Translations under genes and position numbers: made by a program | NCBI GenBank assembly: GCA_051294905.1 | Contig: CM119371.1 | Location: 28,336,001-28,400,000, forward strand | DNA from: Botryllus schlosseri | Taxonomy: Eukaryota | Reading direction: 5' to 3' | DNA: 64,000 nucleotides | Shown: in pieces, positions 1 through 64,000 of the stretch | How positions within the stretch are numbered: the stretch's first letter is position 1 | Layout: each line of letters begins with the position of its first letter | The notes under the pieces: model-generated | What the model saw: only the letters and a program-made list of their open reading frames with translations | What the model was told of the DNA's origin: nothing | The model's database searches: none

Positions 1-203
1 GCAAGGAATTGGTAATTGGAATATATCCTGTAATCAAATCAACATATGACATATTTTCTGATATGACGTATTTATGATTCTTCATCAAATCGGGTATTCG
101 AGCTGGAGCGGTAGCTCCTGAAAGCTTTTAAAATTGGAACAGGTCACCTGTCGCAAACTTTCGGTGAAATATCACGGGCTTATCAGTTATCACTGAATCC
201 GGA

Positions 204-482
204 ATGGCGGCGAGATAGCGCAGTGGTATAGTCCGCGGCTGCAACACCAATGGGTGCGGGTTCGAGTCCGACCGAGGTCGACTTCTGAATTCCGGTACCT
301 AAGTGTTGGAGGTTTACCTAGGCTCCTCCTCGCCACCTCATCCGCGTCAGCGGTGTCTTACAAAAGCCTAGAGGCGGGCCATGCTATAAGTCGGCAGTTA
401 CGGAAAATAAGAAGAATATCGGCCTGGTGTAAAGACCATAGTAGTCGACAAACACCATGAATACCCCAAAAGAAACAAACAA
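204..482 (+). mobile_element. tRNA-derived SINE
   Basis: Pol III A box (TAGCGCAGTGG) and B box (GGTTCGAGTCC) in the 5' head; 3' tail AAAGAAACAAACAAA; 12-bp direct repeat ACTGAATCCGGA at 192-203 and 483-494 (TSD). Confidence 0.85.
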
Positions 483-571
483 ACTGAATCCGGACAGCGT
501 CCGTTTCTCCTTTATCAGGTTCCATCATTTCTTAGAACAGATATATTCTACTCATAAATTTTGAACCAGGC

Positions 572-1033
572 TTTCTAGGGATTTTACCGACTGCTAAACT
601 AGCCCGTTGAATTAGTATATTTATTGATAGGCAGGATCAACATTGTCATATAACAATGGACTTTCCGGTACAGCTGAATAAATAGACGACCCTAAATTGC
701 CCAGACTGAATCGATTTTGCATTTTTAATGCGTATTTAGCTGCTTTATTTATCAAACGTTCAACCTGGCACAGCAGTTGCCTTCTAAACCTACACATATG
801 CTCTCAGCGCCCCTTACTGCCCAATTTTACAACCAGTGCCCCCAATCGCCTATTTTCTTGCCAGCGCCCCCTTCACGCTGGCGAACGCCCACAGGGGGTG
901 CTGGCGTTGCAAACCACTGAGTTAGGGCTGTCCGTCTATTTAATCAGATGTACAGGAAAAGTCCATCGTTACTTGACAATGTCGATCCTGCCCATCAATC
1001 GACTGATTTAGCAGTCGGCTGAATCCCTAGAAA
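572..1033. repeat. Imperfect ~120-bp inverted repeats (foldback/MITE-like) around a MITE fragment
   Basis: 572-695 (tttctagggat...ggcaggatcaacattgtca...gaccctaa) is the imperfect reverse complement of 921-1033. The spacer ends in a hAT-MITE-like terminus (ttgcaaaccactg). Confidence 0.55.
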
Positions 1034-2020
1034 TTGTGAAGTAGGAAGTATTTGAGCAGTTATTGCTCCCTGCGAGGTGTGATGACTTTCTAAAATAAGC
1101 TATGTCTTGCGGGATTTTAATCTCTGTTTCGGACGATCTTGGATTTTCCACAGTGCTGCGACCGTTGCCTTCGACACGGCGTTCCTAGTTGCGAGAAATG
1201 ACATAGCTTCTACTGGACGGGCATATTCACCAAAATTTATTAGCAAAATAGATCCGCGATGAAACCAGAGCAAGGTGAAAAGGCACTGTTCGCAATCAGT
1301 GATGAGTCAGTAATATATTAGCGAAAGTTCGCATGATGTGAACTGTTGTAATTCCCCAGCTTCCCAGAGCTACCGGTTCAGTTCGCAACCCAATTTTCAT
1401 AGAGAAGCATGAATAAATCATCTCGAAAAACTGTGTAAGGACATGGTGATTTGATTCCAGGATTCCAACCAATCGGAAATTCCTTACTCTATCATCAATC
1501 CATCGTGTAAAGTTTCCGATCATGAAATGATCAAGGACCGATGATTACATTTTAGAACTTTTATGAGTTCAAACCAAAGATCCGAACAATCGTTCTGGAT
1601 ATACAATCAAATCAAATAGTAATACTCTCACTGGAGTCGGGTTGACTTTTTTGTCGCTGTCCCTCCCACTCATATTTGAAAAGGTGTTTTCAGTGCCGTG
1701 GCAAAGTTTCTGACTCACTGCAAAAACTGACTTGACAGTACGGGACGTGGACAATGGAGATTTCAGAATGAAATTGTTCTTTCAAAACTCAAACCTCATA
1801 TGACGAGGAAGATGTTAATAATAATACACAAGCATCATCCGCTTCATTATTAACTGTAATAAATGAAGAACAAGTTTCGTTTTATTATTAGACGTTACGA
1901 GGGGATGTCGGGGGCGCTGGCACTTTTTTTGCTGTCCAGAGGGCGGTAGCTCAAAAAAGTTTGGGAAACACTGGTTCAGCAGATTAGTAAATATTAAGAA
2001 CCCCCTCTCTAAAAGGTATT

Positions 2021-2504
2021 TGTTTCTGCGCGGCAGTCTGAATCCCGCACTGCCGATTATAGGCGCAGAAGCCTGTCTGTGGGGTTATCTACAGATGCTA
2101 ATCGTTGTAATTCATACACATATTCCACGACTTTAATAACGCAATAACACGCTCAAGTCGGATTCAAAAAAAGATAGCTGACAAATAACGTAGCAACAGC
2201 AACATACAACTTGATGAAGATAGCAGGCACATAGTGCAGCAACAGCAACATACAACTTGATGAAGATAGCTGACACTTAGCCCAGCAACAGCAACATACG
2301 GCCGACGAACGTAACAGAATTAAGATTAACGTAAGCAAGGAACCAAAGTAAGATTTACATCTACTTTTGCGTCAACGTAAATACCTAATCAATGGTCGTT
2401 CGCAGACGCTTTATACAGCGGTTAAGAACAGCCTATCTGAAAAGGCTTGATTTCAAATGATTACTAAAATCGGGATTAACAAATGAAACGCGTAATCGAA
2501 AACG
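2021..2504 (-). repeat. 3' LTR (484 bp)
   Basis: Matches 3758-4194 but carries one extra ~46-bp unit (gcaacagcaacatacaacttgatgaagatag...). Confidence 0.8.
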
Positions 2505-3757
2505 CTCCCCCATTTGACTGATCCCAGTCGTCAGAATTATCAATGTAATACACGTTCCGATCACTCGAATCATTAGCATCCTCATATAGGCAAAGTGAAA
2601 CTGTACAAAACCAACATACAAGAAGCCACTGAGCCTCCGATCCAAAAGACACCAGCTCTACAAGCGACGAGAATGAATCACTTTTAAAATGGTAGAGTGG
2701 CGTTCGGCAGCTCTACAGGTGAGGAGAATAAATCATTTGGAAAAAATAAGGAAGCGGTCAGCAACTCTACCCTAGCGATAGGAATTGATCACTGTGAATT
2801 GGTAGAGCCGTTCAGCATCTTTACAAGCGACGAGAATAAGTCACTGTAAATAGGCGCAGAGAATCGAACGCGACTCGAACTTGGCAGTTTCACTAAGGCG
2901 CATGATGATGACTCTACATGTCGGATGAATCGTGTCACAATCTCGAAAATTCGGCACCATCGAAGAAGTCGAAATAATCATAGAGGCGTCCCCGCGACGT
3001 GCAATAGCTCAAAATGAAGGAAATGAATATTTAGGGAATCATAACAATATTTCAGGCTTCGCACGGTAGAAATTCTTCAAATAGCCGAATTCTCCTTTTG
3101 ATGCGAGGTATCTGACACAATTCCAGCAGATGATGTGCGTCAATACCATGAGGGGACGGCAGCGAGGGCAATACTGGAGGGACTGCGCAGAGAAATGAAT
3201 GTCGGTGCAAAGATTTGTTCCGTCTCAACCATCTGCTGCCATGAATCGCAGTCCGATTCATCGTCAGGTGGAGTTCTCGATCATCTCTCAGGCCGTTTCT
3301 GTTGCAAGGAAGTCACAAAACACACAATATACGTCTTTGTCGTTTCAAGCAACGGGCCAATCTTCCGCATCCAACGTTTATGCATCTCCGTCGGCAACTG
3401 TGGCTCAAGCACCCGAGTGAATATGGTCCCGGGTAATATCTGGAGAGAGAAGAATATACACTGCATGCAGTTGCGCTGCCATCTTTGCAATTATTCTGAA
3501 TGTGGCAGCCATGCAATCGATGCGACTTTTAGACGGACGAAGAATGCTGTAGACAAGATTAACGCGTTGTTGAAATACGGAAACTGAACCGACGAAATGA
3601 AACTGAGCTCCTGGTTTTCGAAACGGTGAGCATAGACTGTGGAAATATCGCAATCGCCCGTTCCGTCTAAGAGGAAAACGCCCTCCTAACTGTAGAGAAC
3701 ACTGGATGGAAATCTTCAATCGGAGAATTGATTTTAGCTTGCAAATTAATTGTAAAT

Positions 3758-4194
3758 TGCTTCTGCGCGGCAGTCTGAATCCTGCACTGCCGATTATAGG
3801 CGCAGAAGCCTGTCCATGGAGTTATCTACGGATGCTGATCGTTGTAATTCATACAGGTATTCCATGACTTTAATAACGCAATAACACGCTCAAGTCGGAT
3901 TCGAATGAAGATAGCTGACAAATAGTGTGGCAACAGCAACATACAACTTGATGAAGATAGCTGACACTTGTACAGCAACAGCAACATACGGCCGACGAAC
4001 GTAACACAATTAACATAAACGTAAGCAAGGAACCAAAGAAAGATTTACAATTAATTTCGCATCAACGTAAATAACAAACAAATGGTGGTTCGCAGACGCT
4101 ATATATAGCGGTTAAGAACAGCATATCTGAAAGGGCTTGATTACAAATGATTACTAAAATCGGGATTAACAAATGAAATGCGTAATCGAAAACA
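3758..4194 (-). repeat. 5' LTR (437 bp)
   Basis: TG...CA termini; direct-repeat partner of 2021-2504. Confidence 0.8.
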
Positions 4195-5197
4195 GTATTG
4201 AATGCACTCTGATTTTCATTACAATGCTCGCGATCTTAGGTCCTTACGAAGCGGTTATTCACTAATAACTTAGTATTGCTTTCGCCATTAGCTATTTCGG
4301 CTCGTTCATGAAACGTGTAATGTCATTTTGTACCAGATGTATAACAACTAGTAATGAAATTATAGGTAGATCGACTGATTTTAGCTGTGTAAGTGAATTT
4401 GAAGTGCTGAAGTGATATTCACGATAATCGGATTTAGTTGTCAAAACTGCAACCGAAAAGAGCCTAGCTGGTCGCAAATAAATATTTTTGGGAAAATCCT
4501 GAGGACCAGTGGTCTAGAACAGTGCTTCTGAACTGGTGGACGATCTTAAGACGATCTTGATGTTATACTTTCGTATTCAATTTTCCAAATTTTCCAATCA
4601 CTTTATATTGTCAAGATTGGAAGAGTAAATGCACATTTCTCTCCTCCCAATTAAGTTGTTTTGTGCCCATAAGCGGCACAAGCCACGTCGTGCTCACAAT
4701 AATTCGTGAGTCAGATTTTCGTCACATTCATATTGATTGCAGCGTCTAATCCGACAATGCGTATTGTGTATGATAAGATTTCCTCCAATGGCTTTGCAAA
4801 CGTTGCTCGAGAAATGCAGCACTCCAGCCCGATTTTTATGTTGAGTATTGGCGATGATGTGGTAGTATACGCATCAATCATTCGGTACTACGCATCCCTC
4901 CATGGTTACCGTTTACTTTAGAATTGCCGAATCATTACATAAAAAGCACCAAGTTTAAGTGGTAGGCCTACACCAAATTTCGCTACACTACAACATGATG
5001 CAGAAACCAACAAAATTTCAATCATTTACTAACCATATAAAGGTCTCAATGCAGCAATTTAAGCCTGACAAATGACTAAACTACAATTATCGTGTTAAGA
5101 ACATGAGGCCGAAGGGAATAAGCATCAGAGCAGTGGTTCCCAACCTTATTCCACCCACGTACCACTTCGAGGTTTTATGCAGTGCTCGCGTACCACC

Positions 5198-5511
5198 TAG
5201 GCTTACCATACGTCCTCTTTGAAGAGGATTTGTCCTCTTTTTTGACTTTTTTGAAAGTGTCCTCGGAGGACGCCCTTTTGTCCTCTTTTTTGAGATTTTG
5301 TCCTCTTTTTTGAAAATTGAGGTCAGATTTAGAGGAAATTGCGAGTATTTTGAGCTCTGAGCGGAAGTGATGACCTTTTTTTTTTTTTTTAGTCAACCGA
5401 TCACGAAGTGGGAAAAATTTACCGGTTTTTGAGAATTTTTCTCCGGTTTTGCATGTCTGAACTTTCTGAAAAAGTGTCATCTTTTTAGATTTCTAAAATA
5501 TGGTAAGCCTA
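5198..5511. mobile_element. Nested hAT MITE (TAGGCTTACCATA termini)
   Basis: TIR TAGGCTTACCATA...TATGGTAAGCCTA; decayed TSD gtaccacc/gaaccaca; same family as 17938-18326. Confidence 0.75.
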
Positions 5512-5611
5512 GAACCACATGCATAGGTTACACGCGCCGTAGGTTGTCAAAAATGTTTTCGCAATTTATGTTGTCATAATCACGTGTTTGATATATGTAG
5601 GGTGTAATAAC

Positions 5612-6420
5612 TAGGGAGATGTTTTACCTAAAAACGGAGGAATTTGACTTTGACCAAGTTTTGACCTCACGTATGCAAATTAGGTGTTTTCGCACATAAT
5701 CATGAAATTGTACTACTTATATTCATTTTTTGTTGGGACTATCTGTCCTTACGAAGTCGTCTGGCATGAAAAAGCGTTTTTGACTTAAAAAACAGACAAA
5801 TTTCTACATGAAAAAACTTTATTTTAACGATATCTAGCCCTATGAATAATTCCAGTAGCTACATCACGTATTATGGTAGAGTTGATTAAAATGTGTTGTT
5901 GTACAACGAAAGATACTTTCCTACATTCTCGGATAGAAAGTGTCTGTCCTTACTGAGTAGCTGGCCAAGAATGTAGAAAGCGCGCTCAACAGCAGCAGTT
6001 GTTGGCTGAAGATGTGCGTACACTGCTGGCGACAAACCATGTTGCTTTATTCTGACAATATTTTCTGCGTCACAATTGTACATCATGCGCTTCTTGATAT
6101 TAGAACCATGCAATGCGCAAGCAGTCTTGATGCAGTTGGGATGTTGCGGTACGTTGACCATAACACCATATCAATTGTCAACCTATTTGTTTCATTTGTC
6201 CGTGTATTATTCATGAGCAGACAATGGGCCGTCTACAACGGTAGGCCTATAAGTAGGCTACAAGATATAAAATATCAAATGATAAGTTCACCGACAGTGC
6301 AAAATCTACATCTACAACATTTTTTTAATTTTGTAAACAATTTTGACAACTTCCTTACCTAACGCTTCAATTTTGACAAAATTTTGACCCATTTCGACAT
6401 GTAAAAACAAAATCGCCCTG
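5612..6420. mobile_element. Nested hAT deletion derivative with transposase C-terminal remnant
   Basis: Perfect 8-bp TSD GTAATAAC (5604-5611, 6421-6428); imperfect TIR TAGGGAGAT.../...ATCGCCCTG. The minus-strand frame 5886-6161 encodes QPTTAAVERAFYILGQLLSKDRHF, resembling the hAT dimerisation motif (PxSxxxERxF). Confidence 0.75.
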
Positions 6421-6730
6421 GTAATAACAAATTCTGTTAAACTAGGCATTATCATAACCGATGGGATGCGTGGAATTGTTTTTTCACCAGTAGTCAAAAA
6501 ACTTCAAAAAATTCAAAATCAACTCCGCCTGAACTAATAACTCCCTACGGTAGAACAAAAACAGAATCTACTCGCGTACCACCTAGAAGACCTCCGCGTA
6601 CCACAGGTTGGGAACCACTGCATCAGAGTATTGAGCGCAGAAAATCACTGACAACAATTGTTACGTCTGAGCGTCGCAAACATTGTCGTTATAATCAGCA
6701 AACCACTGCCGCAATCAAGCTACTCATAAC

Positions 6731-7698
6731 TAGGAATGGTAGGAACGTGAGGTTCACGTACGCGTGCTGTGTGTGAACCTCAGAAATTTAGAGGTTCAGG
6801 TTCGAAAACGAACCTTGGTAGGTTCTGCACTGTGAACGTTTTTCATATATTACAATTTCCACTTCATTATAACATCTTTGTATGAAATCTATTGCATTTC
6901 AACTGCGGTCCACTCTATGCATGGCGCAGGCAGCATAAAATATCAACACCAAACGAGCATCCACCTTGATAATCTCGAAACTTTTACTTGCTTTGTTACA
7001 AAAGTTTGCTCGAAATATCCAGCTTTCCGTTTGTGAATATTTAGTGACTCTCTGCTGTGAGATGGACCTGCGCTATCACACAACATCAAAAGCGAAACAC
7101 ACGACATGTAGCCAGCGAATGATGCTTATTCAATCAACCAATGAAATTGATATTGTTGTCTGATGTAAAAAATCTAGAAAGCGTGCTGGGTCAATCTTGA
7201 CTTCATATGATTATTGTATCATAAACACCAAATCCATGCGATTGGGGTGCTTTATAACTTGTTAATGGGGTAATATCGGTAATAAGTAAAGAAACCCGTT
7301 TTGCACTCTGCTCAATATCAACATAGCAATACATTGTCCGGTCCGGCCTAGGCCGTTAAGGCGTAAGCTTATATTCCCTTGCGAGTCCTCGTCGAAATCG
7401 TTGGCAAAGCGACGGACGATATTGATTTTATTATAGCATTTGATTGCCCCGCAGTTGATACATTTGGCCACGTATAAAATATCAATACGTACTTCAGCAT
7501 TGTGGCATTATGTGTCCGATTTGTTGCTTGGTATTGTGTACATTGATATAAGCTATCACATCACTGAAATGTAGGGTTTGAATTAGCAATATTACGTCAC
7601 GTGACTTAATGAGGTTCACGTTCGCGTTCACACAGAACCTTTCAAATAGGTTCGCGTTCACACGAACCTGAACCTTTCAGAGGTTCACGCCTTCCCTA
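6731..7698. mobile_element. hAT MITE with GAACCT/AGGTTC subterminal repeats
   Basis: 8-bp TSD CTCATAAC (6723-6730, 7699-7706); imperfect TIR TAGGAATGG/CCTTCCCTA; clustered GAACC/GGTTC motifs at both ends. Confidence 0.8.
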
Positions 7699-8164
7699 CT
7701 CATAACCCATTTGTGTTCGACGCAATAGACGATTGTTGATTCGATACGCACTTTCCCGCCGATATTCCTATTATGATTCTGAATCTGACGACTTAGAGCA
7801 CGGTCCACTTCCAGGCCTTTTTAAAACACCGCTTCAGCAGATGTGATGGCGAGGAGCCTAGATAAGCCTTTCACGTCTGTAATCTACATACACATACATG
7901 CACGACCTTAACTGTCTCACCCGAACCCCCAAGTGGTGCATCGAGCTCGAAGAGGGGACAAAATTATCTCATGAATCAACATAATTGATGGAGTACTTGT
8001 TTGGAGAATTATTGAACTTCCTTCAAATTTTCTTCGCGCCGTGCATGACTTTATATCGTTAGATGTATTGGTTTCAATAGGGATACCCATCCCCATAATA
8101 TAGTAATACGCTTTGTCTGAGGCACCATATTGTCAGCAGCAGTAGGATTTTCAAGGTGAAAAAG

Positions 8165-11148
8165 TAACACATTCGGATACGATTCAACCTCACTTGCACC
8201 GCGAGTTTGATTTCAAGTCGGTAAATTAACACATTTATTGAATATTTTTATGATTCTAATGACACAACTAGAGTCAACCACTATTCCGGAAGTGGGAAAA
8301 CATGTAGCGATCGCGTAAATAATCCGGAAACGGAGCTGAAAGTTGTTCAAGTCGAGTAATATTCCGTTACAAAAGTATTCGACTCCTAAAAAGATTAGAG
8401 GTAGGACAGAAAGTGACAATTTGTTGGTATTCAAGTCACCACTGTTTTTCGTTGCTTAATATAATTCTTATTATTATTATATCTCGTCGGTGAAAGCGGT
8501 TCTGCGACAAACTAATTACTAAAATATCACCTTACGAGCGATCGGTATATCTGTAACACCAAATCACGAGAGATCGCTATGTCTAAGGCGTTATCTTGTC
8601 AGCGATCGCGGGATTTGCAACCTATTTCACACCTATCGGAGTAAGCGTTATTTCGGAACGCACCTATACCTGAAAACGTTATCTCGTCACCGCACTCATC
8701 TAAATAAGGATACTAGTGTCACACTCACCGTAAATGTTAGGATTGACTCGAATCGGTCATATATCACAATCTGGAATATACACGCTGAGTGAGAACTAAT
8801 CACGTGACTGCTTCCTACAGTTGATGAATATCCAACAAAACCATACCGGCGTTGCCTATACATAAATCACGAATCGCCACCCCACCCGTAAGAATCCTAA
8901 GGTCACTTCACCAGAGATCGCTGTATACCTGAACATCATCTCCACACACCACAACTAAAAGGGCACCCTCAACAACACACACCTTCTGTACGAGAGTCAC
9001 TTCCGCGGAGATCCTTATACCTGAAAGTGTACCAACACACAATGCCTGGAAGGGTGCCATCACCGCTTTACCAACACGAGTTTCGTTGTAGGTCATCACC
9101 AACAGACATGGGGTGATTACTTCATGAATGTAATCGATTGCGATTACGATTACGATTACAGCAAAATCCGCAAATAGTCGATAACGATTACGATTACATT
9201 TGCAAATTAATCACAATTACTCACGATTACATTTATTCTGCTTCTTAGATCTAATGTTATAGAAAATATATTGGAAGACAATATAAGGATTGCGATGAAA
9301 AGGCAATGAGATATAACTTTCTATATATATACGAGGCGTCATTTGCTTGTTACGTCATAATGTACCTATTACCCAACTTTATAGGGGACGATTTATCGCA
9401 CCCACCGGTTTGCATTCTTTCCACGTCCGTAACTGCCGCGCCACAAACTTCCCATTAGGCTGGGGAGCGAGTTCGAATGGGACTCAAAAGTATTTCGTAA
9501 ATCAACATAATTTTCTATTTTCGAGAGATTTAATTAACTTGAAAATTTTATTCGAGCTTCACAATTTAATGTCTCTACTATAGAATGTTCATATTCTATA
9601 GTCTCTACTCTCTATACATATACAACTTGATTTTTAAATGCATACGTCCCCACCTAAGGAAGAAAAACAGGTCTAATACATTGGCATAGGCATTTCGGTG
9701 CCGGCCATTACCGCGCCACGACACACCAAAATACATAGCCTAAGCAGCTTCAGCCAACATGCGACTCCACGAATTGTGCTACGCCGAAACTTTGAGTAAG
9801 TGTTCATTGTCAATAGCCGCGACGGACGGGCGTGACGAATAGTCCTGTCCTTTCAATCTGAGACCCACAATTCAAATGCCACCCGGGCACCCACATGATG
9901 ACAGGCATGACATAAAGACATGATGATTTGTGTGTGAGTAATAAAGTTTGTGTAAATAAAGTAATTACAACAACATGTCAGATATTATAATTGTGAATTA
10001 CGTGCTCCTAGCTCTACCGGTAGATCTGAACATCGGGGACTGGGAGACGATTAAAAATGAATAGTAATATAATGCAATCACCGATATTAGGGACGAAATC
10101 AGTCATCAACCTGAAAATTGATAACCCTATGGCCTATGGGGGACCAATACCTACGATTGGAGTGGGGGATAAATAGCTGAGGTTTTGGTCCTGAATCCAG
10201 CTACAATCCACGCTAACGTGGTGTATAAGCGGATGGTATGGTGACAGCTCCGAATGTTCAGTAAGGAATTACGAGAAAACGATTGGCGCCCCTGCAGTCA
10301 TATGAGAAAGAGTCATCCAACGGGAACATAAAATTTTGCCTTCCACTTAACAGATACTGCAAGCTGCCATTACGAGAAAAGGCAATGAACGGCTCGGTTA
10401 TGATATATATCATCAGCTGTTAGTTTTTAATGCTTAATTGTGGAAATCGTAATGTTTCATTTGACGAGTTCAAAAATTCGCATCTTTGTCGGGTGTACGT
10501 ACGCATACCGCTGCTCGCCAAGCAAGAACGGTCAAACTGCGTTTAACTAAGCATAACCAAACAACATTACATATGTTACTATATGAAATTAGGCAAAGCT
10601 GTGACTATTTTCCTGCTCCGATGAGTGGCGTCTGCAGGGCGGGCGTTCTTACAACCACACTACTAAGTACATGTACTTGTACAATTGTACATCGAATATA
10701 AATTTACTATGCGTCGAAGTGGATACTTGTTACACAATGACGAGCAAAGCTAATACTTCTGACGTAATAATGAGCAGTGGCGTTTGAAAATCAGACGCTG
10801 GTGCTATCAATAAACCTCCTATATTATCTCTTTCTTGTTCAAATGTTCAGTTTATATCATAGTCATATACAAATAAAAAGAAATCGTTCTTTCACAAAGA
10901 AATCGATTAGATATGTGAAGTATAGTCGATTACGATTATTAATCGCGATTGCCCCATGTCTGATCACCAACAGCCTACACCTGAAAAGGTATCATCACCA
11001 GAGATCCCATAAGAAGCCATATTAGTTCACCAGCGATTGGGGTGTAAAAAGGTAGGGTCACCAGCACGGGTTCTCGCGTTAGTTCACCAGGGGGCTCATA
11101 GGAACCATACACACCATGCACACCTCACGGCCGATCTACTGCACTACT
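8165..11148 (+). mobile_element. Diverged relic of a Polinton-like right terminus (interrupted by MITE 9103-10962)
   Basis: 8165-8647 aligns by eye to 52524-52865 (e.g. gacaaactaattac...gagcgatcggta(t/g)atctgtaacaccaaatca). It ends in ...GCACTACT at 11148, preceded by sequence resembling the 53765-53825 terminus. No left end was found. Confidence 0.75.
9103..10962. mobile_element. hAT non-autonomous element, GATTAC-repeat family, copy 1
   Basis: TIR CAGACATGGGG...CCCCATGTCTG; perfect 8-bp TSD ATCACCAA (9095-9102, 10963-10970); subterminal CGATTA arrays. Confidence 0.9.
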
Positions 11149-11449
11149 TACGATGGATTTTTGGATGCGACCAAAATTTTTCCCAGATTTTTCTTTAATT
11201 TAAGACAACATCAAAATTAGGGAGCAGTTCTCCTTAAGTAGTGAGTAGTGCAAGGGCGGAAAAAACATGTGCCCAACAAAAAAGGAGGAAGTACTTCCCT
11301 GCTGACCACCTCTGTAGTTGAATATTAGATTTGCACCTACGGTAAAATGCTGTAGTCGATTGGTTTCTTATTAAGAATACGTCTGATCTCACAGAAATCA
11401 GAACTCATACTCGACAGAATCTGCTGGCTCAGTGATTTGATATACTGTG

Positions 11450-12289
11450 AGCGACTTTTCGCGCCCGAATTTATCGAAATACCAGATGGACTTCTCTACG
11501 TAACGCTTCACAATTTAAAGGAGCTTTCAAAGACAAATATTGAAACGGTCAGTTTCAGTGATTTGTATTGGCTGGATTCATGATCATAGGTAGAAGTGTT
11601 CACTGTCTCATAGATCCAGATGAACAAGATATTACTCAATTGCACAGAAGAGGAAAACATCGATTGGTTGTGGATCGACGATTTCGTCCAAAAATACCAG
11701 GTCAAATTCATCGGCATATGGAATTCTCGATATTAAAATTTATTTTCATCAAGGTTAAACGAATGGATATTGTAGTGAATGGTGAGAATTCCACAGAAGA
11801 TGTCGATAATACTTCAAACAGTCAGCTCCCCATGTTTGGCGCTCGCGTCAACATTCATTGGATGTTCAGATTTTACAACTCAGGTGACGTTAACCGTGTG
11901 CTCGATGTTTGTCAGCAAAATAAGGTGATGTTATCCGTATTGGGTATCGCTTTTATGCTTATTCTTTGAAGTCCGTGTAACTCCACAGATGAAATCCGTC
12001 AGATGCGTGGTTGAATATGATCTATCACTAGACGACATTTTTCGTCTCGTCAAGACTTTGCAGAAACTGACGCTTATATACTTCCATGAAAGACATGAGT
12101 TGAGTGTAGAAGAATTAAGAACGCTCAAAAGGATTCCAGGATATCTTGATAGTCAGCTGGACGTTTTATGCGGTGAGTCATCCGTTCGTAGTCGCTGTTT
12201 TTCAATGGAATATATATACTGTTGTATTTTTAAAGAATGCGCAGACGTGTCAAATGTATTCAGTATTTCCACTGACGTCGAAATAGAAA
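11450..12289 (+). pseudogene. Possible decayed coding sequence, interrupted at 12290 and possibly resuming at 14372
   Basis: Successive overlapping open frames (11568-11969, 11989-12289) with protein-like composition, broken by stops and frameshifts. No family recognised. Confidence 0.25.
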
Positions 12290-14371
12290 CAGACATGGAA
12301 TGATTACTTCATGAATGTGATCGATTGCGATTACGATTACTACTGAATCGTGCGTTTACGATTAAGATTCCGATTCTGATTATAGCAAAATCCAGCAAGT
12401 AATCGATTGCGATTACGATTACATTGGAAAAGTAATCACGATTACTGACGATTGCATTTATTTTGCTTCTTATAACTAATCTTAGAGGATTTGTAGACTA
12501 TATAAGGATTGCGATGAAGATGTGTAATGACTTAATAAGATAACAACTTTCTTTAGAGATAATGCGTCATTTGCTTGTTACGTCATAATGTACCCGATCC
12601 TCAACTTTATGGGGGATGATTTATCGCACCCACCTATTTGCATTATTGAAAGGTGCGTAACTGCCGCGCCCTAAACACCCAAATAGGGTGGGGAGCGAGT
12701 TCGAAGGGGACTCAAAAGTATTTTGTAAATCAACATAAATTATAGGGTACTTTCGAAAGATTTAATTAACTTTAAAATTTTCTTGGAGCTTCACGATTTG
12801 ATACCTCTAGATAATTTGATTTTGAAATACATACCTCTCCCTCAAGGAAAAAGGCATGCCTAGTTTATAGGAATAGGCATTTCGGCGCCGGCATTACCGC
12901 ACCACAACACACCAAAAGATATATGCAGTTTCGGCCATCATGCGACTCCACAAAGTGTGCTACCAATGGAAGACCTAGGCCGAAACTTTGGGTATGTGCC
13001 CATTGTCAATAGCCGTGCTGGATGGGCGTGACGAATAGTCGTGTGCTTCCAATCTTATCCCAACAATACAAATGCGACCGGGGTCACCCACGGAGGAATG
13101 AAGACGTGACAATTTGTGTGTAGGTCTCACGAAAGTTTTAGTCTGCTACATCTGCGTGACTACAATATCTTTTGACCATATAACAGACGGGAGGTCACGA
13201 ATGAACAACATACAATAAAGTAATTATAACAGCATATCAGATGTTCTAATTGTGAATTATACGTGCCCTCAGCTCTACAGGTAAATTTAACCATCGGGGT
13301 TGAGAGAGGATTAACACGAATAGTAATAAAATGCAATTACCAATATTCGGACGAAATTTAGTTATCAACCGGACCATTGACCACCCTCTGGGCCCAAGAC
13401 CAACGTTTGGAGTGGAGACGAAGTGATGTTTTGGTCCTGATTCTAGCTACAACCCAAGCTAACACTGTGTATAAGCGGATGGCTATGGCGGCAGTTCCAA
13501 ATGTTGGGTAAAGAATTGCGAAATAGCGGTTGGCGGTTTGACGCCCGTTTCAAGTAGCCTCATATGAGAAAAAGATGGGGCGAACATAAAATTCTGCCCT
13601 CCACTTAATACAGATACTACAAGCAGCCGCTACGAGAAACGGCAAACAACGGCTCGGTTATGATATATATCAGCAGCTGTTGGTTTCTAATGCTTCATTG
13701 CGGAAATCGTAATGTTTCTTTCATTTGACTACAGTACAAAATATCAAATCTTTGTCCGGTGTACGTACGTAGGCTACATAGGTTTACTGCCCGCCAAGCA
13801 ACAACTGTCAAACTGCGTTAAACCAAGCATAACCAAACATCAATACATATGATATTATTTACAGTTGAATAGTTCTATCTATATGAATATACCATTTAAT
13901 TGCATATTGAAGTCATGTGCCTCCAAGAAGCCCTTCAAGGTACTATTTTAAACTAGGCAGAGTGAGGATTATTATCCTGCTGCGAGGTAGTGGCGTCTCG
14001 AGTGTATTCATAACCTGATATACAACATGACAGGTGTTCTTACAATCACACTGCAATGTACTGTACATGGAATATCCATTTCCCTTGTGTGGATAGTTCT
14101 TACGCAGTGACAAGCTAAGCTAACATTCCGACGTAATAATGAGCTGTGGCGTCTGAAAATCAAACGTTCCTGCTATCAATAAACCTGGCATAATATCTGT
14201 TTCTTGTTCACGAATGTTCAGTTTATGTCACAGTAGAAATAAATCGTTTTGTCACAAAGAAATCGATCAGATATGTGAAGTAGTCGATTACGATTACTTC
14301 GGAAATGTAATTGAAAATGCTGTAATCGCCCTAATAGATTACGATTACTAATCGCGATTACCCCATGTCTG
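12290..14371. mobile_element. hAT non-autonomous element, GATTAC-repeat family, copy 2
   Basis: Colinear with 9103-10962 in the same orientation; termini CAGACATGG...CCATGTCTG; TSD aatagaaa/aatagaag (7 of 8 match). Confidence 0.88.
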
Positions 14372-17300
14372 AATAGAAGTAACGCCGTAAATTTTTATTC
14401 CAATACTAGTACAGGTAGCAATCACCAATGCATGCCAAAACTACGTGAAATGCCTGAAAGTACTGAAGCATATACTTTTTAAAATCAGCTTTGGTCGGGG
14501 TGTCGCATACTTTTAGTAGTAGCCTGAGTCGGAGATGTGCTCATCTTTAAATTCCAAGATACATCTTCGCGACAGCGCAAAATTGCTGATGACTCCACAA
14601 CTTTATGAAAAGACATATTGTGCTGACATGTCCTGGGTTCAGCCCGGCGTCATGACAGTGGAATTTTTGTTGTTTTTCAGCTCGAGTACGTGATAGAGAT
14701 GCCTGGTGGTTGCTGGACGCGAACTATTTCTGAGAATGCACATTATCTTCATCGTCCCTACACGTTGGAAAAAGATTTTCATTTTCAAATCGTGAAAGAA
14801 CTCACTCAACATGTTGCTAAAACTTCTTCAACATCAATAAGAAGACTCAACAAACTTATTTCGATTTTGAATATGAATCATGTCATGGGTCAAATTATTA
14901 TGCGTGATGAAATGTTATAATTGTGGCTATCTCACGTACGTTGAGCACTTGATTCATTTTCCAATATGAACAATATTAAAATTTCATTCATTTCTATATA
15001 GCCTATGCATAATAATGGCTGTTATCAATGATTTTGAAGAGTGACTTTGTAGCAATTGCATTCAAATTATTATTGCTGTGATATACTAATAGTAACGGTC
15101 TTCAACCCAAACTTTGCGTGAGAAAGTTTGTAGTACCAAATGCATGTTTTATCGTGTGCGATGTATTGTAGCCATAGTAGATTGAAATAGGCTTAGCAGA
15201 TTAGACGATAGTTGATGTGTTTAATAATATCTGTTAACAGTGCATGATTTTAGTCGAAGTTTCTGTACCAAAGTAAGATTAAAAGCTCATGAAATATGTC
15301 ATTGTAATGTAGCGCACAGCCTGGAATATCGCTGCATAACTTTAGACCACGGGTTCTCAGCCCTTACTTAGCCGTTCCCCATTTTCCAGTTTGAAAATGT
15401 GCACAGACTCACCACTTATCTAAGAGTCATAATGCTGTTCAATGCGTGGTAATCGACAGCACCGAAATCCCTATTTGTCTAAGATATGCGCATTTTTCTC
15501 TTAATTCACTGATGATCTTTAAATCTAGACCTCTGGGGACACGAAATCGCGCGAAGTGCGACGAAAATATTCGAGTTGAATAAATATCCTCCCAACGAAC
15601 GACCAACGAAATAATTGTGGGCCCCTTCGAGTTCCTGCAATCGAGGATTTGGGTGCGGTAGTTATGACCCTAGCAAATCATAGGCTAAAACTCCTGCGTA
15701 TATTATGATCATCCACTGTATGATTGGGGTTTTAGTTCCACTATTGTGGGGAATAACATAATCATCTGCGTCAGATTCAAACAATTCATTAATGAATAGG
15801 TAGGCTACTAGTTCTACGGAGAAATGGAGAAATAATTTTTTTTATATGCGCGCTGTATACAATACAGCACGATATAGATTTTATGTTCCTGGGAGTAGAA
15901 GTATAGCTAACCAAAGTATAACAGGTTTAGCTGGCTGACTACCTAACCTGGAATCCTGTATCCCGGTGAGATCTTCTTAAGTCGCAGATATTACACAAGT
16001 CATACGAATATATTTCAGACGTTGATAACAGTAGGTTTAGCAAAAGAGTCGTCTCGAGTCAGCTAAACATGCACTTATATAGACTCATGTTCATTGCAAT
16101 AGGAAGTCATTTTCGTGCCCAAATATGGCCTGAAATACACAACGTTGTATATTATCATATATTCCCGCAATCAGGTGCATCACATCTGTATCCGCTTTAT
16201 CACAGCTGTATTACAGCTGTATCAGCGATATGAGTTGCCACAGCTTAGCAGCAGTTGCTTTTGATCGAATGAAAGCCAGATCGAATGAGATCTGCTTGCG
16301 CTTGCGGTTAGTAGGTTTGGAGGTTGTCTATTGTCATATAATCCCGCAGTACCAAATCAACTGAAGTTGCGATGTCATGATATTCGATCCTATGATACAA
16401 TCAATTCATGTGACTCTTAAATTATGTTCAATGATTTCCAGGCCGGACATTTCAAACCGACTCCGATATTTAATGCCCTCTGCTAACTCATCAATCCACT
16501 ACAATTCGCTGCGGTTGTGCAATATACCTTCACCAGAAGTTGCTAATAATTTTTAATTATGGCTATTTTTGTCTTACAATAATACGACCGGCCGAAGTAC
16601 AGAGAATCTATTCATCAATAACACTTTATTCCGAGTTTATTACACACCTCTTTCAATGGCATACGACATATGACCCTGCCGGAATACTCGGTTACTTCAG
16701 CAGTACCTTCCAGTAATTATATACTCGAAATTATTTTAGTTGCTGTTGGCCGTAGGTTGTCATATCCAGTGCAAAAATCCTCCGTTTGTGCCCCCGTTTG
16801 AGACTTGTACATGCTGACTCCATACGTGCCACTACTGCTTTTCGAGACTTCGAGTCCCTCCGACAACTTTGGTCTCTGAGGCAAAATCCCTCCGACTCCG
16901 AAGAGCTCAATCCCAGACTCCGAGATAGCCCGAAGAATCTTGTCAAGTCTCCGAAACATCCATATCGGTAGAGGTAGTTATGCAAAAACTTTGTCGAAGA
17001 ATCCCAATGTACAGCACCGCTGAGAATAGTTCTGCACTATAATATCACTAGTATCTCTGAAACTAAAAAATGAATCGAAAATTGTACTGGCACGCATAGG
17101 AAGGAACTAGCAAGGGTAACACGGAGAGAGAGCACTGTTAACTTGAATCAGTGTAGATCAGTGGTTCCCAACCTTTTTCGACTCATCGCCCCCCAAATAT
17201 TGGGAACAGAAAAATGGGCATACAGACTGATCTCACCGGCGAGTTGACTAAGAAAAAAGGTCAACTTTACGGCTCGACCTCGAAATTACACTTTTCCAGC

Positions 17301-17937
17301 TAAATTTTGGTGAGTTGACTATTAAAAAAAGGTGATTTCTCCGACTTGATTCCAAAAGGACCGTAACAGCACTTCGTCAGCCCCCCCCCAATACGTTGGT
17401 CTTGAGCCCCCTCTCCAAAGGGCGATAAGCAAACTTATGCACCCCGCAGACCCAACTCCCCCGATACCTCTTTACCGCTACTTCTCAGCACAAATTCTTG
17501 GACTCTTTAGTTAGTCGCCTTAATTCGCGCCAAGCGCGAAAATTTCTATCATTCATGCTTGAATCGGTCAATATGATCGGGAATTGCATATATATTGCTG
17601 TCAATTTTTTATCCCCTCTCTGCTCATGGATTCAGATTTACCGGTAAAGCTGAGTGGTGTCTTGGAAAATGTAGGGCCCGTAAATAATAATTGAACATAT
17701 TCGGGCGGACCCGTGGGTATAATGACTTCGTTACGTAATGACATTTCGTGGCCCGTCTGCTATGACAAAAGATATTCAAATCGCCCATACGTACTAGACT
17801 AAAAGCTGCACACGATTTCAAATTAGTATTTCTGCACTGGCAATTAATTTTTCTCTGCGAGATGGCATTATCTTTGTGAGGATTCTGATAGCCAGGACAG
17901 AAACATTGGGCGCCAGATGTTTAGATATGATATATAG

Positions 17938-18326
17938 TAGGGTTACCATACGTCCTCCTTTAGAAGGATTTGTCCTCCTTTTTCGGGTTTTTGAAAATGT
18001 CCTCCGAGGACCCCTAAATGTCCTCCTTTTTGAGATTTGGTCCTTGTTTTGAGGAATTTTGGTCAAGCCCATAGCAAAATTCGACTGAGATTCTCGCAAT
18101 TTAGCACTGAAGTGACGCTCCGACGGGTATTTCGGGTGCGGAGTGGAAAAGTGACCTTTGTTTTTCTTAGTCAACAACATGATAAAGTGAAAGAGAAATC
18201 AGTATTTTGGGCGCTGAACGGGTTAGTTGATCATTTTTTTAGTCAACCAACTGCGAAGTGACAAATTTTTTTCAACTTTTCAGGATTTTCCACCGGTATT
18301 CTAAGTTTAAAAATATGGTAACCCTG
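17938..18326. mobile_element. hAT MITE
   Basis: TIR TAGGGTTACCATA...TATGGTAACCCTG; perfect TSD ATATATAG (17930-17937, 18327-18334). Confidence 0.88.
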
Positions 18327-18913
18327 ATATATAGACCACATCAGTAACATTATTGTCACTATGTCGGCACATTTAGATCTTCAATACGTGGTTTGAATTT
18401 TGAGAGAGGACAGTGTAATTCTCTTCCAACTCTCAGCCTATTCCTGGCTTCAGTATTTCGTGGCAGCTAGTTTAGAGAATACATCTTTGCCACGGTACAT
18501 CGAATCAAGCTTAATTATAAGAATCCGGAACGCCTGTGTGGAGTCACGAGGGTAGAGATGATCGTACTCTGCCAAGCTGAGCTGCCTAACAAAGTGACCC
18601 TAATGTTATTCGTACGCTAGCTCAATCAGTAATCGTGAAGGCAAATTAGCATGTTATGTGATCACATAACTTCCGTATGCCAAATATAATTTTGGAAGCT
18701 CGATGAGCGGGTTGATGGTCTTATATAGCCCTCAGACAGAACAAAAGTTGCCGATCATCAATGAGCACTATTATCACGAATCAAACTTTCTTCTGATCTT
18801 CTCTACGATTTTAAGTGACAGACACATTCGTTGCCAGGTTTGCTGGATGGAAAATGCTGAAGATGTTACGTTGGTAGGGGAAACGGTTTTGTATTGTTCT
18901 ATCGACTGTATAG

Positions 18914-19624
18914 CAGGGCTGGCCAACCTTTTCAGCCAAAGGGCCACATTCGATTGACGAACTTTTGCGCGGGTCACCATCCGCGCGAAGCGCGAAAATT
19001 TTTAATGGTTCATAGGTCAATAATATTGTCACTTGACTATGTTGCGGACCTGCTGTATATCGTTGATATAAGTTTGCGAGGGCTGGGCTATTCGGCGCAT
19101 GGACATATCGATATCGAAAGCTGCGACCAACATGCGTTAATCATTTCGTGCCTAGGTTTCATAGTCGACGATCTTACTGCGAGCGCAAACGCAAGGTCGC
19201 ATATGTTGAACGACACTTTGTCTCGTAATCGCGAATATAGTTAGACTCAATCTGATACATTGGGTGTTCTTCAATTTTCACAAAAGGGCAACAATTTTAA
19301 AAACAAGAAATCGAGTGACAACATATTGCGCTAAGCTTGTAGAAATTTTTTACCTTTGATAAATCGATCGCAAATTATTCTGCTGTATTGTAGTGTATGA
19401 AGATATAGGCTACCAATATGTGAATGGTTGATGGATCTGTCAATGAGTCGAAACTGATATTTTATTCATCACATCTCAAGTGTTGCGCCCAGATTAATAA
19501 AATTTTTGGTTGGCCTTGCAAGTTCACAATCTGTGCGATCCATTTTTGATGATATTAGAAATTTCGGAAATTACCTCGTGGGCCACTCTAAACCATCTCG
19601 CGGGCCACGGGTTGGCCGGCCCTG
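18914..19624. mobile_element. hAT (Charlie-like) MITE
   Basis: TIR CAGGGCTGGCCAACC...GGTTGGCCGGCCCTG; perfect TSD CTGTATAG (18906-18913, 19625-19632). Confidence 0.88.
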
Positions 19625-21091
19625 CTGTATAGTGTATATGTCAGCACGCGAATGAGAGAGAGGCTACACCGCGAACGGTGTGATACACAAGTAAAACCTG
19701 CGCTATGGCTTTATTCCAATAGATCATGCAAGACGTGATTTCGAAGAATCATACACCAGTACGGATTTGGATATGGCGGCACATGACATGTTTACAGGGT
19801 TTAACTTCCTAAGACAGTGTAATCCTGAATTCTCATATCCTTTCCATTAGGTACAACGTCGCCATATAGTCAACAACACATCAAGCTGTTGGCTATATAT
19901 GAAATTTATCAGGCGTTGACAGGTCTAAAGTGTAATAGTGTAGTGAGTGTTTCGATAATATGACCATGATGCACAGGACAGTATAGTAGTTATATTGTCA
20001 CTACTGAAGCTGATGCGGTATCATCCATGTCGAGTTGAAATTTTAAAGTCGAGGTCGGGAAGTTGACTTCCACACGGTATGATCCATACTGATGGTGGAG
20101 TCTAGAGTCATTTTGGTCAAGAACTTTAAAATCACAATAACGATATGCATATAATTAGCAAAATGCGCTCATATTAATCACAGATATGTATCAGCTCGCC
20201 ACATATATAGGCTACATCGACTATAGTCGATTGAATGGAAAAAAATATTACGGCGAAGTCGATGGTGTTACTGGTTATGACCGTGAATTGAAATAGTTAG
20301 CGAAACAATTGCTCTCTGTGGTGTAACTCCTGTGTGATAGTCATGTTCCAACTTCGTGTAATTTGTTACGTTTCAACTTTGACTGCCTTGCTTTTCGGAC
20401 GAACGATATTTATTACTCATGCGCCAACTGATTATTTTCTAAAATTTAGCATCGGCCAAACTCTATTCTTTCTACTATTATTGCTTGTGATCGCGAAATA
20501 TGTCTGCGAGTACGTTTACATTTTCAAAAATCCAACAGGGCTTCGGTTTGCTTCGACTATAGTTGCCTAATTACGTGCTCAAGTATATAGACTATCTTCA
20601 GTTTCACGTGAACTGTTTTAAAAGAATAATCATTATGTTTTGACTTGTAAAGGCTTTCAGGTAGGAAATTGGATTGAAGTATATCCGCAGCATCGTGACG
20701 ATGGGAACTAGGTAACAAAACAATTATGCGATACAGACTTGGAATGATCGCAAAAATTATTTCATTTACTTCTCATATCTCTATTTGCTACTTCTATTAT
20801 AGATAGTTTTCACATGCTCCAAAAATCACTACTTGTACTTGCAATGCAAATTGACGGTATTGCAGTTCTACAGTAGTGTACTAGCAATAAATACTTTGAC
20901 TATACCTCTGGCTGTGTTAAATCGAATAATCATCTTCTGTGATTCGAAAAACTGTTTTTTTATGCTGTAATCTTTTAAAAATGTTAGCACACGACAATAA
21001 ACCAAACACTCTTGATATTTATTGAACGGCTGATACATCGCATTGTATGCACTTACCAGCTTAAGTCACATACGTTTTCGTCTAGTAAGAA

Positions 21092-21718
21092 ATGGCGCCT
21101 TTCCAGCGTCGTAACGGCTCCAATGATAATATTTGCGAGGTGTGCGGAAAAAGCTTTATCCTCAAATGTAATCTGACAAGACACATGAAAATTCATGCTG
21201 CGTCGAAGGATTTCGAGTGCGACATATGCGGTAAAAGCTTTTTGCAAAGGCATTACCTTAGCACTCATCTTTCGAGCCACGCAGGAAATAAGGATTATAA
21301 TTGCGACATATGCCAGAGATCATTCAACACAAACTGCAACTTGAGAAATCACGTGAAAATCCACGCTGGGGTAAAAGATTTTGAGTGCGAATTCTGCGGC
21401 AAAGCATTTCGCACAAAGTCGAACCTTAAAGGACACATCAAGATGACTCACTCGAAAACCAGAGAATATGTGTGCGATATATGCGAGAAAACATTTGTAC
21501 AAGAGTCTCACCTAAAGTGTCACTATTCCGTCCACATGCAAAGGGAATACCATTGTGAAGTATGTGGGAAAATATTCAATAACATATCCAACTCGAGAAG
21601 ACACAGCAAGATTCACTCGGGAGTAAAAGAGCATGAGTGCGCAATATGCGAAAGAGCATTTAGTGAAAAGAGTTCTCTTCTGCGTCACTTACGAATCCAC
21701 GGAAGCGACGGGAAGTAA
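21092..21718 (+). CDS. Tandem C2H2 zinc-finger protein, 7 fingers (208 aa)
   Basis: ATG-initiated ORF with 7 CxxC-x12-Hx3-4H units; AATAAA at about 21919 downstream; paralogous to 59620-61002. Upstream exons cannot be excluded. Confidence 0.85.
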   Translation: MAPFQRRNGSNDNICEVCGKSFILKCNLTRHMKIHAASKDFECDICGKSFLQRHYLSTHLSSHAGNKDYNCDICQRSFNTNCNLRNHVKIHAGVKDFECEFCGKAFRTKSNLKGHIKMTHSKTREYVCDICEKTFVQESHLKCHYSVHMQREYHCEVCGKIFNNISNSRRHSKIHSGVKEHECAICERAFSEKSSLLRHLRIHGSDGK

Positions 21719-23028
21719 GGATGCGAGAATCCGTGGAACAATTCGGAGGCGGGTTGTCGTGGATGAAGTAAAAATCATCATCGCTACCATTAAAATCGTC
21801 CGCTACGTCCGTGGAAACGTTTTGATAAGTAGAAGGGATAATCTATGGCATCTTGGTAACAATGAATTGGTCTGGTGGGGTATTGACATCGGCTGCAGCA
21901 ACGATTAAATATGAGACCAATAAACATTAATATAGCGTAGGGTAGGGCGATTTATGAGTAAGTAGACGTTTCGTGCAACCGTTTTAAACTAGTCTAGGAG
22001 ACCCGGACAATGGAATTGGTCTCATTTAGACAATACCGAAGTCGAAATCTCGGTGGAATGTAACATCCCTGTTTGCGACGGAAGATCGATTTTCTTATCA
22101 AATATACATTGACGATTACATGATATCTTAAAGAACAAGGGTACTTTACGCATAGGTCTTGCTAATAGTCCTTGAGCGTCTGCTTTAAGGATTATCGACG
22201 TGCTCTTCATCACATGGTGCTTCATACTGTAGCGTACTGCTCGCCTGAATCGGCTTATTGCTTGATTTGATTGCCTGTACTCTTTGTTGTGTTACCGCTT
22301 GCAGTTTGCGGACCGTTTTCATCAGCCCACTGTCATGATTCGTGCTGCAAGCATCGCAGCGGTTTTTCAATTGTTTTAATATAACTGATACGCAACTGTC
22401 TTAGCTTGATCAATGCGGAACAGGGGACCGAAGAAAACGAGCCGTCGAACATCTCGCTATGCTACTTGTAGGCAGTTCTTACTCTTTGTTATCCAAGCTA
22501 TACTTCAGAACAAATCCGCGAGCGGCATACCGCTCATTACCTCGTTTCCTGCGGCTCTGCATTCAAACGGTGTTTTTGTTCAGCGTGGAAGCTTTTTAAC
22601 TCTAAGCAGCGATTAAACTATAGGACACTATGATTAAACATTGTCTCTTCACTACCAATATCATATAGACCCTGATAACTATTGGAATAGCTAACCTTTC
22701 AGTCGCAACTACAATGTAAGCCGCAGCGTGCATATAGAGCAGTATTTATTCAGTATCAACTGCTCACATTTTGTGTAGCATGCGAACGACGAACATACTT
22801 GTGTGCGACCTGCTGCTCTCTGGTCGGAAATTGATCTGACAATAGTGAACTGATGAGAAACTGACCGCTGTGTTAGAGATTAGGCGATTGATATTACTGC
22901 TCCGGGTTGTAATGGCTCGAGTCATGACCTGACTCGAACAAAGGCTGGTTGTTCGACTGCTAATTTCAAGCCGTCCCAGTGCTAGTCGTATTAGTAACGA
23001 GGGTTGATAATTATACTAATGAAATAGG

Positions 23029-25834
23029 CATAGGTGTATGGGAGCAAAAACTTTTAGGGATGCGAAAATATTTTTTTCGCCCAAATAGACAATGAATCAC
23101 AAAAGCAGTTATAATGCATTTGTTTGTTTCGATGTCGCACTGGGAACAACTTTTCACATATTCAGGATATTCAGGGCTGAAATACACTGAAAGCAAATGA
23201 CTGATACACACACACACACTGATACAGAGTCCAAGATTACTCTAGGCTTCCCAATTTCTGGGTAGTGTTGGCAATTCAAAAAAAGTATTTGTTTCTGCCA
23301 TGGCGAATACCAAACACATCTATGATATCCTCAATATCAATATTATTTGTCATGTCTCTTTCAAGGTATAATACCGCCATGTTAGTAAGACGTGGCTGCC
23401 CCATAGTGGATCTCAGATCGGTCTTGAGCCTTCTCAACCCTGAAAAAGACCTTTCAGCAGTGCAAGATGTCGCAGGAATAGTGGCAAAAATCTGTGCGGC
23501 CCTCGAGAAATAGGGAAGGGTTTTTCCAATGCCAGTAGACACAAGAAGTTCCGTACATTCTCCAGCACTTTTGATCATACCTTGCGGATTTAAGTTTTGG
23601 AACAGAATACACTCAGATTCCAACAATTCCTGATCTATGGAATAAAAGGCTGATATTTTTTTGTAGTCATCCATAGTTCCTTTCCCTTGTACCATTTCTG
23701 CTAGCGACAGAAGAACTTTCGACGTGTTGTTGGCAAACCGTTCAGATAGCTCAGCAGAGATTCTATCAATCGCGTCGAAGTACACTTCATAGCACATCCT
23801 TTCCTCATCAGAAAACCCCCTAGTTGCGTCCCTCTCACCATCCTCACCAACCAGTGCTTGGAACCTTTTAGATGGCCACTGCTGTCTCTGGTGTACAGTC
23901 ACCTCGATGTCAACATCCTGGCGTTTCAGATGTTCAACAGATTTACAGATTCCATGAAATGCCGTTTTAGTCCTTGCATTACGCAAGCATGAAATGGTTG
24001 CTGTTGCCAGTTGTTGTGAAATTCCTACATCAATTTCTGTCCCTTGAAGATGGGTGGAAAGGCTGTCAGTAAATTTGAAAATCCAATTCAAAATTTTAAG
24101 TCCCAAAAGGAATTGGAAATTGCAGACAGCCTTGAGTAGACCAGCAGCATCAACACATGTTTTCGAATCTTTTTCATTTGAGCAAGCTTTTAGTGCCAAT
24201 ATTATTCGGCAGGTTTGAATGTCTATAGACTTCACCGCTTTATAACGACATACCCAGCGTGTCACACAAATTCCTTTCAGTTTGACATATTTGCCAAATT
24301 TCTCTTCATCAGAAAAACTACGTAGAATAGTTTCCCTTTTTGGTGTGTGAAAAAAAATTATGCAACGACTGTATCAAACCAAGGGCATTTCTCAAAATGG
24401 CATTTGCTTCCAGAGTATCCTGAAGGGCCAAGTTCAAACGATGAGCATGACAATGTACATATACTGCCTGTGGTACAATTTTCTGTATTCTGGTTGCCAT
24501 ACCTTTGTGTTTTCCACTCATGTTAGAAGCCCCATCATAGCACTGTCCAACCAAATTCTCAATGTCCAATCCCAAATCTTCAAAAACTTTTTTTACAAGA
24601 AGAAACAAAGTTTCGCCTTCAGTGTTTTTTGGATTATAAAAACCAATGAAACTTTCCTTGATTTGACCTTGCATCAGATGACGTATACAAAGCGACAATT
24701 GTTCATCATTACTAACATCAGTCGTCTCGTCAACTATGAGACTGAAAATCCCAGCTTGAGCAATGTTTGTACAAATTGCTTTCTGTACTTGAGTAGCTGC
24801 TATATCGACGATTTCATTTTGGATAATTGGGGATGTCCACTGTTTATGTAGTGCTAACGAATGCTCCAGTCTTGACGCTAGCCATGGAATGTCTTTACAC
24901 CTGAAATTGAGGAGCTCCAGAAAATTACCACGGTTGCTATCTGATTTTTCATCAATGTGGAGTCGGTTTTCAGTATAATTACGTAGGGCAATATTTTGCT
25001 GCACAGTGAAAAGTAAACATTCTATTATCACTTTCAAGTAGCGCCTGTTTTGCATTACCTCTTCTTGGTGGCATGCACGCATTTTTGTCAAAATCGAAGA
25101 TTTTTTGTAGCAATTGATTTTGAGATTAACCCATTTTTCCATTGCTGTAAGATGAGACTTACACTTTGCATGAATAGTCAACTTATGAGGCATCCTATAT
25201 TGTAGATACTTGAATGCCTCCTTCGATTTGTTAAATTTCATGCATGGAAAGCATTCTATAGTCTTGTCCTTCTCGTTGAATGTTAGCCAGGGGTGAGTTT
25301 TAAAAAGCTTCGGATTGAAATCTCTTGGTCTTTTCTCATCATCATACTTCTTCGGATTGTACCGTTGTAGAATTGGTTGGTGAGGTTCAATGTTATAATT
25401 CGCAGATGTTTGCAAATCACTACTAGATCTAAGATCGACATTTGACATTGCAATGGTTTTGTAATTTGGAACAGATGACGAAGCATCATCACAGGTGTTT
25501 CTGGCACTGAAGGACAAGACACTGCCACAGTAGGGATATCAAGTTCAGGAGAGCAGGAGTTTACATGTGCACTGTCGATTGGCACCAGTACTGACTGCTG
25601 AGACTGTTCAACTTCAATGGGCCGAGCAATGGGTTTGAAAGTTAGCTTGCTTTGTTTAAGATGATCTTCCACATTAAACTCAATTGAACAATCGCCCCCA
25701 TGAGCAGCCGTTATGTGATCTTCTTTGGAAGACGAAGATATGGATCGACGACAGCTTTTGCATATCAGTCTTGTCCGAGAACTTCTCTTTCGGCTCTTTT
25801 CCAATACTACGCATACTACTCCCATACACCTATG
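23029..25834 (-). mobile_element. hAT DNA transposon (2806 bp) with frameshifted transposase
   Basis: 16-bp TIR CATAGGTGTATGGGAG / CTCCCATACACCTATG; perfect 8-bp TSD GAAATAGG (23021-23028, 25835-25842). Confidence 0.92.
23276..25825 (-). pseudogene. hAT transposase (ZMYM1-like: TTF-type Zn finger, DUF4371-like core, C-terminal dimerisation domain), two frameshifts
   Basis: Motifs CFPC, NRGNFLELL, FSLIVDETTDVSNDEQL, GQCYDGASNMSG, VHCHAHRLNL, TRW and IPATSCTAERSFSGLRRLKT. Split over three frames, with shifts near 25500 and 24340. Confidence 0.9.
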
Positions 25835-26055
25835 GAAATAGGCCCGCGGATAATCCAATAATACATTAGAATTAGAATGTTCACATGGCTCGGAAAAATT
25901 AATAAATTACGATAGATCATGATGAATCTTACGAGTTATATCTTCGCTTCATGGAGACACGGACAATAACCGATAAACCATTTGTGTAACATTGCCGACA
26001 CGCCCTAGGGCAAGCGCAGAATCTAGGTCGGTGGTATTTGGATTAGTCTATTTCA

Positions 26056-28092
26056 CAGGGTTGTAATGACTCGAGTCATGACTCGACTCGAGTCAGACTC
26101 GAGTCACGATTTTTTTATGACTCGACTTGACTCGAGTCATTTTCTTGAAATGGGAAAATGACTCGACTCGACTCGAGTCAATATTTGGATTGACTCGACT
26201 TGTACTCGAGTCATTACGCATGACTCGACCCAAGTCATTGACTCGGCTTATTTTATATGACTTGAAGATGAAGAAATTTGCGAATCATAATGGCTAGATC
26301 AACGCATCCGACGAATTCTGCCGACATCGCTATTTGTCACCACTGCTTTCGTTGCACTTGTTTCATATCAGATATGCCGCCGTAAAAACAACAGAAAATG
26401 ATACATAGTAGCAATGCATTGTACAAAATCGTCCAGTGATGAAGAGGTAATAGATCCTCCGCAATCAAAGTACTCAAGACTTTTCAATTATACAAGCAAA
26501 CAATTGAATCAAAATTCAATTAGAGCCAATGAAATGACTCAGATGGTGAAGAGACTGATAAGCTCATGTGTAGATTTGAAGGCGATGATTCTTTGCATTT
26601 TTGGGCGACTAGAAAGAATGAGTATTCAATGCTCTTCAGTGTGGTTCAAAAATGCTTGTCAATTCCTGCATCTAGTTCTAGTGCACTAGTGGAACGTGTA
26701 TTCAGTAGATGTGGATTCATTCTACGGCCATGCCGCTTTAACATATTTGAGGATCTCCTTTCCACATTAGTATTTTTGAGGTGTAACTCATTGACTTGAT
26801 CTGCTGTCTGTGAAAACACACAATGCCCCTCGTCCATTTGACGTTTTGTTAGGTATGTGCATTGTGCACGTGAGTAATAATGAATGGCTAATGCTGTGTG
26901 ATGTTTGTACAATATGGCTGTTCTAAAATAACTTTTTTTTTATTTTACTGGGTGGTTACTTGATAAAATTGTTATGTTGCATAAAAGGAACACTGAATCT
27001 GGCTTAATTTAAAAAAAGTGGAATCAATGATGTGAGAGGAGAATATTTTGGATTTGAAAATAAATGGAGTATTTTAGTGAGAAATTCTTTCATATAATAT
27101 AATTACATAGTAGTAAGCCGACTATTTTTTAATATCCAAAACATTCTAATCTAATAACTTCACTTTTTCTAGTTGAAATTGAGTCAAATTTGCTATGAAT
27201 CATATTTTTACACAATGTAACAATATCATGAGATAGCCGGTAAAATTCGAAAATCTCTATTTGAAATTAGTCCAAAATTTTCTTTCATAGCATTGCTTCC
27301 TACTGGTTGGAATTGAGCCAAATTTGATTTTTTAGGCAATCTAGCAATTTTAAGAAGTAGCCGGAAAATTTGAAAAAATGTTTTTGAACAGCCCCATTGT
27401 ACAATTATTTCTCCAATGCTGTAACTGCGATGTAGTCTGTAATGCACTTTAGTATAATCAAAAGGTATCTGTTCTGTTGTCACTGCACAATGCACATAGT
27501 TGCATGCACGCTTTTACAGCATGCTGGCCTGTTATAAATACCTCTACTTAAACATGCATCTATTGATTCTCTATCAACTAGTATCTTGACGTGAATTTGT
27601 TGGTTCTCTATCAGATAGTATGTAGACGTGAATTCGTTGGTTCTCTATCAGCTATCGTCGATGTGCTCATAATAAAAACTGAATGCTTGTATTGGTGATG
27701 TATCAGACTGACAAGAGAGATATTTGATTTTAAGTTCTAAGATTAGTAAAGTTATCTTTAGCATCGGTAAATGAGGCCAGGACATGTCCGTTATCTGCCT
27801 AAATAAACACGTGTCAAGACTCTGATAGGGACAAAATGAGCATGTTTCGCAAACAAGGAATTCGATATCACCCAAGCAGGATTGAAAACATGAGTTGAAC
27901 ATGACTTCAATACTGTGACTTGGACTCGACTCGAGTCATAACACCATGACTCGGACTTGACCCCTTAAACGGTGACTTGGACTCGGACTCGAGTCTGTGA
28001 TGAATTGAAAATGACTCGACTCGACTCGAGTCAATACCACAAAAGTATGATTGACTCGTGACTCGGAACCATGTGACTTGGTTACAACCCTG
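26056..28092 (+). mobile_element. hAT deletion derivative, GACTC-repeat family, copy 1
   Basis: TIR CAGGGTTGTAA...TTACAACCCTG; perfect TSD CTATTTCA (26048-26055, 28093-28100); dense GACTC/GAGTC subterminal arrays. Confidence 0.92.
26566..26799 (+). pseudogene. hAT C-terminal dimerisation domain remnant
   Basis: DSLHFWA...LSIPASSSSALVERVFSRCGFILRP...LVFLRCN; a degraded mirror copy lies at about 29975-30200. Confidence 0.75.
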
Positions 28093-28647
28093 CTATTTCA
28101 ACAACGTGCTCCTTCAAGCATAAAAAGCGGAGAGTTGATGGTAATCGCTGCCAGTGGTAGTGAGTGTGATAGATACGAGGCGGTAAACTGTGCCATCCGT
28201 GTTATTGCTATCAGAACACTTATATAGCAGCGTCGTGAAAGAGTAAGGCACGTAGTGCATATTTACATTGTTATGGTTCGCTCCTGTTGTTTTGATTTTT
28301 GTCGTTGTAGTAGATGACAATCGGCCGAGTATGGTTGGAAAGTTTAAATCAAGAGTTGAGTTATTGTCCTATGCTGTCATTTATATATTTAATTATCTTA
28401 TCCGACACGCATATTTAATACGTAGTTTGAAATTTAACGCTAGCGCTTTCTGTCTAGCATCGTCTTTTACTGCGCTATTAATTCTATGAAACAATGTGTT
28501 TCATTTCGTATATCTGATTATTTTCGGCTTACGTTAATTAATTAGTGATACGTACATATTACTATGTCTAATTTGTACAGAAAACTAATCGCCGGGTAGC
28601 TGACAGATGTCGCAGTGATTTACGTTCTCGGTGTGTAAGGTACAGCA

Positions 28648-30712
28648 CAGGGTTGTAACCAAGTCACATGGTTCCGAGTCACGAGTCAATCTGACTTTTG
28701 TGGTTTTGACTCGAGTCGAGTCATTTTCAATTCATCACCGACTCGAGTCCGAGTCCAAGTCAACGTTTTAAGTGTCAAGTCCGAGTCATAGTGTTATGAC
28801 CGAGTCGAGTCCAAGTCACAGTATTGAAGTCATGTTCAACTTATGTTTTCAATCCTGCTTGGGTGATTTCGAATTCCTTGCTTGCCAAACATGCTTATTT
28901 TGTCCCTATCATAGTCTTGGCACATGTTTATTTAGGCAGATAACGGACAGTTCCTGGCCTCATTTACCGATGCTACAGATAGACGAGACAGGCCGGCAAT
29001 ACGATAACTTTACTAATCTTAGAACTTTAAATCAAATATCTGTCAGTCTGATATATCACAAGTGCAAGCACTCAGTTTTTATTACTAGCACATCGACGAC
29101 CGCTCACAAATAGCTCATAGAGAATTAACGAATTCACGTCTGCATACTATCTGATAGAGAACCTACGAATTCACGTCTAGATACAAGCTGGTAGAAAATC
29201 ATCAAATAAACGTTTCTGTAGAGGTACGGTTTTGCTTTCACATTAAATCAGGTGGTTGACCAGAAAAATGTCAACTTTCCTGCTCAGCTCCCGAAGTAGT
29301 CGCCGGAGCGTTACTTTAGTGCTGATTTACTGTTATCTTAGTCGAATTTTCCCTACCTTTACGAAAAATTCTCAAAAATGAGGGCAGAATCATAAAAAGG
29401 AGGCTACTTCTTAAAATTGTTAGATTATCTGAAAGAACTTAAATTTAGCTCAATTCCAACCAGTAGAAAGCAATGCTAAGAGAAAATATTTTGAATTAAT
29501 TACAAATAGAGACTTTCGAATTTTACCGGCTACCTCATGATATTGTTAGATTGTGTAAAAGTATGATTCATAGCAAATTTGGCTCAATTCCAACTAGAAG
29601 AAGCGAAGTTATTAGAGTGGAATATTTTAAATATGAAAAAATAGTCGACTTACTACTAGTATGTAATTATATTATATGAAATCATTTCTCACTAAAAATA
29701 CTCCACGTATTTTCAAATCCAATATTTTCTCCTCTCATATCATTGATTCCACTATTTAAAATTAAGCCAGATTCAGTGTTCTTTTTATGCAACGTAACAA
29801 TTTTATCAAGTAGCCACCATGTAGAATAAAAAAGAAGTTATTTTTGATCGGCCCTATTGTACAAACATCACACAACATTAGCCATTCATTATTACTCACG
29901 TGGACAATGCACATATCTAACAAAACGTCAAATGGACGGAGGGTATTGTGTGTTTTCACAGACAGCAGATCAAATCAATGAGTTATACTTGAAAAATACT
30001 AAAGTGGAAAGGAGATTCCCATATATGTTGAGGCGGCATGGCCTTAGAATAATCCACATCCACTGGATACACGTTCCACTGGTGCATTAGATGCAGGAAT
30101 TGAAAAGCAATTTTTAACCACACTGAAGAGCATTAGATACTCATCCATTCTAGTCGCCCAAAAATACAAAGAATCATCACCTTCAAATCTACATATGAGC
30201 TTTTCAGTCTCTTCCAAGTAGGCTACTTCACCATCTGAGTCATTTCATTGGCTCTAATTGGACTTTGCTTCGATTGTTTGCTTGTATAATCGAAAAGTCT
30301 TGAGTACTATTACCTCTTCACCACGGGATTATTTTGTACAATGCATTGCTCTTTGCTACTATGTACCATTGTCTTTTGTTTTTACGACGGCATATCTGAT
30401 ATCAGACGAGTGCAACGAAAGCAGTGGTGACAAATAGCGATGTCGACAGAATTCGTCACATGCGTTGATCTAACCATTGTAATTCGCAAATTTCTTCACC
30501 TTCAAGTCATATAAAATAAGCCGAGTCAATGACTTGAGTCGAGTCATGCGTAATGACTCGAGTACAAGTCGAGTCAATCCAAATATTGACTCGAGTCGAG
30601 TCGAGTCATTTTCCCAATTCAAGAAAATGACTCGAGTCAAGTCGAGTCACAAAAAAAATCGTGACTCGAGTCTGACTCAAGTCGAGTCATGACTCGAGGC
30701 ATTACAACCCTG
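28648..30712 (-). mobile_element. hAT deletion derivative, GACTC-repeat family, copy 2 (inverted)
   Basis: Same TIRs; its own perfect TSD GTACAGCA (28640-28647, 30713-30720); reverse complement of 26056-28092 over most of its length. Confidence 0.92.
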
Positions 30713-31181
30713 GTACAGCATTACAGCACACCACGGCTCTCGCCTCTCTCGGTAAAAGTCGACTCATATCCCCTTGGTGGTCGTGTATCTGGTTGGGAAC
30801 CACTGTTGAATAGTTTACAATGAAAAAATCACCGTTCTAAATTTCCATGGAGCAAATACGGAATTGATACGAATGCGAATTAGGTGTTCTGAATACGCAC
30901 TACGTGTTATAAAATTATCCTAAAGCATATTGTTGTGTGATATGCTTGTCACAGACGGTAGGGGTGAATAAATCATCGCCAAATTTGCCGTGAAGGTACG
31001 TAAAAAGAAATACCCCAGGGATGGGAATATGATTACCAATAGTCTTGCTTTGGAACCAGAACTGGTTTTGTTGTTCGCGAATGGTACAGCGCCAATGGCG
31101 CAGTATACAAGTCTGACTCGTGTGGCGCTTGAAGCATGGGTTACGAAGTTCTGTGGCTAAAATTCCGGACACCCTTTATCG

Positions 31182-32117
31182 CAGTGATTCCCAACTTGTG
31201 GTATGCGTACCACTAGTGGTACGCGAAGGTCTTCCAGGTGGTACGCGAGTAGATTCTGTTATTTCTTCGACCGAAGGGAGGTATTAGTTAAGGTGGGGTT
31301 GAACACAAAGATTGTTCACCAATAAACTTAAGGCTTAGCATGGCCTCCTCGTACTCGACTCTAACTTCTCACGCTATTCCCCTGCTGCTAATTGTCCCTT
31401 CTACGTGGGAGTGCGAGCAAGGATTTTGAGCTCTGATGACTATCAAGTTAAAGAAACAAAACCGACTTGTTGCGCTCATGCATGACTTTCGATGTGCTGT
31501 GAGCAAACATATGCCACCCATCGACCAGCTAGTGCAGTGGTTCTCAAAATTGGGGGGGGGGCGGCGAAGTTGCGGCAAACTGAATTTTTTTCCGCGTTAC
31601 GCGCGATTCTCTGCGTGCATATTTAAGAATTCTCTTATCAACTGTCATATCCTTCCATGCCATCAAATTATTCGTTGGGACTGCTAGCATTCTGGATGCA
31701 TTTTTTGATGTGACGATAAGGGGGGGGGGCGCGAAATTTTACACTATCATAAAAGGGGCGTGTCTAAAAAAACTTTGAGAACCGCTGAGCTTGTTGAAAA
31801 TAGGCAAAGACAGCCATCGCATTAAAACAATTGACGTTTGCTGTTTGCTGTTATTTCATTATGTTGTTCTTCTTTCGTGACTGGTAGTGAAAAACAATTT
31901 CATGCATCCCATTAACCCTGGCTGATAATGCTGAGTTTAATAGTATTTGGCCTATTTGCTATTACGCCTCGCATTGGTCAACTACGTGATTATGACGTCA
32001 TGCATGACGGAAACATTTTCTGACGGCCTTCAGCGCGCGTAACTTATGTAGGTGGTACGCAAGCACTGCATGAAACCTCGAAATGGTACGTGGGTGAAAA
32101 ACGGTTGGGAACTACTG
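31182..32117. mobile_element. hAT MITE related to 5131-6620 (opposite orientation)
   Basis: CAGTGATTCCCAAC...GTTGGGAACTACTG; ends match the reverse complement of 5131-6620; TSD decayed. Confidence 0.75.
31535..31787. mobile_element. Nested short hAT MITE
   Basis: CAGTGGTTCTCAAA...TTTGAGAACCGCTG; TSD agctagtg/agcttgtt. Confidence 0.7.
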
Positions 32118-33849
32118 CTTGAGCGCCTGCCGCCTACTAGCTGGTTTTAGAATGACGTATGAAAACATTGTCTGTCAATCAAACGTCACGATAGTAAAGC
32201 TTTAACTATCGACTATATACAGGAGTGACGTGGAACATAGGTTCTGCTTGGGCAATCTCTAATGTCAGCTACGGTGATAGCTAAGGTCTGCAACATATTT
32301 TCCAAGGGCCGGATGAAATCATCTGGAGGGCCGTGTCCGGCTCGATGGTCGTGGGTTTAACAGCCCTGATATTCTGTTAGGTATATGCGGTAATCTGGTT
32401 GTGTGTTGTAACCGTGTTCAAAACAACATTTTTGCAACCCTATTCAGTACCCCAAAAATACTTATCTTAGGCCAATCATATAAGGTTATCGATGCAAATT
32501 CTTGGGGGCGTGTACTACACGCATATGGTTGTTAAATTTTGTGAATGAGCTCTGTCAATAACATTTGTTCTTACGTATAAAATTCACCAGCAGGCTGCAC
32601 ATACGGCGTTTGTTTCCAATTTCAAAATTTCACGTGACCCAGCTCAAAATTTGGTGAGCAAATTACTGAAAAGGGTCAGCTTATCCGGACGTACTCGCGG
32701 CCTAATTTGGAAGCTGATTACGTTCGTCATCTTCGCGCGGCGCAAATCGATATGAATACTCTATACCAGTAGTTCTCAACCGGTGGGGAATTTCCCACTG
32801 GTGGGGAATGGAATGGTTTCTGGTGGGAAATATACGCATTTATTGAACATCATATACAGAATAGTCTGTATATTTACGTAGACACATGCGCGATTCCATT
32901 ACCAGTCGCGGGGCATGGTATGGTATGGAATGGAATGAGAATCTTCCATACTCCATACCCGCCCAATCGTTCCATACCATACTTGACAATTTTCCATACC
33001 ATAGCAACATTCTTCTATCTATACCGTATTTAGGAATTATTCCATACTTTCGCAACTTGACCAACCTCTCAAGTGAAGTTCTATTTTTGATATGTGGAAA
33101 CGTTCCGGCGTATCTATTCTAATTATTTTGGATCAGATCATACATTTAAACGACCCTGATCCACCTATGATATCCCCAGTTTCTTTATATAATATGTCGT
33201 CAGCGATGTAGGAACGTATAATGTATACACACCGCATTATTTGGAAATCACAAGATAATCTCACGACATGTAAATCTAGTGTGGTAACGCACTGCTAGCA
33301 TAACCTCATATACAGAATTACATAAAACAAAGGTACTATCAAATTATAAGATAGGTTCCCAGCCTTTACACGCGTTAAAATTGTTCCTCCAATAAAATTT
33401 GATAGGACTTTCTTTTGTAAAGACTTGTTATTGGTGAAAGGTATGAACCCTAGAATAAAACAGCATGCAATAAAATAATGAGCAGTGAACTGGTAACCGT
33501 ACCCGTAATGTTCTGCCTCCTGAAAATGGATATATGAGGTATAATCCGACAGAAAATAGGAAGGGTTTGACATATTTGACACGTGCCATGCTTTAATAAT
33601 TTGGATCTGAAATCAATTTTAGGTTTTCAAAATGCTTTATTTCGCGTATTTCCAAAATCTCACATCAGATCGCCGGCCGCAATTGCAGTGAGTCTAAGCC
33701 CGGTTTATGTACAAAACGAGCCAAGCTTGATGTACAGACGTTAGCCATTCTCATGGTTATGGTAATCCACTGTGATTTGATATGAACTGATTTTTTGCTG
33801 TATTCGTTTCCCATTCAAAATTTCACTCAATTTCCAAGTTTTTGCAATT

Positions 33850-34108
33850 TCAGTAATTCTAATTCTAATATAGTTTCGAAAAAACTTTGTACCTCTAATT
33901 ATTATTTACTTTGGAAAAAACTGTGTAGCTCTAATTCTTATCTAATTTGGAAAAGGCTGTGTAGCTCTAATTCTAATTTTAACTAATTTAGAAAAAATTG
34001 TGTAGCTTTAATTCTAATTCAAATCTAATTAAAAAAAACTGTGTAGCTTTAATTCTAATTCTATTCTAATTCGGAAAATCTGAAAATTTTCTAGTTCTCC
34101 AAGTCTGC
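33850..34108. repeat. Degenerate tandem repeat (aaaactgtgtagctctaattctaat), probably MITE subterminal
   Basis: About 6 units of roughly 37-43 bp rich in TCTAAT, ending ctccaagtctg. Confidence 0.55.
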
Positions 34109-34478
34109 AGGTAACTGCTCTAGAATGAATGTATCCAAAATTATATTGCGTGTTGTTCACAAAACTCATTTTTAACTCTGGATAACGATTGAAGGCGTCA
34201 CAAACGCATCCAGAAAGGCCAGTATGACGTGTTATTATATTATTATTATTATTATTATTGGTAAAAACGATGAAAAGATAGTGACGCTTTTCACATTAAA
34301 GCCTTTTGCGTCACACCATAGCATGCATATGAGAAATGCACAAACTTATCATCCAAGAAATATTAGAATGATGAAAAAATAAATCGTCGACAGAGGCATA
34401 CACAGGCATATTTGAGTGATCTGTAGGCACACATCCAATTCGGAGACATAACCACTACGAATTCAGAGATATAAACAT

Positions 34479-37400
34479 TTAAATAAAACGCCTTGTTTCC
34501 TTGACATATTGAATGACATGATCCAACATGCATTCACTAGTTAATAGGTCTACTGTATTAAAAAGACTGTCATTATTAATATGGCGTTTCAGATTCGCAC
34601 GTTGCCGTACATACTTCAAACAGTTCATTAGATAATGATCGACGGTTTCGGGCAACGAACATTGTTCACATAGAGGAGAATCATTGCATCCAATCTTATG
34701 CAGGTGGTAGTTGAGCCGACAATGGCCTGATCTCAACCGAAACAGAATGATTTGCTCTTTTCTCGATGCTAAATTTGGTAACCTCTTGTAAATCGCGTCT
34801 TTGATGAGCTTGTACTGACTTCCGGTGTCGCTTGTCCTGTACAGTTGATCCCAGTTGTTTCTGCACGAGTTCCAAAGGAGCGAGTACGCATCCCCTACGG
34901 AGACGAAGTCCAATTGTTGACGGGGCGGTGTTTCTGATGCTGTAGCGCTTCTTGCAAATTGGTCGGCGATTTCATTGTGCTGAATACCACAGTGTACTGG
35001 AATCCACACAAGTGATACTGTGACCTCGCGTTGTTTCAATTGGTGTATCTTCTCGACTATCTCGGTAATGAGGAGAGGAGCTGCGAAATTGAAATTTGCT
35101 ATACACGTTAATGCGCTCAAGCAATCACTGAGTATTGCCACTCTACTGTGGATATTATTCAGCACCCAAGATAGGGAATCTGAAATTGCGATTAGTTCGG
35201 CTGAGAATACTGAAAAATAGGGCGGCAATGAATTTGCAGACGTAGTAATATTTGGAATATGATAAGCGTATCCACACCCTGTCTCAGTCTTGGATCCATC
35301 TGTGAAAATCTGAGTGTAGCCATGATATGTAGAGAGTATATGATCTAATGATACTGATTTTCTGACATCGGGGGGATTTATCTTGCGTATTGAGTGGCAC
35401 AAAGAAAGGTCCACATTTGCTGTTAAAATTGTCCATGGAGGAGTCGTCGAGATTTCGCTTCCACAAATCCGTAGTTGGTCAATATCAGCAACCCTAGATA
35501 GGATATTAAAGGTGACGAACCGTCTATTTAGCAGAGTGTATGTTTCTTCCCACGAGCTTTCGAGTATATCATTGGCCAGATTGTCCTGTTGCGTTTTTAG
35601 ATGGTAGCGATACTTTGAGCATTTCAACGCATGTCTATTTTTCAAAGGCATGTCATTGCATTCGGCCTCTAGGACGCATATCGGCGTGCTTCTCATAGCC
35701 CCAGTGCATATTCTGAGTGCCTGGTTACGTAATGTCTCGATTTTTGTTAAATGCGTCTTGGGGGCGAAAAAGTACGCTTCCATACCATATTCTAAGACAG
35801 ATATAATAAGAGTTTTGTATATAACTAACAAGGTTTCTTTACATGCGCCCCATGATGTGCCACAAAGCATTCGCATAAAGTTAATTCTCTTCATACATTT
35901 GTCAGCGACATAGGTGATATGACGTTGATAAGTCAGTTTACTGTCAAAATAGATACCGAGGTATTTGAAAGAGTTCACAAACCGTATTGAATTTTCCCCC
36001 ACATAGATCTCGGGCATTGTGTATTTTCTTTTCTTTGTGAATAAGACGGCCTCTGTTTTTTCGACAGATATGATAAATCCCCATTTTTCGCACCATCTTT
36101 GAATCTTGTTGAGGTCATCCTGTATTCGGTTCTTGAGATCCTGTATCTTTAGCGACGTCTCCCAGATAACACAGTCGTCTGCATATAAACCAAATTGACA
36201 AAACAATGTTGAGGGTAAGTCATTAATCATTATTGAAAACAAAATTAGACTAATTACACTCCCCTGCGGTATGCCATTCTCTAATATATACCTTTCGGAT
36301 AGACTCGCGCCTACCCGCACTTGAAACGTCCTGTTTTGGAGAAAATTTGCAATCCATGACAACATGTAACCGGCGACACCCATGCGTTTCAGTTTGAAGA
36401 CAACTGCTTCCCGCCAGACCATATCATAAGCGCGCTGTATGTCGAGGAATACTGCGAGTACGAATCTTCCATTATTGATAGCTTTGTATATATCATCGTG
36501 CAGCCGCATTACATTGTCCAGTGCTCGTCTTCCCCGTCTGAAACCACATTGCGACGAATTCAACAGTTTGTTCTTCTCTAAGTACCAATTAAGTCTAGTC
36601 GTTATCATCGTTTCTATTATCTTGCAAAAGTGACTGGTCAAGGAAATCGGTCTGTATGAATTGGGTGACGACACATCCTTCTTCTGTTTCGGTATAGGGA
36701 TAACTATGGAATGCTTCCAGTCTTGCGGTATATCCCCTCTTATCCATGAAAGGTTGATAATATTCAGCATATTTTCCAGTCCTCCAGAAGGAAGGTGTTT
36801 GAACATTGAATAACACAAGATATCAGCTCCAGGTGACGTATTCTTTTTTCCGTTTATCGCCATCAACAACTCCTTCATGGTAAATAAATCATTGAGCTTG
36901 TCGTTGTTTTCGGTATTTCTGGTACATTCTGGTACTACCAGTGGGATACTGCGTGTAAACGTTGGCGAAAAATTACTGGAACTGCTTACTTTTTGGAAAG
37001 TCCGTGCAAGAACATCGGCTTTCTGTTTGCTTTCCGCGATATTCCTACCATCAATCTTCAACGTTGCTACTGACGTGTTATTCGATTTGTCAGAGAGAGA
37101 TTTAACAACCCTCCATGCCTGTTGGAAATTGGCTTTATTACCGAGATTATCGCAATACGAAGTCCATGATTCCGTTTGCATGCTAAAATTGTTCTTCTGC
37201 ACTCGGCTCTCATTTTCTTGAACTGTATTATGTCAGTAGGATTGAAGGATCTTTTCATTTTGAGAAACGCAGCTTTCTTCCTTCGGACTGCCCTGGCACA
37301 TTTGTCATTCCACCATGATTTCGGCGCCTTCCTATAGCTTCGCGTCATTGGAATTGAGAGGCTTGCTGCATGCACAATCCTCTCCGAGAAATCCGCTACC

Positions 37401-38190
37401 GCTTCATCAACGGAACTGCAGAAGTCGGCAGTCTGCGGGTACGTGAAGTGACTGCTGAAGCTATACCAGTCGGCTTTCTTGAGAGACCAGTTTAGAGGCC
37501 GTAACTCTATACCCTCTCTGCACGCGCCATAAAATAGGTTGATACGATAAGATGGTCACTTCCCATGAGATCATCTGTTACTGATGTGTTACATTTATAG
37601 GCTATGTCAGATGATGCAATGCATAAGTCAATGAGATACCACCTCCTGATTGCGTTGATAGCGATGTTCACGTGAGTTGGCATCGTGGTGTTCAAGATGA
37701 CTAGGTTAAAACGATCCAATGAATCGTACAGAATAGCACCTCTTTTATTTGCCCTATCCGATCCCCAGGCCTGGTGATGGGAATTGAAGTCTCCCACTAT
37801 GATAGATTTTGTTGCTAGTTGGTTCAGAAAGACGAAATCATTTTTTGTTGAAGGAGAGTCCGGGGCTATGTATACATTACAAATCTTGTTACCAGCAACA
37901 ACGATACATAGAACATCGATTCGTTCAGGCGCAACAATATCGACGCAGCTATGCGGAATATCCTCCCTGATTAGGATTGCTAATCCACCACTGCGTACAG
38001 TTTTGTCCTTTCTGTATAGCTGATATCCATCAAATTTCGGCTTATATCTTTCCACCAAGTGCGTCTCTTGCAACACAATTATGTCTGGCGGTTGTGCGAG
38101 CTCGCCAATGTATCTCTTAAACTCCGGCAATTTTCGATAAATTCCTCGGCAATTCCATTGTAAAATATGGATTCCGTCACTGCTGAACAT
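34479..38190 (-). pseudogene. LINE ORF2 (endonuclease-reverse transcriptase-RNase H), two frameshifts
   Basis: EN: ILQWNCRG, LQETHL, VGDFNSHH, GSDH. RT: YRPISLTS, QCGFR, FLDIQRAYD, GIPQGS, YADD, KYLG. RNase H: FTDGSK, AELIAI, SDCLSAL, NEIADQ. C-terminal CEQC...H...C. Frameshifts near 37510-37530 and about 37185. Confidence 0.93.
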
Positions 38191-38244
38191 TTTGAGGTAT
38201 TTAGCTGAGCATAGTCTTCAGGGATTCAGTGTCAATGGCCACGC

Positions 38245-38394
38245 TCAACCATTTTTTGTAGCAGACGAAATCAGGCAAGACATATCTACAGCAGCGTCGG
38301 ACCGACTGGCAAGTACCGACTCGTTCACTATATCTGTTAAGAAGGCGAAAAACAAAAGCGGATGAACACCCGCAAAGAGTGACTGCAACTTCGG
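38245..38394 (-). pseudogene. LINE ORF1, C-terminal part (separated from 53826-54899)
   Basis: Joining 53826 to 38394 continues the frame ...GSDNV|PKLQSLFAGVHPLLFFAFLTDIVNES...KNG* for 49 codons, ending shortly before the ORF2 start. Confidence 0.8.
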
Positions 38395-38454
38395 AACGTT
38401 AGTAGTGTATATGATCGCTCGTGACTTGGTGTTTTTTGCATGGGGCTCTTATGG

Positions 38455-38680
38455 GCCCGCTCGACCGGTGCCTCGAAACTCGTGTTGAACCGGTGACCCT
38501 TTTGACCCCCCCTTCCGCTCGACCGGTGCCTGGGTTGGTATAGGCATCTCTCGACCGGTAACCCTTTTCGGTATAGGGATCGCTCAACCGGTGCCTCGAA
38601 ACTCGTCTTGAACCGGTGACCCTTTTCGGTATATGCATCACTCAACCGGTGTTAGTATAGCCATCTCTCGACCAGTGTTG
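38455..38680. repeat. Subterminal ACCGGT-containing repeats (mirrored at about 53545-53770)
   Basis: Repeated cgctc(g/a)accggtgcctcgaaactcgt...gaaccggtgaccctttt units. Confidence 0.75.
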
Positions 38681-38935
38681 AATATGTATCAAGTAAATAG
38701 TCATGTGAATGAATCTTTGTTAATGTGTATATCGTAAATTATTTTATATGATGTAGCTCAGTCGTGGCAAATGACCGATCGTGTTCTAAGTCTTTCCTCA
38801 CTATTGATCGCTAGCTGAATAATACTTCAGATCGGACTATTCGCACCTTGTATACCGCTGTTTCGCACCTATAGAATAGTCTGCTGTTCACAGTCACAAC
38901 AAGAATCACAAGTATACACATTACACATTCATTTA

Positions 38936-39367
38936 TTACTCTGAAATCAAACTCTTCACAAAAGCACGCACAATCGTATCATTCACTTTTTTATCATCAC
39001 CAAAATAATTCAAGTATTCCTTGGCTGAAAATCCTTGAGCTCGTTTTATCAAGAATGCTATAGCACGATCTCCACACACATCCGAAGTTATACTCTGTAA
39101 CTGTTTCCCGGTCACGGAAAATTCATCCGGCTCCAGGAATTCGATTATGTGAGGTTTTAGTGGTCCGAAACCTAGTGAATCATGAAAATGTGTATCGTCA
39201 TCTCTGTACACCCAGTGAGACCCAGGCAAACTCGATTCATCGTAATTAATGGTGATAGCGAATTTTCCGCTAGTTGGTTTCTTTGGTAATTGGTCTGCTG
39301 GATAAGTTCCTAGATATAGACTTCGTGTATCAGGATGGTTATAGAGAATATCATTGATCTCGCTTAT
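38936..39367 (-). pseudogene. Polinton adenain-like cysteine protease (left-arm copy), no ATG
   Basis: Mirror of 52859-53290 (H/Q difference: KPHII versus KPQII). Confidence 0.8.
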
Positions 39368-42300
39368 TCAAAAAGGTGTGAAATAATTTTAAAATCCTAC
39401 GACCGCTCACAGGGTAATGCTCCAGACATAGCGATCGTTCATGATTTGGTGTTACAGACATACCGATCGCTCACAAGGTAATATTTCTGTAATTAGTTTG
39501 TCACAGAGCCGTCGCAGACGGTGATTCGTAAACCAACAATTTGACACTTTCTGGTGATCGCTATATGTTTTTGACACTTTGGAACGTGGTTGACTTTAGT
39601 TGTATGATAAGAATGATGCGAATATTCAAGCAATGTATCAATTTGACAACTTGAAATGAAACTTACTACACAGCTCAAGTTGATTCGTATCTGAATGTGT
39701 TAATTCGGTACAATTCTAATTAATTTGAGAAATCTTTTTAACGTGATCTTTTGATTCGACCGTAACCTGAATAATACTGACGCCGACTTTCAGTCACATT
39801 GAATTATTCACACATTCGCGCCGCTGTTTTCACACCTATAGAATCAATACCAACTATAACTCTACAAGAATCAAGAATCACAAGTATGTGCATTATACAG
39901 TTATTGTCTTTGTCAACTTGAAATCAAACTCTTAATACAAACACGCATCTTATCACTTGTCAACTCTATCATGAAAATCCTCGGACCTGTGTTATTAAGA
40001 ATGTTATAGTACGGCGTCGGAATCCACTCGCGAGATGCACTAAAGGTAGGTAAATTGAGATCACCCAAAATGAAATATTTGGACTTTGACATAGTCTGAA
40101 TTGAAATAGATTGACAAACATGACTACCAACTTTCAACCCATACATATTTAGAGATTATGCGCAGGTTGATTTGAAACAAGTAATGAAACCATACAACTC
40201 TATTCACGACTGAGTTTTCCGTTTGTCAAATAGAGTTTCAGTAAATACCATCATGATATTTAAATGTGTTACTACACACAATAGAATCAATCAATGAAAT
40301 AGCACCTGTTGTAAATATTTCTTACTTGACAACCACTTGTACATACCGCGATCGAGTTGGGACACGATGAGTTAAATCGGAATATTTCAATCTATTTGTC
40401 GAAACCTTGAACAAGCTATCTGGTTATTTTTTCGTTGCAATTGAGTTAACGGAAATAATATTACGTCTCGACATCTTACCATCTTACCATACTCCAAAGA
40501 GCCAACAAGGAAAAACCTTGTCAAGTAAATCGTTTGTAACTCACCCAATCAACTCAAACAGTATCAGTATGAAACCAGTCAAGCATACACGAGTCCATAC
40601 AATCGCTACAATCTAAAATCCATAGCAAGTTCGGTTTTAGGCATATACCGTCAACTCGTCTTTTTTGTTCAACTGTAAAAGTCGTTACTATTCTGCGAGA
40701 CAAAGAAATTACTATGCGATATATTTTGTAAGATAAAAGTAATTACTTCTCGGTGCCGGCGACTTGAGATTAACATAATATGTTTGAGTATGCGAGATTT
40801 GAAAGTCTGCCCAACATGTTGAGAATTCATTTCTTACAATCGAACGCAGGTGTTATATTGAAAATTATCATGATGTAAACATAAGGATTGACACATTGAT
40901 TTGACATATGTAATAGTTGATCATGACTTGACTATTAAATTGTTTGCGTTAATTAGACTCGGCGTTGTGGTAAAGATTATTGTGACAGCAACAAACTTTT
41001 CAGTATCATTGCTATTAACATATTGAGTTGTAAACTATGTGTGTCTAAAATGTTCTCGATTGGAAAATTATTCAGCCTTGGTACAAACCACGCAGTGTAT
41101 TGTGGATATCAGGAAATATTTTACAAATGTAATTGTCTGCAGTAAACAAGACTAAAGATGAAACAACAATTTCCTTTGTTGAACAATAACCGGTGCAATA
41201 CTTTGTTGTTGGTGAGAATTGAAACACTTTCGCGCATTACCTGGTGTCAAGATATCACACTAGGTGAATTGACATACCACCATTTGATTAATGCTTAATC
41301 CGTTCGCATCATTTCACACACACTTTGATCATTACAAAAAAACAAATTGGAATATGTTTGCTAGGCACCACCTATTCAGCTATACTTGAGTAATACAGAA
41401 ACCTCTCAGCATTAATAAAATCGAAATGTGCGCTACACTGAAATCTACAAAATGTGTTTGTATTGCTGTTCATAGTAGTGATATCGATTTATACCTCCAT
41501 CTAACCAAACTACTGAGAGTCGTTGTCAATTTACATGACGTTCACTGATTACATACTAGAACTATTTGTGCAACGCACACGATCAGAGAAATTGGACATT
41601 TTTCCATTGCCATTCGTCAAAGTAAATGTCGTCACAATAATCAGTCACTAAAAGACCATATACTTGTATGTGATTGAATCGCCGACAATTAACTCGGTAA
41701 ATCAAACCCCTGAGAAATTTCACTCAGTCATTGGATAGGAAACAGCGTCGCTTGATCGGTGTGAGTCGTTTTTTCTAAATACTAATCATATCTGTCCAGC
41801 CAAGAACAATTTTCACTCACTTGGGTAACGAAACCAGTGTCCAATATCAATACAAGATATTTTCGTCACACAAATATAATCAACTTCACTCGATATTCCC
41901 GTACTACGAAACTGTACAAAGGTTACATGTTTTTGTATGACATGGAATTAATACCGATCGATGTAACCGTATTGGAAATAACTTTTAAACAAACACACTC
42001 TACGTGGTTAACATTCTCGTCGATTCTATTGTGATTAATGTATACTTCATGTGATCTGGATTCATTTCGATATGGCTAAACATTCAACCTCGACGGATAC
42101 GAATTGTCACACACTCAAGTAATATCATACCAAATAGTTATTTACAAGACACAGAAAATTTGTTTTGGTCGTTTCGACTTTATTACTGGAGATACTCATC
42201 ACTTCGCTTAATACAATCTAGATTTAAACTCCATCGAACCTTTGGTGTCTATCGTTTTGCTGGATACGAATTATGTTAGTCTAAGAGTACACAATTTTCA

Positions 42301-43489
42301 CTATCTTGGGTTATGAACTCAGTGTGTTAGCGATCATTCAATATTTTGTAGTATCAACTAGCTACTTCGTAGGATACGTATGATCATCCTCACAACTCTT
42401 ACAAAAGTACGAAGGATATTTACATTACACAAAGTAATCGACTTTACTCGATATCCTCACACTGCGAAACTGAATGGTTGGTTTGACTCTACAAACTGTT
42501 CTGATGTCACAAGAACTTTTTCATACGAATGGTTACGTATCTAAATATTCAAATAATCCAACACACGACTATAGTACTTACAGAAATATCAAATATCATA
42601 GTTCTTGTAACAAAGTTGTATAAGTATAATGTTTATCGTAAGTCCTACATAGCCATGATATCCGTCCGAGTTTGACTTTTAGAAAACATTATACCGACAT
42701 CGCGACATCTTTCAAAATTAAAACCACGGTGACTGCTTCAGAGACCTACCAATGATATTGCAGTAATACAGTTACTTCCATAAAAGAGTATGTGTACGAC
42801 TTACTTACCACAAATCTAACGCACAAAACAATTTACTTTACTAACGAGAAGCGCCGAGCCTCACATCAAAACAACTAGAAAGTGGAACTATATTAAAAAA
42901 CGTCGCTAACCTTTGTGCACCAGCTGTAAATCACACAAGCAACATGTTTCAAGATTCTGGTTATTGAAAAACGTTAAAGTGTTTCTCCTACACCAAGTCG
43001 TTATGTTGACGAAAGCGTATATTGTAATACCATGATCGATTTGCATTCGTTGGTCACAAACTGTCACTACTCTAAATAATTATTTTTCACTCAAACACAA
43101 AAGCATACTTGTCGCCAATCGTTTTCATCAAGCACGAGTTCAAGAAGCTTACTTACTACGACATGAATTGTTATTTTTATGTTGTGTAAATAGGTAATAA
43201 TTAATTTTAGTAACACTATATCAATGTCATCGAGTTGTGCGAATAGATTTACATGTGGTTTTAGTCGAAGCATACAGCATGACTCTTCTCTCTTGTACAA
43301 CAACTCGCTAATCGAAATGCATGCATTCACATTTAAACAACGATCTTGTTTCGTCACGCGAAAAATATCTTCACCGTCGCGACACTCTGATACTCTGCAC
43401 AAGATGTTTAAATCCTTTTCACACTCATAATAGTACACTAACAAGACACCAACGTCAAGCGACAACGTTTAACAATACCAATGACACTG

Positions 43490-43990
43490 AACATACGACG
43501 CTTACCCCAGTAAAAATATCATTTTCGTTTGGATAACTGACGTTTACCTGTGTAAAATTACCATATTTGTTTGGAACTCTACCGTTTCCGAGTAAAAATA
43601 CATTTACACATGGAGATCCGCCGTTTACCGAGTAAAAAATATCAATATCACCTGGAGATCCACCGTTACGTGAGTAACAAAACCATTTTCCTTTGGTGAT
43701 CTATCGTTTACCCAGAGTAACAAAACCATTTTCACTTGGAAATATATTTTTTCCCTGGGTAACAAACCATTTTCACTTGGAAATATATTTTTTCCCTGAG
43801 CAACAAACCATTTTCACTTGGAAATATATTTTTTCCCTGAACAACAAACCATTTTCACTTGGCGGTCCGTCGTTTACCTGAGTAAAAATATCATTTTCCT
43901 TTGGAGATCTGGCGTTTACCCAGTGTAACAATGCATTTTCTCTTGGCCATCTAGCTTTTCCTAGAGTAACAAAACCATTTCATTTTGAAA
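43490..43990. repeat. 41-44 bp minisatellite (mirrored at about 48245-48740)
   Basis: Core unit ccattttcacttggaaatatattttttccctg(g/a)...aacaaa occurs about 3 times near-perfectly, flanked by degenerate units (ggagatc...cgtttacc...agtaaaaa). Confidence 0.8.
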
Positions 43991-45398
43991 TCTGACAAAC
44001 ACACCTGCCAATTTGGTATTTGTTGTATTGATGGCAGTTTGAAATAGATTACAACGAACAGTGACAGAAATATATACGGACTACCAGTTTCAAAGTATTC
44101 CCGCATCAGTCGTATCACATCAATATCATCGGTTAACCACATGAAATAACAATATGCCGTTGTACACCGAAATGCATGTTTTGGAAAATTGGACAATAGG
44201 CTTCGATAGGTCTGTGATGTCCGGGTTCGTACTTTAGTTTTTGCACAGAGTCCATACGTCTTAATAAAACACCACCTCGACTTTGGTACCTGGCTGGTAC
44301 ATGGATAACGGTGGTCGGAAATCGATGAATATAGGTTCTCGTCGTGCTAACAGTTCCGGGCTACTTGTGATTTTTCTCACGCATGTTTACTATATTGTGT
44401 CACTCTTTATTGGTCAATACATATCCCACCGTTCAGTCTGAAATCCGAAACCCGAGCAAGTATGAACCGGATCCGGATATCAACTCTGAATCAAAAAACC
44501 AATGAAACATGTCACACCCTGTGTTTCCATGGAAGTAACAAGACATTACACATCAAGTATACTTCGCGATTGTTCATAGATACCAAGTATTCGCGTAAAC
44601 GAGGTGTGTGACATTACATACATCATGGATAACATCATGGCCGGCATTACAAGCATCATGGATGACAAATTCATGTTCTCAAGTCTCATACATGAACCGA
44701 CTCTGTACATTCAATGTGGGGTAGATGACTTGGAGACAGACAAACACACATATTTGACCGTAACATGATCTAAGCACGAACCGACATGTATTCAACTTGG
44801 TGAAAAATGAGTCGCATCGTATTTCACGATATTACATTCCCTTTTGTGGTTCACACCTTGATTTTGCTTACATCGTGATCCAGACCTCGGAGTATAGTAA
44901 AATCGGGATATGTAGTTTAATTACTTGCTCACTACCCGGTGTGTGTTGGTGGTGGTCATACCCTGCAAACTTTTTTTCTGAGAACGTAGTGTTTCACCTT
45001 ACATCAGTCGGTTCAATGTATGTACCGGGTTGTGAAAGCTGTCGCTGTGTTGACTATGTGTCACAATCAATACTAAACACGGTAATTCGTTACTCGTCGA
45101 AACGTCGCAGTCAGACATCGTTAACAGCGATTCCGCGTATGGAAATCTTAAATTCGATTGCGGTTTTGTAATGTAATCCGGGTTACTGTGTTTCTGTGGT
45201 GTGAAGACTAAATTCGTGTTGATCCCCCCCCCCCCCCCCCTGCAAGAGTGCGATGTCTATTTCACACCTAGAGTAATTATAAAACGCATCTTCGAAACCT
45301 TTGGTCTAGTTCATCTGCTTGCATGTCGAAACGGACCATAACCACAAGACTCTAACCCACCACATCCGTGGTTTCAGTTGATCGTATCGAAGAATATC

Positions 45399-45674
45399 AT
45401 GTCTATCCGTTTTACCACCCACAGATTTCTCCATCCTCACACTTTAGTGCTAAGACACAGACAAGATGCGGTTGTGGAAATATTGAAAATGAGAAAGCAG
45501 ACCTTGGTGTCATTTGATTTGGATTTTACACCCGATGAACCCATCATTCGTACTGTGCATTGGGGTGCGGATTCTATCGTTGATGTCGAAGGAAAAGAAA
45601 TGTACAGATTTGTTGGTGTCGTGGATATTCAACGAAAATCGGGGTACATGATTGTACGCGGTTACCGTATATGA
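45399..45674 (+). CDS. Hypothetical 91-aa protein in the unique loop of the palindrome
   Basis: ATG-initiated, uninterrupted ORF (MSIRFTTHRFLHPH...IVRGYRI) with TATAAAA at 45278-45284 upstream. No family recognised. Confidence 0.4.
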   Translation: MSIRFTTHRFLHPHTLVLRHRQDAVVEILKMRKQTLVSFDLDFTPDEPIIRTVHWGADSIVDVEGKEMYRFVGVVDIQRKSGYMIVRGYRI

Positions 45675-45924
45675 CTGTGAAGATATCGCTATACATAACG
45701 TGCTGTTCACCGTATCGATCGCACCAACGAATATCCATGTTACGGTCAAATATGTGTGTTTGTCTGTCTCCAAGTCATCTACCCCACATTGAATGTACAG
45801 AGTCGGTTCATGTATGAGACTTGAGAACATGAATTTGTCATCCATGATGCTTGTAATGCCGGCCATGATGTTATCCATGATGTATGTAATGTCACACACC
45901 TCGTTTACGCGAATACTTGGTATC

Positions 45925-47647
45925 CAGGGGCGTATCTAGCCGGAAAAAATGGGGGGGTACCTTTAGAAAAGGGGGGTGTTTTAAAAAGGAGAGGGTGTTC
46001 CTCGTTCTAACCGATTGATCAGGATAAATGCAAGCAAAAATGCAGATATTACCATGGTATGATGATCTTACTCGTGTTTGTGACTTCTTCATTCGCATAT
46101 ACAAAACTAAGTACAACTAAACATATCATTATAACCCGTAAGTGATGGTAACAGCGGAAAGAGAGACAGCCAGATATCTTGACCTTAATTACCAAAGCGA
46201 GGATGTTATCACGACAGTGCGCGCAGATCATATTACAGCACAGCGGGAGATCTCTCCATTCGCGCTCAAATACGAACACTCGACTGTAAAGACACGCAAA
46301 TGAATTATAGTCTGTTTTCGTTTGTGTCAACTGTTCAGCCTGTTCTTACACATGATCTGGATTAATTTTGTTCTAAATCAATATGATATCTACTGTCTGT
46401 CAAGATAGTGTAGTATTTTTGGTGTGTGGAGATGGTAAACGTCACGTGAATAACAGCGGCCCGGCGCAGGCTTAGGCTCGCGATCAAAATGCACTCCTAA
46501 ATGCGTTTGCCATGCAAAAGTGACAATTGCGAATTGTCAAGGCAAAGACTATAACTTCTCGTTATTACAACATTACATTGAACATTGCCTGCGCTAGGGA
46601 CGCTTGCCTGATTTATCGCGTCTCCAACAAGCCTAGTTTCACTCGCTTGAACAAATGAACAATCACATCAGCAGTAGACCCGGTGCGTACTGTACCATCG
46701 CTGCCTGCACTATCGCATCTGCATTGGCGCACACGATATTATCGCTTGCCCACACAATCGCATCTGCAACAGGCCTGGTACGAAAGATATCATCGCTGGC
46801 CATGTGGCCAACTATCGCGTCTCGAGCCTAGCATGCGGTGGCTCCGCTCTCTCGAGCCTAGCATGCGTTGGCTCCAATCCAGGGATATCTATCCCTGGCT
46901 GCAATCTCTCGATGGCTTGGTGACAATGCCGTTAGGTGTTCGCTGTTTAGCGATTGTAATTAGAGTGACATTGCTGAACTGAATGACATCGAATGTCCGC
47001 AGACATGTGCGATTGTGCGTGCGCCGTGCGTGCGTAAGTGAATTCCGCTAATATCTAAACATAACCATCAGAAGATGTGTGTCAACGGTCAAGGCTTGAG
47101 TTGTAAAAGACGAGAAAGGTTTGAACAACCTGAAACCTGTGCCATTATAGAACAGAGTCTAACTCGGACATTTTGCCTGCGCAAATCGTCGCCGAGGTTA
47201 CGTAATACGCCTTGATAAGCGGCGTATTTAATTGTTCGCTAGCGATCAGGGACTCGCTAGTTGACAGCACTTCCGTTCTAAACATTTGTTGATAGTAAAC
47301 TAACACGAAAAACCAACTCGCGCGGCATCGAAATTTCATGGCGTCTAATGCGAGTGCCATGTAACTGGATAACAGCGTTCAGATGAGGCGAGAGAGCCAT
47401 GCGACGATACGCTTTTCGGGCTTCCGTAGACGAGAGAACAATACGAGAAAAACGCATCACCGCACTGCGTTGTTTGCTCGATCGCTGGCGTGATGATGCT
47501 GCGCGGCAATACGGGGATTACCGATTTATTAGAATAAGAAATATTGGATCAATGGAAATAGATTTAGGAAGTGGGATAATCGAGCTTGGAAACGGGGCGG
47601 GGGGGTACCGGACACCGATTACCCCCCCCCCCCTGAATACGCCCCTG
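45925..47647. mobile_element. hAT non-autonomous element (1723 bp) inserted in the right arm only
   Basis: TIR CAGGGGCGTAT...ATACGCCCCTG; perfect 8-bp TSD TTGGTATC (45917-45924, 47648-47655). The left arm shows the empty site (gataccaa at 44579-44586). No transposase. Confidence 0.93.
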
Positions 47648-50600
47648 TTGGTATCTATGAACAATCGCGAAGTATACTTGATGTGTAATGTCTTGTTACT
47701 TCCATGGAAACACAGGGTGTGACATGTTTCATTGGTTTTTCGATTCAGAGTTGATATCCGGATCCGGTTAATACTTGCTCGGGTTTTGGATTTCAGACTG
47801 AACGGTGGGATATGTATTGACCAATAAAGAGTGACACAATATAGTAAACATGTGTGAGAAAAATCACAAGTAGCCCGGAACTGTTAGCACGACGAGAACC
47901 TATATTCATCGATTTCCGACCACCGTTATCCATGTACCAGCCAGGTACCAAAGTCGAGGTGGTGTTTTATTAAGACGTATGGACTCTGTGCAAAAACTAA
48001 AGTACGAACCCGGACATCACAGACCTATCGAAGCCTATTGTCCAATTTTCCAAAACATGCATTTCGGTGTACAACGGCATATTGTTATTTCATGTGGTTA
48101 ACCGATGATATTGATGTGATACGACTGATGCGGGAATACTTTGAAACTGGTAGTCCGTATATATTTCTGTCACTGTTCGTTGTAATCTATTTCAAACTGT
48201 CGTCAATACAACAAATACCAAATTGGCAGGTGTGTTTGTCAGATTTCAAAATGAAATGGTTTTGTTACTCTAGGAAAAGCTAGATGGCCAAGAGAAAATG
48301 CATTGTTACACTGGGTAAACGCCAGATCTCCAAAGGAAAATGATATTTTTACTCAGGTAAACGACGGACCACCAAGTGAAAATGGTTTGTTGCTCAGGGA
48401 AAAAATATATTTCCAAGTGAAAATGGTTTGTTGCTCAGGGAAAAAATATATTTCCAAGTGAAAATGGTTTGTTACCCAGGGAAAAAATATATTTCCAAGT
48501 GAAAATGGTTTTGTTACTCTGGGTAAACGATAGATCACCAAAGAAAAATGGTTTTGTTACTCACGTAACGGTGGATCTCCAGGTGATATTGATATTTTTT
48601 ACTCGGTAAACGGCGGATCTCCATGTGTAAATGTATTTTTACTCGGAAACGGTAGAGTTCCAAACAAATATGGTAATTTTACACAGGTAAACGTCAGTTA
48701 TCCAAACGAAAATGATATTTTTACTGGGGTAAGCGTCGTATGTTCAGTGTCATTGGTATTGTTAAACGTTGTCGCTTGACGTTGGTGTCCTGTTAGTGTA
48801 CTATTATGAGTGTGAAAAGGATTTACACATCTTGTGCAGAGTATCAGAGTGTCGCGACGGTGAAGATATTTTTCGCGTGACGAAACAAGATCGTTGTTCA
48901 AATGTGAATGCATGCATTTCGATTAGCGAGTTGTTGTACAAGAGAGAAGAGTCATGCTGTGTGCTTCGATTAAAACCACATGTAAATCTATTCGCACAAC
49001 TCGATGACATTGATATAGTGTTACTAAAATTAATTATTACCTATTTACACAACATAAAAATAACAATTCATGTCGTAGTAAGTAAGCTTCTTGAACTCGT
49101 GCTTGATGAAAACGATTGGCGACAAGTATGCTTTTGTGTTTGAGTGAAAAATAATTATTTAGAGTAGTGACAGTTTGTGACCAACGAATGCAAATCGATC
49201 ATGGTATTACAATATACGCTTTCGTCAACATAACGACTTGGTGTAGGAGAAGCACTTTAACGTTTTTCAATAACCAGAATCTTGAAACATGTTGCTTGTG
49301 TGATTTACAGCTGGTGCACAAAGGTTAGCGACGTTTTTTAATAAAATTCCACTTTCTAGTTGTTTTGATGTGAGGCTCGGCGCTTCTCGTTAGTAAAGTA
49401 AATTGTTTTGTGCGTTAGATTTGTGGTAAGTAAGTCGAATACATACTCTTTTGTGGAAGTAACTGTATTACTGCAATATCATTGGTAGGTCTCTGAAGCA
49501 GTCACCGTGGTTTTAATTTTGAAAGATGTCGCGATGTCGGTATAATGTTTTCTAAAAGTCAAACTCGGACGGATATCATGGCTATGTAGGACTTACGATA
49601 AACATTATACTTATACAACTTTGTTACAAGAACTATGATATTTCTGTAAGTACTATAGTCGTGTGTTGGATTATTTGAATATTTAGATACGTAACCATTC
49701 GTATGAAAAAGTTCTTGTGACATCAGAACATTTTGTAGAGTCAAACCAACCATTCAGTTTCGTAGTGTGAGGATATCGAGTAAAGTCGATTACTTTGTGT
49801 AATGTAAATATCCTTCGTACTTTTGTAAGAGTTGTGAGGATGATCATACGTATCCTACGAAGTAGCTAGTTGATACTACAAAATATTGAATGATCGCTAA
49901 CACACTGAGTTCATAACCCAAGATAGTGAAAATTGTGTACTCTTAGACTAACATAATTCGTATCCAGCAAAACGATAGACACCAAAGGTTCGATGGAGTT
50001 TAAATCTAGATTGTATTAAGCGAAGTGATGAGTATCTCCAGTAATAAAGTCGAAACGACCAAAACAAATTTTCTGTGTCTTGTAAATAACTATTTGGTAT
50101 GATATTACTTGAGTGTGTGACAATTCGTATCCGTCGAGGTTGAATGTTTAGCCATATCGAAATGAATCCAGATCACATGAAGTATACATTAATCACAATA
50201 GAATCGACGAGAATGTTAACCACGTAGAGTGTGTTTGTTTAAAAGTTATTTCCATTACGGTTACTTCGATCGGTATTAATTCCATGTCATACAAAAACAT
50301 GTAACCTTTGTACAGTTTCGTAGTACGGGAATATCGAGTGAAGTTGATTATATTTGTGTGACGAAATTATCTTGTATTGATATTGGACACTGGTTTCGTT
50401 ACCCAAGTGAGTGAAAATTGTTCTTGGCTGGACAGATATGATAAGTATTTAGAAAAAACGACTCACACCGATTAAGCGACGCTGTTTCTTATCCAATGAC
50501 TGAGTGAAATTTCTCAGGGGTTTGATTTACCGAGTTAATTGTCGGCGATTCAATCACATACAAGTATATGGTCTTTTAGTGACTGATTATTGTGACGACA

Positions 50601-52858
50601 TTTACTTTGACGAATGGCAATGGAAAAATGTCCAATTTCTCTGATCGTGTGCGTTGCACAAATAGTTCTAGTATGTAATCAGTGAACGTCATGTAAATTG
50701 ACAACGACTCTCAGTAGTTTGGTTAGATGATGGAGGTTCAAATCGATATCACTACTATGAACAGCAATACAAACACATTTTGTAGATTTCAGTGTAGCGC
50801 ACATTTCGATTTTATTAATGCTGAGAGGTTTCTGTATTACTCAAGTATAGTTGAATAGGTGGTGCCTAGCAAACATATTCCAATTTGTTTTTTTGTAATG
50901 ATCAAAGTGTGTGTGAAATGATGCGAACGGATTAAGCATTAATCAAATGGTGGTATGTCAATTCACCTAGTGTGATATCTTGACACCAGGTAATGCGCGA
51001 AAGTGTTTCAATTCTCACCAACAACAAAGTATTGCACCGGTTATTGTTCAACAAAGGAAATTGTTGTTTCATCTTTAGTCTTGTTTACTGCAGACAATTA
51101 CATTTGTAAAATATTTCCTGATATCCACAATACACTGCGTGGTTTGTACCAAGGCTGAATAATTTTCCAATCGAGAACATTTTAGACACACATAGTTTAC
51201 AACTCAATATGTTAATAGCAATGATACTGAAAAGTTTGTTGCTGTCACAATAATCTTTACTACAACGCCGGGTCTAATTAACGCAAATAATTTAATAGTC
51301 AAGTCATGATCAACTATTACATATGTCAAATCAATGTGTCAATCCTTATGTTTACATCATGATAATTTTCAATATAACACCTGCGTTCGATTGTAAGAAA
51401 TGAATTCTCAACATGTTGGGCAGACTTTCAAATCTCGCATACTCAAACATATTATGTTAATCTCAAGTCGCCGGCACCGAGAAGTAATTACTTTTATCTT
51501 ACAAAATATATCGCATAGTAATTTCTTTGTCTCGCAGAATAGTAACGACTTTTACAGTTGAACAAAAAAGACGAGTTGACGGTATATGCCTAAAACCGAA
51601 CTTGCTATGGATTTTAGATTGTAGCGATTGTATGGACTCGTGTATGCTTGACTGGTTTCATACTGATACTGTTTGAGTTGATTGGGTGAGTTACAAACGA
51701 TTTACTTGACAAGGTTTTTCCTTGTTGGCTCTTTGGAGTATGGTAAGATGGTAAGATGTCGAGACGTAATATTATTTCCGTTAACTCAGTTGCAACGAAA
51801 AAATAACCAGATAGCTTGTTCAAGGTTTCGACAAATAGATTGAAATATTCCGATTTAACTCATCGAGTCCCAACTCGATCGCGGTATGTACAAGTGGTTG
51901 TCAAGTAAGAAATATTTACAACAGGTGCTATTTCATTGATTGATTCTATTGTGTGTAGTAACACATTTAAATATCATGATAGTATTTACTGAAACTCTAT
52001 TTGACAAACGGAAAACTCAGTCGTGAATAGAGTTGTATGGTTTCATTACTTGTTTCAAATCAACATGCGCATAATCTCTAAATATGTATGGGTTGAAAGT
52101 TGGTAGTCATGTTTGTCAATCTATTTCAATTCAGACTATGTCAAAGTCCGAATATTTCATTTTGGGTGATCTCAATTTACCTTTAGTACATCTCGCGAGT
52201 GGATTCCGACGCCGTACTATAACATTCTTAATAATACAGGTCCGAGGATTTTCATGATAGAGTTGACAAGTGATAAGATGCGTGTTTGTATTAAGAGTTT
52301 GATTTCAAGTTGACAAAGACAATAACTGTATAATGCACATACTTGTGATTCTTGATTCTTGTAGAGTTATAGTTGGTATTGATTCTATAGGTGTGAAAAC
52401 AGCGGCGCGAATGTGTGAATAATTCAATGTGACTGAAAGTCGGCGTCAGTAATATTCAGGTTACGGTCGAATCAAAAGATCACGTTAAAAAGATTTCTCA
52501 AATTAATTAGAATTGTACCGAATTAACACATTCAGATACGAATCAACTTGAGCTGTGTAGTAAGTTTCATTTCAAGTTGTCAAATTGATACATTGCTTGA
52601 ATATTCGCATCATTCTTATCATACAACTAAAGTCAACCACGTTCCAAAGTGTCAAAAACATATAGCGATCACCAGAAAGTGTCAAATTGTTGGTTTACGA
52701 ATCACCGTCTGCGACGGCTCTGTGACAAACTAATTACAGAAATATTACCTTGTGAGCGATCGGTATGTCTGTAACACCAAATCATGAACGATCGCTATGT
52801 CTGGAGCATTACCCTGTGAGCGGTCGTAGGATTTTAAAATTATTTCACACCTTTTTGA

Positions 52859-53290
52859 ATAAGCGAGATCAATGATATTCTCTATAACCATCCTGATACA
52901 CGAAGTCTATATCTAGGAACTTATCCAGCAGACCAATTACCAAAGAAACCAACTAGCGGAAAATTCGCTATCACCATTAATTACGATGAATCGAGTTTGC
53001 CTGGGTCTCACTGGGTGTACAGAGATGACGATACACATTTTCATGATTCACTAGGTTTCGGACCACTAAAACCTCAGATAATCGAATTCCTGGAGCCGGA
53101 TGAATTTTCCGTGACCGGGAAACAGTTACAGAGTATAACTTCGGATGTGTGTGGAGATCGTGCTATAGCATTCTTGATAAAACGAGCTCAAGGATTTTCA
53201 GCCAAGGAATACTTGAATTATTTTGGTGATGATAAAAAAGTGAATGATACGATTGTGCGTGCTTTTGTGAAGAGTTTGATTTCAGAGTAA
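52859..53290 (+). pseudogene. Polinton adenain-like cysteine protease (right-arm copy), 143 open codons, no ATG
   Basis: EINDILYNHPDTRSLYLGTYPADQLP...INYDESSLPGSHWV...FHDSLG...KQLQSITSDVCG...NDTIVRAFV carries His, Asp, Gln and Cys in the order and context typical of Polinton/adenovirus maturation proteases. Confidence 0.82.
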
Positions 53291-53825
53291 TAAATGAATG
53301 TGTAATGTGTATACTTGTGATTCTTGTTGTGACTGTGAACAGCAGACTATTCTATAGGTGCGAAACAGCGGTATACAAGGTGCGAATAGTCCGATCTGAA
53401 GTATTATTCAGCTAGCGATCAATAGTGAGGAAAGACTTAGAACACGATCGGTCATTTGCCACGACTGAGCTACATCATATAAAATAATTTACGATATACA
53501 CATTAACAAAGATTCATTCACATGACTATTTACTTGATACATATTCAACACTGGTCGAGAGATGGCTATACTAACACCGGTTGAGTGATGCATATACCGA
53601 AAAGGGTCACCGGTTCAAGACGAGTTTCGAGGCACCGGTTGAGCGATCCCTATACCGAAAAGGGTTACCGGTCGAGAGATGCCTATACCAACCCAGGCAC
53701 CGGTCGAGCGGAAGGGGGGGTCAAAAGGGTCACCGGTTCAACACGAGTTTCGAGGCACCGGTCGAGCGGGCCCATAAGAGCCCCATGCAAAAAACACCAA
53801 GTCACGAGCGATCATATACACTACT

Positions 53826-54899
53826 AACGTTGTCGCTGCCTTCCCACGCGGGGGAACTCGCCGACAAATGACTTGGATTGCAATCGTTTCCACGTGATTG
53901 GGTGGGGATCGTAGAGCTGCGGGTTCTGATACTTGCTTGGTTGTGCTCTTTCACAACCTGTGGTTCGCTAGAATCTTTACCAACATGGCTTGAGCATACA
54001 TCCGCATACGTTTCAAATCTTGTCTTTGCTTCTTTGTACTGTACATTTTCCCTTTCGCAGATAACTTGGATTTTTGCTTCTCTTTTGTACGCAGGGCATC
54101 CCGCATATGCTGCACTGTGCGTTCCATTGCAGTTAATACAATTTCTCACCGACGAGTTACATGTTTTGTACTCATGTTCTTGACTACCACATCTAGTACA
54201 AGATTGCTTTCCTCGGCAGTACTTACTGGTATGCCCGTATCTATTACATTTGTAGCAGCGAAGCGGTGGAGGGTTGTACGGTCTTGTTCTAAGTGATAGG
54301 TATCCGATGAAGACTCGTTCAGGTGGTGTGGGAGAATCAAACCCCAGTAATATACAATAGCTTGGCTCATATCCTTTGTCCGTCCTTGTTTTCAGTCTCT
54401 TGACGAAAGTCACTCCATACTCTTTCAGATCTTGTCGTATTTCGTCTTCAGTTGTCTCAATGTCGATTCCATATATAACCGCTCTGGAGTTATAGACTTT
54501 GCTTTCCGTTTTGTACATCACCGCTTTGACTGGTATATTGACCTTTTTAGCAGCATCGGTTAAAGTGTCTTGTTCAAGAAGCTTCGTCAATTGCTTTTTA
54601 CTCTTACACGTAACTAGGAGATCGCCAGACGGCATCACTTTAATCGTTTCGTAATCACCAATGGTGTTGTGCAAGCAGCTGTGCACCTTTGTTGGGTGAT
54701 AGAACTTCATCGATCTACCCAAACCTTGTAATACAACCTTCATCTCTTCCTCAACTACTTGTAAGCTTGATCTCAATTTTGCTGGTGGACTATTAGTATC
54801 CCCGTCATCTGTCGATGTCCTGTCAGGTTTGCGTTTCATTGAAGTGTTTTTGGTCCAAGATAAATCCACAATCTCCTGTGAGGAATGTGACTCTGACAT
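53826..54899 (-). pseudogene. LINE ORF1 (gag-like nucleic-acid-binding protein), N-terminal 358 codons
   Basis: Pre-C2HC-like region followed by three knuckles: RCYKCNRYGHTSKYC, CTRCGSQEHEYKTC, CINCNGTHSAAYAGC. Disrupted by the Polinton-like insertion. Confidence 0.9.
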
Positions 54900-55013
54900 C
54901 TCGCGATGCGAGAGTCAGAGCAACGTTGAGGTATAGCTTTCTCTATATCACGGCCTGCAGATACTCGCTGAAATTTCGCCAGAGTTAACGGATTCGCGGA
55001 GGAGCTCCAACAG

Positions 55014-55020
55014 CACGTCC
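55014..55020 (-). promoter_or_regulatory. DPE-like GGACGTG motif of a possible LINE internal promoter
   Basis: Lies +25 to +31 from the inferred LINE 5' end (55044), similar to the internal promoters of I/jockey-type LINEs. Confidence 0.35.
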
Positions 55021-55836
55021 GTTCACCGCGCCGACCTAATCAGGGACGTGTAATAACGCCTTCGCTAAATTTTGAGGGTTACCGGAATCGGTTCCCAATA
55101 CTTTTTATGCTGCACCTATAGGCGATTGTCTTGCGTACTGGTGTGGTTGTGTGTCTTGTGAACTCAAGCAAAGAAATAGCTGCTCCGTAATGACGAAAGT
55201 TAACAGTAAATACGACGGTAGTTTTAGGTAGTGGAGAATGAAGGCTCGGAATGACTGAATGAAGACAAAAAGGTGGGGAATCATACTGCTTCATACTTTC
55301 ATTCGAGTAGATCCGCATCAATGTGATAGGAGAAATTACATAACGAATATGCGATGCATATACTCTCTTGTACAAACTACCCATTTAGTTAGTTCACTGT
55401 CAACTTAGTAACGGTTTATTAATTAGTTCTAGTTCTAGTTCTAATTGTAGATATCTAAACGTGAGAAGTGCTAGTTCTAGTTACGGATTGCGAGCGTAGG
55501 TCTGGTTTTGTTTTGGTTGTGGATTTCAGAAAGTAAGTAGCTCTAGTTCTAGTTATAGTTGCATATTTAAAATGATATTAGTTGCCGAACAACTAGAACA
55601 CAGGTGTCATCATTTGGCTTGAGCCTTGATACCGGTGTTCTGTTGTATGATGTTCTTGCAGCTATTGCCAGCTCATGTCGATAATACGAACAGTGACGTA
55701 GCCAGGGGTGTGTGTTGAAATCGAAACCCTGCCACTTCAAACTCGAAACGTCGTCCTTTTGAAATGCTGATTCTAGGTCTAATATTTCCGATAAAATAAA
55801 AATTAGTGAGTTTCGTCGAGCAGTATGGATCTGAAC

Positions 55837-56541
55837 CAGGTGTCACCAACAGGCGTTTCGCGGGCCGCATGCCGCCCGGGACTTGATTTGAGATTTCGGA
55901 AGAATGCTAAGAAATGCATTATGAAATGCTGAAATTGATTACAGGTTCAACATATTGTTGTTTTTGTTTAAAAATAAACTGTTCTCCTGTGCCCAACATT
56001 ACTATTGTTCACTAACCAAAACAGCTTTAGCGATGGCGGCTATTGGCAACAGCATTCCATCGAGGGAAAATCAGCTGGTATGAATGGGCTGGGCATATTG
56101 CCTTGACGTGCAATGGCCCAAACACTGCCGAAATCGATAGACGCTAAAACGGCTTAGGGCTTCGCCGTAAAATCAGCTTTACGTGGAGTTGGTCTTTCAT
56201 CTATAGTTACGTCTCTCGCTAGCTCCAATATCGATTCCATAGTCGCTGAAAAGCGTTGCCAGATATCGTGCACAACTCAAAGTTCAGAATAAAATTAAAT
56301 TGAATATCATGATTTTTGTTGTATTATTTGTATTCCCTTGATAAATTATTATTTCTTCTTTTGTGGTAACTATATGCAAATCGCCTATGTAAGATAGCAG
56401 TGCGTTGTATTAACATAAAGTTTTAAATCGTGTTTTCTAAGCTGTGTAGCCTATTTTATATCGATATTGAATTCATGCGGCCCGAGACCGCTACGAAATT
56501 TGAGAAGTGGCCCGCGACCCTTTTTGAGTTGGCGACCCCTG
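55837..56541. mobile_element. hAT (Charlie-like) MITE
   Basis: CAGGTGTCACCAAC...GTTGGCGACCCCTG; related inverted copy at 61586-63023; TSD decayed. Confidence 0.7.
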
Positions 56542-57227
56542 GTCCAAACCTTAATTGTCTGTTTGTTTTATTTACACATAACGGTCGCGCTTGTCATCTA
56601 TAAGGTCATTTTCGCCACTACAATGACTTCAGTTATTACCTGTGTTTTCGCATGACTTCACTTGGCTTGGCGTTTCAGAAATATGGATTGACTCGTGACT
56701 CAGAACTAACTATTTCAAGTCATCGAGTAATTGGTGTCGATCACAGTCACCGTATCTCGCATGTTTGCCGATTGTTCGATATAACCTATGGTGTGAACTG
56801 TGATTGTGCGTTATACTGAGCCGCAAACGAAATGATCGGAGCTTACTGCCTACGTTGTCGTACACTACTTTCTACTTTCACAGTTGGTGATGACATGCCC
56901 TGAAAATCTCTACTTCCGCTTTTAATTGATAAGATTTAGATGGTACAGGGCCTACTAAAACTAGTAGTAGTAGTAGGCCATGGATGGTAATATAGTTCTA
57001 CTTCTAGTTGAGTAATAGCATTAACTACTATGAATACCTCTGGCTATATTTTAACGAATAATGAGCTTTTGTGATTCGAAAAAGCATATCATTTCATGAT
57101 ATAATCTTTTGAAAATTTTAGAACGGAGCAATATTTTAACTTTCTCGCGATATTTGATGAAAGGCAGAATAATCGAATTGTATGCTCATCTCAGCTAAAG
57201 TCGTAAAGATCGCTCGCGAAGTTAGAC

Positions 57228-57770
57228 ATGATCCATCCCCAGAATCGTAAAGGCTGCAATGATAATATGTGCGAGGTATGTGGAATGGGATTCATCATCA
57301 AATATTATCTGACAAGACACATGAAAATCCACGCCACTACGAAGGAGTTTGAGTGCGAGATATGCGGAAAAAGCTTTGTGCAGAGGCCTTACCTAATACA
57401 TCATCTCGCGTCCCATGCGATGAAGAAATAATATAAGTGTGACATATGTGGGAGATCATTCAACGCTAGACGGAGCTTGAAGGTACATGTGAACAGCCAC
57501 GCCGGGGTGAAAGATTGTGTGTGCGAAATTTGCGGGAAACATTTCGCTAGTAACGGTCATTTGAAAATACATTTTCTGAGTCATACTGGAGCCAAAGATT
57601 ACAAGTGTCATATATGCAGCAAATGTTTCGGAGACAAACGTAATCTTAGAAGTCATCAGTTGATTCATATCAAGGCGAAAGTTTACGAGTGCAATATATG
57701 CGGAAAATGTTTCCGACATAAAAGTACACTGAACACTCATTACTTGATTCATAAAAAGTCGAAAGATTAT
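57228..57770 (+). pseudogene. C2H2 zinc-finger pseudogene (6 fingers)
   Basis: In-frame TAA at 57429-57431 between fingers 2 and 3; homology to 59620-61002 stops at about 57770; 5' flank homologous to that of 21092. Confidence 0.85.
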
Positions 57771-57986
57771 TTTTGTAATGCCCGGGGACTTACAATTATA
57801 TTTTGCGCTACTGAAGGTGATCCGGCATCACCCATGCCTGATGGTTTATATTTCAAAGTTGAGATGTTGACTACCAAGGAGTTTGTCATCATTAAATTAA
57901 GTATCACTGAACTATCGTAGGGTTGCCATACGTCCGAGTGTTCGGAATTTTAGTGTTAAAACTTCGTCTGAAGGAAAATACTAAAA

Positions 57987-58725
57987 CAGTGGTTCTCAAC
58001 CTGGGGACGCGAGAAACTGACAAGTCTGTATAAATTGTGAATAAACATGTTTTCACAACCATTCTGAGAAGACGACTGTTTAAGATGAAATTTATTTCGT
58101 ATTCGAGAAAGCTTGCCAAATACAAAATCCAGCAGTCGCACTCAACGGAGTAGAGGCTGATTTAAAATTCAGTTCAGCAAATGTTTGATATTCTTTGAAG
58201 ATTTAGAACAATTCCCATGTTCCAATCATTAATTACTTAATAGCATTGGCAGCAGCCTAAAGATCGGTGCGCTGGGAAGCTGTTGTTAATGGCTTGCGGA
58301 CTGCACTGCCTAAGACAGACTTAAATGCAATATAGGTCACGCTCAATTAGGCTACCCTAAATAAACACAATTTAATTCAATTCCAAAACTGATCAAATTT
58401 TGCGTGGCAGGACAGAATTATGACGTGCTCTCTGTATAGTCAGTACAGCATTAGGATTAGTCTCAGTGCAAACTACCTTGAAATAAATTGATGTCCTGTA
58501 CATATGTTTGTTGTTATTTTGAAACAAATTTTGGAGAAATTTGTAAGAAATGTAAAAGACTCAACAACTGGAATGCGGAATCAAACTTGATATACCATGT
58601 GTATACTATTATATTATGTGCTCTCTTTGACATGACGATAAGTGGAGATATGGGTCAGAGAGGGCTGGGCAATTTATTTGACAATCTCCAAGGTGGGCAC
58701 ATGTGCAAAAGGTTGAGAGCCGCTG
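57987..58725. mobile_element. hAT MITE A
   Basis: CAGTGGTTCTCAACC...GGTTGAGAGCCGCTG; TSD tactaaaa/tactagaa. Confidence 0.75.
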
Positions 58726-58733
58726 TACTAGAA

Positions 58734-59190
58734 CAGTGGATCTCAACCTTTATGTCTTTGAGGATCCCTTTAGTACTCCCGTGGATCCCCCAGTTTTAGT
58801 TCAAATCAAGCTCAATCATCATGTAACCGTCATCTGTCTTGTGTAAATATTATCAGAATTCCAGTGTGTAGTGATAAACAGCAATAAAATCACTTTTCTA
58901 TAATACAACTGTGTAGTATGTGGGTAGAAATTTGGAAAACTATATTATTTCAGAGCGAATTATGTGGCTGTATTTCAGTAATAAGTTTGCTTAGCAGAAA
59001 TATATTTCATCTCAGACGGCCATTTTTTGTAGGTGAGTCCTTTGGAGTTTTGGCAGTAATGACGGGAAACTGCCCCGGGATTTCTCTAATTTAAAACGAA
59101 ACGCAAGTTAGGTTATCAACCATTTTGCAAATTTGTAGGTTTCGCGGAGCCCCTGAAAATGATCCGCGGAAACTCAGTTGAGAACCAGTA
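58734..59190. mobile_element. hAT MITE B, adjacent to MITE A
   Basis: CAGTGGATCTCAACC...GTTGAGAACCAGTA; TSD tactagaa/tattagaa. Confidence 0.7.
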
Positions 59191-59619
59191 TATTAGAATA
59201 TGCCTAAATGTCCGGAATTTTCATAAATTAAGGGTCAGTAACAAAATACGTTTACACGGTGGTCGGGGGCTAAGTCCTTGTTTCACGTCAACAGTCCCTA
59301 TGTTTCGAAATGTAGGTGCTTTCAAGTGGAAATTGATATTCAAGTATAGATCCTCATATCTGTGGATAGGGAAATTACATAATATCTATGGGATGTAGAT
59401 TTAACACGATCGCAACAGAATATTTTTAAAATAGCAGCTATTCTCATGGTCATTAGTCATTCTGCACTGGTGTCATCCATTAACTTATTCAGACTACTTA
59501 CCTGAGTGCCTACTTCTACTACAGGTAGTTTTGGCTTGCTTTAAATATCGCTATACTTCTACTTCTGATTAGAAATTGAAGGTTTTATAGTTCGACTTTT
59601 AAAGCTGTAATCTTTGGAA

Positions 59620-61002
59620 ATGAGCCCTTTCCGAATTCGTAACGGCTGCGATGATCACATTTGCGAGGTATGCGGAAAAAGCTTCATCATCAAATCTTAT
59701 GTGACAAGACACATGAAAATTCACGCTGCGTCGAAGGAGTTTGAGTGCGAAATATGCGGTAAACGCTTTTTGCAGAGGCCTTCCCTAATAAGTCATCTCT
59801 CGTCCCATGCAGCAAGAAAAGATCGTAAGTGTGACATATGCGGGAGATCATTCAATTTCAAATCGAACTTGAGAAGTCACATGAAAATTCACGCTGGGGT
59901 GAAAGAGTGTGAGTGCGAAATATGCGGGAAAGGTTTTTTATGGAAGAATGAATTGAAAACACACTATTTGAGTCATACTGGAGCCAAAAATTATAAGTGT
60001 CATATATGCTGCAAAGGTTTCGTAGACAGAAGTAATCTTAGAAGTCATCAGTTGACTCATACCAAGGCGAAAGTTTACGAGTGCAATATATGCGGAAAAT
60101 GTTTCCGACATAAAAGTACACTGAACACTCATTACTTGATTCATAAAAAGTCGAAAGATTACGTGTGTCAGGTATGCGGCAAAGGTTTCCGAACAAAATG
60201 TGACCTGAAAAGTCATTTTTCGATTCATACGGCAGCGAAAGATTACGAGTGCCGAATATGCGCAAAAGGATTCAAAACAGGATCTCAACTGGGAAGTCAT
60301 TATTTGATTCACGCCGGAGATAAGGAACATAAGTGCAAAATTTGCGGGAAGGCATTTCGTTGGAAATCGAACCTTAAGGGACACATGAAGGTGATGCACT
60401 TGAATATGAAAGAATATGAGTGTGATATATGTGGGAAAGCATTTTTGCAAGAGAATCATCTGAGATATCACTATGCAGCCCATATGGATATGAAATACCA
60501 GTGCGAGGTATGTGGGAAACGAATCGATCTCAAATCTAATATGGAACAACACATGAACATTCACGTCGGATTGAAAAAGTTTGCGTGCGATGTATGTGCG
60601 AAACCATACGCCAACAAATCCCAATTAAGAGCACACATGAAATTTCACGCCGGATTGAAAGAGTTTGAATGCGATATTTGCGGCAAACTATTCGGATCGA
60701 AGTCGTACGTTCAGATACACATGGATTCGGCCCACTTAAAAACGAAAGGTTATGAGTGCGATACATGCGGTAAAGTCTTTCGGCAACAATCAAACCTTAG
60801 GGCTCACTATTCCATCCACACGGAAACGCAATACCCGTGTGCAGTATGCGGGAAAATATTCAATGTCAAATCCTACTTGAGAATCCACAACAAGATTCAC
60901 TCGGGAGTAAAAGAGCATGAGTGCGATATATGCGGAATGACGTTCGGTGTAAAAAGTTCTCTTCTGCGTCACTTACGAATCCACGGAAGCCTCGGGAAGT
61001 AG
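59620..61002 (+). CDS. Tandem C2H2 zinc-finger protein, 16 fingers (460 aa from ATG)
   Basis: Intact ORF with 16 CxxC...H...H units; AATAAA at about 61129; paralogue of 21092 and 57228. Confidence 0.9.
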   Translation: MSPFRIRNGCDDHICEVCGKSFIIKSYVTRHMKIHAASKEFECEICGKRFLQRPSLISHLSSHAARKDRKCDICGRSFNFKSNLRSHMKIHAGVKECECEICGKGFLWKNELKTHYLSHTGAKNYKCHICCKGFVDRSNLRSHQLTHTKAKVYECNICGKCFRHKSTLNTHYLIHKKSKDYVCQVCGKGFRTKCDLKSHFSIHTAAKDYECRICAKGFKTGSQLGSHYLIHAGDKEHKCKICGKAFRWKSNLKGHMKVMHLNMKEYECDICGKAFLQENHLRYHYAAHMDMKYQCEVCGKRIDLKSNMEQHMNIHVGLKKFACDVCAKPYANKSQLRAHMKFHAGLKEFECDICGKLFGSKSYVQIHMDSAHLKTKGYECDTCGKVFRQQSNLRAHYSIHTETQYPCAVCGKIFNVKSYLRIHNKIHSGVKEHECDICGMTFGVKSSLLRHLRIHGSLGK

Positions 61003-61585
61003 GGATGCTACAATTCCTGGGACAAATCGAACACGGATCGATGTGGCAGAAATTGTCATCGCAACCACAAAAGTCGTTCGCTGCATCTCTGGAAATATTT
61101 TGATCAAGTAGAAGTGATATCTTGGTAACAATAAATTAGTCTGCTATGGTATTGGTGTCGGTTGCAGCATCGAATGCATTAGGTACTATTAGGGCTATGG
61201 ATTTGATCTGATTCATACTATAACGAAAGAGGATGGCAATATCTGTGCTTGCGACGAGTTGATGGGTATTTCATGATATTTTGAAGAGAAATGGAATTTC
61301 ACGCGCACGTTCGCTGATAGCACTTGAGTGTTCTTTAATGAGGATTAGCGATTTCTTCTTCATGACATGGTGCTTCATGTTTCTAGTAGATTTTACGTTG
61401 TCATCCAAGCTATGCTTCAGGACGTGCAAGTTCGCAAGCTTCATGTGGCCCATTGCCGCCATGTCAGCATGCATTGGGTAGTAGTTATTTAGTATCAAGT
61501 ACTCTAATTTACTTTTAACTGTGAAGAATACAATGAATACGACGCCTAGTCATGTGTAGATTAGGCCTATCAGGGATATCTAAAA

Positions 61586-63023
61586 CAGGGGTCGCCAACT
61601 CAAAACGGGTCGCGGGCCACTTTTCAAGTTTTGTAGCGGCCGCGGGCCACATGAATTCTATATCGATATAATGTAGTCAACCACGTTTCAAAACTGTTCG
61701 TCAGTACCACGCTGTGCTACCTAACATAGGCGATGGGTGTAGTGAAAACAAAAGAAGTAATATTTTAAGGAACGAAAATACAACAAAGGATCACTGTAAT
61801 CAATTTCAGTTTATTCTGAACTCCGAGCTGTGCACGATATCTGGAAACGCTGTTGGGGGCTAGCGAGATACGTTACCAGCAGAAAGACCATTTCCACGTA
61901 AAGCATGATCGTGTGGGGAAGCCCAACGCCTGTGGTTCTCAATCCTTCTTAAACATGCCCCCCTTTATGATACTGAAAACTTACGCGCCCCCTTATCGTC
62001 ATATCACAAAATGCATCCATTATTCTAGCAATCCCAACGGATAGTTTGATGGCATGGAAGGCTACGAATGTTGAGGAGAGAAATTTAAGTTCACTTCAGT
62101 GTGACAAACGGTCAATTTTAAATAGTTCAAATCACATTGACGAGGTAAAGCATGGTAGGGGTTTTAATGTTCGAGGTTCGAGCATAACCAACAGGGATAG
62201 CATAATAGCTAGAAAACTTTACTACATACGGAACCACCTTTATTATTCGATGAAATAAACCAAATAACATTGATGGAAAATAAGGTTGGTTCCTGTGTGG
62301 GTGATATATGGGAAATCTGAGCTCCTCTATAAGTGGGTTTCTCATTTTTCAAGATGATTTGATATCAAAAACTCATCAAGTAAACCTTCCCCGAGTTCAA
62401 ATTGATAGGTACAATTAGAAGAGACTTATTGCAATCTACCTGGGATTGGTATGGTATAACCACGCATCTTTATGGATGGAAATCCCGCTTGGTTTCGATG
62501 CGGGTTACATGTTACTAACCCATTCCGATCATCCATCCCACCTAACCACTTAAATTCCACCTGGATACCAAGTGGGCGTGCTAGCTGGGACCATGACTAC
62601 CACAAACAACATTAGGGTTAAGTACATAGTAAATGTTGACAGTGCAAGTCTTCTCGCTTCGACGAACTTACCCGTAAGCTCCACTCTGGCACGCTGGGCA
62701 GTGCGCACACACAGATACATAAACATACAGTCACTGAAATTTGACGTAGTAAGCAAGTAGTGGGCAATAGCGGCAGACTGATCGGCCGCGGACCACATTA
62801 TCATGTAAGACGGGAAGCTGCCCGCGGGCCGGACAAAATGCCGTCGCGGGCCGGATCCGGCCCTGCCTTAGCCGTTTTCTAAGCCTCTCGGTCTTGGCAG
62901 TGTATGTACCATTACACGTCAATTTCAGCATTTCAAAATGTTTTCTGAGCTGTCTTCCGAAATCTCAAATCAAGTCGCGGGACGCAAAATATGACCTCAC
63001 GGGCCTCGTGTTGGTAACCCCTG
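61586..63023. mobile_element. hAT MITE with internal insertion(s)
   Basis: CAGGGGTCGCCAAC...GTTGGTAACCCCTG; TSD atctaaaa/atctagaa; ends match the reverse complement of 55837-56541. Confidence 0.72.
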
Positions 63024-63433
63024 ATCTAGAATATACAGATATCTCTGGTTACTATGCGTCATACCATTCACAAACTTGCAGATATTTTCCTGGTTCGTGT
63101 ATTCTGCAATTTGCCAATCGAAATTGCGATTTTATGTTAGTCAACTATGTAACTTTTCAACTATAAGCGACGAATGTCCAATTACGGCCACTTTTAATAT
63201 CATACCGTCGCGCATATTTGTGTTTGTAGTTTGTGGCTCAAAGTTGGCGTCAGTCGCGACGCTATCGTGAACCCGCATATAGCAGTTTTGTCTTGAATAT
63301 GAACGACGATCATGATGTTTGTGTGCAACCAGATCTGTGGATGGCAGGAATTTCATCTGACAAGACAGTGGGTGATTGCTGCTGTAATGTAATCGATTTC
63401 AATTACATATTGCGATATGAGATATGACTAGAT

Positions 63434-63836
63434 CAGTGGTTCCTAACCTTCTTAGACTCGTCGCCCCCTTATCCAGCTCGAAACAAATCCCCCCCCCCCA
63501 CCCCCGCCATATTTACGGATCCGAAAAAGAGGACATATAGGCTCAACATGAAATTTATTCACCTAATTCTCATCGCTGATGAAGTGACCAAAAAAAACAT
63601 TTTCTGAGTATGTGCTTGAAAAACTGGTTTCCGTTGAGTTTAACCTCTTCGTTTAGTCATATGCAGAATAAGCCGTCTTCACTTGTATTTTTGACCTTGT
63701 TGATTAAATATATCTCACTGTATATTCTATCATTTTCGCCCCACAGTCGCTCCCATTGGTATTGCCGCCCTCTTGTTTCGCAAACTCACCCACGTGGGGG
63801 ATAGGGGGGTGATACCGCCTACGTTAGGAACCACTG
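63434..63836. mobile_element. hAT MITE
   Basis: CAGTGGTTCCTAAC...GTTAGGAACCACTG; TSD gactagat/tcctagat; 5' end similar to the fragment starting at 17159. Confidence 0.72.
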
Positions 63837-64000
63837 TCCTAGATAGAGGTTTTGCAATGTAAATAACAATGAGACAATGACCACTTAGTTTAGGCACTAT
63901 GCATAACAATGCTCTTTGCGGCAAACCCAGGCAATGTCCTGCTCTTATCCTCCAACAGGTGATCACCTTGGCTAGCTTGACAGGTCAGTAGATATTTTGT

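Follow-up and report, generated by a model that had tools for sequence, protein, structure and literature searches.

The element at positions 38401-53825 of a 64,000-nt stretch of the Botryllus schlosseri genome (contig CM119371.1 of GCA_051294905.1, positions 28,336,001 to 28,400,000; referred to here as the window) is a non-autonomous derivative of a resident Polinton and not a Polinton proper. It belongs to an abundant family of palindromic Polinton derivatives. This family is probably an old satellite lineage of the Polinton that is mobilized in trans, and not a fresh snap-back product.

The window element is bounded by AGTAGT/ACTACT ends, the end sequence reads AGTAGTGTATATGATC..., and AACGTT flanks it on both sides. 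Self-comparison of the window revealed inverted-repeat blocks at 38395-44767 and 45736-53831, which were collinear and 99-100% identical with a sole break at 45925-47647. Upon alignment with MAFFT (6,370 columns), the arms of 6,367 and 6,359 bp differed by 43 mismatches (29 transitions and 14 transversions, corresponding to 0.68% substitutions) and by three indels of 4, 3, and 7 bp. Without the 1,723-bp insertion the element comprises 13,694 bp. A preliminary description of this DNA had given the termini, the 6-bp duplication, arms of about 6.36 kb, a loop of 968 bp, and this total length, all of which were confirmed. Inverted repeat makes up about 93% of the element; there is little coding sequence in the arms, and the longest frame in the element encodes 143 aa. 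TRF analysis of the left arm and loop returned four rows, two of which overlap and represent one 479-bp array of 41-bp units, the others being 81 and 51 bp long. Past the AACGTT flanks, 6 of 30 positions matched as an inverted repeat, i.e., the sequence there is unrelated. AACGTT is its own reverse complement; hence, at the window copy alone, the target-site duplication (TSD) is indistinguishable from six extra bases of inverted repeat. The features of the element are compiled in Table 1.

Table 1. Features of the palindromic element and its flanks, in window coordinates.
Feature	Position	Strand	Evidence or remark
Left 6-bp target-site duplication AACGTT	38395..38400		Same hexamer at 53826-53831
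Left arm, 6,367 bp	38401..44767	+	99.3% identity to right arm (substitutions only); interior G+C about 35%
Terminus AGTAGTGTATATGATCGCTCG and subterminal short repeats (ACCGGTG...CCCTTTT units)	38401..38700	+	Inverted pairs, terminal comparison, TRF
Segment from protease end of autonomous Polinton, 707 bp	38655..39361	+	91.6% identity to L053:710-1432, 723 columns
Adenain-like protease remnant P0002, 143 codons	38939..39367	-	93.8% identity to helper frame
41-bp tandem array, 11.5 copies, left arm	43502..43980		TRF; inverted pairs; mirror at about 48254-48732
Unique central loop, 968 bp	44768..45735		Self-comparison
Loop ORF P0001, 91 aa and stop	45399..45674 (45399-45671 without stop)	+	Selection test, genomic matches
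Right arm, innermost part, 189 nt	45736..45924	-	100% identity; self-comparison
hAT-like non-autonomous insertion, 1,723 bp	45925..47647		8-bp TSD TTGGTATC at 45917-45924 and 47648-47655
Right arm, remainder	47648..53825	-	Self-comparison, MAFFT
Protease remnant, mirror copy in right arm	52859..53287	+	99% identity to P0002; corresponds to C1:28388859-28389287
Right 6-bp target-site duplication AACGTT	53826..53831		Matches left hexamer

The insertion interrupting the right arm is a later arrival. It has inverted ends CAGGGGCGTAT...ATACGCCCCTG and an 8-bp duplication, TTGGTATC, and thus shows both an 8-bp TSD and short TIRs starting with CAG, which are features of hAT elements. Its frames gave no Pfam match and no transposase frame was found among them; therefore, the insertion is non-autonomous.

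The genome was searched with the terminal 300 bp of the window element, which gave at least 77 matches (40 of 1,143 candidates scored), and with 2 kb from the arm interior, which gave at least 41 matches including both window arms (40 of 3,186 candidates scored). Among the arm-internal matches listed, the window arms excluded, identity amounted to 96-98% and many formed inverted pairs about 7 kb apart; dozens more sibling copies are indicated by these matches. The copies looked at comprised 12 of the 15 paired loci from the terminal search and the window itself. All ten further copies that were fetched possess long inverted arms, collinear over at least 5.3 kb in seven and rearranged in three. 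They are spread over eight contigs, and each has its own non-palindromic 6-bp TSD (nine perfect, one with 5 of 6 bases) between unrelated flanks. Palindromic copies with different 6-bp TSDs, for which the preliminary description had proposed to search, are thus found at ten other loci. Loops, as determined from coordinates, measure 942-984 bp in five other copies. Element length ranges from 12.4 to 16.7 kb in the 11 copies measured, which do not include two copies of about 20 kb, as compared to 15.7-18.5 kb for two autonomous copies, which agrees with the near unit length proposed earlier. The inner arms differ by 3-26% between copies and dS in the loop ORF reaches about 1.1; hence, the palindromic lineage is old.

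The same genome also contains an autonomous Polinton, which has a 6-bp TSD and a terminus of the type seen in the palindromic family. This candidate helper (L053:377 to L054:8918) spans 18,542 bp and has a TIR of 588 bp at 95% and the TSD AACACC; a second autonomous-type copy is 15.7 kb long. The integrase frame of the helper matched rve (E=2.5e-15) and Chromo (E=4.7e-9), an ATPase is encoded as well, and the pPolB ORF matched PF03175 in a direct Pfam scan (E=2.7e-8, 33.6 bits at a cut-off of 25.8). In the copy examined, pPolB contains one in-frame stop. A genome-wide PF03175 scan was blank and is uninformative, as its control was silent too and this ORF passes Pfam directly; whole-genome counts from this profile scan tool are therefore unreliable.

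The ends of the palindromic copies resemble those of the helper. The left terminus of copy C4a is identical to the first nucleotides of the helper at 47 of 50 positions; at its right terminus, where 1 nt is deleted, 41 of 50 match ungapped. Both termini of four copies carry the first 16 nt of the helper (16/16). The exact 24-nt terminus variant of the window is rare (16 occurrences at ≤1 mismatch), and none of these was assigned to an autonomous copy. Furthermore, the other end of the helper is present in both arms of copies C8a and C12a (914-915 bp, 95.3-97.6% identical). These two belong to different inner-arm clades, and close relatives of each are without this module. Its presence in both arms suggests that it was acquired and duplicated upon contact with the helper.

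When 44 helper frames were compared with the window arms by tblastn, only the protease-like frame and frames of the TIR region matched, and no pPolB, integrase, ATPase, or capsid was found. The 841-aa and 455-aa frames of the helper gave no tblastn match at E≤1e-3 in the window arm and loop or in the palindromic loci L031-L052; its 359-aa rve-chromo frame had no match in the element, and the eight longest frames gave no Pfam match. Helper-like sequence amounts to about 0.7 kb near each end and lies within roughly the outer 1 kb of the 6.4-kb arm; for about 5.4 kb of each arm (roughly 85%), neither a relation to the helper nor another origin was detected. The shared terminus, the 6-bp TSD, the 0.7 kb derived from the helper, and the missing core genes bear out the original assignment as a non-autonomous Polinton/Maverick derivative. 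In contrast, a simple snap-back copy of the helper, as originally proposed, is not supported, as the rest of the arm and the loop do not match the helper.

The putative adenain-like protease remnant P0002 corresponds to residues 45-188 of a 188-aa helper frame (93.8% identity). Alignment with 147-aa relatives showed that its N-terminal residues, among them the start methionine, are missing and that two residues next to the conserved GSHW are absent. Adenains (peptidase C5) carry His, Glu/Asp, Gln, and Cys in this order; in the alignment of protease frames, H53, Q95, and C102 do not vary. P0002 gave no Pfam match and nothing useful among PDB sequences. An AlphaFold model of the protease frame reached a pLDDT of 64; its best Foldseek match was adenovirus proteinase 4ekf, a weak one (E=0.046), with adenain entries in five of the first 12 rows, and VIA-align gave a weak match to 4wx4_A (Z=4.0) covering residues 1-70 only.

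This protease had been regarded as the only recognizable gene; this holds with respect to pPolB, integrase, ATPase, and capsid, but a conserved 91-aa ORF in the loop, P0001, had been missed. In 17 pairs with dS≥0.64 (0.64-1.10), dN/dS of P0001 was 0.18-0.30, and 143 of 150 scored genomic matches were free of stops. Judged by these substitution patterns, P0001 is under purifying selection with a dN/dS of about 0.2. The satellite is therefore not merely defective, as it has its own gene under selection. P0001 is absent from the helper and matched nothing in Pfam at E up to 10, in PHROGs, or in the protein atlas. HMMER over 1.84 billion representatives returned one relative (91 aa, 87% identity) and a word-index search returned three 91-aa proteins (69-87%), beyond which neither search found relatives. 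AlphaFold on nine P0001 sequences gave a pLDDT of 36.6 and no usable fold. Additionally, one bulk RNA run yielded 106 mostly chimeric reads, 103 of which lay only partly on the stretch; these were too few to speak for or against expression or the dsRNA-based silencing proposed earlier.

Comparison of the arms revealed that, in six of six copies, the inner 800 bp of the left arm has its nearest neighbor in that of the right arm and vice versa (99.2-100% identity), whereas identity between copies is 74-97%. Over whole arms, substitution divergence within the six copies aligned was 0.06-0.68% (99.3-99.94% alike). Divergence between copies far exceeds that between the two arms of one copy; hence, the arms evolve in concert. 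The most diverged arms are those of the window copy, the only one of the six with a large collinearity break, namely the nested insertion, and this combination fits arm drift after insertion. Arm mismatches were not depleted at the termini of the six copies; therefore, the 748 mismatch-free terminal bases of the window element are probably due to chance.

From these data we infer how the arms may be kept alike. The integrase of the candidate helper would insert the palindromic element in trans, and its protein-primed polymerase would replicate it as a linear molecule. AGT-AGT terminal reiteration fits initiation by protein-primed jumping-back. The displaced single strand of the palindrome would snap into a hairpin and thereby rebuild a duplex end for re-initiation, as does the adenovirus panhandle, and the hairpin stem would allow arm mismatches to be corrected. 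Alternatively, the polymerase may turn back at the loop and copy the new strand. By either route, the arms would be equalized in every cycle and would drift after insertion. An element size of 12-17 kb may result from the need to fit into the capsid of the helper, and new end modules may come from helpers via template switching or recombination, then being copied to both arms.

The same family may also be integrated in trans and yet move by excision and integration only, its arms being equalized by intrachromosomal gene conversion and no hairpin step taking place. The arm identity of 99.3-99.94% speaks for this explanation, as does the known conversion between the arms of palindromes, for example in sex-chromosome palindromes or plastid inverted repeats. 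However, arm divergence spans about 11-fold and is highest in the copy with a nested insertion in one arm; this spread looks like a clock running since insertion and not like an equilibrium, which is a modest argument. A further modest argument is the presence of helper-end modules in both arms of C8a and C12a. Taken together, we regard gene conversion without a hairpin step as unlikely.

Much less plausible is a family of fold-back transposons with their own transposase, which merely captured Polinton end fragments so that the likeness to Polintons is secondary. Such an origin would account for the roughly 85% of each arm unrelated to the helper, and also for a second palindromic family, C15p, in which the same small ORF recurs although, of 16 terminal bases, no more than the first 9 agree with the helper. 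However, the terminus, the part that an integrase must recognize, is common to the autonomous Polinton (47/50 nt at the left end of C4a), and the TSD is 6 bp in ten of ten copies and in the helper. Moreover, no transposase-like frame was found in any copy examined, and P0001 with 91 aa would be too small for a DDE enzyme. A single snap-back or inverted duplication that formed in place after an ordinary Polinton insertion, or an assembly artefact, could draw on the palindromic flanking hexamer that makes the window TSD ambiguous, but is contradicted by ten further loci on eight contigs that show the same architecture, each with a non-palindromic TSD of its own, by dozens more siblings, and by the loop of 942-984 bp kept in five other copies, and has practically no probability left.

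Several known systems share traits with the trans-mobilized palindromic lineage. Foldback (FB-type) transposons of Drosophila and other animals have very long inverted arms and a small center, as does the window element; their arms consist largely of tandem subrepeats and their TSD is 9 bp, whereas in the window element tandem arrays take up only about 0.6 kb of the 6.4-kb arm and the TSD has 6 bp. Adenovirus defective DNA with large inverted repeats was reportedly described by Daniell and Mullenbach in 1978. Snap-back or copy-back defective viral genomes are also treated in parts of PMC13506859. Like these, the palindromic family shows a near-complete palindrome, two identical ends, probable helper dependence, and possibly a replication advantage; unlike these, which are short-lived by-products consisting of nothing but helper sequence, it is integrated in the germline, divides into deep subfamilies, and carries arm sequence foreign to the helper as well as a gene of its own under selection.

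The definition of Polintons in the abstract of PMC5499653 demands that pDNAP and integrase are encoded; the window element is without both and is, by that wording, a derivative and not a member. With autonomous Polinton/Maverick elements it shares AG-initial termini with AGT reiteration, a 6-bp TSD, a comparable length, and about 0.7 kb near its ends that is 91.6% identical to the resident copy, but pPolB, integrase, ATPase, and capsid are missing and its TIRs are 6.4 kb long as compared to 588 bp in the helper. Butterfly polintons have TIRs of about 2 kb holding hexon and adenain genes, according to the part of 10.1101/2025.02.07.637071 devoted to them. There, too, inward growth of the TIR started at the adenain end and resulted in two adenain genes per element; as portrayed in that part, however, these polintons are coding and apparently autonomous with TIRs as a minor part, whereas the window element is mostly inverted repeat and mostly non-coding. 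Virophages and transpovirons, as outlined in passages of PMC5499653, are likewise small linear elements with TIRs and rely on another virus-like element, but no genes in common with the palindromic family were detected, and the latter has a helper that is itself a Polinton. A full-text literature search, with subscription journals and Repbase outside its scope, returned no account of palindromic Polinton derivatives.

Polintons are thought to copy themselves via a protein-primed polymerase. Their life cycle is described in a passage of PMC5499653 as lacking experimental characterization. The palindromic family, whose 6.4-kb halves are made alike again although its copies differ by as much as a quarter, represents a natural experiment on Polinton replication. 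Simple cut-and-paste can hardly account for this pattern, but a fold-back step on a single strand is consistent with it. Hundreds of near-perfect palindromes of 13-16 kb are potential sites of fragility, hairpin RNA, and errors in assembly and annotation. In addition, the network of viruses, virophages, and transposons is extended by a Polinton that has a long-lived parasite retaining a gene of its own. We tentatively consider, as a possibility that falls well short of being probable, that the palindromic family is a hyperparasitic satellite, with obligatory hairpin replication by the helper polymerase, packaging into the helper capsid at near unit length, and a 91-aa factor that favors the satellite or restrains the helper. 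If so, arm regeneration and the swaps of end modules would be the first sequence-level trace of Polinton replication.

The palindromic element of the window was compared arm against arm after removal of its nested insertion. The arms, 6,367 and 6,359 bp long, enclose a central loop of 968 bp and are distinguished, in addition to substitutions (table), by three indels of 4, 3, and 7 bp. The ends read AGTAGTGTATATGATC..., and the hexamer AACGTT flanks both sides; since AACGTT is its own reverse complement, a target site duplication (TSD) at this copy alone looks the same as six extra bases of the repeat. Outside the hexamers, the next 30 bases are unrelated (6/30 matches). The nested insertion is a hAT-like non-autonomous element, and its coding frames gave no match in a Pfam search. 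Every measurement in the preliminary description (inverted-repeat blocks, ends, arm alignment, loop, and insertion) was reproduced. An FB-type element was rejected because tandem repeats account for no more than about 0.6 kb per arm.

Features of the window element, of related palindromes, of the autonomous Polinton (helper) and of other elements in the window; L-numbers are genomic stretches outside the window, G000 is the assembly searched
Feature	Position	Description
Inverted-repeat blocks	window 38395-44767 and 45736-53831	collinear, 99-100%; sole interruption is the nested insertion
Nested insertion	window 45925-47647	inverted ends CAGGGGCGTAT; 8-bp duplication TTGGTATC
Loop ORF P0001	window 45399-45671	91 codons
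Protease end	window 38655-39361	91.6% identity to protease end of helper; covers 143/147 protease codons
Older fold-back element	window 26062-30707	about 4.6 kb; four inverted blocks (88-94%) around an 867-bp centre; ends begin CAGGGTTGTAATG; arms rich in GACTCGAGTCA units
Solitary terminus-like motif	window 11129-11148 (-)	AGTAGTGCAGTAGATCGG
Arm-like stretch	window 8497-8647	151 bp; 81% identity to arm positions 961-1111
C15p, second palindromic family	L051:2195 to L052:8137 (G000:C15)	15.9-kb palindrome; 7.8-kb arms, 99.7%; ends AGTAGTGTCATGATCC; TSD CTCGTA/CTCGTG (5/6 bases)
Helper	L053:377 to L054:8918 (G000:C5:885676-904217)	18,542 bp; TIRs 588 bp, 95% identity; TSD AACACC, perfect 6 bp
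Helper, protease-like frame		
Helper, 432-, 126-, 225-, and 301-aa frames		between protease and integrase
Helper, integrase, 359 aa		rve E=2.5e-15; Chromo E=4.7e-9
Helper, ATPase, 215 aa		weak AAA_14 and Pox_A32 matches; PHROGs ATPase
Helper, 841-aa frame		DNA_pol_B_2 E=2.7e-8; 33.6 bits, above the Pfam cut-off of 25.8
Whole-arm substitutions, C14a		0.062%; 4 mismatches
Whole-arm substitutions, C15a		0.061%; 4 mismatches
Whole-arm substitutions, C13b		0.11%; 7 mismatches
Whole-arm substitutions, C12a		0.16%; 11 mismatches
Whole-arm substitutions, C8a		0.175%; 11 mismatches
Whole-arm substitutions, window element		0.68%; 43 mismatches (29 transitions, 14 transversions; 6,370 columns, also for the indels)

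Genome searches were carried out in a 495-Mb eukaryotic assembly of 219 contigs. The terminal 300 bp of the window element yielded at least 77 matches (40 of 1,143 candidates scored), among which those listed include 15 plus/minus pairs on other contigs, spaced by 12.4-20.2 kb. Ten of these pairs were analyzed in full sequence (12,396-16,678 bp), and all ten have long inverted arms, which are collinear over 5.3-6.6 kb in seven (C14a, C15a, C4a, C13a, C8a, C13b, C12a) and rearranged or partly deleted in three (C5a, C11a, C11b). A scripted comparison revealed a direct 6-bp duplication bordering AGTAG... in 10/10 copies, perfect in nine (CAGGGG, TCCGCA, CTTGTA, AACGTT, GACGTA, TACGGG, TATGTC, TTCGTC, TGCGTC) and agreeing at 5/6 bases in the tenth (CACCTG/CACTTG); the flanks beyond are unrelated (5-13/30 matches). 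Further palindromic copies with different 6-bp TSDs, for which the preliminary description had suggested a search, were thus found at other sites. The ends of an eleventh pair (C11, 19.9 kb) are 99.9% identical across the 1,750 bp compared. Furthermore, a 2-kb probe from inside the window arm gave at least 41 matches (40 of 3,186 candidates scored); those listed, the window's two arms excluded, show 96-98% identity and many form inverted pairs about 7 kb apart. The window subfamily is large. The other palindromic copies with their own TSDs, together with these abundant siblings, rule out both an assembly artefact and a rearrangement in place.

CG is present in 8 of the 12 target duplications (12 elements), maybe reflecting a target preference; AACGTT flanks two of the elements, the window element and C15a, whose sites are unrelated. 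The left and right termini of C13a (L041/L042) agree over only about 25 nt, beyond which the right end is similar to the window-type terminus and the left end to that of the C14a type; these ends may be hybrid or recombined. The exact 24-nt terminus of the window element has only 16 genome occurrences at ≤1 mismatch, although arm-internal siblings (96-98%) occur in dozens; the outermost termini seem to change more rapidly than the arms. The solitary motif and the arm-like stretch in the window may together be a remnant of another family member; the older fold-back element is unrelated to the Polinton family.

The adenain-like protease frame of the arm (P0002) has at least 150 genome matches (150 of 505 candidates scored), and those listed comprise 21 inverted minus/plus pairs and about 107 singletons, in most of which a 188-aa frame is open. 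Among the singleton loci is the helper, the autonomous Polinton with termini of the shared type that was to be sought in the same genome. Its pPolB consists of a 455-aa frame followed by the 841-aa frame in the same reading frame, with one in-frame stop between them. Polintons are defined, in the relevant passage of PMC5499653, by a pDNAP and an rve integrase, and the helper, having both, falls under the definition given there. The frames between protease and integrase had no match in Pfam and PHROGs and are possibly candidates for capsid proteins. A second autonomous-type copy, identified by its ends, is 15.7 kb long, and its TIR measures about 536 bp.

Palindromes and helper have common ends and TSDs of equal length. 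The left terminus of C4a matches the first 50 nt of the helper at 47/50, and the helper's first 16 nt form both termini of C5a, C15a, C4a, and C13b; the remaining copies, including the window element, have terminus variants of AGTAGT-N-TATA-N-GATCGCTCG. Compared with its 147-aa relatives, the window protease frame is truncated at its beginning, start methionine included, and next to the conserved GSHW it shows a gap of 2 residues. C8a and C12a instead carry the helper's opposite end in both arms (914-915 bp, 95.3-97.6% identity; 208/217 codons of the helper's last gene). Other helper proteins had no match in the window arm and loop or at the other palindromic loci. By this sequence comparison, the helper-related part of each arm is confined to roughly its outer kilobase, with either helper end usable. 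The window element lacks pDNAP and rve integrase, both of which help define an autonomous Polinton, and has the features of a non-autonomous derivative; as it has no enzymes of its own, it depends on enzymes supplied in trans.

Within the inner 800 bp, the left and right arms of a copy are mutual nearest neighbours in 6/6 copies (99.2-100%), and different copies are 74-97% alike. Computed from coordinates, the loops of five other copies measure 942-984 bp. From the likeness of arms within copies and the conserved loop length it follows that palindrome and loop are older than the subfamily split and that the arms have been kept alike since. The inner arms group C8a with C15a and C13b (95-96%) and C12a with C14a (92%). 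Because the helper's right-end module is confined to C8a and C12a, which belong to different groups, it was gained or lost more than once, in both arms each time.

The loop ORF P0001 has homologues at the centre of at least five other copies and matches a sixth in part. Comparisons between subfamilies gave a dN/dS of 0.18-0.30 (17 pairs, dS 0.64-1.10). At least 150 genome matches were obtained (150 of 1,188 candidates scored), 143/150 without stops; the helper lacks the ORF. On other public assemblies, gene callers arrived at the same 91-aa protein in three cases (69-87% identity); Pfam, PHROGs, HMMER, and AlphaFold provided no family, confident fold, or relative beyond such predicted proteins. 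Independent insertions, concerted arms, and a selected gene characterize the palindrome family. Most P0001 matches among those listed are inverted pairs with 85-87% identity and a 149-aa open frame, the commonest carrier class among these matches. The one pair of this class examined, C15p, contains the window's loop and inner-arm module with a P0001-like ORF, one per arm, between 165-bp inverted repeats.

Short inverted repeats enclosing a spacer of some 0.9 kb are the classic substrate of fold-back priming. Probably a strand folded at the 165-bp inverted repeat and its extension back to the terminus gave rise to the giant palindrome, in events that would recur. The helper integrase would insert the element and the helper polymerase would replicate it. 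The displaced strand would then snap into a 6.4-kb hairpin, rebuilding a duplex end for re-initiation and permitting mismatch correction; alternatively, the polymerase might turn back at the loop. After insertion, the arms would drift apart. Arm divergence is spread 11-fold across copies, which lends modest support to drift after insertion over continuous conversion in place, a less likely but viable rival; the window element has the most diverged arms of the six copies aligned and is the only one in which the collinearity of the arms is broken on a large scale. The sizes of palindromes (12.4-16.7 kb) and autonomous copies (15.7-18.5 kb) are compatible with a packaging constraint and prove nothing. 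On the dsRNA suggested in the preliminary description, one run of bulk RNA gave 106 reads, 103 of which lay only partly on the stretch.

The element had been proposed to be a snap-back defective genome. The palindrome family resembles such genomes, as portrayed in part of PMC13506859, in shape, but it differs from them in not being built of helper sequence and in being evolutionarily old. The nearest published case found is that of butterfly polintons with coding TIRs of about 2 kb, as outlined in sections of a preprint (10.1101/2025.02.07.637071). The full-text literature searched, with Repbase and subscription journals outside its scope, held no description of palindromic Polinton derivatives, and no Polinton paper was among the matches listed for long inverted repeats and hairpin RNA. 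The palindromic family bears on how Polintons replicate and is therefore of high interest.
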